A stretch of DNA of 64,000 nucleotides from Penicillus capitatus (taxonomy: Eukaryota > Plantae > Chlorophyta), in NCBI GenBank assembly GCA_965649825.1, contig OZ287708.1:391411-455410 (forward strand). The letters are read 5' to 3'. Below, piece after piece: positions 1-64,000 of the stretch. Both the position numbers and the translations under genes were made by a program. The notes below the pieces were generated by a model. It made no database searches. It saw only the letters and a list, made by a program, of their open reading frames with translations, and was not told where the DNA came from. Every line of letters begins with the position of its first letter. Positions within the stretch are counted from its first letter, which is position 1.

Positions 1-1699
1 GAAGATGACGCGACGTTTACTCCGTGCATGCACCGTCGACCCAGGCTTCGAAACTCGGCAAGCACGTCGCACTGTGCGACTGCGATGAATTGCCTAACCC
101 TATCGTGTGTTGCGCTACTGCCTGTCTGCAACACCTCGGCTACAAGCTTCCGTCCGATAGGCTTGCACTCGAGTGCCTTGTGTCGGTGTCGTTCAGTGCC
201 CGAAAGCTTGGAAGCGTGCCTGCGGATGAGAATCGACTTGTGGCGGCTGTGTCGATGAAGTGGCGATAGGAGAGCGAGGGACGAGAGCCTCGTCGGTATG
301 CATGACTCTAAAGCAGTGGCGACTCGCATTTTCTGTTTACGGATCTATTCGAAACGACACGTTTCGGGCGGTGTCCGATATGGCGACAGCATTATCGCCA
401 GAAGCAAAAAAAGTCGCTGCACGTTGTCGACTGGCGGCGGCGTGCTCCGAAGAGAGGAGCGCCAGACGAACGATTGTCTCTTCGAAGTTGTTTACAAGAT
501 GTATCGTTTAAGATTCTGGGCGAACTCCTTTCGTTGTCTGAGGAGAGGAGTGCATTACATTCCGTGCAGTCGGTTGCCCGGGACAGAGAAGACTATGCGC
601 ATCGTCACGACGAAGGCGTCGTTTTCGTTTCATCGCCTTGGCGGCTCCGCAGTTTAAGCGAAGAACGACAGAGGAGGAACGCGGAAGGCTTCGACGAAAG
701 CCGAACAGATACAAGAACAGCGTGAACTCTGGAGAGGCTAGAGTCGCGAAGCCGTCGACGCAACGCTCACAGGAACGCGTGTTCGACAGTTCAGATGGCG
801 TCAACTGACTGGAGCTGTACCATTCGACGCAACCAGCGACAGCTCCAATGCTCCATATTCAAGGCGCGTCTTGCCGATTTGGACGACCCGCCCTTTCGCC
901 GGTCCGCGTTGCTCGTGTTCGGTGGACCCTTTAACGAGGCCTCGCCTTTCAAGTTCTCGGACAACGACATCAAGATCTACGCGTCTCCGCGTGTCGCTCG
1001 TTCGATTTCGAGTAGATCGTCGGAATTGCATCTGACCGCTCGTCAATTGGAGACGCCTGTCCGAACGCCGATGTCGCCGCCGCGGGAAAAAGATCTCGGC
1101 ATTGCGCGCGTGTACAAAGCGACCTTCGCCCTTTGTCGGAACGTCAGAGACCAGAAGTGAGAATCAAACAACATCCGAAGACGATGAAGAGTGGATCATC
1201 CTCGTGAGCCTGGGGGAATCTCGCCTCCTGAGCTGAATGTGTTTGCATCATCCTCCTCGGGAACTGCCAAAATCCTTTTGGAACACGGACGTTTCCGAAT
1301 CTGCCTCATCGTGCGCGACAAGAATGCAGGCCACTTCAGCGCAGTACAGGGAAATGATTGCGGTGTGAGCGGTGGATGAAGGGAAAGAGCGTCAACACGG
1401 CGCGCGAGCTTGCGGCGACGGAAGTGCTGAGCGTTCAGGACGTCCGAAGGCAATAGGACCGCGAGGACTCCTCGAAGAGAGACCTCTGCAAGCCGTGTTT
1501 CTGCTCGAGAGTTCTGTCGAGACGCCTCTAACGAGCTCCTCGGTGCGAATCTCGCAGCAGATCGACGTCCACCGATGAGGAGTTCGAGGCGTACCGGCAT
1601 CGTTGCCCGACAACAACATAGACGGTCGGTTTACGGCATCTTGTGACGCGTGTCCCTAGACGGAGGCAGCGTTCAATCGGTGTCCAAGTGGAGCAAAGG

Positions 1700-1870
1700 A
1701 TGCGCGAATACTGTTTCACGTATCTCTATGCGGTGCTGCTGGCGTTGGGCGGATTCATCGGTTTAGCGACCGAAGTCAGGAATGGCTCCCTCGGAGGCGG
1801 TGTGCGTTCTGGCGCCGTGCTCTCTCTCTCCTCGCGCACAGTCTGCTCTGCTACGTGCCAGGAAGCAATG
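1700..1870 (+). pseudogene. TMEM14/FAX5-like gene fragment (frameshifted)
   Basis: MREYCFTYLYAVLLALGGFIGL...SLGGGVRSGAVLSL resembles the plant TMEM14/FAX5 N-terminus (MHDFCFTIPYG..GGFIG..GGAGTG); similarity is lost after a frameshift. Confidence 0.65.
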
Positions 1871-4800
1871 GAAGACAGGAACAGTCGGCAGAGGAATCGA
1901 CACCAGCCACGCCATCGGCAAGTCTTGCACGACATGCTCACCGCGATCGATCTATCCAAGCTGCCGTCGACGAGCGAGACGAACGCTCCCGCACCGAGTG
2001 CGCCCGAGCCGACAGGTAAAGTATGGTACAAGGAGAACGCTCGTATCCCATCTGGACACACTATGCAGAACTGAGCCGCAATGAAAGAGAACGGAGTGGA
2101 AGGTTAGTAAGGCGTGTACGCGTTGACACGCCACCGGCTATAGAGTAGATAGGTGAACGACCGGTCTCGGCGTTCCACGCACTGGGGCAAACGGAATGCG
2201 CAACAGCTCCCCTTTCTTGCATCTCTTTCGTCGCGACATTACGCATATGGTCTTCCATCGAGATGCGCAACGTTAGAGGCAGCAAACGCTTTCGGCGACC
2301 GATCACAGATCCGCCTGACTGTAGCAGACGTTTCCACTCGAGTAAGGGCAATTCGCACGCTGGCTTCGCATCGAACAAATCTGTGTCTGTATCAGCATGA
2401 CAAAGACCAAAGAAAAAGGTAACAAAACAGGCTGGCGACTGAAGAAATGTTGATCATGAGGTCGAATGGGATGCCACACACATTTCGCACTCTTCCCGCG
2501 CACAAGCGACTGTCCGACACATCTCGACTTCTAACACAGTGTTCGATGAAATCCTGCTGCCAGTCATGTTAGTCGGTCCGCGACCAAGCACGCCGCCAAC
2601 CAGAACCTCAGAACCGCTAGGGCACTGCACAGGTAAACGAATACGGCGACTCCACCTTGCGTCTCTGGCAGATCTCTCACCAGTTTGGCGGCACTTCTTC
2701 CCCGTGTCTTCGTTCGCCGCTGAAGCGCGACGAGCTCGAGTTTGACGAAGCGCTGTAGCAAATGGACTAAGTGGGATGTGGTTCTTTTGCCATCACCACC
2801 TCTAGGCCTTTCGCTGCGTTTCTGTCCTGTCGCCTTCCCCGCAGCACGATCTCCAAACGCTCGGGATATCTGTCCGTCTTTCCTCTGTCGTTTGGATGGC
2901 GGCTTGGAAGTCATCGTCTACATTTCATGCGACTGAGCGGTGCCAGGACAGAAAACGAGGCCGTTGCGCAGCGACCCTCTAAGGCGACCATCGGCACGGC
3001 GCCGCAGACCGATCCGTTGCTAGGCAACTTCGGTCCGCTCTCCGAACGAACTACTGCTAAGGTCGTCTGTGGTGCTGCAGATGGCGTCTCGACGCGACGC
3101 AGGAGGTTCCAGACGGATTAACATCCGCTCAAGGAAGCCGAAATGAGAACACCGCTGGATGCAGACGATGTCGGACGAGTCTACGCCTCGGGAACGCAGA
3201 CCCAGATCCGTCGTCACCTCAAGGCGGTCAATAGAAGAGATCTCCATCCTCCTTATGGGCCTGTATCGCTTTCAGTGTATAAACAAACATCACATGGCGG
3301 TGGCAACACACAGGGCCGAGTGACAGACGCGAGGTGAGGCGGAGATCAAGTCGAGATTGAAGCTCTTACATATCGTCCAGCTCTGCACGCAGATCACACT
3401 GTCCAGTAGACTTTACCGCAGGATCTACGAGGTCGACATTTGCTTCCAGCAGGAACCCAGAGTCCATGTGGACGCCACGATCCGAGATCGAAAGTGCGTT
3501 CCTCCCGCGAGATATGCGGATATCGATCAATACCTGTCCAGCTTCTACGCAGGAACGGCGAAGAGAGAATCCAGCTCGAACGGGTCTTCGACCACCCGCG
3601 GGTCGAGAGACATGCGGATCCCTCGGCTTCTGCGACTCAAGGGTACCTCTAGGGCTGAGAGAGCGTCGACCGGCTTGCATTCATCGAAGACACGTGGATG
3701 CAGTCCCGACGTCAGTGGTCCTTTGCACCGAGACAAGAACGAAACGTTTTTTGTCTTGTAACAAGTTTTGTTAAGGGTGATGGTGTCCGTCAACAGACCG
3801 CGCCTTCGGTCGATGCTCATTCGACCTCGTCGGTTGGCGGGGTTTCTGATGCCAGAGAAGAGCACAGGGGAAACGCCTGACTGGTGAGCATCGCCGTCGT
3901 GAAAGGCCACCTTTCTTCGCCGTCCTTGCTTCCAAGGCTATCTGAGGATACCTGCTGGACTGAGATGCCCCTCGCTGTCGGAGACCGAATCGTCTGATGC
4001 TTCACCGTCCGCGTTTCTTGCCAGACGATCTGTGGCTCTGTCCTCCGTCGAGGCATCTCTTGCATCACGTCTTCGGTCTGTGTAATCAGGTCAGCTGCCT
4101 TTGCGAATTCAAACACTAGATCGTCGTCCGCGCCGTCGTTGTCTGTCTTCTAAAACACGTATTCAACGATACCGCAGTCGGGACCGACAGTCGACAAATC
4201 TTCCATAAGTGCCATGACTATCTCGTCGTGCTGTGCGATTGCGACGGTGAATGCATGTGCCTTTCGACACGAGTCGTCGTTCCGTGTGAACAAACACTAT
4301 TACAAGGCGTTCGATCTCAATAGAAGTGCGATGACCCCACAGAATCTCTCTCCGCCAAAAGCGTCGAATCCAGCATACAGCCGCGGGGCTCCCTGAGAAA
4401 CACACCTTTGGTAACTCTGTCGACAGCATCTTTCGTCACCCGACAACGCATCGTCGCTTGAGGCCATCGCTCCCGGAAGACGACAGCACATGCAAGATGC
4501 CAGAGAATCTTCCTCCGAAGACGGCTGCCGGTCCGATCACTGCGACACCGACTACGGTCGAGAACAGATCCATCTGTCCTACTTTACCGTCGCCGCACGC
4601 GTCCTTCGGCCAGAGAGAGACATCTGACAGCTTCACCTGCATACAGTCGTCAGTCGATCGTGATCGTCCAAACTGTCTGCCATCCGGCTTGCGTTCGGTG
4701 CAATTCGCTGGCTGCAGCACCACAGCTAGATCCAGATCTCTAGGAGCGCTCTCTTCGAGGCTCTGGCGGTTTCTCATACTCTTTGGACAGAAGAAGTCGT

Positions 4801-5458
4801 CAATGGCTGCACAGACAGACGAGTGAGTCCGCGAGGCCGATGTAAGACGCGATAGAACTTCGCTAGTTGGAGCGAACGGCGTCTTCCAAAGCACTTACTC
4901 GACGCCGTGCGCGAACGCAAACCGAAACGACGACTCCGCGGCCGTCCGCTTCTCGCAGAAGGCGTCGTTCGGTTCCGCTTTCCATGTTCGAGGGAGTTAG
5001 GACCAACGATAACTCCTCAAACCGACTCGCGTTACACCGCGCAGAACGCTCTCTCGATGGCGTCTGCGACGGAGACGCGTGCAAGAGACAGCCGCCTTGA
5101 CATAGAGTGTGTGCTGCTTTCGCGAAAAAGAATGCCCGCCTCGTTCCTCTGCTAAGGCAACGCGGAGCTGAGCCGAGCGGTTTGCCGTTCGGAGAATCGC
5201 GTCTGAACAGCCGAGGAGAACGCATGCGCGTTACACTCAGAGAGCAGAACGCCGACAAACTGTAGAGAACTTCCTCTGTAAAACTCCTTGCAAGGCATCC
5301 AGAAGCGCTCTCCCGTTCGCGTCGCGCACACCGGTCACAGAATTCTGCTTTTCTGGACGTCTGGCGGCGATTCCCTCGTCCGGCGGCGCATGCAGCGCCG
5401 CCGAACGGCCACGGTTCCCAGCCGCCACCCGCAGGTCGCGCTCGGCAACCGACGCGGC

Positions 5459-5464
5459 TATAAA
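5459..5464 (+). promoter_or_regulatory. TATA box of cassette gene 1
   Basis: CTATAAAGG ~85 nt upstream of the ATG; identical at the same position in all four copies. Confidence 0.65.
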
Positions 5465-5545
5465 GGTCCTGTCACAGACCCTTCCGCACTGTCGACTTTC
5501 CTTGGCGCCTTCCTGTTTTCCGGAGCTCAAGAGAAGAAGAAGACA

Positions 5546-6833
5546 ATGGCTGACGCACGCATGTTCACAGAAGACGACTACGGATATCCTGACAGACCGT
5601 GAGTCCTGTGGCCATTCGTCGACGCGTCGCGCGCTACGGAGCCTTTCGACTGCGGCTGGACACTCTCCATGAACACGCATGTGTCCGGCTGCAGTCGAGA
5701 AGCTCTGCAGCGCGCGACGCGTCGACGAACTCTTCTTCGACTGATCTCTAACTCTTCTGTGTGTTCCCAGTTTCGCCCAGGTCACGTTGAGGGAGGTCCT
5801 GGGCAGTCACCCGCCCAGGGCCTTCGAGGGCTTGGACGAGGCCGCGCGTGTGCAGTTGTATTGGGATTTAAAATCCCGAACAACTGCGCAGAGGGGTCAA
5901 GCGCACATCGATGCGCAGACCCCTCCTGTGCGGTTTGGACCCAATAGGGTCCAAACCCCACAGCCGCGGCCTGTGCGGCGGGCAAGGGTCCTCTCCAGCG
6001 AGGAGAGGAGAGCGCGGCTGGCCCAAGAGGGCCAGCCTGCTGCACCTCCGCCGCCCCAGCGTGTCCCGCCCTATGCGCCGCCTCCGCCGACCTCCGAGCC
6101 TGCCGCACCGCCTCCGTGCAGCCAGCCGCCAGCCCAGCCACCCGTCTCCCAGGTTGGCGCACCACCGGCAGCCTCTCAGCCTGCTGCTCCTCCACCCGTC
6201 TCGGAGCCAGCCCAGGGGCCTGTCGATCCTCAGGCCCAGCCTGCCGCACCGCCTCCAGTCTGTCAAGCGGCCCAGTCTCCCCAGATGGAGTGGTCTTCTG
6301 CGCCGCCAGCTGCGCCGTTTACCCAGCCGCCTGCCAGCTATACTGCCCAGTCGTCAGCCGCCATTCCCGTCGAGTCTCCCCAGATGGAGTGGTCCCCTGT
6401 TCCATTCCCGCAGCCGACCCTCTCTCCGCCTTCTCTGCAGCACAGCCAGACCCCCTTGTTCCCTCCCCGACCGCAGGTTTTCTGCATTCCTGCCTCCCCT
6501 CCCCCCGTAATTCCGTCTCGTCCCTTACTTTTTTCCCTACCTGCTCTTCCATCCCCCTTTCCTAAACGGACATCGCTCTTTTCCCTCCGTCAGCCACCCC
6601 CCATCCCTCCCCGTAACTCTATTTTTCCGGTCAGACGACCTGGATTCCCTCCCCGGCCTTTTTTTATGTCTGGCGAGTGCGTACAGATCTGCCCTCCAGC
6701 CATCCCGCAGCGACTGTTTTTCATGTCAGGAGAATGTGTAAGTAAATCATTCTTTTTAAGTCTCTCTAATGCTATGTTTGCTGTGTAGGTTTCAATCCAG
6801 AACTGGCCTGTATGGGGGGCCAGACCCTTTTGA
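5546..6833 (+). CDS. Orphan Pro-rich cassette protein, copy 1 (exons 5546-5598, 5771-6737, 6789-6833; ~354 aa)
   Basis: Splicing GTGAGT..CCCAG joins MADARMFTEDDYGYPDRP in frame to FAQVTLREVLGSH; intron 2 is GTAAGT..TGTAG (51 nt); splice sites are conserved in 4 copies; synonymous substitutions and in-frame indels between copies. Confidence 0.8.
5615..5729 (+). ncRNA. Intronic long hairpin, candidate miRNA/siRNA precursor (copy 1)
   Basis: Arms 5615-5663 and 5681-5729 pair over 49 nt (4 G-U pairs, 2 A-C mismatches) with a 17-nt loop. Confidence 0.6.
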
Positions 6834-7127
6834 GTTTTTCTAGCTGTCATCTTGGGGGTCAAAAAATTTAAAAAAAACAAAAATTTTTATTTTCTTCTCT
6901 CATATCTCACATTTTTTGCGTGAGATTTTCAGAAAAAAATTTAAAAACAAAAAAAAAAAATAAAAGGGGCTGTTTTCGTTGTTTTGATGTCTCTCTGCCA
7001 TTCCACCTTCGCTCTGCTGTGGTTGGCTGTGTGTTACCTATATTTGCCTGGAGGCTGCTGTGTGCTATCTGCTGTTCTGTTGCACAAAGGATTGTGTGTC
7101 CGACCTGCTGTCGTGATGTTATTGGAG

Positions 7128-7315
7128 GCTGGAGGCTGCTTTACTGTCGTGATGTCATTTGAGGCTGGAGGCTGCTTTACTGTCGTCGTGTCATTGGAGG
7201 CTGGAGGCTGCTTTACTGTCGTCGTGTCATTGGAGGCTGGAGGCTGCTTTACTGTCGTCGTGTCATTGGAGGCTGGAGGCTGCTTTACTGTCGTCGTGTC
7301 ATTGGAGGCTGTAGG
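7128..7315. repeat. 36-bp tandem repeat (GGAGGCTGGAGGCTGCTTTACTGTCGTCGTGTCATT), ~5 units
   Basis: Direct inspection; the same unit occurs at 50920-51190. Confidence 0.95.
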
Positions 7316-7329
7316 CTGGTGTTTACTGT

Positions 7330-8100
7330 CACATGTCATCGGAGGCCCGGAGGCTGGTCAGTACTGTCACATGTCATTGGAGGCCCGGAGGCTGGTCAGT
7401 ACTGTCACATTTCATTGGAGGCCCGGAGGCCCTCGTGGATGTTCCACCTGCTGCCCTGCTGTCGCTGGAGGCCCGGAGGCCCTCGTGGATGTTCCACCTG
7501 CTTCCCTGCTGCCCTGCTGTCGCTGGAGGCCCGGAGGCCCTCGTGGATGTTCTACCTGCTTCCCTGCTGCCCTGCTGTCGCTGGAGGCCCGGAGGACCTC
7601 GTGGATGTTCCACCTGCTGCCCTGCTGCTCTGCTGTCGCTGGAGGCCCGGAGGCCCTCGTGGATGTTCCACCTGCTGCCCTGCTGCCCTGCTGTCGCTGG
7701 AGGCCCGGAGGCCCTCGTGGATGTTCTACCTGCTGCCCTGCTTTCGCTGGAGGCCCGGAGGACCTCGTGGATGTTCCACCTGCTGCCCTGCTGCTCTGCT
7801 GTCGCTGGAGGCCCGGAGGCCCTCGTGGATGTTCCACCTGCTGCCCTGCTGCTCTGCTGTCGCTGGAGGCCCGGAGGCCCTCGTGGATGTTCCACCTGCT
7901 GCCCTGCTGCCCTGCTGTCGCTGGAGGCCCGGAGGCCCTCGTGGATGTTCTACCTGCTGCCCTGCTTTCGCTGGAGGCCCGGAGGACCTCGTGGATGTTC
8001 CACCTGCTGCCCTGCTGCTCTGCTGTCGCTGGAGGCCCGGAGGCCCTCGTGGATGTTCTACCTGCTTCCCTGCTGCTCTGCTGTCGCTGGAGGCCCGGAG
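7330..8100. repeat. 50/58-bp tandem repeat (GCTGGAGGCCCGGAGGCCCTCGTGGATGTTCCACCTGCTGCCCTGCTGTC)
   Basis: Direct inspection; two length variants alternate. Confidence 0.95.
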
Positions 8101-8239
8101 CTCGTTTTGGATGATCTGCACGTCGTCTTGCCGCCACTGGAGGCTGTTAAGGACGTCCTACATTTTTGCGCTTGCAGTCATTAGAGGCCGTTGCTGCTGC
8201 TGGAGGTCGTCAAGAGCGTCCTACCTGACGTCCCGCCGC

Positions 8240-9590
8240 CCCTGGAGGCGGTCTCTGGCGTCGGCTCCGACGTCTGGCCGCCAATGGAGACAGTACCAGG
8301 CGTCCACCCGACATCTGGCCGCCAATGGAGACAGTACCAGGCGTCCACCCGACATCTGGCCGCCAATGGAGGCGGTCTCTGGCGTCCGCTCCGATATCTG
8401 GCCGCCAATGGAGGCGGTCACAGGCGCCCTTCCTACTGTCCCGCCGCCAATGGAGGCGGTCTCTGGCGTCCGCTCCGACGTCTGGCCGCCAATGGAGACA
8501 GTACCAGGCGTCCACCCGACATCTGGCCGCCAATGGAGACAGTACCAGGCGTCCACCCGACATCTGGCCGCCAATGGAGGCGGTCTCTGGCGTCCGCTCC
8601 GATATCTGGCCGCCAATGGAGGCGGTCACAGGCGCCCTTCCTACTGTCCCGCCGCCAATGGAGGCGGTCTCTGGCGTCCGCTCCGACGTCTGGCCGCCAA
8701 TGGAGGCGGTCACAGGCGCCCTTCCTACTGTCTCGCCGCCAATGGAGGCGGTCACAGGCGCCCTTCCTACTGTCCCGCCGCCAATGGAGGCGGTCTCTGG
8801 CGTCCGCTCCGACGTCTGGCCGCCAATGGAGGCGGTCACAGGCGCCCTTCCTACTGTCCCGCCGCCAATGGAGGCGGTCTCCGGCGTCCGCTCCGACGTC
8901 TGGCCGCCAATGGAGGCGGTCTCTGGCGTCCGCTCCGACGTCTGGCCGCCAATGGAGACAGTACCAGGCGTCCACCCGACATCTGGCCGCCAATGGAGGC
9001 GGTCTCTGGCGTCCGCTCCGATATCTGGCCGCCAATGGAGGCGGTCACAGGCGCCCTTCCTACTGTCTCGCCGCCAATGGAGGCGGTCACAGGCGCCCTT
9101 CCTACTGTCCCGCCGCCCCTGTAGACAGTACCAGGCGCCCTTCCTACTGTCTCGCCGCCAACGGAGGCGGTCACAGGCGCCCTTCCTACTGTCTCGCCGC
9201 CCCTGGAGACAGTACCAGGCGTCTACCCGACATCTGGCCGCCAATGGAGGCGGTCTCTGGCGCCCTTCCTACTGTCTCGCCGCCCCTGGAGGCGGTCTCT
9301 GGCGTCCGCTCCGACGTCTGGCCGCCAATGGAGGCGGTCACAGGCGCCCTTCCTACTGTCCCGCCGCCCCTGGAGACAGTACCAGGCGTCTACCCGACAT
9401 CTGGCCGCCAATGGAGGCGGTCTCTGGCGTCCGCTCCGATATCTGGCCGCCAATGGAGGCGGTCACAGGCGCCCTTCCTACTGTCCCGCCGCCAATGGAG
9501 GCGGTCACAGGCGCCCTTCCTACTGTCCCGCCGCCCCTGGAGGCGGTCTCTGGCGTCCGCTCCGACGTCTGGCCGCCAATTGAGGCCGTC
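8240..9590. repeat. 41/42-bp variant minisatellite with constant CCGCCAATGGAG anchor, ~32 units
   Basis: Units fall into types A, B, C and hybrids; a 208-bp higher-order block (A-C-C-A'-B) is duplicated. Confidence 0.95.
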
Positions 9591-9600
9591 AGGGATCACC

Positions 9601-9660
9601 TGTGCCATAGAAGGAGGCTATGCCAAGATAGTGGACTACTTACGAAGCAAAGGGGCAGCA
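9601..9660 (+). pseudogene. Ankyrin-repeat-like fragment at the array end
   Basis: CAIEGGYAKIVDYLRSKGA matches the ankyrin consensus (AxxxGHxxIVxYLxxxGA); not seen in the other copies. Confidence 0.5.
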
Positions 9661-11089
9661 ACGTATTACCTGCCTCACATCTGGCAGCCAATGGAGGCCT
9701 AACATCTGCTTTGACTGACTGCAGGCAGCCATTGGCGGTTTACCTTCTGCTCTGGCCGTCACTAGAGGCAGTCTGGGTGCCCTACCTTGTCTTTGCTATT
9801 GCTGGAGGCCTTCTCTGCGGTTGGAGACTTTCGTGGAGCGTCCTACCTGATGCCTAGAGGCTGTTGTCGTGTCGTGTCGAGAAAAATACAATCTGCTGAT
9901 TGGTGAAAAAAGGGCCATTTTTCCTTGCCGACTATGTTCTGTGAAATGACAGATTTGGATGTTTGCTCTGGGTAGGATACTGTTTCTGATCAGTAAGAAC
10001 AGATGTAGAAACGAAACCGCAGTTTTTACGAGATTGAAGAACACAACTGTAAAAGCATAAAATGTTCAAGTTACAGCGCGCTCTGTGGTTGGACGTATCG
10101 ATAGACCACCGAAAATAGCGAGGAAGAAGATGAAACTGACGGTGGGGCAGCAGCCATAGTGTGGAACGACGCACTGTGGTGGCTAGACAGAATACGTGAT
10201 ACATTCGCCAATCGAATCCACATCCAGCAGTTCTCTGAGCATTGCGCTCGCGTAGATGCGCTGGAAGGGCACGAACAGAATCCACGACGATTCACCGTCG
10301 GGTTCCAGCACATGGGACACTCTGATAACCAAGGCGATGTGCTCGCGTCTGCAGGACAGTGCCTCTTTGTGAAGCGTCTTCTCCGTCTCCGTTGAGAGAA
10401 CCGAGGAGGAATTCGTTCTCTTGTCTAGTCTCAGCTTATCGTCTCCTTGCACGCAGACATCGATGTGATATTGATTCGAGCAGTGCTTGGCAACACCATC
10501 TAACTGTCGTGGATCTTCTTAGCTGCTCGTTCAGTCCGGTCAGAACATTCGCAATTCGGATCTCCGTGCGTTCTCAGGTTTCCTCTGAGACTCCGATTTC
10601 CTGTTGGCGAAAATAAACTTGGAAAGCTCTGACTTCGTCGTTCGTCTTAAGTTCAGCTGCATGGAAGGTGCTGTCGTTCAACTTTGTCCTTTCGGCACAC
10701 GACTTCTCTACGTCTGTCGATCTTCAGGGCATCAGGAAGCACATCAAGGACGTGTTATTTATTGACTCCGGTGAACGATAGGCGAAGATGTGTCTTCGGA
10801 ACATTGTCCCGCTGAAGAATCCCTCATCAGGTAAGGAAGATCAAGGCTTCATCCCGACGAGAGTCGCCGTCGCGCGTGGCGAGTGAATTCTCACTGTCGC
10901 GTTCTAAAACAATTGCGACACTCTGCCAATTCGTGTTCAATGCCAACCTTGTCTGAGATTTTACACGGCGAACTCTACTGTGAAGAAGGCAAATCTGCCG
11001 ATTCCGTTTTTTGACTCTCGACTTGGCAGTCCTGACAGAACGAAGAGTACAGGAGACGACCATTCGGACGAGTTAAGGATTTTAAACCG

Positions 11090-14000
11090 CTACACAATTC
11101 CAACTTTCGACGATGAAAACAAGAGATTCGAAACTGCGATTTCGCTACTTGGTATCTGCTTATCGTAAAAATGATGCTGCACAAACAGATGTCTAAGACC
11201 GAGCTCAGTCGTTGGTGGGCATGGCAGATGAAGAGCGCAGACTGCGGTCGATTCGTTGCAGGACATCGCGCGCGATGCTTGGCGCGCGCGAGATGATATC
11301 GGACGGTGGAGGAGATGGATCTTCGACCATGGTCGTACGTTCTGAGGTCGGATGGGAGTCTCTGTGTCTGTAGGACGGCAAGCAAAGGTAGGGCATCGTA
11401 ATCGGCTGCGATGCCGATGAAATCGAGCTTTTCCTGCCACACCATCGATTAGCCCATCGCCATGTTTGATATGCGTCGACCACGTATGAGTATCGCTGTG
11501 CGTCCTTCGACGGGGATTTCTGCTACCGGGCGATACCACCTTGCTCCTCGCCACTGACACCAGCGTATCCACGTCTCTCTTTTGCGTCGTCTGCGAAAAC
11601 GAAAAAACGGATGCGACGTCGAAGAGAGTGAGAAATGATCGGACGCCTGCCGTTCTCTGCCAGCCACGAAGACGTTCATTCTCTTTCGCCAGGCGTTTGC
11701 TGGTATTCACCAGTTCCAAAACTTCATCGTTTATATTCCTGTCTTGATGTGACAGCGATGCGCGCTGCTGATCGGCTACGGAGAACAATAGAGATTGCCG
11801 AGTAGCAACCGGGAGCGTGATAACTTTTTTGTCGAAGTTCAGCCTCCAGTCTATCTTGTCGGCTGCGTCGCCCATCGGACTGGAGGTCCGCATGAAGCTC
11901 TGCGTTTTCTCTTACCTGCAGACGATATCGAATTTCGGCGTCGCTCGCCGTTCTCTTCAGCGTGTCGATATCGTCTTGCCGTTCGACGATCATGCGATCC
12001 CGATCGCCAACGATCTTCGTTAAGCGCATGACCTCTCTCTGGAAATGATGCGCCTTCTCTCTCTCAGCGTCGCATTTCGCCTGCAACAGATAGCTTCACT
12101 TGCGGAGAGGCACGTGACCGAGGACGACATTGCACTCAGCAAGAGCGCGTTTTAGCATCGCTGCCTCCTGCTCAGCACGTTCACGGTCGGCATGGAGAGT
12201 CCGCTGCAGCCGGTCGCGTCGGGAGAGGTCTTGACTGAGTTTGTCGATGCGTTCATCAAATTCGCCATTCGCACGCGATTGAGCTTCCAATCTCTCCTGC
12301 ATTGATCGGCCAGAGGGACCGGTACCGTGCCGCAAACCAGCCAGCCCACCTGAAGGGACAGGTTCTCGGCTGCTAAGGTCTGTTTCTCGTCGGCTATTTG
12401 AGCGACATCGCGATTGGTCAGCTCGAGGGTGGACTGAATGCGTTTCAGTTGCTCAGCAAAAGCCTCGACTTCTTGTTCTTTCTTCGAGATCAGATGACGA
12501 GCGCTTTCCAATTCGACCTCGCTCTTTTGGCTGTTTGTCTATGGCACGCTTTTTGAATGCGCTGCCCAACTCTTTACAGGCACGCGATACCAGCTGCACT
12601 TCGAGCTGAGCGTCCTGCTCGTCTATCTTTTCTTGGAGGGTGGCCAGATGCTGCTCTTTCGTTCTCAATGTCTCTTGATCTTGCACGAATCTGCCCTCTA
12701 TCTCTCTCATGCGTTTGAACTCTGCCTCGCTTTCACGCCTCAATCTATCGTTTTCGAATTTCAGCTCCGCCAATTCTGCCTGACAGGCGTGTCAGGTATT
12801 ATCATGCAGGAAGAGAAGGGGATTCCACTTCCAGTCGACTCTTTTCGGCCAATGCCGTGACGAGAGTTTCACTGGCCGTCTTGGCATTCGCTAGAATGGC
12901 CTCTTTCTCTGCCTTCAGGCTTTCGACCTGTTTCTCTTGACAAGAGATGACATTGTTCGCCTTGGCGACCTCGGTTTCGAGGGATTCTATGTTCTGTCGT
13001 GCTGTTTGGAGTTTGACCTCCAGAGATGCCCCCTTATCCCGCGTTCTTTGGAGCATCTCTTGTTCTCTTGATAGACTTGCTTCTGATTCGCGCAGTCTGG
13101 TAAGCGCGTGGACGTCGATGCATATCTATTGGCGTAGGATCGCGCACCTGGTACGCGTGCACTCAAGTTGCGTCTCCGTTTTCCGCAATCGACACGTCAA
13201 AGTATTCCACTTTGCCGATAGAGCACTTGCCAAGTCTTTCCACCTTCCTTCCGACTGCCTCTCGGACACCGAAACGACGGATACGCCATCCGAACTCTTC
13301 ACAAAGGCACGTATTTCTTCCAAAGCATTCGCCATCTTCGTGCATTGCTCCTTATACTCGGCAAGTTCCTTCACCTGATTATCGAAATCGCTTGATCTCG
13401 ATCGGAGGATCTCGATTGTTTCGTTACCTGCGCTTTTAATCGCTGTTCTCTTTCTGATAGATGTCGGATGTTTTCCGAATGCGCATCGTTTGCTTCCTTG
13501 TATTTTTTGATCTGTTCTTCCAGATGGCGGTTGGACTGCTCCCTCTGGTCCAGTTGGCAGCGGACGAAAGCCAACTCTTCTCGCAGTTGAGCGTGATCGA
13601 CGGACAAAGACGCTTTATCAGATTCCGTACTACGGTTAAGATCTTGCAAACATGCAAGTTTCTTTTCGGCGCAATCGGCGTTGTTCTCCAAAATCTCTAT
13701 CTGCGAAACTGCACGCAACTTCGCCGCAGTCTCCGCTGCAACGGAGTTCGATAGCAACTCGATCTGCGATCGCAATCTCGCATTTTCGCCCTTGACCTTC
13801 TCCATCTACAGCCGAACGTCGAATGCACATCGCAATGACACGCGCATACTTACTTCGCAAACATGCTTGTGCCCATCGACTCGATGTGACTGCCGTATCT
13901 CTTGAGTCTCTTTATCCTTTTGTTGGAGAGTGCTCACGAGCTCGGCATTCTCATTACACTTCAGGCGAAGCTCTTGCTGAAGTTGGCATCTATCTTCCTG

Positions 14001-15949
14001 CTCCTTCTCGAGTTCCTCCGAAAGAGTCTTTGCTCTGTTCCCTCTCTGTTCCTTCTCGTTCTTCGTCGTATCCAACTGAATCGATGCATCATCGAGTTCG
14101 GCCTGTGCGTAAGAACATGCGTGCTGTCCAGAATGGCGGCGAACGGGGAGATATACTTGCAGTCGTTGATTTCGCGCCTTCTCTTCGAAAAGCTGTTCCT
14201 TGACATAGCAGGACTGCTTAAGAATCGATTCCAGCAATGCTTCCCCTTTAATATTCCCAGAATGGCGCCGGAGAATGGCAAAGAGGTCGGCGAAGGTGCT
14301 CTCTCCGATTGTGCCGAACTTTGGCGATGCCGCTCTCCAATCGATCATCGTTTCCGCGCACTGCGTTTCATCCGACGACACCTTGTCAAGCCTACACACC
14401 CATCCTTTTTTCGAAGGCGCACGGGTTCCGAGTGTTGCTTTAATTGGTATGCGTCGGAGGATGGGCCGCAAGGATTCTTAGCCGAATGGCGATGATCGCT
14501 GCGTCCTTGTCCCCGATCGCCTGGCGATCGGGACGGCGCATACGAGGTCGCAGTGTCACGCCGACGCATGCTTTCCTTCGTTGACGGCGTTTCCGGACGA
14601 TGGCAGTTCATGCATACGCGTTTCCACGCAGGTCGGACAGTCACGACCGAATCGTTATGATCACTCAATTGTCGGATTCGTTGCGCGAAGCTCAAAGTCG
14701 CCAGACTTGCTTCGGCACACTGCAAACAATTGCACTATCGCTGCCAGCATCGCTCGAGTAGATACCGCTGGGTCGTTGTCCACTGTAGCGATGAAACAGA
14801 TATGCCCTGCGTTTTCCAGAACGCCTTGCATCCATCTTGTCAAGCGATGATCTCTCCAAGGGATTCTTAGACAGCTGCTGACAGACGGTATGCGAACTAC
14901 GAGGACGAGGATTCAGAGGGTGCACTCGACCTTTCGGTGGTGGATTCTTCGGATCGCAAATATCGTCGTTTTCCTAGGTGCTTGAAAACACCCATCAAAC
15001 TTGAGAGACCGGCGGCCAAGGTGCGTCCATCTTCTGGCTTCGCTTTCTCCAGACTTGCCAATTCCACGAAAGCGAGTGTCGTTGCCTTCGGTGGTCGGGA
15101 CGATCGGCCATCGAGAAGCTTAAGGGTCAACATCGTGTGGCAGAGGTAAGCGCCGTTACACCACCCATCGCAAAAATCGAGCGGCGGCAACAGCATCTCC
15201 AAGTCGCTCGCTGACGATACCATCCGTTGCGTCAGCTTTGCGACGGCATGGGGAGGAGGCGTCTCTTTCAGATTCAACGGCGCCCTGTTTCTCGGCGCAA
15301 GCAAATCGATCAACATCGCGTCTTTTCCGGCCGTCAGCGCTGGATTCATCGTGCGAATTATCGACGATGACGACGAGATTCTACCGACGTACCGCAGCTA
15401 CTGGCAGAGAGAGTGAAGTGGCTGTCTTGCACCATATCTAAGTGTTCACAAATCGTGCAGTATGCGCGTTGTATCACACCGCCACCCTCAGTGCGATACC
15501 CTCCGTGTCCCTGAAGATCATTCCCTTAGCAGTGGATGAGTATTGTGCCTGGGTGCCTGTAAAGAAAACGTCTTGCCGGAATTTGGAGCGCCGTAAGCGA
15601 AGACGACAGTATTCGTTCCCTATAGAACACGATGGATTTCGGAGCCGATTTTGCCGCCGACAGCATCACTCGAAGAAAATGCTCAACGGCAGGCTTCGCC
15701 GAGAGATGGTACACTTGATCTTGTGTCGATCTTTCGTCGTGCACGACGTCGATGTCGAATGCCGGAGACTACAAAAAGAGATCCGACGTCTTTGCCGTCT
15801 AACGATTGCTTAGTATCGACCTGTCGAGAACAGATGGCGGACTGTTTGGTTTCGAGCATCTCGCCGGGCCGAATCCGAACCGAAACGGTCACCTTGGGGC
15901 ATTGCATCCCCCCGTTCTCGCGATGCCTCTCGTCTCTTCTGTCTGACAT
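11090..15949 (-). CDS. Kinesin-like protein: divergent N-terminal motor + long coiled coil; multi-exon; 3' end uncertain (may reach ~10070)
   Basis: VTVSVRIRP (~15880); STQDQVY..AKPAVEHFL; spliced P-loop VFAYGAPNSGKTFSL (~15570-15615); LAFVELASLE; IPWRDHRLTRWMQGVL; SLATLSFAQR; heptad-rich exons 11640-14470. Confidence 0.85.
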
Positions 15950-16484
15950 CGTCGATGATCGATCGACGCGCGAAGACGCGATGGACGTTGGATGGCGTTG
16001 ACCTTAGGCAGCGAAATCGCTATAGATCACGATCGCATTGCTTCGATATCGACGTCGCTATCCACCGTGCGTTTCGATCGCGATCGCATCACACATCCAA
16101 CTGGCGACATGATGGACCATTTTTACTTGTCGATGGTCGTTACTATCCCGCGTCAACAAGAATAACCGTCAGTTACGTCAAAGGCAACTCGAATCTCGCC
16201 TTGCCCCCAGACAATAATGAATGTCACACGTAAGAAAGAAAGAAATGACCTGCCAAGAGTATCTCTTGATCTTGTCCCTAATGGAAATATTCAAGTTTCT
16301 GATTCGAGCGAGACTTCCAACATCTCATGTCGCAATGACAGATGACTGTTCAGCTGAACTCACGAGGCTTTTGAGCTTCCTTCCGTCAAATCCATCATTC
16401 CCCCAAATCTAACAGCATTCCACCAGGCTTCCTTCTTTTTTCTGTCACCGAGTGTCTTGATCGTATGAATAATGCCTGATGCTT

Positions 16485-17648
16485 TCAGACGTTGAATGGA
16501 ACAGGGTGGGTGCGATCGAATGGCGTGGGCGTCAATGTGATTCCTTCTGTCCTTTCATCACCGAACTTAGATTCTGCTAGCTTTCTCGCATTACTTCGAA
16601 CCAATAGGCAGAGAAAGCAATGCGTTCCCAGCACGACAGCCACCGCCATGGAAACTCCCTTTGCGGCAGGCAACTCATCTTCACATCCCAACATGGTATC
16701 GTCGTCGTCTGGGCACTGAGCTCCGTACATCGATATGGGAACACCGATTGTCCCCACAGCATCGAAGACAGCAGCTGTTGTAGCAAAGACGCGAATGCGT
16801 GAAGTTGCCCATTCCACATTGGGATAACATTCACAGGGCGTCAGGTAGATTGCCCAGAAAGCGAACACTGTGGCAAAAGGTCCCGTCGCAAACATCAGTC
16901 CGAGTGGACCGATATAACCAGCTGACAGCAAGGTCAAAGGAAACGATACCAACAGTACAGCGATCGAGACAACAAAGAGGGCCACCAAGAAAAGCGGACG
17001 CCGTCCGTCCACGGACATCATGCCAGACTTCACTGTCGTTGTATCGGCATCCGATTCGCTCGGCTCAGGCGGCGGCGGTCCAGGAGGGACTTGAGGCTGC
17101 TGAGGGAGATAGGACTGACCTGTTGGCGAGTATCCATAGGCGTTGGCGCCAGAGTAGGGATAGGGATAGTATCCTGGGTATCCACTCTGTGTCGGATACG
17201 GATAGTAACCATACATGTTTGGATAATAGGAGCCTTCGTTAGGTCGTCCATCAGGTGGTGTGCTTTTCTGTGTGGCTAGCTTCTTCTGAGACTTGACTTT
17301 CGAGATGCCTCTCTGCGAAGTCTTCGTTTGCGGAACGACGTTTACAGGTTGGCGACCCTGTTGTCCTTGGTGCCCTTGTCCGCCGAAGTAATATGGTGTG
17401 TACCGGTAGTAAGGAAAAGGATCGCTACCGAATCGAAAAGGGTACACCGTGGCGTTTTGAGGGAACACCCCGGCGTCCAGCTCTCGGTAGAGACGCAACT
17501 GCGAATCTGGCACTTCTGTGCTTCCCGGCTGCAGCAATGAGTCAAGGAGCTGCTCCTGTTCACGGACAGAAGCTTCTCGCGCTCGCTTGGCTCGCATCTT
17601 CCATCGAGGGGCTGGCATCTTGTAGATGAAGAAAAGAGATGATTCCAC
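16485..17648 (-). CDS. Hypothetical membrane protein (Tyr/Pro/Gln-rich N-terminus, ~4 C-terminal TM segments)
   Basis: 387-aa intronless ORF with protein-like composition and four hydrophobic stretches. Confidence 0.75.
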   Translation of the reverse strand: MESSLFFIYKMPAPRWKMRAKRAREASVREQEQLLDSLLQPGSTEVPDSQLRLYRELDAGVFPQNATVYPFRFGSDPFPYYRYTPYYFGGQGHQGQQGRQPVNVVPQTKTSQRGISKVKSQKKLATQKSTPPDGRPNEGSYYPNMYGYYPYPTQSGYPGYYPYPYSGANAYGYSPTGQSYLPQQPQVPPGPPPPEPSESDADTTTVKSGMMSVDGRRPLFLVALFVVSIAVLLVSFPLTLLSAGYIGPLGLMFATGPFATVFAFWAIYLTPCECYPNVEWATSRIRVFATTAAVFDAVGTIGVPISMYGAQCPDDDDTMLGCEDELPAAKGVSMAVAVVLGTHCFLCLLVRSNARKLAESKFGDERTEGITLTPTPFDRTHPVPFNV

Positions 17649-18228
17649 TCGTAGCAGCTAGAGGCGGTGAGGAGTAAGGTGAGAAGTCGAAGGCGACGCC
17701 TCGAAAGGATGAAAGAATCAATGCCGCACCGCACAAATGGCAGCAAGATGACGGGACAGCAAGAGAAGGGACGATGAATCTCGCATTCCCGGTGCCCGCA
17801 CCGGCAGATTGCACGATCCATGCTTCATGTTGCGAACGACCGTGTACACGATTCGGAGAACCGCCTTTCGGGCACAACTGAGTACCGGTTCCAAAACAAG
17901 AGAGCCATCAGACAGTGCAGAAGATGCCTTGTCTCCGCCTGGACCGGAAGACTGTTGTCAGGTGCGCCTCGATGGGACGCCAACGGTTGTATGTATTGCT
18001 TCTGTAGTCTGGCTGTGCCTACTGTGTATGGGATGTCTATCATGAACGCATGAAACAAGCCAAGCTCAATCAGAACGAACCCCATGTACACATACCCTTT
18101 AACATCGTCTCATTCATTGATCTGCACATGATATGTGCGTCAGGCAAAAGAAGCAACGTTAAGTGTTTTTGAAGCCTTCGAACGGGAACTTCGACAAAAA
18201 GCGAATTCCTAACAGCAGAACTCTGGTT

Positions 18229-20606
18229 CTAGTCGTCTCGATCTTTGCATCTGGCCTCGAGGAAATTGGCAAAGGCATAGCAGTCGTCGAATGTTGAAAG
18301 GTATCCCAGTGACAAGCGCACGGATCCGAGAGGAATGTTGACCAGACGGGAGCCGTTATCTAGAGAACCCGTTTTCAGATGACTGTGCTCTGTACTGTCC
18401 ACAGAAGAGAACATAGCAATTTCTTTGGATCTTGAAACTTGTATATACTCGAGTTCATCTTCGCATCCCTCTGTCAATCCAGCGAGGCTTTCGACTTCGG
18501 ATTCCTGAATGCCGATGTAGTTGTATGCCGCACCCGGATTGCATTCAATTCCGGTGCGGACATGAAATCCAGCCTTTGCAGCATCTTTCTCAAATGTCTT
18601 GTAACTCTGCACTTTTCCTTTCGATCCAAGCAGCTCAAAGTTCAGAATGCCTCCCTGTACATCGATGCTGTCGGGCTGTCCATGTTTGCCGAAAATCTTG
18701 ACGATTGGCTTTCCGTTAGAGTGTCGCATGGAACTCAGTCGTTGATGCAGCCATTCGGTAAGTGTATTCACATGTCTCTGAATCGTCAGCATACCTCCAC
18801 ATCTGCTCAGAGCTTCGAATCCGTGCTTCAGTGAGATGATATCCAAGAACGCCACGGTTCCGTCTTCTAATCTCTCCGTCGGACGGCACTTGAGAATATG
18901 GAAATTGTCGTGCGGGGTTGCAAGGGCCACGGAGCCTCCTGCCCAAAAGACCTTTTTCAGGATATCGATATCATCGATCCGCAAGATCAAAGCGCCTAAT
19001 CCAGTGGGATACCCAAACATCTTGTAGAAAGAAATGGCGACGTAGTCTGCGGGAAACTCTCGCAGACTTAGAGGCTGAGTACTCACAAAGGCAGCGGCAT
19101 CCAGCATCACTTTCCATACATCTTGTGATGTGCTCTTTTTCTGAATCTTATCGATCCACGTTAATGGATACTTGACACCGGCGAAGTTTTCTTCGGCCGG
19201 GTAAGCGAAGAGATGGTAGTTTGGTGTGTCGGTCTCTTTGCTGGGTGCTTCGTTTGGCGTCTCGGCAACCCATGCATCCACACCTTCCTCTGTTATATCC
19301 TCATAACTGCCGCCCGATTTGAGCACGTACTCTCGGATACCGAGCACGCTGTTATGGTTTTCCCTCAGATACCGAAAAACACTCTTTTCAGACCAAGGGT
19401 ATGTTTCGCCAATTATTTTCAATGCAGTCGTTGCAGATTTCGTGAAGATAACCTGCATCTCACACACTAGGACGTGGAATAAAAAGAGTGAGCACCCACC
19501 TGGTACTCTCTTGGATCCGCGTCGAAGAAATCCAGCACCATGCGTCGAACTTCTTCGATTCGATCTCTCGAGAGCGAAGACGATGGATTCTCACTGTGAG
19601 GATTGCCAAACATGTTTTCCCTGAAATCCTTCATAATCGCCGTCAACTGCGTCTCAGTATACACAGACGAGCCTGTGTAGTCTAGGTAATGCTGATTGGG
19701 CCCTAGTCTTCTTCCCAGCTCATAGTCATACATTGAATGCAGCAGTCCTCTGTATCCATAAGACGTGCCATACTCGTCCAAAAACTCTTGCCGTGCGCGG
19801 ATCAACTCCTTCGTCCTACGTATCGGCATTGCAGGTGGCTCCATATTTGTCGGTGGGGAAGAAGAAGACTGGACAGGCTCGGATGCCATTTTCTGCTCCA
19901 GTTTCGTCTTGAAATTTTTCAATTCTTCAACAGCCATTTTCATTTCGAACTGCGACTGTGTTGCTTCCACTTTGTTCAAAGCCACGACATATCCATTTGG
20001 ATCCAGTCTGAAATCTTTGTTCGGATCCTCCAAGACCTTCTCGATGTTTGCTCGAAATGTCTTGTGTTTACTGGCTGCCGCTCCAAAGGCCAAGAGCTTT
20101 CTGCCAGCGGTATCATAGATGCTCAGATAAGGGAGCGCTTTGACACCCTGACGCCGTGCATAATCCGCCATTCCATCCACACATGCTCGAATAAATTTCA
20201 CACGTGCGTTTAATGTCGGATCTGCAGCGAGTTCTTTCAGGTGAGGTGACGTCTTTCGGCATCCGTGACACCAAGTGGCAAACCAGTCGACGACACAGAT
20301 CTCATATTCTGGGCATCGAAGAGCCTCTTCCAAAGCAGAATCGGAAGAAACGTCGCACCACAGATCGGCATCTTTCTCCCACCAGAGAGGCGCTTTGGAC
20401 ACTTCGCCAGAGAGACTGAAGAGACGGGATTCGTACAAAGGCGGCGACGCCGTACGCCACTCCACTCCGCGACGCGACCGAAGACCCGTCGCCAGGAATG
20501 CGCGAGAGGGAGGTCGCCGACGGACGACAGGCGAAGCGAAGCAAGGCGAACGTCTCAATCGCGTTGAGACGATGCTCTGCGAAGATCCGATGGCGTAGCT
20601 CTGCAT
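18229..20606 (-). CDS. Thioredoxin-like domain fused to molybdenum-cofactor-sulfurase-like PLP domain (no MOSC domain seen); one ~50-nt intron near 19470-19518
   Basis: Transit-peptide-like N-terminus; VDWFATWCHGC; YLDYTGS; FGNPHS; SFYKMFGYPTGLG (PLP Lys); RTGIECNPGA; GSVRLSLGYLS. Confidence 0.9.
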
Positions 20607-20710
20607 CTAGACGAATCGTGGCGATGGAATTGTCAAATGTCGTTCGGCTTAGAATCCATCCAACGCAGACGTCACATCAACGATTTTCACGAGTTGGCTG
20701 TTCGTCTGCA

Positions 20711-21938
20711 ATGGATCATGACGAAGAGGAATTCTACGACCCGGACATTGACGACAGAACCTCTCAAAGCGAAGGTAGGTGCAGCCCATGCTCTTATTGG
20801 TTTCTTTACATCTGGTCCTGTCGTTTTGGCATAGAAGTGACATTTGACCTCTCTAACGTCCATCGTCACCGTTACCTTGGCGATGTGGACGATGTGAACG
20901 ATGGGTTGCGTTTGTTAGAGGAAGGACAGGAGTATACCATCCCATCTATCAGCCGCTCAGGCATCTATCATTCCCCAGTCAGCATTTAATGAGTACTGAT
21001 GAGGTGTAGGTGTTGTTTTGTTTCCTGGAATGACAATGCCTTTAAAGGCCGCCCATGCAGCTGAGCTCGGTTCCTTAGAAAAAGCCCTTTCCGTTGAAAG
21101 ACCACTCACCGGATTCTTAGTCATCGAACCCAGCGCTTCCATACAGGCATTGTCGCGCAGCGTTGGCTGTTTAGCAATGATTCGCCAAGTGGGACGTGAC
21201 AACCATGGAAGATTACTCAGTGTGATTGCACGGGGACAACAACGCGTGGATATCCATGCCAACTTAATGTTCTTCGATCAAGCCACACGAACGCCTCTGC
21301 GTCTCACCCGGATCAAAGTCCTTCCCCGTGAAAGCGTTCCACATGTCCCGCAAGAAATCCGGGAAGGATGTGGGCACTGGGCAGCGTGGGTTGTACATCG
21401 ACTCGATCCGCATTCCTTGGCGGCGCTGGCTTATGATGAAGCGTCTAAGATTCTGCCGGATGTGAAGGACTTGAGAGACGATCCCTGTCTGTTCTCTTAT
21501 TGGCTGGCCGCTTCTCTGCCCATCTGCTGTGCCTCTCGGCAGAACCTCCTGACCGAGGACAACGTTTCCTATCGACTGCGGAAAGAACTGCAGCTGATTG
21601 CTTCTGTATCAGGCATCTTCTGTGAATCCTGTTCCAAACGTCTGGCGAATGTCACGGACGTCATCACGATGTCAGAGATGGGTCCAAATGACGTCTTTGT
21701 CAATGCAAACGGCTATGTGCATGATCTGATCACGGTACGTGGTGTCCACGACGTCAAACTCTACGGTTCCCCTCAGAAGGAATTCTCATGGTTCGATGGC
21801 TATGCATGGACAATAGCACATTGCGCATACTGCCTTAACCACATTGGATGGCGCTTTACTGCTGTCGATGCCGATCTGCATCCTCATTGTTTTTGGGGCC
21901 TCAGTCGAGCCAGAATCACTCATGAAGGCAATGCATGA
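20711..21938 (+). CDS. CRBN: Cereblon-like protein (LON-N + CULT domain), multi-exon
   Basis: TFD..HRYLGD; VLFPGMTMPL; CESC...CAYC zinc ligands; FSWFDGYAW and IGW tri-Trp pocket; TGTAA at ~21959. Confidence 0.9.
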
Positions 21939-22038
21939 GAGCAAGTGGCATGTACGTGTGTAACACCATGAACAAAAACAGACACGTCTAACCGTCCATT
22001 TGTGTGTACAATGACCGCAACGATCCTGTGATGTATCA

Positions 22039-23073
22039 TCACTCCTGTTTCTCTGTTTCTGATGGACGTTGTTTGCCTACCCACGAGGCAGCCCATTGCC
22101 GATCGTAGAAGAAAGCTTCATCGATCAAATTCCGATACTTATCGACATCTTTGAACTCCTGTATCAGTAAGACGGCGAACACGGCGACGTGTAGCAGCAG
22201 TTTGCCAAGAAAGCTGTTCTGCTGTTCCAGAAGACCGGCACCTGTTAGCTGCTCTCCCACAATTGCCAATGCGTAACCCAACATCGCAGCCCTTCCATTC
22301 AGCTTTTCAGCCTAGATCAGTGTCATCCTACTAACAGCGTTCCCCCGGAGAAGATGCCTTACCACTGGGAGATGGAATCGTTTGACCCATGCCCACCATG
22401 GGATCTCACTCGTGTCGAATTTCACAGCGTCATTGATTGAGGCAATGGGTGTGTCTTCGAGCAGCTGCCGACGAGCGATTTCGGCATCAATGACATTGTC
22501 CCAGTCGATGTCGCCTGTAGTACCCTTGAACGCAGTCAGATCCCAACGGCCATCAATCCATCGCTCGTCTTTGAACTGTCCGTCCACGATCTGCATCGTC
22601 TCTTGGACATCTTTCCCTTTCTTCTTGCGCAATGTCGAGGCACCCGCATCCTGATTGCGGCAAAAATGTCGATAGTGCAGTAAAAGGCGTCGCTTGCTAC
22701 CTTTCCCAATGCTTTCTCGTCTGTCAGTGTTCCTCCTTTCTCGAGACGTGACGGCGCTCGTTGTTCCTAAGCGGAGAAAATCGACGTCGATGACGGCAGT
22801 TGAGGGTGGATGCGTAATTGCCTTAGGAGCTGCCTGCTCTGCCGAAGTGGTCGCGGCGATACGCAGACACGAACGTCTGGGTTCACACGACAGCCGATCG
22901 GCACGTGGCCATTTCGACAAGGAAGCAGACTTTGTCGATGGTTTCGAGTAGAGCTTCGATGAGCACCGTGTGCGAATGCGGGTTGCGATCGACGACATCT
23001 CTGATGAAAGAAACGATTGAGATGATGCAATCCGAAAACCTCGACTTGTAAAGGATGACGCCATCTTCTGCAT
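22039..23073 (-). CDS. LIL3: Light-harvesting-like protein 3, chloroplast
   Basis: DERWIDGRWDL; FDTSEIPWWAWVKRFHLP spliced to EKLNGRAAMLG (LHC motif). Confidence 0.92.
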
Positions 23074-24329
23074 CTTGAGCTCAGATGTGATGCACTGAAT
23101 AAGTCGTTTTACGTCGAAAAAATGATTGTTGGCATATTTTCAGACAGCTGCCTCATGGGAATCTAGAGTTATTTAGTACAGAAGATGTCTCACTTCAATT
23201 TAGGCGTTTTACTTTGATGCTGATGAAAACATTAGCAGAGGCCTCTCTTGCGGATTTCTCTAGATTTCTCTACAAATCTTTCTAAAGTTGAACCAACCGT
23301 CCTCACCTCGTCATTCACTCACACTTGATCCAGCAATGAAACAGCCGATGATGTTCCGAAGATCGATAGACGTAGGGAGGGCGTGTACTAAGGCCAGAGT
23401 TGAACGACAGCGCATTCTATGCAGGCAAAAGTTAAGACGAACGACGAAATCCGAGTTTTCCAAGTTTAATGTCGCCGACAGGACATCGGAGTCTCACAGG
23501 AAACCTGAGAACGCACGGAGATCCAAATTGCGAATGTTCTGACCGGACTGAACGAGCAGCCAAGAAGATCCACAACTGTTAGATGGTGTTGCCAAGCACT
23601 GCCCACATCAATATCACATCGATGTCTGCGTGCAAGGAGACGATAAGCTGAGACTAGACAAGAGAACGAATTCCTCCTCGGTTCTCTCAAAGGAGACGGA
23701 GAAGACGCTTCACAAAGAGGCACTGTCCTGCAGACGCGAGCACATCGCCTTGGTTATTACTGCGTCTCATGTGCTGGAACCCGACGGTGAATCGTCGTGG
23801 ATTCTGTTCTTGCCCTTCCAGTGCATCTACGCGAGCGCAATGCTCAGAGAACTGCTGGATGTGGATTCGATGGGCGAATGCGTATCACGTATTCTGTCTA
23901 GCCACCACAGTGCGTCGTTCCACGCTATGGCTGCTGCCCCACCGTCAGTTTCATCTTCTTCCTCGCTATTTTCAGTGGTCTATCGATACGTCCATCCACA
24001 GAGCGCGCTGTAACTTGAACATTTTATGCTTTTACAGTTATGTTCTTCAATCTCGCAAAAACTGCGGTTTCGTTTCTACATCTGTGCTTATTTATCAGAA
24101 ACAGTATCCTACCCAGAGCAAACATCCAAATCAGTCATTTCACAGAACATAGTCGGCAAGGAAAAATGGCCTCTCCTTTCACGAAATCAGCAATTGTATT
24201 TTTCTCGACATGATAGCCTCCACGCAGCCGCTAGGCATCAGGTAGGACGCTCCACGAAAGCCTCCAACCGAATAGAAGGCCTTCATCAGCAGCAAGAGCG
24301 GCAGGTAAGACGACTGCGACCGCCTTCAT

Positions 24330-25530
24330 TGGCAGCCAGACGCCAGGTATGACGCCTTAGACTGTCTCCAGTGGCGGCCAGACGTCGGGGCGGACGCCTC
24401 TGACCGCCTCCATTGGCGGCCAGAAGTCGGAGCGGACGCCTGAGACTGTCTCCAGTGGCGGCGAGACAGTAGGAAGGGTGCCTGAGTGGCTTCATTGGCG
24501 GCCAGACGTCGGGGCGGACGCCTGAGACCGCCTCCAATGGCGGCCAGATGTCGGGGCGGACGCCTGAGACTGTCTCCAGTGGCGGTGAGACAGTAGGAAG
24601 GGTGCCTGAGTGGCTTCATTGGCGGCCAGACGTCGGGGCGGACGCCTGAGACCGCCTCCAATGGCGGCCAGATGTCGGGGCGGACGCCTGAGACCGCCTC
24701 CAATGGCGGCCAGATGTCGGGGCGGACGCCTGAGACCGCCTCCAATGGCGGCCAGATGTCGGGGCGGACGCCTGAGACTGTCTCCAGTGGCGGTGAGACA
24801 GTAGGAAGGGTGCCTGAGTGGCTTCATTGGCGGCCAGACGTCGGGGCGGACGCCTCAGACCGCCTCCAATGGCGGCCAGACGTCGGGGCGGACGCCTCAG
24901 ACCGCCTCCAATGGCGGCCAGACGTCGGGGCGGACGCCTGAGACTGTCTCCAGTGGCGGCGAGACAGTAGGAAGGGTGCCTGAGACCGCCTCCAATGGCG
25001 GCCAGACGTCGGGGCGGACGCCTGAGACCGCCTCCAATGGCGGCCAGACGTCGGGGCGGACGCCTGAGACCGCCTCCAATGGCGGCCAGATGTCGGGGCG
25101 GACGCCTGAGACCGCCTCAAATGGCGGCCAGATGTCGGGGCGGACGCCTGAGACCGCCTCCAATGGCGGCCAGATGTCGGGGCGGACGCCTGAGACCGCC
25201 TCCAATGGCGGCCAGATGTCGGGGCGGACGCCTGAGACTGTCTCCAGTGGCGGCGAAACAGTAGGAAGGGTGCCTGAGTGGCTTCATTGGCGGCCAGACG
25301 TCGGGGCGGACGCCTCAGACCGCCTCCATTGGCGGCCAGAAGTCGGAGCGGACGCCTGAGACTGTCTCCAGTGGCGGCGAAACAGTAGGAAGGGTGCCTG
25401 AGTGGCTTCATTGGCGGCCAGATGTCAGGTAGGACGCATGAGACCGCCTCAAGCGGCGGCCAGACGTCGGGTGGACGCCTGAGACTGCCTCCAGTGGCGG
25501 CGAGACAGTAGGAAGGGCGCCTGAGTATGT
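24330..25530. repeat. 40/42-bp variant minisatellite of copy 2
   Basis: GAGACCGCCTCCAATGGCGGCCAGAYGTCGGGGCGGACGCCT and related unit types. Confidence 0.95.
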
Positions 25531-25739
25531 CTCCAGGAACAAAAAAAAGGTTTCAATAACGGCAAAGTCCTCCAGCAGCAGCGACGGCCTCTGCTCTCAG
25601 GAAGACATCAGGTAGGACGCTCTTGAAGACCTCCGGCAGCAGCAACGGCGTCTAATGGCTGCAAGAGCAAAAAATGTATGATATTCTTTCTGGCCTTCGA
25701 TCGCGTCAAGACGGCGTGCACATCATCCAAAACAACCTC

Positions 25740-26560
25740 CGAGCCTCAAATAGCAGCAGGGCAGCAGGTAAAATCCACGAGGGCCTTCGGGCCTCCAACG
25801 ACAGCAGGGCAGCAGCAGAACATCCACGAGGGCCTCCGGGCCTCCAACGACAGCAGGGCAGCAGCAGAACATCCACGAGGGCCTCCGGGCCTCCAACGAC
25901 AGCAGGGCAGCAGCAGAACATCCACGAGGGCCTCCGGGCCTCCAACGACAGCAGGGCAGCAGCAGAACATCCACGAGTGCCTTCGGGCCTCCAACGACAG
26001 CAGGGCAGCAAGTAGAACATCCACGAGGGCCTTCGGGCCTCCAGCGACAGCAGGGCAGCAGGTAAAGTCACACGAGGACCTCCGGGCCTCCAACGACAGC
26101 AGGGCAGCAGTAGAACATCCACGAGGACCTCCGGGCCTCCAACGACAGCAGGGCAGCAGGTAAAGTCACACGAGGACCTCCAGGCCTCCAACGACACCAG
26201 GGCAGCAGCAGAACATCCACGAGTGCCTTCGGGCCTCCAGCGACAGCAGGGCAGCAGGTAAAGTCACACGAGTGCCTCCGGGCCTCCAACGACAGCAGGG
26301 CAGCAGGTAAAGTCACACGAGGACCTCCGGGCCTCCAACGACAGCAGGGCAGCAGTAGAACATCCACGAGGACCTCCGGGCCTCCAACGACAGCAGGGCA
26401 GCAGGTAAAGTCACACGAGGACCTCCAGGCCTCCAACGACACCAGGGCAGCAGCAGAACATCCACAAGTGCCTTCGGGCCTCCAGCGACAGCAGGGCAGC
26501 AGGTAAAATCCACGAGGGACTCCGGGCCTCCAGCGACAGCAAGACAACAAGAGTGGCAGG
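25740..26560. repeat. ~49-bp tandem repeat of copy 2
   Basis: CAGCAGGGCAGCAGCAGAACATCCACGAGGGCCTCCGGGCCTCCAACGA and variants; near-identical to 50100-50900. Confidence 0.95.
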
Positions 26561-26609
26561 TAGAACATCCAAGAGGGCCTCCATCCTCCAATGACATCAC
26601 GACAGTAAA

Positions 26610-26875
26610 GCAGCCTCCAGCCTCCACTGCTTCATATGGTACACAGCAGCCTCCAGCCTCCACTGCTTCATATGGTACACAGCAGCCTCCAGCCTCCACT
26701 GCTTCATATGGTACACAGCAGCCTCCAGCCTCCACTGCTTCATATGGTACACAGCAGCCTCCAGCCTCCACTTGCTGCATATGGTACACAGCAGCCTCCA
26801 GCCTCCACTTGCTGCATATGGTACACAGCAGCCTCCAGCCTCCACTTGCTGCATATGGTACACAGCAGCCTCCAT
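26610..26875. repeat. 36/37-bp tandem repeat of copy 2
   Basis: CAGCCTCCAGCCTCCACTGCTTCATATGGTACACAG x~4 plus 37-bp variants. Confidence 0.95.
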
Positions 26876-27049
26876 GTAAAAGACAGTCAACAAACAGCCA
26901 TCCACTACAAAGCGAAGGTGGAATGGCGGAAACGGCAAAAGAGAAACGAAAACAGCCCTTTCAGATCTTTGTTTCTTTTTGAATTTTTCTGTCAAAAAAG
27001 AAAACAGCGTTCAAAAAAGTAAACAAAAAGGCCCTCAGAGAGACCAGTC

Positions 27050-28229
27050 TTATATGAAAACCTACAGAAAAACACATTAAAAGAGAGAAGGAAATAAAGA
27101 GTAACTTACACATTGGCCTGACATAAAGAAAAGTCGTTCTGGAATGGCAGGGCCGACCCTAACGCACTGGCCTGACATGAAATACGGCCGGGGAGGGATA
27201 CCGAGGGGCCCGACGGAAAAGACAAAGGGGCGAGGTGGGATTGGAGGGGGACAGGGTAGAGAAAACTGGGAGGTGCGTACAGGAAAGGAAGGTGGGAAAA
27301 AGGGGAATGAAAACTTAAATAGGCGCGAGGGGATGAGTGGAGGCGGGGACGCTGGGATGCAAAACACCTGTGGGCGAGGGGGGAAAGGTGGAGGTTTGAT
27401 GGACTGGGTGACGGAAGCGGGCACTGTCGGGGTCGGCTGGGGAAAGGGACAGGATGACCACTCCATGACAGCTGGACACGGTGGCTGTGATGATTCGGGA
27501 GTCGGTGCGGCTGACTGGGCCTGAGGATGAGCTGCCGGCGGCACTGGCGACCAATCCATCGGCAGAGGCGCGCTCGGCTGGGGTGCTGCTGGCGGCGGCG
27601 ACGCCGGCTGGGCCTGAGGAGTCTCGGCTGGCGCTGGCGCTGGCGCTGGCGGCTGGCTGCTCGGTGGCGGCGCGGCAGGCTCTGAGACTGCAGGCGGCGC
27701 ATAAGCTGGGACGCGCTGCGGAGGCGGCTGAGCAGCAGGCTGGCCCTCTTGGGCCAGCCGCGCTTGCCTCTCTGCAGCCGAGAGGACCCTAGCTCTCCGC
27801 ATGGGCCGCGGCTGTGGGGTTTGGACCCTATTGGGTCCAAACCGCACAGGAGGGGTCTGCGCATCGATGTGCGCTTGACCCCTCTGCGCAGTTGTTCGGG
27901 ATTTTAAATCCCAATACAACTGCGCACGCGCGGCCTCGTCCAAGCCTTCGAAGGCCCTGGGCGGGTGACTGCCCAGGACCTCCCTCAACGTGACCTGGTC
28001 GAATCTAGGAACACACAGAAGAGTTAGAGATCAGTCGAAGAAGAGTTGGTCGACGCGTCGCGCGCTGCAGAGCTTCTCGACTGCAGCCGGACACATGCGT
28101 GTTCATGGAGAGTGTCCAGCCGCAGTCGAGAAGCTCTGCAGCGCGCGACGCGTCGACGAATGGCCACAGGACTCACGGTCTGTCAGGATATCCGTAGTCG
28201 TCTTCTGTGAACATGCGTGCGTCAGCCAT
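27050..28229 (-). CDS. Orphan Pro-rich cassette protein, copy 2 (exons 28229-28177, 28004-27110, 27061-27050; ~319 aa)
   Basis: Same splice sites; 172-nt intron 1 and 48-nt intron 2; open frame; TATA at 28311-28316. Confidence 0.78.
28046..28160 (-). ncRNA. Intronic hairpin, copy 2
   Basis: Stem is nearly perfect (2 G-U pairs, 1 basal mismatch). Confidence 0.6.
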
Positions 28230-31200
28230 TGTCTTCGTCTTCGCTTGAGCTCCGGAAAACAGGAAGGCGCCAAGGAAAGTCGACAGTGCGGAAGGGTCTG
28301 TGACAGGACCTTTATAGGCCGCCTCGGTTGCGAGCGCGGCCTGCGGGTGGCGGCTGGGAACCGTGGCCGTTCGGCGGCGCTGCATGCGCCGCCGGACAAA
28401 CGATCGGCCGCCAGACGTTCAGAAACGCTGAGCACTGTCGTCGGATGCGCGACGCGAAAGGGAGAGCGCTTCTAGAAGCTTTGCAAGGAGTTTTACAGGC
28501 AGGATTCTCTACAGTTTGTCGGCGTTCTGCTCTCTGAGTGTAACGCGCATGCGTTCTCCTCGGCTGTTCAGACGCGATTCTCCGAACGGCGAACCGTCAG
28601 AAGTCACCTCCGCGTTGCCTGAGCAGAGGAACGAGGCGGGCATTCTTTTTCGCGAAAGCAGCAAACACTCTATGTCAAGGCGGCTGTCTCTTGCACGCGT
28701 CTCCGTCGCAAACGCCGTAGAGAGAGCGTTCTGCGCGGTGTAACGCGAGTCGGTTTGAGGAGTTATCGTTGGTCCTAACTCCCTCGAACATGGAAGGCGG
28801 AACCGAACGACGCCCTGCGAGAACCAGACGGCCGCGGAGTCGTCGTTTCGGTTCGCGCTCGCGCACAGCGTCGAGTGAGTGCTTTGGAAGACGCCGTTCG
28901 CTCCAACTAGCGAAGTTCTATCGCGTCTTACATCGGCCTCGCGGACTCACTCGTCTGTCTGTGCAGCCATTGACGACTTCTTCTGGCCAAAGAGTACGAG
29001 AAACCGGCAGAGCCTCGAAAAGAGCGCTCCTAGAGATCTGGATCTTGCTGTGGTGCTGCCGCCAGCGAATTGCACCGAACGCAAGCCGGATGACAGACAG
29101 TTTGGACGATCACGATCGACTGACGACTGTATGCAGGTGAAGCTGTCAGATGTCTCTCTCTGGCCGAAGGACGCGTGCGGCGACGGTAAAGTAGGCCAGA
29201 CGGAGTCTGTTCTCGACCGCAGTCGGTGTCGCAGTGCTCGGACCGGCAGCCGTCTTCGGAGGAAGATTCTCTGGCATCTTGCATGTGCTGTCGTCTTCCG
29301 GGAGCGATGGCCTCAAGCGACAATACGTTGTCAGGTGACGAAAGACGCTGTCGACAGAGTTACCAGAGGTGTGTTTCTCAGGGAGCCCCGCGGCTGTATG
29401 CTGGGTTCGACGCTTTTGGCGGAGAGAGATTCTGTGGGGTCATCGCACTTCTATTGAGATCGAACGCCTTGTAATAGTGTTTGCTCACACGGAACGACGA
29501 CTCGTGTCGAAAGGCACATGCATTCACCATCGCAATCGCACAGCACGACGAGATAGTCATGGCACTTATGGAAGATTCGCCGACTGTCGGTCCCGACTTC
29601 CGTATCGTTGAATACGTGTTTTAGAAGACAGACAACGACGGCGCGGACGACGATCTAGTGTTTAAATTCGCAAAGGCAGCTGACCTAATTGCATTAACCG
29701 AAGACGTGATGCACGAGATGCCTCGACGGATGACAGAGCCACGGAACGTCCAGCAAGAAACGCGGACGGTGAAGCATCAGACGATTCGGTCTCCGACAGT
29801 GAGAAAGGCATCTCAGTCGAGCATCTGTCCTCAGATTGCCTTGGAAGCAAGGGCGGCATAGAAAAATGGCGTTTCGCGACGGCGATGCTCACCAGTCAGG
29901 CGTTTCCCCTGTGCTCTTCTCTGACGTCCCTGCCGGTCACTCGACTCACCTGGTGGATGCGTCTGCTCCACAGCATCCTTCGTACGTAGCACATTCTTCG
30001 GTGGAACCGATGCGTCGTTCGTCGGAGACAGCAAGGGACGACGAAGCTGCCGCGAGCGATAGGGGTCACTCGACAAGACTCCGTAGACATCGACGAGCTG
30101 TTGCAGAGGTACAACGCCGAGAGGCCCCTGGATGGTGGACGTCTCTGACATCAGGAACCCCACCAACCGACGAGGCCGATTGAGCATCGACCGAAGGCGC
30201 TGTCTGCTGACGGACACTAGCACCCTTAACAAAACTTGTTACAAGACAAAAAACGTTTCGTTCTTGTCTCGGTGCAAAGGACCACTGACGTCGGGACTGC
30301 ATCCACGTGTCTTCGATGAATTCAAGCCGGTCGACGCTCTCTCGGCCCTAGAGATACCCTTGAGTCGCAGAAGCCGAGGGATCCGCATGTCTCTCGACCC
30401 GCGGGTGGACGAAGCCCCGTTCGAGCTGGATTCTCTCTTCGCCGTTCCTGCGTAGAAGCTGGACAGGTATCGATCAACATCCGCACATCTCGCGGGAGGA
30501 ACGCACTTTCGATCTCGGATCGTGGCGTCCACATTGACTCTGGGTTCCTGCTGGAAGCAAATATCGACCTCGTAGATCTTACGGTAAAGTCTACTGGCGA
30601 GTGTGATCTGCGTGCAGAGCTGGGCGATATGTAAGAGCTTCAATCTCGACTTGATCTCCGCCTCACGTCGCGTCTGTCACTCGGCCCTGTATGATGCCGC
30701 CGCCATGTGATGTTTGTTTGTTCGCTGAAAGTGGCACAGACACACTAAGAAGACGGAGATCTCTTCTATGGACCGCCTTGAGGTGAAGACGGACGGATCT
30801 GGGTTTGCGTTCCCGGGCGACGTAGACTCGTCCGACCTCGCCTGCATCCAGCGGTGTTCTCATTTCGGCTTCCTCGAGCGGATGGCAGTCCGTCTGGAAC
30901 CTCCTGCATCGCGTAGAGACGCCCTCTGCGGCACACAGACGACCTTAGCAGGAGTTCGGTTCGGATAGCGGACCGAAGGGAAGTTGCCTAGCAACGGATC
31001 GGTCTGCGGCGGCGTGCCGATGGTCGCCTTATAGGGTCGCTGCGCAACGGTCTCGTTTTCTGTCTCGGTGCCGCTCAGTCGCATGAAATGTAGACGATGA
31101 CTTCCAAGCCGCCATCCAAACGACAGAGGAAAGACGGACAGATATCCCGAGCGTTTAGAGATCGTGCTGCGGGGAAGACGACAGGACAGAAACGCAGCGA

Positions 31201-32134
31201 AAGGCCTAGAGGTGGTGATGGCAAAGGAACCACATCCCACTTAGTCCATTTGCTACAGCGCTTCGTCAAACTCGAGCTCGTCGCGCTTCAGCGGCGAACG
31301 AAGACACGGGGAAGTAGTGCCGCCAAACTGGTGAGAGATCTGCCAGAGACGCAAGGTGGAGTCGCCGTGTTCGTTTACCTGTGCAGTGCCCTAGCGGTTC
31401 CGAGGTTCTAGTTGGCGGCGTACTTGGGAGCGCAGCGGATCACACGACTGGCAGCGGGGTTTCATCGAACACTGTGTTAGACAGTCGCTTGTGCGCGGGA
31501 AGAGTGCGAAACGTGTGTGGCATCCCATTCGACCTCACGATCAACATTTCTACAAGTGCCTGTCTGTTTTGTTACCTTTTTCTTTAGTCTTTGTCATGCT
31601 GATACAGACACAGATTTGTTCGATGCGAAGCCAGCGTGCGAATTGCCCTTACTCGTGTGGAAACGTCTGCTACAGTCAGGCGGATCTGTGATCGGTCGCC
31701 GAAAGCGTTTGCTGCCTCTAACGTTGCGCATCTCGATGGAAGACCATCTGCGTAATGTCGCGACGAAAGAGATGCAAGAAAGGGGAGCTGTTGCGCATTC
31801 CGTTGCCCCAGTGCGTGGAACGCCGAGACCGGTCATTCATCTACTTTACAGCCGTTTGCATGTCGACGCGTACACGCCTTGTGCAAACGACGGCGCCATT
31901 AGAACTTCCAGCCCGTTCTCTTCCATTGCGGCTCAGTTCTGCATAGTGTGTCCAGATGGGATACGAGCGTTCTCCTTGTACCATACTTTACCTGTCGGCT
32001 CGGGCGCACTCGGTGCGGGAGCGTTCGTCTCGCTCGTCGACGGCAGCTTGGATAGATCGATCGCGGTGAGCATGTCGTGCAAGACTTGCCGATGGCGTGG
32101 CTGGTGTCGATTCCTCTGCCGACTGTTCCTGTCT

Positions 32135-32305
32135 TCCATTGCTTCCTGGCACGTAGCAGAGCAGACTGTGCGCGAGGAGAGAGAGCACGGCGCCAGAACC
32201 CACACCGCCTCCGAGGGAGCCATTCCTGACCTCGGTCGCTAAACCGATGAATCCGCCCAACGCCAGCAGCACCGAATAGAAATACGTGAAACAGTATTCG
32301 TGCAT
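32135..32305 (-). pseudogene. TMEM14/FAX5-like fragment, second copy
   Basis: MHEYCFTYFYSVLLALGGFIG...GGGVGSGAVLSLL. Confidence 0.65.
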
Positions 32306-34389
32306 CCTTTGCTCCACTTGGACACCGATTGAACGCTGCCTCCGTTTAGGAACACGCGTCACAAGATGCCGTAAACCGACCGTCTACGTTGTCGTCGGGC
32401 AACGATGCCTATACACCTGAAGCTCCTCATCAGTGGACGTCGATCTGCTGCGAGATTCGCACCGAGGAGCTCGTTAGAGGCGTCTCGACAGAACTCTCGA
32501 GCAGAAACACGGCTTGCAGAGGTCTCTCTTCGAGGAGTCCTCGCGGTCCTATTGCCTTCGGACGTCCTGAACGCTCAGCACTTCCGTCGCCGCAAGCTCG
32601 CGCGCCGTGTTGACGCTCTTTCCCTTCATCCACCGCTCACACCGCAATCATTTCCCTGTACTGCGCTGAGGTGGCCGGCATTCCTGTCGCGCACGATGAG
32701 GCAGATTCGGAAACGTCCGTGTTCCAAAAGGACTTTGGCAGTTCCCGAGGAGGATATTCAGCTCAGGAGGCGAGATTCACCCAGGCTCACGAGGACGATC
32801 CACTCTTCATCGTCTTCGGGGATGTTGTTTGATTCTCACTTCTGGTCTCTGACGTTCCGACAAAAGGCGAAGGTCTCTTTGTACACGCGCGCAATGCCGA
32901 GATCTTTTTCCCGCGGCGGCGACATCGGCGTTCGGACAGGCGTCTCCACTTGACGAGCGGTCAGATGCCATTCCGACGATCTACTCGAAATCGAACGAGT
33001 GACACACGTAGACGCATAGATCTCAACATCGCTGTCAGAGAAGATGAAAGGCGAGCGAATTGATCAGGCCTCGTCAAGGATCATCCAAACACGAGCAACG
33101 CGGACTGTGGCGAGACGAATCGCCCAGATCAGTGAACCACGTTTAAATGCGGGGCAGCAGAGATGACGCTCGATGCATCGAATGTCGCAACAGCAGTCAG
33201 TTGATGCCATATGAACTGTCTAACACGCGTTCCTGTAAGCTTTGCGTCGACGGCTTCGCGACTCTAGCCTCTCCAGAGTTCACGCTGTTCTTGTATCTGT
33301 TCGGCTTTCGTCGAAGCCTTCCGTGTTCCTCCTCTGTCGTTCTTCGCTTGCACTGCGGAGCCGCCAAGGCGATGAAACGAAAACGACGCCTTCGTCGTGA
33401 CGATGCGCATAGTCTTCTCTGTCCCGGGCAACCGACGGCACGGAATGTAATGCACTCCGCTCCTCAGACAACAGAAAGAGTTCGCCCAGAATCTTAGACG
33501 ATACATCTTGTAAACAACTTCGAAGAGACAATCGTTCGTCTGGCGCTCCTCCCTTCGGAGCACGCCGCCGCCAGTCGACAACGTGCAGCGACCTTTTTTG
33601 CTTCTGGCGATAATGCTGTCGCCATATCGGACATCGCCCGAAACGTGTCGTTTCGAATAGATCCGTAAACAGAAAATGCGAGTCGTCACTGCTTTAGAGT
33701 CATGCATACCGACGAGGCTCTCTTCCCTCGCTCTCCTATCGCCACTTCATCGACACAGCCGCCACAAGTCGATTCTCATCCGCAGGCACGCTTCCAAGCT
33801 TTCGGGCACTGAACGACACCGACACAAGGCACTCGAGTGCAAGCCTTTCGGACGGAAGCTTGTAGCCGTGGTGTTGCAGACAGGCAGTAGCGCAACACAC
33901 GATAGGGTAAGGCAATTCATCGCGGTCGCACAGTGCGACGTGCTTGCCGAGTTTCGAAACCTGGGTCGACGGTGCATGCGCGGAGTAGACGTCGCGTCAT
34001 CTTCGCCTGTCCCTAGGAAGCGAATGCAGGAAACAGGTCTGTGGATGCCATGCGTCTTCCCCAGCAGATGGTAACGAGCTTCACGATTTAACGCGCCTGA
34101 ACAACGCCCTCGGTAATGGACGGGAAGGCGTCGACATACAGCGTTCCGTCGTCGAATCGTAACTCGCGCTCGATAAATGTAAAAAGAACGGATTTCAATT
34201 GTTCAAAACGCTTGTAAAAAGGTCATTCTTTTTTAAAAAGTGTGATCTCAAGCGCAAAATCGATAAAACAGTGGTTCGCGAGGGATAAGATACACCCCGC
34301 AACAAAGTCTGCAGAGAAAGAGTAAGAAAGTGCAATTTCATGAAAAGAGAACTTAAAGTCGGCGACAGCCGCCTTGCATCCACAGCAAG

Positions 34390-37300
34390 GCGACAAGTAA
34401 GCCGGCAGCCACCAGAGATCAGGTAGTTCGAAAAAGACGGCCTCATGCAGCCGCCAGGCATCAGAAAGTTCGAAAAAGACGACCTCATGCAGCCGCCAGA
34501 GATCAGGTAGAACGCTGATGACGGCCTCATGCAGCCGCCAGATATCAGATAGTTCAAAAAAGACGGCCTCATGCAGCCGCCAGAGATCAGGTGAGACGGA
34601 CACGACGGCCTCATGCAGCCGCCAGGCATCAGGTAGTTCGAAAAAGACGGTCTCATGCAGCCGCCAGAGATCAGGTGAGACGGACATGACGGCCTCATGC
34701 AGCCGCCAGAGATCAGGTGAGACGGACATGACGGCCTCATGCAGCCGCCAGACGTCAGGTAGGACGCCGCCACGACGGCCTTCATTCGCTGAGAAGGCCT
34801 CCAGTAGCAGCAGGAGATCAGGAAGGACGCTCAAGACAGCCTTTCCGCCGCCGCCAGACGTCAGGTAGGACGCCGCCACGTCGGCCTTCGGTCGCTGAGA
34901 AGGCCTCCAGTAGCAGCAGGAGATCAGGAAGGACGCTCAAGACAGCCTTTCCGCCGCCGCCAGACGTCAGGTAGGACGCCGCCACGTCGGCCTTCGGTCG
35001 CTGAGAAGGCCTCCAGTAGCAGCAGGAGATCAGGAAGGACGCTCAAGACAGCCTTTCCGCCGCCGCCAGAGATCAGGTGAGACGGACACGACGGCCTCAT
35101 GCAGCCGCCAGGCATCAGGTAGTTCGGACATGACGGCCTCATGCAGCCGCCAGGCATCAGGTAGTTCGGACATGACGGCCTCATGCAGCCGCCAGGCATC
35201 AGGTAGTTCGGACATGACGGCCTCATGCAGCCGCCAGGCATCAGAAAGTTCGGACATGACGGCCTCATGCAGCCGCCAGGCATCAGGTAGTTCGGACATG
35301 ACGGCCTCATGCAGCCGCCAGGCATCAGAAAGTTCGAAAAAGACGCCTCCATGCAGCCGCCAGAGATCAGGTAGTTCGAAAAAAACGGCCTCATGCAGCC
35401 GCCAGGCATCAGGTAGTTCGAAAAAGACGACCTCATGCAGCCGCCAGAGATCAGGTAGAACGCTGATGACGGCCTCATGCAGCCGCCAGATATCAGATAG
35501 TTCAAAAAAGACGGCCTCATGCAGCCGCCAGAGATCAGGTGAGACGGACACGACGGCCTCATGCAGCCGCCAGGCATCAGGTAGTTCGAAAAAGACGGCC
35601 TCATGCAGCCGCCAGAGATCAGGTAGTTCGAAAAAGACGGCCTCATGCAGCCGCCAGAGATCAGGTGAGACGGACATGACGGCCTCATGCAGCCGCCAGA
35701 CGTCAGGTAGGACGCCGCCACGACGGCCTTCATTCGCTGAGAAGGCCTCCAGTAGCAGCAGGAGATCAGGAAGGACGCTCAAGACAGCCTTTCCGCCGCC
35801 GCCAGACGTCAGGTAGGACGCCGCCACGTCGGCCTTCGGTCGCTGAGAAGGCCTCCAGTAGCAGCAGGAGATCAGGAAGGACGCTCAAGACAGCCTTTCC
35901 GCCGCCGCCAGAGATCAGGTGAGACGGACACGACGGCCTCATGCAGCCGCCAGGCATCAGGTAGTTCGGACATGACGGCCTCATGCAGCCGCCAGGCATC
36001 AGGTAGTTCGGAAACGACGGCCTCATGCAGCCGCCAGGCATCAGGTAGTTTAGAAACGACGGCCTCCACGCAGCCGCCAGAGATCAGGTAGAACGCTGAT
36101 GACGGCCTCATGCAGCCGCCAGGCATCATGTAGTTCGAAAAAAAAACGGCCTCATGCAGCCGCCAGAGATCAGGTAGTTCGAAAAAGACGGCTCGATGCA
36201 GCCGTCAGAGATCAGGTAGTTCGAAAAAGACAGCCTCCACGCAGCCGCCAGGCATCAGGTAGTTTAGAAACGACGGCCTCCACGCAGCCGCCAGGCATCA
36301 GGTAGTTCAGAAACGACGGCCTCCACGCAGCCGCCAGAGATCAGGTGAGACGGACACGACGGCCTCCATGCAGCCGCCAGAGATCAGGTGAGACGGACAC
36401 GACGGCCTCCATGCAGCCTCCAGAAATCATGTAGTTCGGAAACGACGGCCTCATGCAGCCGCCAGGCATCATGTAGTTCGAAAAAAAACGGCCTCATGCA
36501 GCCGCCAGAGATCAGGTAGTTCGAAAAAGACAGCCTCCATGCAGCCGCCAGGCATCAGGTAGTTCGAAAAAGACAGCCTCCATGCAGCCGCCAGAGATCA
36601 GGTAGAACGCTGATGACGGCCTCATGCAGCCGCCAGGCATCAGGTAGTTCGAAAAAAACGGCCTCATGCAGCCGCCAGAGATCAGGTAGAACGCTGATGA
36701 CGGCCTCATGCAGCCGCCAGGCATCATGTAGTTCGAAAAAAAAACGGCCTCATGCAGCCGCCAGAGATCAGGTAGTTCGAAAAAGACGGCTCGATGCAGC
36801 CGCCAGAGATCAGGTAGTTCGAAAAAGACAGCCTCCACGCAGCCGCCAGGCATCAGGTAGTTTAGAAACGACGGCCTCCACGCAGCCGCCAGGCATCAGG
36901 TAGTTCAGAAACGACGGCCTCCACGCAGCCGCCAGAGATCAGGTGAGACGGACACGACGGCCTCCATGCAGCCGCCAGAGATCAGGTGAGACGGACACGA
37001 CGGCCTCCATGCAGCCTCCAGAAATCATGTAGTTCGGAAACGACGGCCTCATGCAGCCTCCAGAAATCATGTAGTTCGGAAACGACGGCCTCATGCAGCC
37101 TCCAGAAATCATGTAGTTCGAAAAAGACGGCCTCATGCAGCCTCCAGAAATCATGTAGTTCGGAAAAGACAGCCTCTATGCAGCATCCAGAGATCAGGTG
37201 AGACGGACACGACGGCCTCCATGCAGCCTCCAGAAATCATGTAGTTCGGAAACGACGGCCTCATGCAGCCTCCAGAAATCATGTAGTTCGGAAACGACGG

Positions 37301-37480
37301 CCTCATGCAGCCTCCAGAAATCATGTAGTTCGAAAAAGACGGCCTCATGCAGCCTCCAGAAATCATGTAGTTCGGAAAAGACAGCCTCTATGCAGCATCC
37401 AGAGATCAGGTGAGACGGACACGACGGCCTCATGCAGCCGCCAGGCATCAGGTAGTTCGGAAACGACGGCCTTCACGCGG
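34390..37480. repeat. ~3.1-kb 42-bp variant minisatellite of copy 3 with ~120-bp interrupting units and nested higher-order duplications
   Basis: GACGGCCTCATGCAGCCGCCAG-anchored units; blocks 34390-34870 and 35345-35820, and 36940-37200 and 37200-37410, are duplicated. Confidence 0.95.
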
Positions 37481-37880
37481 CAAGAGAAGTTCTCTAGCAG
37501 TAGCAGCAAGATCATGTAGATGATCCACGAAGGCCTTCAGCAAGACAGCAATAGCGGCAGGTAGAACATCCATGGCGCACTTTGATGACAACAAGCAGAA
37601 AATAGAGCATCCATGACAGTTTCCAGGCCTTTAATCGCAGCAAGACAGCAGGTTAGGACACTTCAGCCTCCGAGCAAACAAAACAGCAGATGGGCCCTTG
37701 ACAGCCTCTATGTAAAAACAGATAACACACAGCCATCCACTACAAAGCGAAGGTGGAATGGCAGAAACAGGAAGAAACGAAAACAGCCCTTTCAGATCTT
37801 TGTTTCTTTTTAGATTTTTCTGTCAAAAAAGAAAACAGCGTTCAAAAAACTAAACAAACAGGCCCTCAGAGAGACCAGTC

Positions 37881-39030
37881 TTATATGAAAACCTACAGAA
37901 AAACACATTGAAAGAGAGAAGGAAATAAAGAGTAACTTACACATTGGCCTGATAGAAAGAAAAGCCGTTCTGGAATGGCAGGACCGATGGGCACACACTG
38001 GCCGGACATGAAATACGGTCTGGGAGGGATACCGAGGGGCCCGACGGAAAAGACAAAGGGGCGTGGTGGGATTGGAGGGGGGCAGGGAAGGGAAAACAGG
38101 GAGGTGCGTACAGGAAAGGAAGGTGGAAAGAAGGGGAATGAAAACTTAAACAGGCGCGAGGGGATGAGTGGAGGCGGGGACGCTGGGATGCAAAACACCT
38201 GTGGGCGAGGGGGGAAAGGTGGAGGCTTGATGGACTGGGTGACGGAAGCGGGCATTGTCGGGGTCGGCTGGGGAAAGGGACAGGATGACCACTCCATGAC
38301 AGCTGGACACGGTGGCTGCGATGATGCTGGAGTCGGTGCGGCTGACTGGGCCTGAGGGTGAGCTGCCGGCGGCACTGGCGACCAATCCATCGGCAGTGGC
38401 GCGCTCAGCTGGGGTGCTGCTGGCGGCGGCGACTCCGGCTGGGCCTGAGGAGTCTCGGCTGGCGGTGGCGGCGCGGCAGGCTCTGAGACTGCAGGCGGCG
38501 CATAAGCTGGGACGCGCTGCGGAGGCGGCTGAGCAGCAGGCTGGCCCTCTTGGGCCAGCCGCGCTTGCCTCTCTGCAGCCGAGAGGACCCTAGCTCTCCG
38601 CATGGGCCGCGGCTGTGGGGTTTGGACCCTATTGGGTCCAAACCGCACAGGAGGGGTCTGCGCATCGATGTGCGCTTGACCCCTCTGCGCAGTTGTTCGG
38701 GATTTTAAATCCCAATACAACTGCGCACGCGCGGCCTCGTCCATGCCCTCGAAGGCCCTGGGCGGGTGACTGCCCAGGACCTCCCTTAACGTCACCTGGT
38801 CGAAACTGGGAACACACAGAAGAGTTAGAGATCAGTCGAAGAAGAGTTGGTCGACGCGTCGCGCGCTGCAGAGCTTCTCGACTGCAGCCGGACGCATGCG
38901 TGTTCATGGAGAGTGTCCAGCCGCAGTCGAGAAGCTCTGCAGCGCGCGACGCGTCGACGAATGGCCACAGGACTCACGGTCTATCAGGATATCCGTAGTC
39001 GTCTTCTGTGAACATGCGTGCTTCGGCCAT
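37881..39030 (-). CDS. Orphan Pro-rich cassette protein, copy 3 (exons 39030-38978, 38805-37941, 37892-37881; ~309 aa)
   Basis: MAEARMFTEDDYGYPDRP; same introns; near-identical to copy 2 with a 30-nt in-frame indel; TATA at 39111-39116. Confidence 0.78.
38847..38961 (-). ncRNA. Intronic hairpin, copy 3
   Basis: As copy 2, with one extra loop-proximal mismatch. Confidence 0.6.
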
Positions 39031-39726
39031 ATCTTCGTCTTTGCTTGAACTCCGGAAAACAGGAAGGCGCCAAGGAAAGTCGACAGTGCGGAAGGGTCTG
39101 TGACAGGACCTTTATAGGCCGCCTCGGTTGCCGAGCGCGACCTGCGGGTGGCGGCTGGGAACCGTGGCCGTTCGGCGGCGCTGCATGCGCCGCCGGACAA
39201 GCGATCGGCCGCCAGACGTTCAGAAACGCTGAGTACTGTCGTCGGATGCGCGACGCGAAAGGGAGTGCGCTTCTGGAAGCTTTGCGAAGTGTATTACAGT
39301 CAAAGTTCTTTACAGTTTGTCGGCATGTTCCGCTCTGAGTGTAACGCGCATGCGTTCTCTGCGGCTGTTCCGACGCGGATCTCCGAACGGCAAACCGCCC
39401 GGCTCAGCTCCGCGTTGCCTGGGCAGAGAAAAGCGGCGGTCTCTCTCGTTCGCAGGATCGGCACGGACTCTGCGTCTGGACGGCCGTCTGTTTCGGGCGT
39501 TTCCGTCGCAAACGCCGTCGACAGAGCGTTCTGCGCGGTGTAACGCGTATCGGTTTGAGGGGTTACCGTTGGTCCTAACTCCCTCGAACATGGAAGGCGG
39601 AACCGAACGACGCCCTGCGAGAACCAGACGGCCGCGGAGTCGTCGTTTCAGTTTATGCTCGCGCACAGCGTCGAGGGAGCGCTCTGGAAGACGCCGTTCG
39701 CTCCAACTAGCGAAGTTCTATCGCGT

Positions 39727-40564
39727 TGTGTGGCTGCTAAGCAAGATTGCTGTTCTGTCCGCAATGCCATCGATCAGACAGTTTCGAGAGCAACCTACGT
39801 GATGGCGCAGTTGATCGCGGTCGAAGCCAGTCGCGATCCAATGTCATCGCCTTCTTTCTTTCCGGCGTATTCCACCGTGCAGAGCGCACCAAAGTGGTGG
39901 ATTACCATTGGAAGTGGACGGCATGCTGCTGCATCTGCGTTGGAATCGTCCATGCCGTTCCGTTCTAGTGTCTGGCGAGTTCTGAGGCCATGAGGGCTGC
40001 GACGGAGAACGTCCGTTTCTGTTCGGAGACACTTCTGGAAAATGTCTGTAATGAAAGACTAACTACCTCCGAGTGTTCTGCGTGCGTGGGGCGTTCCAGG
40101 AGATGTCGTCAGCGCTGGCGATGTTCTCTCGTGCGGCAAATGCTCCGTGGAACGCGTGAAAGACAGACACTGTAGAAATGCCTGCTCGTGGCTCTGCCAT
40201 TTGGACCTGTGACGCGGCATTCCTCATTGAACACCGAGATGCATGCCACCGTCGACGCGTTGGATCGAGTCCGAAAGACGCATTCGCACAACAAGGCGTC
40301 TTCAGAAAACAGTGCGAGAGAACACACATTAAACGATGCGCTCTGTAGACGCGTGAACGATTTCGGATGAGAGAGAGTTTGTTCGCGATGAATGGGGGCG
40401 CCAAAACAATGCGACTGTCCACTCCTCGATGTTTCGCCAGGCAAATCGAGACGAGACAAAGGGGATGATGCCAGACGAAACAGGAGCTAATATCTCTGAA
40501 TCGGACGCGGCACGAAAAAGGTTATTTGCCTGTGTTTAGTGATGATTGCAGATGCGCTCCAAGT
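39727..40564. repeat. Alternative upstream flank shared by copies 3 and 4
   Basis: Matches 53459..54299; both diverge abruptly after CTCCAAGT. Confidence 0.9.
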
Positions 40565-40567
40565 CGA

Positions 40568-41945
40568 TCACTGACGTGGAAAAGAAGCAGGAACGCGAAA
40601 CGGGCAGCAAGTACAAGGTACTTTGATTAAAGAGTCGACAATGGTCGAAAACCTGCGGAAACTGTCTGTTCGTAAAAGTCGGGATACGTAAACACGACAC
40701 ATGGTGCCATTGCGTTTGACGCTGACGCAAAAGACATACGTTGCATCAAGACCAGAACAGACGGAAGACCGTCGTGACATGCGAGGAATGGAGTAGACAT
40801 CTTTGCTTCCTGGTGCCCTTTCTCGAACAGTCTTAGCCATCCGATCAAAGCCACCGGCCAGAAATTCACGTCCTCCTGGTGCAAAGTCCAGATCCATCAG
40901 CGAAGACGCGAATCCGTGAAGACCAGCCACCACACGAATGTCCCCCATCACATTTGCTCTCTGCAATAGCCACCTCACCTTGTGAACTGACTGTCTTGGC
41001 AGCATCCAACTCGGCGCATTGCTGCGTGTCTGCATGATGATTCTTGAACGGAAGACACACACCAGTTCTCTCAGAGAATCCGCATCTTGTTCGAGAGCAG
41101 GTGCGATTTTGGCCACTTCTGCGAATTCGAAGACAGCATCAGGTTTGAGACATCCATGACGACTTCTTTCGCCAAATCTCCTTAACCATCCAAGAAGAAT
41201 GTTTCGTTCATTTTTATTCGTCGTAGCGTTGTATGCTGCGACAAGCGACTCGGTATTGACGAAGTCATGTTTCGATGCGAGGGCACGCAAAACTTCGCCC
41301 GTTTTCTTTCTTGGATATTGAGATCCGGCAGGTAAGGTCTACCACCACATTCCGATGCGGACGGTCCTCCAACGGGCAGCTCTTCGTCCAAAAGTTGGGG
41401 TTGCATGTTCAGTAACCTGTTGACAGAACCCACAACGTCTATCTGAAAGACACGTGGAAACAGACTTGCTACTCTTGCGACGCAAAAGTTCTCAGATAAG
41501 CTTATCGTCCATTCGATGAGTCAGTCGGATGTTCTCGTCGACATTTAAATTCAACCGACCGCAGTTGATTCGAAGAACCTTCTGCGATGCAGAACTCCCG
41601 ATTTTCCAGGAAGCAGAAGCTAAAATGTGAACTCCAGTTTCCACATTAGTGCTACACTCTCCGCCAAGGAACGGCCATTTGGCCAAATCTCTGTGAAACT
41701 TCGAAGAGACACGAATCTGATGCAGCGGGAGAGAGTCGAGCCCAACCGCCATTAGACAGTGTTCTGTGAAGACCGTAATGATTGCCTGGGTATTTAAGAA
41801 AGATGTTGGTGTGTGTGAAGTCGCGGCCGTGTGACTGTTTTGATCTGTCAAAGTCACGAAAAACGACTCCATTAGTGCAGTCCTGGTTTCGAGTTTGCTC
41901 ATCGCCGATAAGAAGACTCACAAACACAGTCTCCGTCTGACACAA
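40568..41945 (-). pseudogene. Unidentified, probably degenerate gene abutting the copy 3 terminus
   Basis: Protein-like segments in several frames (e.g. ERNILLGWLRRFGERSRHG..AVFEFAEVAK); no family recognised. Confidence 0.3.
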
Positions 41946-42006
41946 CGCAAAATCGAAAGATCGAGATTCGTCGAGGCAGCTGACGGACGATCAACAACGT
42001 TCATGA

Positions 42007-43413
42007 TCAACCGGTGACAAATCTCTTTCCTCTTGCAATCTCTATGGACTTTCGGGCCATGGCGATGGCACCGTCCTTTGTGCGATTTCTTCCAATATAT
42101 CCTCCTCGATGCACAAAGGAGCTACCTTCGATTCCGGTCACGCGTTCGAGCTTCTCTCCACTCAACCCTCTCCATTCGTCGGGGAACCCAAGACGGGGCG
42201 TATTCGAATCGGGGTTAACGGTAACGGCATGAACTCGATAGTCACTGTTTTCCTCTTCCTGGACACGGCACCTCTCTGGGAAGCTCGTCAGAGAAACTGT
42301 GGGCTTGCTTACGCCAGTATAAACGCAGTACTTGACTTGGTTGTGCCTCAGAATCTGAGACTCGAGTTCATGAAGGAATCTGTTCCATGGACACCCGATC
42401 TCCAACAACATAATATCGCCCTGTTTGCTAACGTCGTAGATGGTCTCCAGGGCACGTTGCACGTATCTTCGTGCCGGAATGTATTTCTAGAAAACAAACT
42501 GTCGGCAGGGAGGGGTCTCGTCTAGAAGGATGGACGAACATAAGCTCTGTAGAGAACGAATTCCGCAAACTCTTTGCCGCACAACTCCACCGCCTTCTGG
42601 AACTGACCATCGGATGTGACATCAGGAGGCGATCGCCAGTGAACATTCATTCTTCGAACTCTGGCAGTCAACCCTGTGCAATCGCTGAAGGTCTTGCAAG
42701 CTTTACGCATTCGATAAGTATCCGTGACACATTCAGGGTAACCTATCACGGCAGTCCTCCTCAGACAGGATAGAACAGAGCAATCTGCACCGTTATCCAT
42801 GGCATCGATCGCCTCGATGAATGCTGCATAGACTCTTTCGTAAAGCACTTCCATCTCATCATCGGTCAGTTCAAAGTCCTTCGCGATTTCAGAAATCACT
42901 TCTCTTCCTGGTGCAGAAACACGCTCTCGTCTCTGTATTCGACGAACATCACGTAGCCAGGCATACCAAAGTGTTTGTACACGAGTCCGCAGCTCGATAA
43001 CTGAATGCGGCGTCTATCTGAAATGATTCGTTCGTCATCTCCTTCGTGGAGACGGCATCAGAGTTTACTCGAATCGAAGTACTCTTCGAAACCCGGCTGG
43101 TGATGGTCGAATCGAAGGGTGTCTATCAATCAACGCGTCTGTATCAGGCCAGTGGGTGACGTTGAATTGAGCAACCTGGGTCGTAGATATCCCCGACGTC
43201 GACGGTGACGTCCGCCTTTTCAACGAGTGAAGGATCTCGTGTTCGGATGACGGGAGAATCCCGAAATCGTGCTGTCTGCTTCAGCATCCACATGGCCAAG
43301 GCCTCGTCGCAATGAAAGTTGCCATCGTGCGTGACAATCGAAAACACGCGTGTCGTCTTCAAAAACGGCCGCAGCACTCTTCGTATGCCGGGCACGAAAC
43401 TTGAAATCCGCAT
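42007..43413 (-). CDS. MYG1: MYG1 family exonuclease (paralog b), multi-exon
   Basis: THDGNFHCDEAL; RTRDP; DVGDIYDP spliced to LRFDHHQ; LSSCGLVYKHFG; EAIDAMDNG; FVHRGGYIG. Confidence 0.92.
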
Positions 43414-43673
43414 CCGGTGACGAACAGTCCAACGACTAGGCGGTTCGATTGTGTTTTATTCGCCTGATAGAACGATCAAAGACTTAAGGGATCGTCATCT
43501 GCGACGCGACCGAATGTGATGCTGTTCTAAAGCGTGATTGCTAAGAATGTTGCATCGATCGACCACGTATTATCCCCCAAGCCGTTCCCTTCTCGACTGA
43601 GTGGCCTGTAGATGTTGAACGGGATGGCTCGAGTTTGAATCGGACAACGGGTAGGTGAATCTGCAAAGGCATC

Positions 43674-44939
43674 TTATCCAAAGTAGTAACCACCGCGAGA
43701 TTTATGGATCTCGATTGCTTTTAGAGCCATAGCAATAGCGCCTTCCCTTGTGCGATGTGCTCCTATGTGATCGATTTTCCTCACAAAGAGACAGCCTTCA
43801 ATCCCACTCTTGCGCTCAAGCTCTTCTCCTGACAAGCCTCCCCATTCGTAAGGGAATGGATTGCGACGGAAGAATCTCAGTGGATGATTGGGGACAGCTT
43901 CGACGATATAAACACCTGTCCCATTCACCTCCTATGCACGCCTGCCTCTTCGGGATGCATGGATTCCATAGGACCGTGGACTCACAAGAACGTGCACGCA
44001 GAACTTGATCTGGCCCTCTTTCAGAATCTTGGATTCGAGTTCCGAAAGGACCTCGATCCACGGGCAGTGTCGTTCAGGGAACATAGTCTCTCCACCCTCG
44101 TGAACCTGATGCACTGTTTCCAGTGCACGCCTCACGCAGCTCCACGCAGAAAACCAATGCTAGAAGACAGGACACCATTGACAGAACGCGGCCGACCCGA
44201 GCTGACAGCCCCGTTGCATCGCGGTAGGTAGTTCTGGCATTCCCCGTCTTCCGCGAGTTACCAGCGACACATTGACGATAACCTTGCCACACACATGCTC
44301 GGGCTGACAACGAATGCAATCCAAGGGTCTGTACCGAGGGCTATGGCGCAAAGCGCTTCGATGTATTCTTCGTATATGTGCTCGCGGATCGCCTCCAATT
44401 CTTCATCGTTTAGTTTAAAATCCTTTGCAATACTGGAAATGACTTCCTTCCCTACCACAACGACGCCTCGTCCCCGACGGAGAGACAACTTACTGTAGCT
44501 ATGCCGAAATGCGCATAGACGAGTCCTGCGCTGGAGGGTTGAATCTTGAGGCCTGCCAGTTTTCATTGCAGGCGGACGGATCAGACGGACGGAAACGCAC
44601 TTCTCTTGTAGACGTCATCAAAACCATACACAGCATGATGGAAGCGAAGGGTCTCTGGACATCAAGAATCTTTTCCAAACGAAGCACGTGGATGTTAAGC
44701 TGACGTGGATCGTGAACACCCCCAACATCGACGACGACGTCTGCTTCGTCGAGCAGAGACGAATCGCGCGTTCGGAGGATCGATGCATCGCGAAATCGAT
44801 CCGTCTGCTTCACGAGCCAGACACCCAATGCATCGTCACAGTGGAAGTCGCCATCATGCGTGGCGATCGTCAGCCAGCGAATCGTCTTCAAAACCGGTTG
44901 AGGCCATTTCGACACATGCTTCAAAATTCGGATCGACAT
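43674..44939 (-). CDS. MYG1: MYG1 family protein (paralog a), DHH motif altered
   Basis: THDGDFHCDDAL; DVGGVHDP spliced to LRFHHAV; SSAGLVYAHFG; C-terminal GCLFVRKIDHIGAHRTREGA. Confidence 0.85.
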
Positions 44940-44990
44940 CGAATTGTACGACACATCCATTCTTTCCCTATTCCTATCACGATGCAAAAT

Positions 44991-47303
44991 CTCGAAGTGC
45001 AGCTGGTATCGCGTGCCTGTAAAGAGTTGGGCAGCGCATTCAAAAAGCGTGCCATAGACAAACAGCCAAAAGAGCAAGGTCGAATTGGAAAGCGCTCGGC
45101 ATGTGATCTCGAAGAAAGAACAAGAAGTGGAGGCTTTCGCTGAGCGACTGAAACGCATTCAGTCCACCCTCGAGCTGACCAGCCTCTCCGCAAGTGAAGC
45201 TATCTGTTGCAGGCGAAATGCGACACTGAGAGAGAAGGCGCATCATTTCCAGAGAGAGGTCATGCGCTTAACGAAGATAGTTGGCGATCGGGATCGCATG
45301 ATCGTCGAACGGCAAGACGATATCGACACGCTGAAGAAAACGGCGAGCGAGGCCGAAATTCGATATCGTCTGCAGGTAAGAGAAAACGCAGAGCTTCATG
45401 CGCACCTCCAGTCCGATGGGCGCCGCAACCGACAAGATAGACTGGAGGCTGAACTTGGACAAAAAAGTTATCACGCTCCCGGTTGCTACTCGGCAATCTC
45501 CATTGTTCTCCGTAGCCGATCAGCAGCGCGCCTCGCTGTCACATCAAGACAGGAATATAAACGATGAAGTTTTGGAACTGGTGAATACCAGCAAACGCCT
45601 GGCGAAAGAGAATGAACGTCTTCGTGGCTGGCAGAGAACGGCAGGCGTCCGATCATTTCTCACTCTTTTCGACGTCGCATCCGTTTTTTCGTTTTCGCAG
45701 ACGACGCAAAAGAGAGATGTGATACGTTGGCATCAGTGGCGAGGAGCAAGGTGGTATCGCCTGGTAGCAGAAATCCCCGTCGAAGGACGCACAGCGATAC
45801 TCATACGTGGTCGACGCATATCAAACATGGCGATGGGCTAATCGATGGTGTGGCAGGAAAAGCTCGATTTCATCGGCATCGCAGCCGATTACGATGCCCT
45901 ACCTTTGCTTGCCGTCTTACAGACACAGAGACTCCCATCCGATCTCAGAACGTACGACCATGGTCGAAGATCCATCTCCTCCACCGTCCGACATTATCTC
46001 GCGCGCGCCAAGCATCGCGCGCGATGTCCTGCAACGAATCGACCGCAGTCTGCGCTCTTCATCTGCCATACCCACCAAAGACTGAGCTCGTTCTTAGACA
46101 TCTGTTTGTGCAGCATCATTTTTACGATAAGCAGATACCAAGTAGCGAAATCGGTTCAATCGAACATATGTTAGGCGGTTTTCGATTTAACGAGATTGCC
46201 AATAGCGAAATCGCAGTTTCGAATCGCAGCGTTTCGAATCTCTTGTTTTCATCGTCGAAAGTTGGAATCGTGTAGCGGTTTAAAATCCTTAACTCGTCCG
46301 AATGATCGTCTCCTGTGCTCTTCGTTCTGTCAGGACTGCCAAGTCGAGAGTCAAAAAACGGAATCGGCAGATTTGCCTTCTTCAAAGTAGAGTTCGCCGT
46401 GTAAAATCTCTCAGATAAGGTCGGCATTGAACACGAATTGGCAGAGTGTCGCAATTGTTTTAGAACGCGACAGTGAGAATCCAATCGCCACGCGTGAGGA
46501 CGACTCTCGTCGGGACGAAGCCTTGATCTTCCTTACCTGATGAGGGATTCTTCAGCGGGGCAATGTTCCGAAGACACATACATCTTTCGCCTATCGTTCA
46601 CCGGAGTGAATAAATAACACGTCCTTGAAGTGCTTCCCGATGCCCTGAAGATCGACAGACGTAGAGAAGTCGTGTGCCGAAAGGACAAAGTTGAACGACA
46701 GCACCTTCCATGCAGCTGAACTTAAGACGAACGACAAAGGCAGACATTTCCAAGTTTATTTTCGCCAACAGGACATCGGAGTCTCACAGGAAACCTGAGA
46801 ACGCACGGAGATCCGAATTGCGAATGTTCTGACCGGACTGAACGAGCAGCTAAGAAGATCCACAACTGTTAGATGGTGTTGCCAAGCACTGCCCACATCA
46901 ATATCACATCGATGTCTGCGTGCAAGGAGACGATAAGCTGAGACTAGACAAGAGAACGAATTCCTCCTCGGTTCTCTCAAAGGAGACGGAGAAGACGCTT
47001 CACAAAGAGGCACTGTCCTGCAGACGCGAGCACATCGCCTTGGTTATTACTGCGTCCCATGTGCTGGAACCCGACGGTGAATCGTCGTGGATTCTGTTCG
47101 TGCCCTTCCAGCGCATCTACGCGAGCGCAATGCTCAGAGAACTGCTGGATGTGGATTCGATGGGCGAATGCGTATCACGTACTCTGTCTAGCCACCACAG
47201 TGCGTCGTTCCACACTATGGCTGCTGCCCCACCGTCAGCTTCATCTTCTTCCTCGCTATTTTCGGTGGTCTATCGATACGTCCATCCACAGAGCGCGCTG
47301 TAA
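44991..47303 (+). pseudogene. Inverted partial duplicate of the kinesin-like gene 3' region (12605 to ~10071)
   Basis: Reverse complement of 12605..10071 with a ~310-bp deletion (12111-12418) and a ~60-bp extra segment near 46150; lacks the motor domain and start. Confidence 0.9.
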
Positions 47304-47539
47304 CTTGAACATTTTATGCTTTTACAGTTGTGTTCTTCAATCTCGTAAAAACTGAGGTTTCGTTTCTACATCTGTTCTTACTGATCAGAAACAGTATGCT
47401 ACCCAGAGCAAACATCCAAATCTGTCATTGTACAGAACATAGTCGGCAAGGAAAAATGGCCTTTTTTCACCAATAAGCAGATTGTATTTTTCTCGACACG
47501 ACACGACACGACAGCAGCCTCTAAGCATCAGGTAAGACG

Positions 47540-49890
47540 CCCCACGAAAGCCTCCAATCGCAAAAAAAGTCTCCAGCAATAGCAAAGACAAGGTAGGACG
47601 CCCATGGCTGCCTCCACTGCCAGCCAGAGCGGTTGGCAGGCCTCCATTAACGGCCAGAGCTCTGAGCGAGAGGCCACACGAAGGCTTTTAGGCGGCTTGA
47701 CATCATCTTAGATGCCCATAACTGCCACCGATGACAGCCAGAGCGGTCGGGCTGGTGGCCTATGGCTGCCTCCATTGGCAGCGAATGATCGGGTAGGAAC
47801 GCCCACGCAGGCATCCAAACGTAGAGAAGGCCTTCATCAGCAGCAAGAGCGGCAGGTAAGACGACTGCGACCGCCTTTATTGGCGGCCAGACGTCAGGGT
47901 GGACGTCTGGAACTGTCTCCGGTGGCGTCTTCGACTGTCTCCGGCGGCGGCGAGACAGTAGGTAGGTGACGCCTGTGACCGCATCCACTGGCGGCCAGAC
48001 GTCGGGTTAACGCCTGAGACTGTCCCCAGTGCAGCTAAAGCGGTCGGTAAGCCGCCCATGACTGCCTCTACTGGCAGTCAGAGCGGTCGAAAGGCCTCCA
48101 TTGGCGGCCAGACGCCAGGTAGGACGCCTGAGACTGTCTTCAGTGGCGGCCAGATGTCGGAGCAGACGCCTGAGACAGTCTCCCCTGGCGGCCAGACGCC
48201 AGGTAGGACGCCTGAGTATGTCTCCAGCGGCGTCGACAGAGTAGGTAGGACGCCTGAGACCGCCTCCATTGGCGGCCAGACGTCAGGTAGGACGCCTGCG
48301 ACTGTTTCCGGCGGCGTCTTCGACTGTCTCCAGCGGCGGCCAGACGTCGGGTGGACGCCTGAGACTGCCTCCAGCGGCGGCTAGACGTCGGGTGGACGCC
48401 TGAGACTGCCTCCAGCGGCGGCTAGACGTCGGGTGGACGCCTGAGACTGCTTCTAGTGACGGCCAGAGCAAACGGTAAACCGCTGATTACTGCCTCCACT
48501 GGCAGCCAGAGCGGTCCGGCTGGTAGCCTATGGCTGCCTCCATTGGCAGCAAATGATTAGGTAGGGACGCCCACGCAGGCATCCAAACGCGGACAAGGCC
48601 TTCATTAGGAGCAAGAGCAGCAGGTAAGACGACTGCGACGCCAGTCAGCAAATCCGCAGTTTTGGCGACAGCCGCATTGCACCCACGGCGAGGCGGCGAC
48701 TGCGGCAAGTAGGTCGACTGCCGCTCCAGTTGTCTTCAAGGCGGCAGGTAAGGCATCCGCCGCCTCGCATCCACAGCAAGGCGACTAGTAGGAGACTGCG
48801 ACCCCGGTCAGCGAGGCCGAAGATTAGTCGACAGCCGCCTCGCATCCGAGACAAGGCGGGGGTTTGGACGACTGAGGTCTCCGGGCATCAGGCAGTGCGG
48901 CAGCCGCCTTGCATCCATGGCAAGGCGGCAGCTAGAGAGTCTTCGTCATCTGGGCGGCAGCAGCATGTAAGCCGACAGCCGCCTTGCATTCGCGGCGAGG
49001 CGGCAGGTATGACAACTTCGTCGTCTGGGCGGCAATCGGCAGGCAGGACGTCTGCGTCTTTAAGGCATCTAGGTCGCAGTTTTGGCGACAGCCGCCTCGC
49101 ATCCACGACGAGGCGGCAGCTAGAGAGTCTTCGTCCTCCAGCCGACAGGCGGTAGAGGCCAGGTAGAACGCCTGAGACTGTCTCCCCTGGCGGCCAGACG
49201 TCGGGTTAACGCCTGAGACTGTCCCCAGTGCAGCTAAAGCGGTCGGTAAGCCGCCCATGACTGCCTCTACTGGCAGTCAGAGCGGTCGAAAGGCCTCCAT
49301 TGGCGGCCAGACGCCAGGTAGGACGCCTGAGACTGTCTCCAGTGGCGGCCAGATGTCGGGGCAGACGCCTGAGACAGTCTCCCCTGGCGGCCAGACGCCA
49401 GGTAGGACGCCTGAGTATGTCTCCAGCGGCGTCGACAGAGTAGGTAGGACGCCTGCGACCGCCTCCATTGGCGGCCAGACGTCAGGTAGGACGCCTGCGA
49501 CTGTTTCCGGCGGCGGCGATAGGGTAGGAAGGGCGCCTGTGTGGCTTCATCGGCGGCCAGATGTCGGGGCGGACGCCTGAGACCGCCTCCATTGGCGGCC
49601 AGACGTCAGATAGGACGTCTGGAACTGTCTCCGGTGGCGTCTTCGACTGTCTCCGGTGGCGGCGAGACAGTAGGTAGGTGACGCCTGTGACCGCATCCAC
49701 TGGCGGCCAGACGTCGGGTTAACGCCTGAAACTGTCTCCAGTGGCGGCGAGACAGTGAGAAGGTCGCCTGTGTGGCTTCATTGGCGGCCAGACGTCAGGT
49801 AGGACGCATGAGACCGCCTCAAGCGGCGGCCAGACGTCGGGTGGACGCCTGAGACTGCCTCCAGTGGCGGCGAGACAGTAGGAAGGGCGC
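47540..49890. repeat. Complex 41/42-bp minisatellite region of copy 4 with internal duplication and a GACAGCCGCCTYGCATCC sub-family (48650-49150)
   Basis: 47990-48330 is near-identical to 49190-49500; units are related to the copy 1 and 2 arrays. Confidence 0.9.
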
Positions 49891-50099
49891 CTGAGTATGT
49901 CTCCAGGAACAAAAAAAAAGGTTTCAATAACGGCAAAGTCCTCCAGCAGCAGCGACGGCCTCTGCTCTCAGGAAGACATCAGGTAGGACGCTCTTGAAGA
50001 CCTCCGGCAGCAGCAACGGCGTCTAATGGCTGCAAGAGCAAAAAATGTATGATATTCTTTCTGGCCTTCGATCGCGTCAAGACGGCGTGCACATCATCC

Positions 50100-51190
50100 A
50101 AAACAACCTCCGAGCCTCAAATAGCAGCAGGGCAGCAGGTAAAATCCACGAGGGCCTTCGGGCCTCCAACGACAGCAGGGCAGCAGCAGAACATCCACGA
50201 GGGCCTCCGGGCCTCCAACGACAGCAGGGCAGCAGCAGAACATCCACGAGGGCCTCCGGGCCTCCAACGACAGCAGGGCAGCAGCAGAACATCCACGAGT
50301 GCCTTCGGGCCTCCAACGACAGCAGGGCAGCAAGTAGAACATCCACGAGGGCCTTCGGGCCTCCAGCGACAGCAGGGCAGCAGGTAAAATCCACGAGGGC
50401 CTCCGGGCCTCCAGCGACAGCAAGACAACAAGAGTGGCAGGTAGAACTTCCACGAGGGCCTCCAGCCTCCAATGACAGCAGGGCACCAGGTAAAGTCACA
50501 CGAGGACCTTCGGGCCTCCAACGACAGCAGGGCAGCAGCAGAACATCCACGAGTGCCTTCGGGCCTCCAGCGACAGCAGGGCAGCAGGTAAAGTCACACG
50601 AGTGCCTCCGGGCCTCCAACGACAGCAGGGCAGCAGGTAAAGTCACACGAGGACCTCCGGGCCTCCAACGACAGCAGGGCAGCAGTAGAACATCCACGAG
50701 GACCTCCGGGCCTCCAACGACAGCAGGGCAGCAGGTAAAGTCACACGAGGACCTCCAGGCCTCCAACGACACCAGGGCAGCAGCAGAACATCCACAAGTG
50801 CCTTCGGGCCTCCAGCGACAGCAGGGCAGCAGGTAAAATCCACGAGGGACTCCGGGCCTCCAGCGACAGCAAGACAACAAGAGTGGCAGGTAGAACATCC
50901 AAGAGGGCCTCCATCCTCCAATGACATCACGACAGTAAAGCAGCCTCCAGCCTCCAATGACACGACGACAGTAAAGCAGCCTCCAGCCTCCAATGACACG
51001 ACGACAGTAAAGCAGCCTCCAGCCTCCAATGACACGACGACAGTAAAGCAGCCTCCAGCCTCAAATGACATCACGACAGTAAAGCAGCCTCCAGCCTCCA
51101 ATGACATCACGACAGTAAAGCAGCCTCCAGCCTCCAATGACATCACGACAGTAAAGCAGCCTCCAGCCTCCAATAACATCACGACAGCAG
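50100..51190. repeat. ~49-bp array (50100-50900) followed by 36-bp array (~7 units, 50920-51190), copy 4
   Basis: Direct inspection. Confidence 0.95.
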
Positions 51191-51957
51191 GTCGGACACA
51201 CAATCCTTTGTGCAACAGAACAGCAGATAGCACACAGCAGCCTCCGGGCAAAAATGGCTAACACACAGCCAACCACAGCAGAGCGAAGGTGGAATGGCAG
51301 AGAGACATCAAAACAAAGAAAACAGCCCCTTTTATTTTTTTTTTTTTGTTTTTAATTTTTTATAAACATCTCACGCACAAAAAGTGTCAGATGTGTGAGA
51401 TGAAAAGAAAAATTTTTGTTTTTTTAAATTTTTTTTACCCCCATGTAGACGGCTAGAAAAGAATCAAGGAGATCTGGCCCCCCATACAGGCCAACTCTCG
51501 ATAGAAACCTACACAGCAAACAAGGCATAAGAGAGACTAAAAAATTGTTTGACTTACACATTCTCCCGACATGAAAAACAGCCGCTGCGGGATGGCTGGC
51601 GGGCAGATCTGTACGCACTCGCCAGAGAGAAAAAAAGGTCGGGAAGGGAATCCAGATGGTCTCACAGGAAAAATGGAGGGACGGTGCGGGATAGGGGGTG
51701 GTTGACGGAGGGAGAATTGCGATGTTCGTCTAGGGAAGGGAGGTGGACACGCAGGGAGGGAGAAAAACAAGGGACGAGAAGGAATTAATGGGGAAGGAGA
51801 GGCAGGAATGCAGAAAACCTGCGGTCGCGGCGGAAACAAAGGGGATTGGTTGTGCTGCAGAGTGGGTGGCGAATGGATGGGCTGCGAAAAGGAGGAAGGA
51901 AACCACTCCATCTCGGGCGGCTGAGCAAGATGGGCAGGCGTCTGGGCAGGCTGCGAA

Positions 51958-52120
51958 GCCGGCGGAGGAGCGGTCCACTGAGAGGCCGGCGGAGGAGCGG
52001 TCCACTGAGAGGCCGGCGGAGGAGCGGTCCACTGAGAGGCCGGCGGAGGAGCGGTCCACTGAGAGGCCGGCGGAGGAGCGGCCCACTGAGAGGCCGGCGG
52101 AGGAGCGGTCCGCTGAGAGG
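51958..52120. repeat. 27-bp coding tandem repeat x6 (ASQWTAPPP) in the copy 4 linker
   Basis: GGCGGAGGAGCGGTCCACTGAGAGGCC period 27. Confidence 0.95.
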
Positions 52121-52579
52121 CTGGCGGCTGGGCTGGCGGCTGGGAGGCCGTCGGAAGTGTGCCAGGCTGGGAGACGGGCGGCTGGCGGCTTTGAGGCGGC
52201 GCGGCAGGCTCGGAGGCCGGCTGTGAGACAGGCGGCGGCGGAGCGGGGCGCGCTGGAGGCGGCGGAGCGGCTGGCTGGCCCTGTTGGGCCAGTCGCGCTC
52301 TCCTGTCCTCTGAGGACAGGACCCCGCCCGCCGCACAGGCCGCGGCTGTGGGGTTTGGACCCTATTGGGTCCAAACCGCACAGGAGGGGTCTGCGCATCG
52401 ATGTGCGCTTGACCCCTCTGTGCAGTTGTTCGGGATTTTAGGTCCCAATACAACTGCACACGCGCGGCCTCGTCCAAGCCTTCGAAGGCCCTGGGCGGGT
52501 GACTGCCCAGGACCTCCCTCAACGTCACCTGGTCAAATCTAGGAACACACAGAAGAGTTAGAGATCAGTCGAAGAAGAG

Positions 52580-52694
52580 TTCGTCGACGCGTCGCGCGCT
52601 GCAGAGCTTCTCGACTGCAGCCGGACACATGCGTGTTCATGGAGAGTGTCCAGCCGCAGTCGAAAGGCTCCGTAGCGCGCGACGCGTCGACGAA
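52580..52694 (-). ncRNA. Intronic hairpin, copy 4
   Basis: Same variant as copy 1. Confidence 0.6.
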
Positions 52695-53458
52695 TGGCCA
52701 CAGGACTCACGGTCTGTCAGGATATCCGTAGTCGTCTTCTGTGAACATGCGTGCGTCAGCCATTGTCTTCTTCTTCTCTTGAGCTCCGGAAAACAGGAAG
52801 GCGCCAAGGAAAGTCGACAGTGCGGAAGGGTCTGTGACAGGACCTTTATAGCCGCGTCGGTTGCCGAGCGCGGCCTGCGGGTGGCGGCTGGGAACCGTGG
52901 CCGTTCGGCGGCGCTGCATGCGCCGCCGGACGAGGGAATCGCCGCCAGACGTCCAGAAAAGCAGAATTCTGTGACCGGTGTGCGCGACGCGAACGGGAGA
53001 GCGCTTCTGGATGCCTTGCAAGGAGTTTTACAGAGGAAGTTCTCTACAGTTTATCGGCATGTTCCGCTCTGAGTGTAACGCGCATGCGTTCTCTGCGGCT
53101 GTTCCGACGCGGATCTCCGAACGGCAAACCGCTCGAGTCAGCTCCGCGTTGCCTGGGCAGAGGAACGCGGCGGGCATTCTTTTTCGCGAAAGCAGCAAAC
53201 ACTCTATGTCAAGGCGGCTGTCTCTTGCACGCGTCTCCGTCGCAAACGCCGTAGAGAGAGCGTTCTGCGCGGTGTAACGCGAGTCGGTTTGAGGAGTTGC
53301 CGTTGGCCCTAACTCCCTCGAACATGGAAGGCGGAACCGAACGACGCCCTGCGAGAACCAGACGGCCGCGGAGTCGTCGTTCGGTTCGTGCTCTCGCACA
53401 GCGTCGAGTGAGTGCTTTGGAAGCGCCGTTCGCTCCAACTAGCGAAGTTCTATCGCGT

Positions 53459-54299
53459 TGTGTGGCTGCTAAGAAAGATTGCTGTTCTGTCTGCGAAGCC
53501 ATCGATCAGACAGTTTCGAGAGCAACCTACGTGATGGCGCAGTTGATCGCGGTCGAAGCCAGTCGCGATCCAATGTCATCGCCTTCTTTCTTTTCGGCGT
53601 GTTCCACCGTGCAGAGCGCACCAAAGTGGTGGATTACCATTGGAAGTGGATGGCATGCTGCTGCATCCTCGTTGGAATCGTCCATGCCGTTCCGTTCTAG
53701 TGTCTGGCGAGTTCTGAGGCTATGAGGGCTGTGACGGAGAATGTCTGTTTTCTGTTTGGATACACTTCTGGAAAATCTCTGTAATGAAAGACTAACTACC
53801 TCCGAGTGCTCTACGTGCGTGGGGCGTTCTAGGACGATGTCGTCAGAGCTGGCGATGTTCTCTCGTGCGGCAAATGCTCCGTGGAACGCGTGAAAGACAG
53901 ACACTGTAGAAATGACTGCTCTTGGCTCTGCCATTTGGACCTGTGACGCGGCATTCCTCATTGAACACCGAGATGCATGCCACCGTCGACGCGTTGGATC
54001 GAGTCCGAAAGACGCATTCGGATAACAAAGCGTCTTCAGAAAACAGTGCGAGAGAACACACATTAAACGACGCGCTCTGTAGACGCGAAAACGATTTCAG
54101 TTGAGAGAGAGAGTTTGTTCGCGATGAATGGGGGTGCCAAAACAATGCGACTGTCCACTCCTCGATGTTTCGCCAGGCAAATCGAGACGAGACAAAGGGG
54201 ATGATGTTAGACGAAACAGGAGCTAATATCTCTGAATCGGACGCGGACGAAAAAGCCTATTTGCCTATGTTTAGTGATGATTGCAGATGCACTCCAAGT
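53459..54299. repeat. Alternative upstream flank, second copy
   Basis: Matches 39727..40564. Confidence 0.9.
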
Positions 54300-54457
54300 A
54301 GCTTCTCTTGAGTAATTTAGAAACAAGGCCTTAGATGAACATGCAAAAAGCAGAACTTGCCTGTCTGCGCTCTTCCTTTTTTACATTCGACACCGACTAA
54401 GCTCATCATTCGTTTTTAAACAACCGTTAGCACAGCAAGCATCGTTTGCAAATCGAA

Positions 54458-57370
54458 TTATGACGGAGCACCGAAGTAATCGGTAAGTCTCAACAAATCG
54501 CTGAACACGCCACCTGCCGTCACAGATGCACCAGCACCCGGACCTCTGACTATCAATGGCTGTTGAAAGTATCTTTCGGTGATAAAAGAGATGATATTGT
54601 CACTGCCACTCAATTGAGCAAAGGCATGCGTTGTGGGATAGCTTGTCAACTCAACACGTCCCGTTCCAGTCTCGCAGTCCACAACACCGACATAGCGCAG
54701 CACCTCTCCCTTGTTTTCTGCATCGAGCACTTTCTTCGTTAACTCGTCATCGTATTTTGGCAGCTTCTTCAAGAATTCAGCAGTGTTGTTGCATTTCTTG
54801 AGGGGCTCGGGTACTAGACTCTCCACCGTGACATCTTCCAGTTCCAACATCAAACCACACTCCCTTGCCAAAATGGTAACTTTGCGCGCCACATCCATTC
54901 CTTGTAAATCATCTCGTGGATCTGGCTCTGTGTAGCCATTCTCTTTCGCCTTTGCCACCACCTCTGAAAATGTACTTCCAGGTTTGAGATTGTTAAATAT
55001 GTAAGAAAGTGTGCCCGAAAAAATCCCTTCGATACGTTTCACCTGATCTCCAGTCGAGACGAGATGCTTAAGGGTGGCAATGACTGGCAATCCAGCACCC
55101 ACTGTGGCCTAAGATCAGCACCATGCACAAAACACGCATCATTTGAGAGTACGCACTTCATAGAGCCAATGTGTGTAGCTTTCTCTTTGCGACTGGCGCA
55201 CAGCTCGGTATTGGTCAAGAGGGCCAGATCCAAGCTTCTTGTTCGGAGTAACGACATGAATACCTTTTTTGATCCATTCGAGATATCGTGTTGGCATCTC
55301 ATCTGAGGCCGTACAATCTACGATCACACGATTTGAGATGTGACTGTTGCACAAGTGATCTGTCAGCTTGTCCAAGTTATCGGCTACATCGCTCTGCACA
55401 GAGAGATATCTTATCATGGAGAAACTGGTAAAGGAAGCGTCGTGCCTTGTTCAACTCTGCCCTCCACTCTGATGCGAGATCGATTCCTTTCTCGTTCAGC
55501 AGCAGTTTATCTCTGTCGGCAATGCCCAGCACACGTATGTCAATAAAACGTTGTTCTTTCAATTCTGGCACCTGTCAAATCACATTCACCAGTCTATCGT
55601 CTTTCCAATGGATGACCTGAGCGGCTAGTTGTTCCAATAGTGTTCCTCCAATGAGACCGGGTCCAATAAGACCAATGCCGACAGTCACTTTGGATGAGTA
55701 GAAGCGTGTGTGCACCGCCTGCAATGCTCGATGGGCATCTGCCTGATTGATCAGCACAGTGATATTGTATTCTGATGAACCCTGAGCGATGGCTTTGATA
55801 TTGATGTTGGCTGTGGCCAGAGCGGACATCAACATGGCAGACATGCCCTTCCTATTGGCCATCTCTTCACCCACTGCTGCCAAGATCGAGCAATCGCGGA
55901 TGCGATGAATGCGTGAGATGTTTCCAGATTGAACGTCTTCAGCAAACTTAGAACGCAACACACGGACAGCCAAGTCGCCGTCATCTTCTTTCACAGCAAA
56001 GCAGATGGATTGTTCGGAACTTCCTTGTGAAATGATGATAACATTGACATGACTGTCACGCATTGACGAGAAGACTTTGGCTGCTGTTCCTGGCACTCCT
56101 GCCATTCCCGTCCCCTAAACAGCACCCATCACCATCCACTTCTCTTCTTGCCGCCCCATACCTCCACACTGACGAGAGAGACGTTGTCGATTGTGGCAAA
56201 GCCTTTGACAATGGTCGAACTGTCGGACACCGATTTGATTCGTGTCCCCGGCGCTTCTGTGTTGAAAAAGTTGCGCAGAGTGATTGGAATCTTGTGCTTC
56301 AGAGCTGGCAATGTTGTACGTGGATGCAGAACATTGGCTCCGAAATACGACAATTCCCATGCCTCGTTATACGACATCTGATCCAAACAGAACGCCTCGG
56401 GGACCTTGCGTGGATCGGCACTGAACACCCCATCCACGTCTGTCCAGATGGTAATGTGGGATGCCAGGAACAGTGCTCCGAATATCGTGGCTGAAAAATC
56501 GCTACCGTTTCGCCGGAGCGTTGCGGCACGGCCCTGATGATTCCGTGCGATGAATCCTGTCGCGACCACCACATCTGGCACGCCATGTACACTCGTCCAC
56601 TTGTTAAGGTTTTTGTTGCAGAGGTCATAGTCCACATCGACCCATGTCTTATCTGCAGAAGGGCGCACTACTAGGACATCTCTTGCATCCATGAATTGTG
56701 CTTTGCCGCCGAGTCGCTCGCAGGTCATGGCAAAGAGACGGGCACTCCACAGTTCTCCATGGCCCACCACAAAATCTGAGAACGCTTCCGTCACTGTCCC
56801 GGCGACGGCAATCGCTTTCATCATTGCGGCCAGATTGGACATGTCTTCATCCAATACAGCCAAGAATTCCTCCAGATTCGGGCCCTCCTCCAGCAATTCC
56901 TGAGCAGCCGCGACGTGCTTCTCTTTCAGCATAGAAAGCTCATTGTCAAAGGAGTAATCTGAGTTGCCTGCTTTCTGAAGTGAGCGCAGGATGATGTCCG
57001 TGACTTTCGTTGGGGAGGTCGGATGACTTCCCATGGCGCTCACGATGACGACGGTATTTGGATTGCCTTCATCCAAGATCAACTGCGCCGCCTGGCGTAT
57101 ACGTTCTGCCGTTGCCATACAGGTTCCTCCAAATTTGTGAACGTGCCACTGAGGTCCACGGGGACACTCTGTTACAGACACGGTTTCTTCAACGTTAACG
57201 GCAGCGACGACGCCCTTCGGGACGCGAGGAAACGAGCGGATACGTCGTCGCAATCGACGACGAGAAACGGAGGGGCGTAGCTTTGATCGGCATTGAGGAC
57301 GTGGGAGAGGAAGTGCCGTCCTTGGCGCTACAAAGCGTTGCGGGTTGATGGGCTTAAGCGTCAATACCAT
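54458..57370 (-). CDS. AK-HSDH: Bifunctional aspartokinase/homoserine dehydrogenase, chloroplast, multi-exon
   Basis: VHKFGGT; TLRRNGSDFSA; WTDVDG; ACT domains; GPGLIGG; VDCTAS; NKK; GIFSGT; EPDPRDDL; GPGAGASVTA; TGTAA downstream. Confidence 0.97.
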
Positions 57371-57507
57371 TGCGAATCGAATCGAAACGGAGTGATCGAT
57401 CGAACGATCAAAGACACGATATGCTATTCCCGATCACCGTCGGATTTCGAACGGACCCATCGTCGCAATCGATCAAACGGATCCGTCCAGGTCAGTAGTC
57501 CCGCAAA

Positions 57508-58329
57508 CTATAGCCACAGAACATGGCCCCTCCGCGTCGAAAAGATTCGCGAAAGAGTCACCAGAACGAGAAAGCATGCGGTGACGATAACAGGGATGGT
57601 GGAAAGCGGAATCCCCATCCAGATCTCATCGACGACTGACAACGCAAGGCCTGATCGATTCGAGATCGAAGATGCTGGCACATGCAACTTACCTATATTG
57701 TAGAGCAACTGTTCTTGTCGGTGCGATGAAGACACCGGGACGATTCCGTTCGGCTCAGCCCACAAAGCGAGCACAGCATTGGACGAGTGTACCGTGTCCT
57801 GCTGCAGAAACCGAAACTGCCACCATCACACAATTGGACGATGCAGATTGTACCTTTCCGATGTCTGCAGGATCATTGGCTCGGAACGTCACTTTTTCAA
57901 CATCCAGTAATTTTCGACTGGATGATTGGACTGATCCAAACCATCTACAATGATCACTCCGACAACAGAAGAGAGTTGGTGATACCTGAGGTTTGGACGG
58001 AATGGAGGGAGAGATGCACACGAGCAGCCATCTGTCATGACAATCAGATGATGAGCATGGGTTGAACGATGCTGCACCGTACGATAGCGGGATAAGAGAC
58101 TTTCACTTCGTAGGAATGACCGTCCGCCAATCCCATCACCTCATACCTAAGATCATGCGTTTCGCCCAATTCTGTCGGACATCGAGTCCTCCGACAAACG
58201 CGGCGTTTGGCCGAAGACATAGATTTCGCGGTACAGAGATCGACCGACGCGAAGTTCCTTTCCAGAAACGAGTGTGCGCGTTCGAAGGGAGAGCAGTAGA
58301 CTGAGAAGGATCGCGACGTCACACAGCAT
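57508..58329 (-). CDS. Conserved hypothetical type-I membrane protein, multi-exon
   Basis: Signal-peptide-like start; YEVKVSYPA; LLDVEKVTF; DEIWMGIP followed by a TM helix; pattern recalls an uncharacterised plant family. Confidence 0.5.
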
Positions 58330-58374
58330 CGCTTTTACTGTTGTCTGTCGGGCCATTAACCACGTCACGCAAAA

Positions 58375-59740
58375 ATGCATGCGTTTGCGTCGGTGCCCTT
58401 TTCCATTTCCGGGAAGTTGACACGCAGCCCGATCTTTAGGAATCGAGATGGCTCCACTCTGCGACGGCGCAGTTTACCTCTATCGTCCTCTATTCGTCGA
58501 ATCAATCGGCTTTCTGCTACAACCAATGACACCGCGTCTGTCATCGCCATTGGCGAATCGCTTATTGGTGTGACCCTGATCCGTCTTCGCACGAGTTGAG
58601 CCTCTTTTTTAAAACAGACATGTTGGCAAACGATTTCGATGTTCCAAGAAAACAGGTAAAATCCTGGACGCCCAAAGCAGGCGGTGCTGCATGCAATGTG
58701 GCTGCTGGATTGGCCAAGTTCGGTGTGCCCATTTCCATCATCTCGGCTGTTGGCCGTGACAAACTAGGTGACGATCTCATCGCCACACTTCAAAGTACAC
58801 AGATCCTGTCCTTCGGCAGAAGTGGCTGGCATGTGTTGTCTGTTAAGGTGCTGGTGTGATGGTCAACGAGGTCAAGCGTAGACCGGAACCTACCAGAGAT
58901 GTCTATGTGACACGCACGACAGATGGAGAACGCGAATTCGTTGGCTTCGGTCGAGAGAGTGATCAATTTGCAGACTGCCACATCGATCCTGACGCTCTAC
59001 CTTTGGACAAAATCAAAGTCAGCGTCATTGCCAAGACTACAAAAGAGGCAGTGGGAGATGTGTTTGTCCGTGCAGAAGGCACAGGTACTCGTGTGCGGCA
59101 CATTGGGTCAGGCCTACGAAGATACTGGCGAGGCAGTGAGACGTGCCGTCAGAGTGGCAAACGATAACGGGGTCTGTGTGTTTGTGGATGTCAACTGGCG
59201 TCCAATTTGCTTTCGTCATCCAGAAGACGTCCATGACGACATCGTCGCTTTTGCCCAGCAGGCCGACATCATCAAACTCACAGACGAAGAGGCTGAGTGG
59301 ATGTTTGGCATGGACGCCGCAGTCGCCTTGGAAAAACCTTGTCAAGTGCGGCAGCTCGACAGCCGATCCATTCCACACGGCAGCGATTACAGGTGTTGTC
59401 GGGATTCCCAAAATCGAGCGGCGTCCTGGTAACGGCAGGCGAAAAGGGAGCTGCTTACTGCTTCAAAACGACCTCTGGCCTGCATTCCGGTTTTGTGCCG
59501 GCCTTTGCAGTGAACGTCGTCGATACCACAGGCGCAGGGGACGCCTTTACCAGCGGCTTCATCTACCAGATGCTCAAATTCGGTGGGTTTTCGTCTTTTC
59601 TGGCATCTCCCGCCGCGATCGACGAGGCCGTGCGTTTCGCCAGTGCAAGTGGAGGTCTCACCGCCTCTGGTCCTGGCGCCATCGAAGCGCAACCTCTGTC
59701 CGCATCCGTTGTCGTGCAACTCATGACAACGGGCGTTTAA
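58375..59740 (+). CDS. pfkB-family sugar kinase (fructokinase-like), plastid-targeted, multi-exon
   Basis: VIAIGESLI; GGAACNVA; FVDVNWRP; IIKLTDEE; VDTTGAGDAF signature. Confidence 0.93.
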
Positions 59741-59793
59741 TCGGAAGAATGACACAATGCTTGGCATTTGTTGTTTGTGCCTATAGTGATCGG

Positions 59794-62700
59794 ATGCCTA
59801 CTGCTCGTCTGACGTCGCGCCAAGTGGCGGTCGGTCAGCACGCATCTCCCTGTTTTCGTCGTCTCTTTTCTCCTGTCGCCTGTGCCGGAAACGAACGCTC
59901 AAATCGTTCATCGTTGTTTTCACGCACGCGTCTGCGCGACAGCTCTAAACTCGACAACACTCTTGTGGCGACTCGGTCGGATTCTTCCGGCGGGGAACGC
60001 GAAACGCACTCGGAGACGACAGCTCTTCTGCGAGAGAAGCAGGAATCCGAGGCCAAAACAGACAGCGAGGGCATAACAGTACTCCCTTCAAAGACGTTTC
60101 ACTTCGACAGTCCATCGGACGACGTGATGCCAACGGAGAAAGAAGAGACGCCAACGTCCGAGAATCCGCCATCCGATCAGGAGAAGGCAGAAGCGCAAAC
60201 TGATGCGGATGGGCAGATCATATCGAGGACAGCAGACATCATCGTAGCGAAGAGACCTTCCAGACCTTCTCTCAGCAGACTTGTGTCGATGAAGAGGGCG
60301 AAGGACGCCAATCAACCCGCTACTGAGGATCCAATCGCCCTTCAGAACACATCACTGCCGGAATCGAGCGCCGTTCCGAATAATGTAACGTATGAACCCG
60401 TGCAGAAGGTGATTGTGGTGAAAAGAAAGCCGCAGCCACCCATAAAGAGGCCTGCCGTTTTACCGAAGCCGACCGTCATCAAACGAGTGGAGGATGTGTT
60501 GGTGGTGCAGAAGTCGTCCGCGTCTAACGCAGCTTCCCAACAGCTTCCGCCGCCAGCTCTTTCCAACGGAGCAAAAGCGATTCTGAAAGGCAAGCCTCTT
60601 CCTAGGACAGAGAACAAACCGGTGCAGCCGCCGGTCGATTCGAAAGAGGAAAAGAGTCCATCAAACTCGGGAGGAGGAAGAGTGATCGAACGACCTCGTC
60701 CAAAGAGTCTCGTGCAGCGATCTGCGAAACGACCAGACCTTCCAAAGATTCCGAGATCGCCAACGCGTGCAAAGATGGATGTCGCAGAGGTTCTGATGAA
60801 GCGAAGAGTCCGCCTCGCAGAACAAGATGAAGAAGCTTCACGCGAGGCGCAATCGGAGCAGAAGAGACTAACACCCCTAGACGACAGCAGCGTGCAAGAC
60901 ACTCCTCCTGCGCTCGACAAGGAATCGGCCGTGGATTCTGACAAAGCGATTTCAAGTAAAAATTCAGTTGTGCAAGACACTCTTGGTTAAAGAGTGCATG
61001 GAGAATTTTTAGATGAAACAAAAGACAATCAAGGCGAAGCTTCACAAGGATCAAACGTCGGGCAATCCTCGGATGACACAAAGAATGTGGCAGACATTCG
61101 TTCGCCGCTCTTGAAGAGTGCTCACACATTGTACGGCGAGAAAGAACTTTCAGCTGACTCAAAGGTCACATCAAATAATGGACAAGTAGATCTGGCACGC
61201 TCTTCTTCGATGACAAGACCGGATGGATCACAGACAGAACAGTCAATGGAGGGCGAGCAACGACATCCATCCACAGAAGCTTCTGGTCAAATTCAACAGG
61301 CGACTCCGCCGAAGAAGAAGGTTCAGCTTGCCAAGAGACCTTTAAGGCCAGGAACTCCATCTAAGAAACCTAAACCTTCGAGAGAGTCTTCCGTCAAAGC
61401 TGCCGTAAAGACCTCTTCGCCCGATATCGACTTCGATCGACAGTTTATGAGGCAGCATGCTGAGAAAGCAAAAGAGAAGAACAAACGTGCACACCAGAAA
61501 TTGGAGGAAGAGCGACAGGAGCGACAAGAGGAAAGAAACCAGTACAGAAGTCCGAAAAAAGAAAAACCGATTTCTGCGAAGAAGGTTGGCAGAACCGATA
61601 TAAGCTTCATGGACAGTCGCCGAAAGGCCCGAACAGAAAGACAAGAAGAACGTGAAAAGGATTCTGATGAAGAGGTCGAGCGCGAAATGATCATCGAGGT
61701 CGGTGCCGAGGGTCTGAGTATTGAAGAACTGGCTGGCCTGCTAGCAATAGACCCGACAGATGTGATGAAGATCCTCTTCGTCAAAGGCATCATGATCGCT
61801 GTCAACCAAACATTGGACACGGAATCCGTCAAAGTTGTGGCGGCGGAAATGGATGTCGAGGTACTGGACAAAACAGAAGAGGACGTGACAGAAATGGCGA
61901 AGAAAGAAGAATCGCTTTGCGAGGACGAAGAGCAAGGTATTATGAAGCGACCTCCTGTCGTGACGGTCATGGGTCATGTCGATCATGGCAAGACATCACT
62001 GCTGGACCACATTCGTCGGACACGCGTGGTGGATGGGGAGGCAGGGGGAATCACACAAGCCATCGGAGCGTATACATGTGAAGTTGAAGTGGAGGGAGAG
62101 AAGAGATCGATCTGTTTTCTGGACACGCCTGGACATGAAGCTTTCAGTGCGATGCGTGCTCGAGGGACACGCGTTACGGACATCGCCATCATCGTCATCG
62201 CAGCCAACGATGGCATCCGTCCTCAGACACTTGAAGCGATCAGTCATGCCAAAGCTGCCGAAGTGCCGATTGTGATTGCCATCAACAAGATCGACATGCC
62301 TGGAGCTGATCCGGAACGGGTCAAAAGAGAACTGAGTGACATTGAGCTGCTGCCTGAGGAATGGGGAGGCAAGACACCCGTCGTTTGCATCAGTGCCAAA
62401 ACAGGAGATAGTAAGTTCGAGTGTTTAGTGATGGACTCTACCAACAGAGGTGCATTCAGATGTGCAGGATCTGTTGGAGATGGTTACGTTGGTATCCGAC
62501 ATCCAATTAGATCTGAGAGCGAATCCGGAAGCATCGGCCAAAGGAACGGTCATTGAGGCGTTCCTTGACAAACGAACTGGCGTTGTGGCGACAGTCTTGG
62601 TGCAGAACGGAACGTTACATATCGGAGAAGCTGTTGTTGCTGGCGCGGCGTACGGTAAGGTCCGTAGCCTGACAGATGAACGAAAACAGACTGTCAGTGA

Positions 62701-63631
62701 CGCGGGACCATCGACGGCAGTTCAAATGCTGGGCTTCCACGAAATTCCGGCCGCTGGAGATGTCTTTGCTGTCTGCTCAGACGAAACAGAGGTATTCGAG
62801 CACAGTTGATCCGTTTGATCAACAAAGCACCTCTAGGCGAAAGCGGAAGCTGAGAAGGCAGCCGAAAGAATACGCCGGCAACATTTGTTGGAAGCTGCAG
62901 GCGGTGGAAGTATGGTGACACTGTCATCTCTTGCCTCTGTTGACGATGAGGACGTCGATGCCCTACAGCGCCTCAATTTGGTGCTCAAGGGTGACACTTC
63001 GGGCTCCATCGAGGCAATAAAGGGTGCTCTGTCTAAGCTTCCACAGGAGGCCGTTGTGATCCGCTATCTCCACATATCTCCGGGAGATATCACGGAGTCC
63101 GATATCTTATTAGCAGCTGCTGCCGAAGGCATGGTTGTGGGATTCAATGTATCTGCCCGTGAAGATATCAAGGCCGTTGCTAAACAGAAAGGCGTCCAGC
63201 TGCAGAACTATACGATTATTTACGACCTCATCGATGACATCCGTGCCAAGATGGAAGGCAGGTTAAAACCGACAGAAGATCGGTTGCCGATCGGCGCTGC
63301 CAAAGTCCGTGCCGTATTCGGAAGCGGCAGTCTCCGTGTGGCAGGCTGTATGGTAACGGAGGGACGTTTGGAGAAGGGCTGCCTCATCAAAGTCTCCAGA
63401 AAGAAGGCCACGGTCTACGAAGGCCCATTGACCTCACTGCGTCGTATCAAAGACAAGGTCGAGGAAGTGTCTGCCGGATTGGAGTGTGGCGTCGGATGCG
63501 ATGGCTATTCTGAATGGCTCGAAGGTGATCTGATCGAAGCGTTCACGGTCGTGCAGAAACAGATGACACTGGAAGACTCCCGTGCGACGATGGCGATGGA
63601 CGAAACTGAGTTGCAAGACCTCATTGGCTAA
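59794..63631 (+). CDS. infB: Translation initiation factor IF-2, chloroplast, multi-exon
   Basis: [20 protein letters not shown]; [10 protein letters not shown]; LDTPGHEAF; INKID; C-terminal ECGVG; in-frame intron ~60956-61011. Confidence 0.96.
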
Positions 63632-63699
63632 TTCATTTTTTGCTATTCTTTTTCACGTGACAGAATATTGATTCGTTGTTGTATCGGCATCTTTAAGAG

Positions 63700-64000
63700 A
63701 ATCCCATTCCAGTGCAAGAGAAGGAGGGATATCACCGCGTCCCTTTCTACTTGGTTGTCAGATCGTAGAGACCGCAGATGCGACCCTTGCCACCCGCGAC
63801 GAAACGTTTCCAGTTCGATGGATGGAAGGCCAAAGACGTCACTGCCTGCTGACAGTTCTCTCTGTTCTTTTTGTACGGACGGATGCTGCTAATCTGCAAA
63901 ACGCTCTCAGCAATCCGTTCTTCCTTATGGATTAGATGCTTACGTTTTCTCCGTCTGTCGACCACACTTTGATGACGGGATGCAGTGAGGCCGAAACCAG
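63700..64000 (-). CDS. Possible WD40-repeat fragment (partial, window edge)
   Basis: AVTSLAFHPSNWKRFVAGGK resembles a WD40 blade. Confidence 0.3.

What the first reader, a model, noticed from the sequence alone, without database searches (positions are those of the whole stretch)
5599..5770. Length-invariant 172-nt intron that is a normal ~57-nt intron plus a 115-nt hairpin (candidate intronic miRNA)
Seen: intron 1 is exactly 172 nt in all four copies. Removing the hairpin leaves 57 nt, close to the size of other introns here. The 3' arm is essentially invariant while the 5' arm varies. Two G-U pairs are kept in every copy, and these would be A-C mismatches on the antisense strand, which favours selection on folding of the sense RNA. 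Known: Chlamydomonas miRNA precursors are often long intronic hairpins. Inference: a miRNA/siRNA source, a splicing-control structure, or a foldback insertion.
Basis: partly seen in the sequence, partly recalled or inferred. Interest (0 to 1): 0.8.

Follow-up and report, generated by a model that had tools for sequence, protein, structure and literature searches.

The report
Conserved hairpin intron in algal genes
The 115-nt hairpin in this 172-nt intron is real and is an old, repeatedly re-perfected feature of a green-algal gene family, sitting next to a three-hairpin fold inside the coding exon; nothing here can show whether it makes a microRNA.

Summary
The hairpin is real: 49-nt arms, 17-nt loop, z = -9.9. 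All four copies of intron 1 are 172 nt, but three lie on the minus strand.

The equal length follows from a roughly 1.1-kb 5' block that is 93-100% identical among the four paralogs. The arm asymmetry is not significant (p = 0.36), and it reverses across the wider family.

Fourteen further family members from related algal assemblies carry a homologous hairpin at the same phase-2 intron, which is 164-263 nt long. The apical stem and the 5' arm are conserved almost as well as the exons. Among near-perfect copies, 10 of 49 pairs changed on both sides. At least two independent events re-copied one arm from the other, which looks like template switching.

Exon 2 folds into a closed three-hairpin cloverleaf inside coding sequence. 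It is 96% paired in 17 genes, and 14 of 46 pairs covary.

No MITE signature, no Rfam membership and no target in the window were found.

Best reading: a conserved structural module of the pre-mRNA, possibly a substrate for a Dicer-like enzyme. MicroRNA status cannot be tested here, and the strand that folds is unresolved.

The parts
5599..5770 (+). Intron 1 of paralog c1 (172 nt, phase 2). It has a GTGAGT donor, a CTAAC branch-site motif at 5748-5752 and a CAG acceptor.
   Evidence: Exon 1 and exon 2 join in frame. The conserved 17-aa exon 1 and the AG acceptor occur in all 18 family members.
5615..5729 (+). The 115-nt hairpin of c1: 5' arm 5615-5663, loop 5664-5680, 3' arm 5681-5729.
   Evidence: z = -9.9. 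Among 7 near-perfect relatives, 10 of 49 pairs changed on both sides.
28005..28176 (-). Intron 1 of paralog c2 (172 nt). The hairpin is at 28046-28160 and has the most perfect stem: a 36-nt exact inverted repeat.
38806..38977 (-). Intron 1 of paralog c3 (172 nt). The hairpin is at 38847-38961.
52539..52710 (-). Intron 1 of paralog c4 (172 nt). The hairpin is at 52580-52694, and the intron is identical to that of c1 except at the acceptor (TAG).
5546..5598 (+). Exon 1 of c1, encoding MADARMFTEDDYGYPDR plus 2 nt of the next codon.
   Evidence: The peptide is conserved as M[AST]D..M..E.DYGYP[GD][KR] in 17 of the 18 members; the divergent L001 copy has MDARMFSAEDYCVSGT.
5840..5971 (+). Exon-2 cloverleaf of c1, lying inside coding sequence. 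It consists of a 7-bp closing stem and three hairpins.
   Evidence: MFE -94.4 kcal/mol, z = -12.5. 46 pairs, 96.3% paired in 17 genes, 14 pairs with changes on both sides, reached by 0 of 500 shuffles. Codon-position analysis shows constraint from both coding and pairing.
27804..27935 (-). Exon-2 cloverleaf of c2.
38605..38736 (-). Exon-2 cloverleaf of c3.
52338..52469 (-). Exon-2 cloverleaf of c4.
4888..5985 (+). The homogenised 5' module of c1: promoter, exon 1, intron 1 and the structured start of exon 2. It is 93-100% identical in all four paralogs, while both flanks diverge to 40-80%.
   Evidence: The relationships are mosaic (c1 = c2 far upstream, c1 = c4 near the start, c2 = c3 downstream), which indicates gene conversion.
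5377..5407 (+). Promoter palindrome CGTCCGGCGGCGC-ATGCA-GCGCCGCCGAACG, upstream of the TATAAA box at 5459-5464. It lies in a promoter block that is 0.8-0.9 identical across the family.

Best explanation
WHAT IT IS. The hairpin is an evolutionarily old stem-loop built into intron 1 of a lineage-specific green-algal gene family. It is the first of four conserved stem-loops in the first 430 nt or so of the primary transcript. The other three form a closed cloverleaf inside coding exon 2.

SHOWN HERE.
- The hairpin is homologous in 17-18 genes from the window and from two other assemblies that carry at least two distinct genomes.
- Its apical stem and 5' arm are conserved about as well as the coding exons.
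- Pairing in the long stem and in the exon cloverleaf is kept through changes on both sides of a pair.
- The near-perfect 49-bp form seen in this window is a derived, re-perfected state.

INFERRED.
- Re-perfection happens when one arm is re-copied from the other by replication template switching. This occurred at least twice independently.
- The 172-nt version was then spread to four paralogs by gene conversion of a roughly 1.1-kb 5' module. That is why the four lengths are equal.

PROPOSED MECHANISM (inference). On the pre-mRNA the stem loops out 115 nt, so the remaining 57 nt match the roughly 50-nt introns that this genome normally splices. The stem also presents a long double-stranded RNA, together with the exon hairpins, to a factor that recognises dsRNA. 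The most likely candidate is an RNase III or Dicer-like enzyme, and the effect would be to tune processing or abundance of the host transcript in cis. Small RNAs would be a possible by-product.

My probabilities: about 0.8 that this is a maintained structural element; about 0.3 that Dicer-like processing yields small RNAs.
For: REALITY OF THE HAIRPIN. z = -9.9.

HOMOLOGY. All 18 family members have the same 17-aa exon 1 and a phase-2 intron of 164-263 nt. Each intron contains a hairpin at the same place.

CONSERVATION.
- The 11-bp apical stem is paired in 92% of cells across 18 sequences, against 23-49% when the 3' partners are slid.
- Identity across nine diverse members is 0.63-0.74 for the intron 5' arm and apex, against 0.73-0.75 for the exons.
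- In the long stem of 7 near-perfect copies, 92.7% of cells are paired and 10 of 49 pairs changed on both sides. None of 500 shuffles reached this, and slid controls gave 0-3.

TEMPLATED RE-COPYING OF AN ARM.
- L005a has an exact 26-nt inverted repeat (10-35 with 116-141), which extends the stem into former flank sequence. Its sister gene L005b has no exact repeat of 8 nt or more. The two are sisters with 100/100 support on the exon-2 tree, and starred branches force at least 2 origins of the near-perfect type.
- In c2 and c3, four clustered transitions within about 10 nt make the 5' arm a perfect complement of the unchanged 3' arm.
- The mechanism is published (PMC8794818, PMC10710096, PMC13100816).

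GENE CONVERSION..

NEIGHBOURING STRUCTURE. The exon-2 cloverleaf has 46 pairs, 96.3% paired, and 14 pairs changed on both sides (0 of 500 shuffles). For example, the third base of a Gly codon (GGA, GGT or GGC) is matched by the second base of the pairing codon, giving Val, Asp or Gly. Third-codon-position variability falls from 0.94 at unpaired positions to 0.59 at paired ones.

SHORT NORMAL INTRONS. 47-51 nt.

PRECEDENT. In Chlamydomonas, DCL3 processes intronic hairpins and also cleaves mRNAs that carry stem-loops in coding or non-coding exons (PMC4817775).
Against: - No expression, small-RNA or structure-probing data exist for this organism in the tools, so every functional step is inference.
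- The strand that folds is unresolved. G-U cells outnumber A-C cells in the exon cloverleaf (25 to 8; 12 pairs to 7) and in the intron apical stem. Yet antisense folds are as stable or slightly more stable, and the degenerate lower stems show more A-C than G-U.
- Template switching can mimic compensatory evolution without any selection.
- In imperfect (type B) members, removing the apical hairpin leaves 125-213 nt. Looping out to about 57 nt is therefore not a family-wide requirement.
- The exon hairpins have stems of 6-17 bp, too short for a standard Dicer product.
- It is unknown whether this alga has Dicer or Argonaute genes.
Confidence: 0.5

Rival explanations
1. It is a canonical intronic miRNA or hairpin-siRNA gene acting in trans. 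A Dicer-like enzyme would cut the 49-bp stem into 20-24-nt duplexes that guide Argonaute to other transcripts.
For: - The stem is long and nearly perfect, enough for two phased duplexes.
- It sits in an intron of a green alga, which matches Chlamydomonas, where 61% of high-confidence miRNAs come from introns or UTRs (PMC4817775).
- Pairing is maintained among near-perfect copies.
- There is a sub-threshold resemblance to a miRNA covariance model: mir-2576, 52.4 bits, E = 1.2e-7.
Against: - The Rfam score is below the gathering threshold of 83, and the hit is on the strand opposite to the gene.
- Many family members keep only a 16-22 bp apical stem with a bulged lower stem.
- No 21-mer from the hairpin matches elsewhere in the 64-kb window at 3 or fewer mismatches.
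- Algal miRNAs are reported as young and not conserved (PMC5511227), whereas this element is family-wide and shared between genomes.
- There are no small-RNA data, and the RNAi machinery has not been verified in this organism.
Confidence: 0.2
2. It is only a splicing spacer. An insertion into a short intron is tolerated because it folds on itself and keeps the effective distance from the 5' splice site to the branch site near the genome's roughly 50-nt norm. It has no other function.
For: - In near-perfect copies the remainder after the hairpin is 55-63 nt.
- Neighbouring introns are 47-51 nt.
- From my own knowledge, yeast introns use internal stems to shorten the distance between the 5' splice site and the branch point. 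I did not check this in the paper library.
Against: - A spacer needs its basal pairs. Here the base of the stem is the least conserved part, while the apex and the 5'-arm sequence are the most conserved.
- Type B and long members leave 125-213 nt outside the hairpin.
- It does not explain the conserved cloverleaf in exon 2.
Confidence: 0.15
3. It is a DNA-level element. The conserved 5' arm would be an intronic transcriptional control region that shares motifs with the promoter. The 3' arm would be a template-switch copy, and the palindromes may also act as hotspots for recombination or gene conversion. RNA folding would be incidental.
For: - The 10-mer CGCGTCGCGC occurs 12 times in the window against 0.4 expected. 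All 12 are in these four genes: once in each promoter, about 228 nt before the ATG in gene orientation, and once in each hairpin arm.
- The promoter is extremely conserved (0.8-0.9 identity) and has its own invariant palindrome centred on GCATGC.
- The 5' arm is conserved much better than the 3' arm.
- Fold energies show no strand preference.
- The homogenised block ends just after the last palindrome.
Against: - A binding site does not need 49-bp arms, nor 46 covarying pairs in the adjacent exon.
- G-U outnumbers A-C in the sense orientation in the best-aligned stems.
- The apical stem is kept in all members.
Confidence: 0.12
4. It is a neutral relic: a foldback or MITE transposon, or a chance palindrome, frozen by recent duplication.
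For: - The four window copies alone carry no evidence of constraint: 7 of 172 intron sites vary against 20 of 268 exon sites.
- Template switching can create perfect stems in a single step (PMC8794818).
Against: - There is no target-site duplication.
- There are no gene-independent copies in 280 kb.
- A homologous hairpin sits at the same intron in all 17-18 family members across two further assemblies carrying at least two distinct genomes, with near-exonic conservation of the 5' arm and apex.
Confidence: 0.03

Closest known systems
Intron-derived miRNA and hairpin-siRNA precursors of Chlamydomonas reinhardtii, which depend on DCL3 (Valli et al. 2016, PMC4817775)
   Same: A green alga; a long near-perfect stem-loop inside an intron of a protein-coding gene; the hairpin is set in from the splice sites.
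   Different: - No small RNAs have been shown here.
- This hairpin is conserved across paralogs and across genomes, unlike Chlamydomonas miRNAs (PMC5511227).
- It is accompanied by conserved hairpins inside the coding exon.
Cis-regulatory cleavage of mRNA stem-loops by RNase III enzymes: DCL3 on Chlamydomonas mRNAs and Drosha on DGCR8 mRNA, as discussed in PMC4817775
   Same: Stem-loops within the host transcript, including coding exons, that could let a dsRNA nuclease set the transcript's level.
   Different: The exon stems here are 6-17 bp and form a closed multi-branch fold rather than one long hairpin. No cleavage data exist.
Structured introns that shorten the distance from the 5' splice site to the branch point, as in budding yeast (my own knowledge; not checked in the paper library)
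   Same: An internal stem loops out most of an over-long intron, leaving about 57 nt in a genome whose introns are about 50 nt.
   Different: Conservation is strongest at the apex and in the 5'-arm sequence, not at the base of the stem. Many family members leave more than 120 nt unlooped.
Hairpins created and maintained by replication template switching (PMC8794818, PMC10710096, PMC13100816)
   Same: - Multi-base changes that make one arm the exact reverse complement of the other.
- Extension of the stem into former flank sequence (L005a).
- Clustered compensatory changes (c2 and c3).
   Different: Those papers infer events from reconstructed ancestors. Here the inference rests on sister-paralog comparisons only, without a formal ancestral reconstruction.
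MITE or foldback transposable elements
   Same: A roughly 115-nt perfect or near-perfect inverted repeat inside an intron.
   Different: There is no target-site duplication and there are no dispersed copies. The hairpin always sits at the same position of the same intron in one gene family.
Mirtrons
   Same: An intronic hairpin.
   Different: The ends of the hairpin do not coincide with the splice sites: there are 16 nt of flank on the 5' side and 41 nt on the 3' side.

Membership tests
miRNA precursor (plant and algal annotation criteria) | A single-stranded hairpin whose duplex region has few mismatches and no large bulges. | tested here: met
   The arms are 49 bp. Copy 1 and copy 4 have 2 mismatches and 4 G-U pairs; copies 2 and 3 have a 36-nt exact inverted repeat.
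miRNA precursor (plant and algal annotation criteria) | A discrete 20-24-nt miRNA/miRNA* duplex with 2-nt 3' overhangs in small-RNA reads. | not testable with these tools
   No small-RNA data are available.
miRNA precursor (plant and algal annotation criteria) | Dependence on a Dicer-like enzyme, and presence of DCL and AGO genes in the genome. | not tested
   Only 64 kb of the genome is held, and neither gene lies in the window.
miRNA precursor (plant and algal annotation criteria) | A complementary target transcript. | tested here: inconclusive
   No 21-mer from either arm matches anything outside the four introns at 3 or fewer mismatches, but only this 64-kb window could be searched.
Rfam mir-2576 (best Rfam match) | A score at or above the family's gathering threshold of 83 bits. 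| tested here: not met
   52.4 bits, on the strand opposite to the gene. No other family came closer.
MITE or foldback element | A target-site duplication flanking the inverted repeat. | tested here: not met
   The flanks are ...GTGGCCA on one side and CTCTTCT... on the other.
MITE or foldback element | Multiple copies that are independent of any one gene. | tested here: not met
   All matches in 64 kb plus about 216 kb lie in intron 1 of this family. The whole genome could not be searched.
Mirtron | The ends of the hairpin are defined by the splice sites. | tested here: not met
   The hairpin occupies intron positions 17-131 of 172.
Loop-out structured intron (splice-site approximation) | A stem whose base brings the 5' splice site and the branch site to the normal intron distance in all members. 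| tested here: inconclusive
   Met in near-perfect copies, where 55-63 nt remain. Not met in type B and long members, where 125-213 nt remain.
Conserved cis-acting RNA structure (covariation standard) | Pairs kept through changes on both sides, beyond shuffled and slid controls. | tested here: met
   - Long intron stem: 10 of 49 pairs, reached by 0 of 500 shuffles.
- Exon cloverleaf: 14 of 46 pairs, reached by 0 of 500 shuffles.
- Intron apical stem across all 18 sequences: only 2 pairs, no better than shuffles.
- Template switching is an alternative source of such changes.
Intronic snoRNA | C/D or H/ACA box architecture, or a match to an Rfam snoRNA model. | tested here: not met
   There were only chance-level snoRNA hits (E of 0.24 or more), and they lie outside the hairpin.

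The most novel reading that the evidence does not exclude
The intron hairpin and the exon-2 cloverleaf together would form a previously undescribed cis-regulatory RNA domain at the 5' end of a green-algal gene family. In it, base pairing is selected strongly enough to dictate amino-acid changes in the encoded protein. Stem perfection would be renewed by template switching, and the whole module would be kept uniform among paralogs by gene conversion. It could act as a platform for a dsRNA-recognising enzyme that gates expression of the family.
Probability: 0.35. Interest if true: 0.8.

Novelty: new variant of a known kind. Interest (0 to 1): 0.6.

Why it matters
Intronic hairpins in green algae are usually treated as young small-RNA loci that turn over quickly. 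This one is old and specific to one gene family. It is also coupled to a covarying fold inside the coding sequence, where RNA or DNA pairing visibly overrides the choice of amino acid. That is a rare, clean case of dual coding.

The family also offers natural before-and-after pairs (L005a against L005b; c2 and c3 against c1 and c4) for the idea that replication template switching creates and repairs hairpins.

If the module proves to be a Dicer-like or splicing control element, it would give a tractable example of how structured pre-mRNA regulates a rapidly evolving repeat-protein family in an alga with very short introns.

Tried and rejected
- Same-strand alignment of the four copies. It was misleading because the palindrome aligns to itself. 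Realigning with three copies reverse-complemented fixed it.
- Rfam at a permissive E-value. It gave only sub-threshold miRNA-model hits typical of any long GC-rich hairpin, and no snoRNA or other family.
- Pfam on the N-terminal 356 aa: no family.
- MITE test. There is no target-site duplication, and hairpin-only blastn, pattern search and inverted-repeat scans found nothing outside the family.
- Trans-target scan with 21-mers: none in the window.
- Strand of selection by fold energy: inconclusive, with the antisense strand equal or slightly better.
- G-U against A-C counts on an arm-to-arm alignment of the degenerate copies: unreliable, because there are too many gaps and transversions.
- RNAalifold on the plain MAFFT intron alignment. 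It recovers only the apical stem because the 3' arms carry a roughly 16-nt insertion in type B copies.
- Regex survey of intron lengths: too few canonical donors to give a distribution. It did locate intron 2 of the family (48-51 nt).
- Syntenic ortholog in a related genome (L001). It carries a much more diverged copy with a 234-nt intron and only a 13-bp central hairpin, so it could not serve as a simple outgroup.
- JGI metagenome scans by DNA pattern and by protein profile: no relatives.
- A covariance model of the cloverleaf (R1) found only the 18 known members in 280 kb.
Full report
WHERE WE ARE.
The window comes from a green alga. An aspartate kinase / homoserine dehydrogenase ORF at 56129-57370 (-) has Raphidocelis (65%) and Edaphochlamys (58%) as its best named relatives. 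An unnamed ENA assembly gives a 94% relative. Genes here have very short introns: 47 nt in the aspartate kinase gene.

The finding lies in the first intron of a gene present four times in the window. Each copy has a TATA-box promoter, a 53-nt first coding exon, the intron, and then a long proline-rich ORF followed by tandem arrays of 36-, 42-, 49- and 58-nt units. The protein has no Pfam domain.

CHECKING THE OBSERVATION.
The hairpin is real. Its arms are at 5615-5663 and 5681-5729: 49 nt each, 88% complementary, with a 17-nt loop. The intron's MFE is -99.7 kcal/mol against -58.6 +/- 4.1 for shuffles, z = -9.9. All four introns are exactly 172 nt with GTGAGT...YAG ends, and 172 minus 115 is 57 nt. 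That is close to the 47-51-nt introns nearby. The two G-U pairs exist in every copy.

Four corrections are needed:
1. Only copy 1 is on the + strand. Copies 2-4 are at 28005-28176, 38806-38977 and 52539-52710 on the - strand. A same-strand alignment hides this because the palindrome aligns with itself.
2. The equal length carries no information. A block of about 1.1 kb (4888-5985 in copy 1) is 93-100% identical in all four copies, while both flanks fall to 40-80%. The nearest relative changes along the block, which is the mark of gene conversion. From exon 1 to exon 2 +215 there is no indel at all. The intron has 7 variable sites in 172 nt against 20 in 268 nt in the adjoining exons.
3. The arm asymmetry amounts to 4 against 1-2 sites (Fisher p = 0.36). 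All four 5'-arm sites share a single split, c1 = c4 against c2 = c3.
4. Fold energies of the two strands differ by 3.3 kcal/mol or less, in either direction.

RELATIVES FROM ELSEWHERE.
A syntenic stretch of a related genome (L001, about 85% nucleotide identity in the flanking genes) has one diverged copy where the window has copy 4. It has nothing where copies 2 and 3 lie, so the cluster expanded recently.

A protein search with the conserved start of exon 2 found 18 unnamed ENA proteins. Fetching their contigs gave 14 further genes from two other assemblies. All 18 genes share the 17-aa exon 1 and a phase-2 intron at the same place, but its length ranges from 164 to 263 nt. Every one has a hairpin at the homologous position.

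Two forms exist:
- Type A is near-perfect, with 44-58 bp. It comprises the four window copies, L002, L012a, L012b and L005a.
- Type B has a 16-22-bp apical stem (29-41 bp in L005b, L008 and L009) over a bulged lower stem. Its 3' arm carries an extra 16 nt or so.

HOW CONSERVED IT IS.
Across nine diverse members, the 5' arm and apex of the intron are 0.63-0.74 identical. That nearly matches the coding exons (0.73-0.75).

The 11-bp apical stem is paired in 92% of cells across all 18 sequences, against 23-49% when the partners are slid. It shows little two-sided change. Within the seven distinct type A sequences, 92.7% of cells are paired and 10 of 49 pairs changed on both sides. No shuffle out of 500 reached this, and slid controls gave 0-3.

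HOW THE PERFECT STEM ARISES.
L005a and L005b are sister genes with 100/100 support on the exon-2 tree. L005a has an exact 26-nt inverted repeat (10-35 with 116-141) that even extends the stem into former flank sequence. L005b has no exact repeat of 8 nt or more. The two differ by a roughly 20-nt replaced block in the 3' arm.

In the window, copies 2 and 3 differ from copies 1 and 4 by four clustered transitions that make the 5' arm the exact complement of the unchanged 3' arm. Relatives show that the c1/c4 state is the older one.

Both patterns are what replication template switching produces. It is reported to create perfect stems, fix existing ones, and homogenise and expand inverted-repeat arms (PMC8794818, PMC10710096, PMC13100816). 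I infer at least two independent re-perfections. I did not run a formal ancestral reconstruction.

THE LARGER CONTEXT.
While reading exon 2, I found that codons 23-66 or so fold into a closed cloverleaf: a 7-bp closing stem plus three hairpins, at 5840-5971 in copy 1. Its MFE is -94.4 kcal/mol, z = -12.5.

The 175-column alignment of 17 genes has no gaps. Its 46 consensus pairs are 96.3% paired, against 25-48% when slid. Fourteen pairs changed on both sides, reached by 0 of 500 shuffles, and slid controls gave 1-4. Individual pairs show up to five pair types.

The sequence is also coding. At unpaired positions the variable fractions by codon position are 0.77, 0.46 and 0.94. At paired positions they drop to 0.31, 0.38 and 0.59. 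Synonymous changes in one arm (Gly GGA, GGT or GGC) are matched by non-synonymous changes in the other (Val, Asp or Gly). Within the window itself, one pair is U-G in c1, C-G in c2 and c3, and U-A in c4.

A covariance model of this fold finds only the 18 family members in 280 kb. Rfam has nothing for it.

The intron hairpin is therefore the first of four conserved stem-loops in the 5' part of the transcript. The homogenised block ends just after the last of them.

WHICH STRAND AND WHICH MOLECULE.
This is unresolved. G-U cells outnumber A-C cells in the cloverleaf (25 to 8; 12 pairs to 7) and in the intron apical stem, which leans towards sense RNA. Against that, antisense folds are as stable or slightly more stable, and template switching or transcription-linked mutation bias could skew the counts.

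A DNA-level reading is not excluded:
- The promoter is 0.8-0.9 identical across the family and has its own palindrome.
- The 10-mer CGCGTCGCGC occurs 12 times against 0.4 expected, only in these genes: in each promoter and in both hairpin arms.

WHAT IT IS NOT.
- It is not a MITE or foldback element. There is no target-site duplication, and all matches lie in intron 1 of this family.
- It is not a mirtron. The hairpin has flanks of 16 and 41 nt inside the intron.
- It is not a member of any Rfam family. The best hit is mir-2576 at 52.4 bits against a threshold of 83, on the opposite strand.
- It has no target in the window for any 21-mer at 3 or fewer mismatches.

MOST LIKELY MECHANISM.
I commit to a maintained structural module of the pre-mRNA. 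The stem loops out 115 nt, so the rest of the intron has the size this alga splices. It also offers a long duplex, beside the exon hairpins, to a dsRNA-recognising factor. The best precedent is Chlamydomonas DCL3, which processes intronic hairpins and also cleaves mRNAs that carry stem-loops in coding or non-coding exons (PMC4817775).

What is shown: homology, conservation, covariation, recent homogenisation, and signatures of arm re-copying. What is inferred: the RNA level, the partner enzyme, and any small RNA.

Overall confidence in this package is about 0.5. Confidence that it is a maintained structure is about 0.8, and that small RNAs are produced about 0.3. The rivals are a trans-acting miRNA (0.2), a pure splicing spacer (0.15), a DNA-level control or recombination element (0.12) and a neutral relic (0.03).

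COMPARISON WITH WHAT IS KNOWN, AND NOVELTY.
It works most like the intron-derived hairpin precursors and DCL3-cleaved mRNA stem-loops of Chlamydomonas. Membership cannot be claimed, because small RNAs, Dicer dependence and targets are all untested or inconclusive.

It differs in three ways: it is conserved across paralogs and genomes (algal miRNAs are reported not to be, PMC5511227); it is coupled to a coding-region cloverleaf; and it shows repeated re-perfection. I rate it a new variant of a known kind, interest 0.6.

The bolder reading is a new cis-regulatory RNA domain that spans an intron and a coding exon and overrides protein sequence. I give that a probability of 0.35 and, if true, an interest of 0.8.

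Noticed in passing
window 5840-5971 (+); 27804-27935, 38605-38736 and 52338-52469 (-): A closed three-hairpin cloverleaf lies inside coding exon 2. It is 96% paired in 17 genes, 14 of 46 pairs changed on both sides, and pairing dictates some amino-acid changes. This is arguably more remarkable than the intron hairpin.
   Followed up: yes
window 5200-5545 and the equivalent regions of c2-c4: The promoter is conserved across the whole family, at 0.8-0.9 identity from about -150 to -60. It includes an invariant palindrome, CGGCGGCGC-ATGCA-GCGCCGCCG, upstream of the TATAAA box. The 10-mer CGCGTCGCGC occurs only in these promoters and in both hairpin arms (12 hits against 0.4 expected). GCATGC-type motifs recur in the promoter and at the hairpin apex.
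   Followed up: partly
window 4888-5985 against its flanks, and the equivalent regions of c2-c4: The four paralogs have mosaic relationships: c1 = c2 far upstream, c1 = c4 near the start, and c2 = c3 and c1 = c4 downstream. A 93-100% identical 5' module sits between flanks of 40-80% identity, which implies recent gene conversion limited to the palindrome-rich 5' end.
   Followed up: partly
window 7108-9591, 24309-26874, 34405-37472, 48094-51187: The gene bodies hold long tandem arrays with periods of 36, 42, 49 and 58 nt. The 49- and 58-nt periods are not multiples of three, and all three frames stay open across them. It is unclear how much of these arrays is coding.
   Followed up: no
window 48759-49117: A series of roughly 27-nt palindromic units (GCCGCCTTGC-ATCCATG-GCAAGGCGGC and variants) is repeated inside the body of paralog c4. 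It is the only other cluster of long inverted repeats in the window.
   Followed up: no
L001 13006-21383 against window 54366-22901: A related genome has a single, much more diverged family member (52% amino-acid identity, 234-nt intron, 13-bp central hairpin) where the window has c4. It has only about 0.8 kb where the window has about 21 kb containing c2 and c3. The tandem cluster therefore expanded after the split, or the syntenic copy was overwritten by conversion.
   Followed up: partly
window 5615-5640 and the mirror sequence in the 3' arm: Each arm is a run of back-to-back 6-bp palindromes (GTCGAC, ACGCGT, GCGCGC, CTGCAG) and is very CpG-dense. It looks like a cloning polylinker, but it is natural: it varies among independent wild assemblies.
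   Followed up: partly
window 16485-20606 and 54400-62556: The neighbouring genes look like ordinary housekeeping genes. They are a fused thioredoxin-like and molybdenum-cofactor-sulfurase-like ORF pair, an aspartate kinase / homoserine dehydrogenase with a 47-nt intron, and an organellar-type IF-2.
   Followed up: partly
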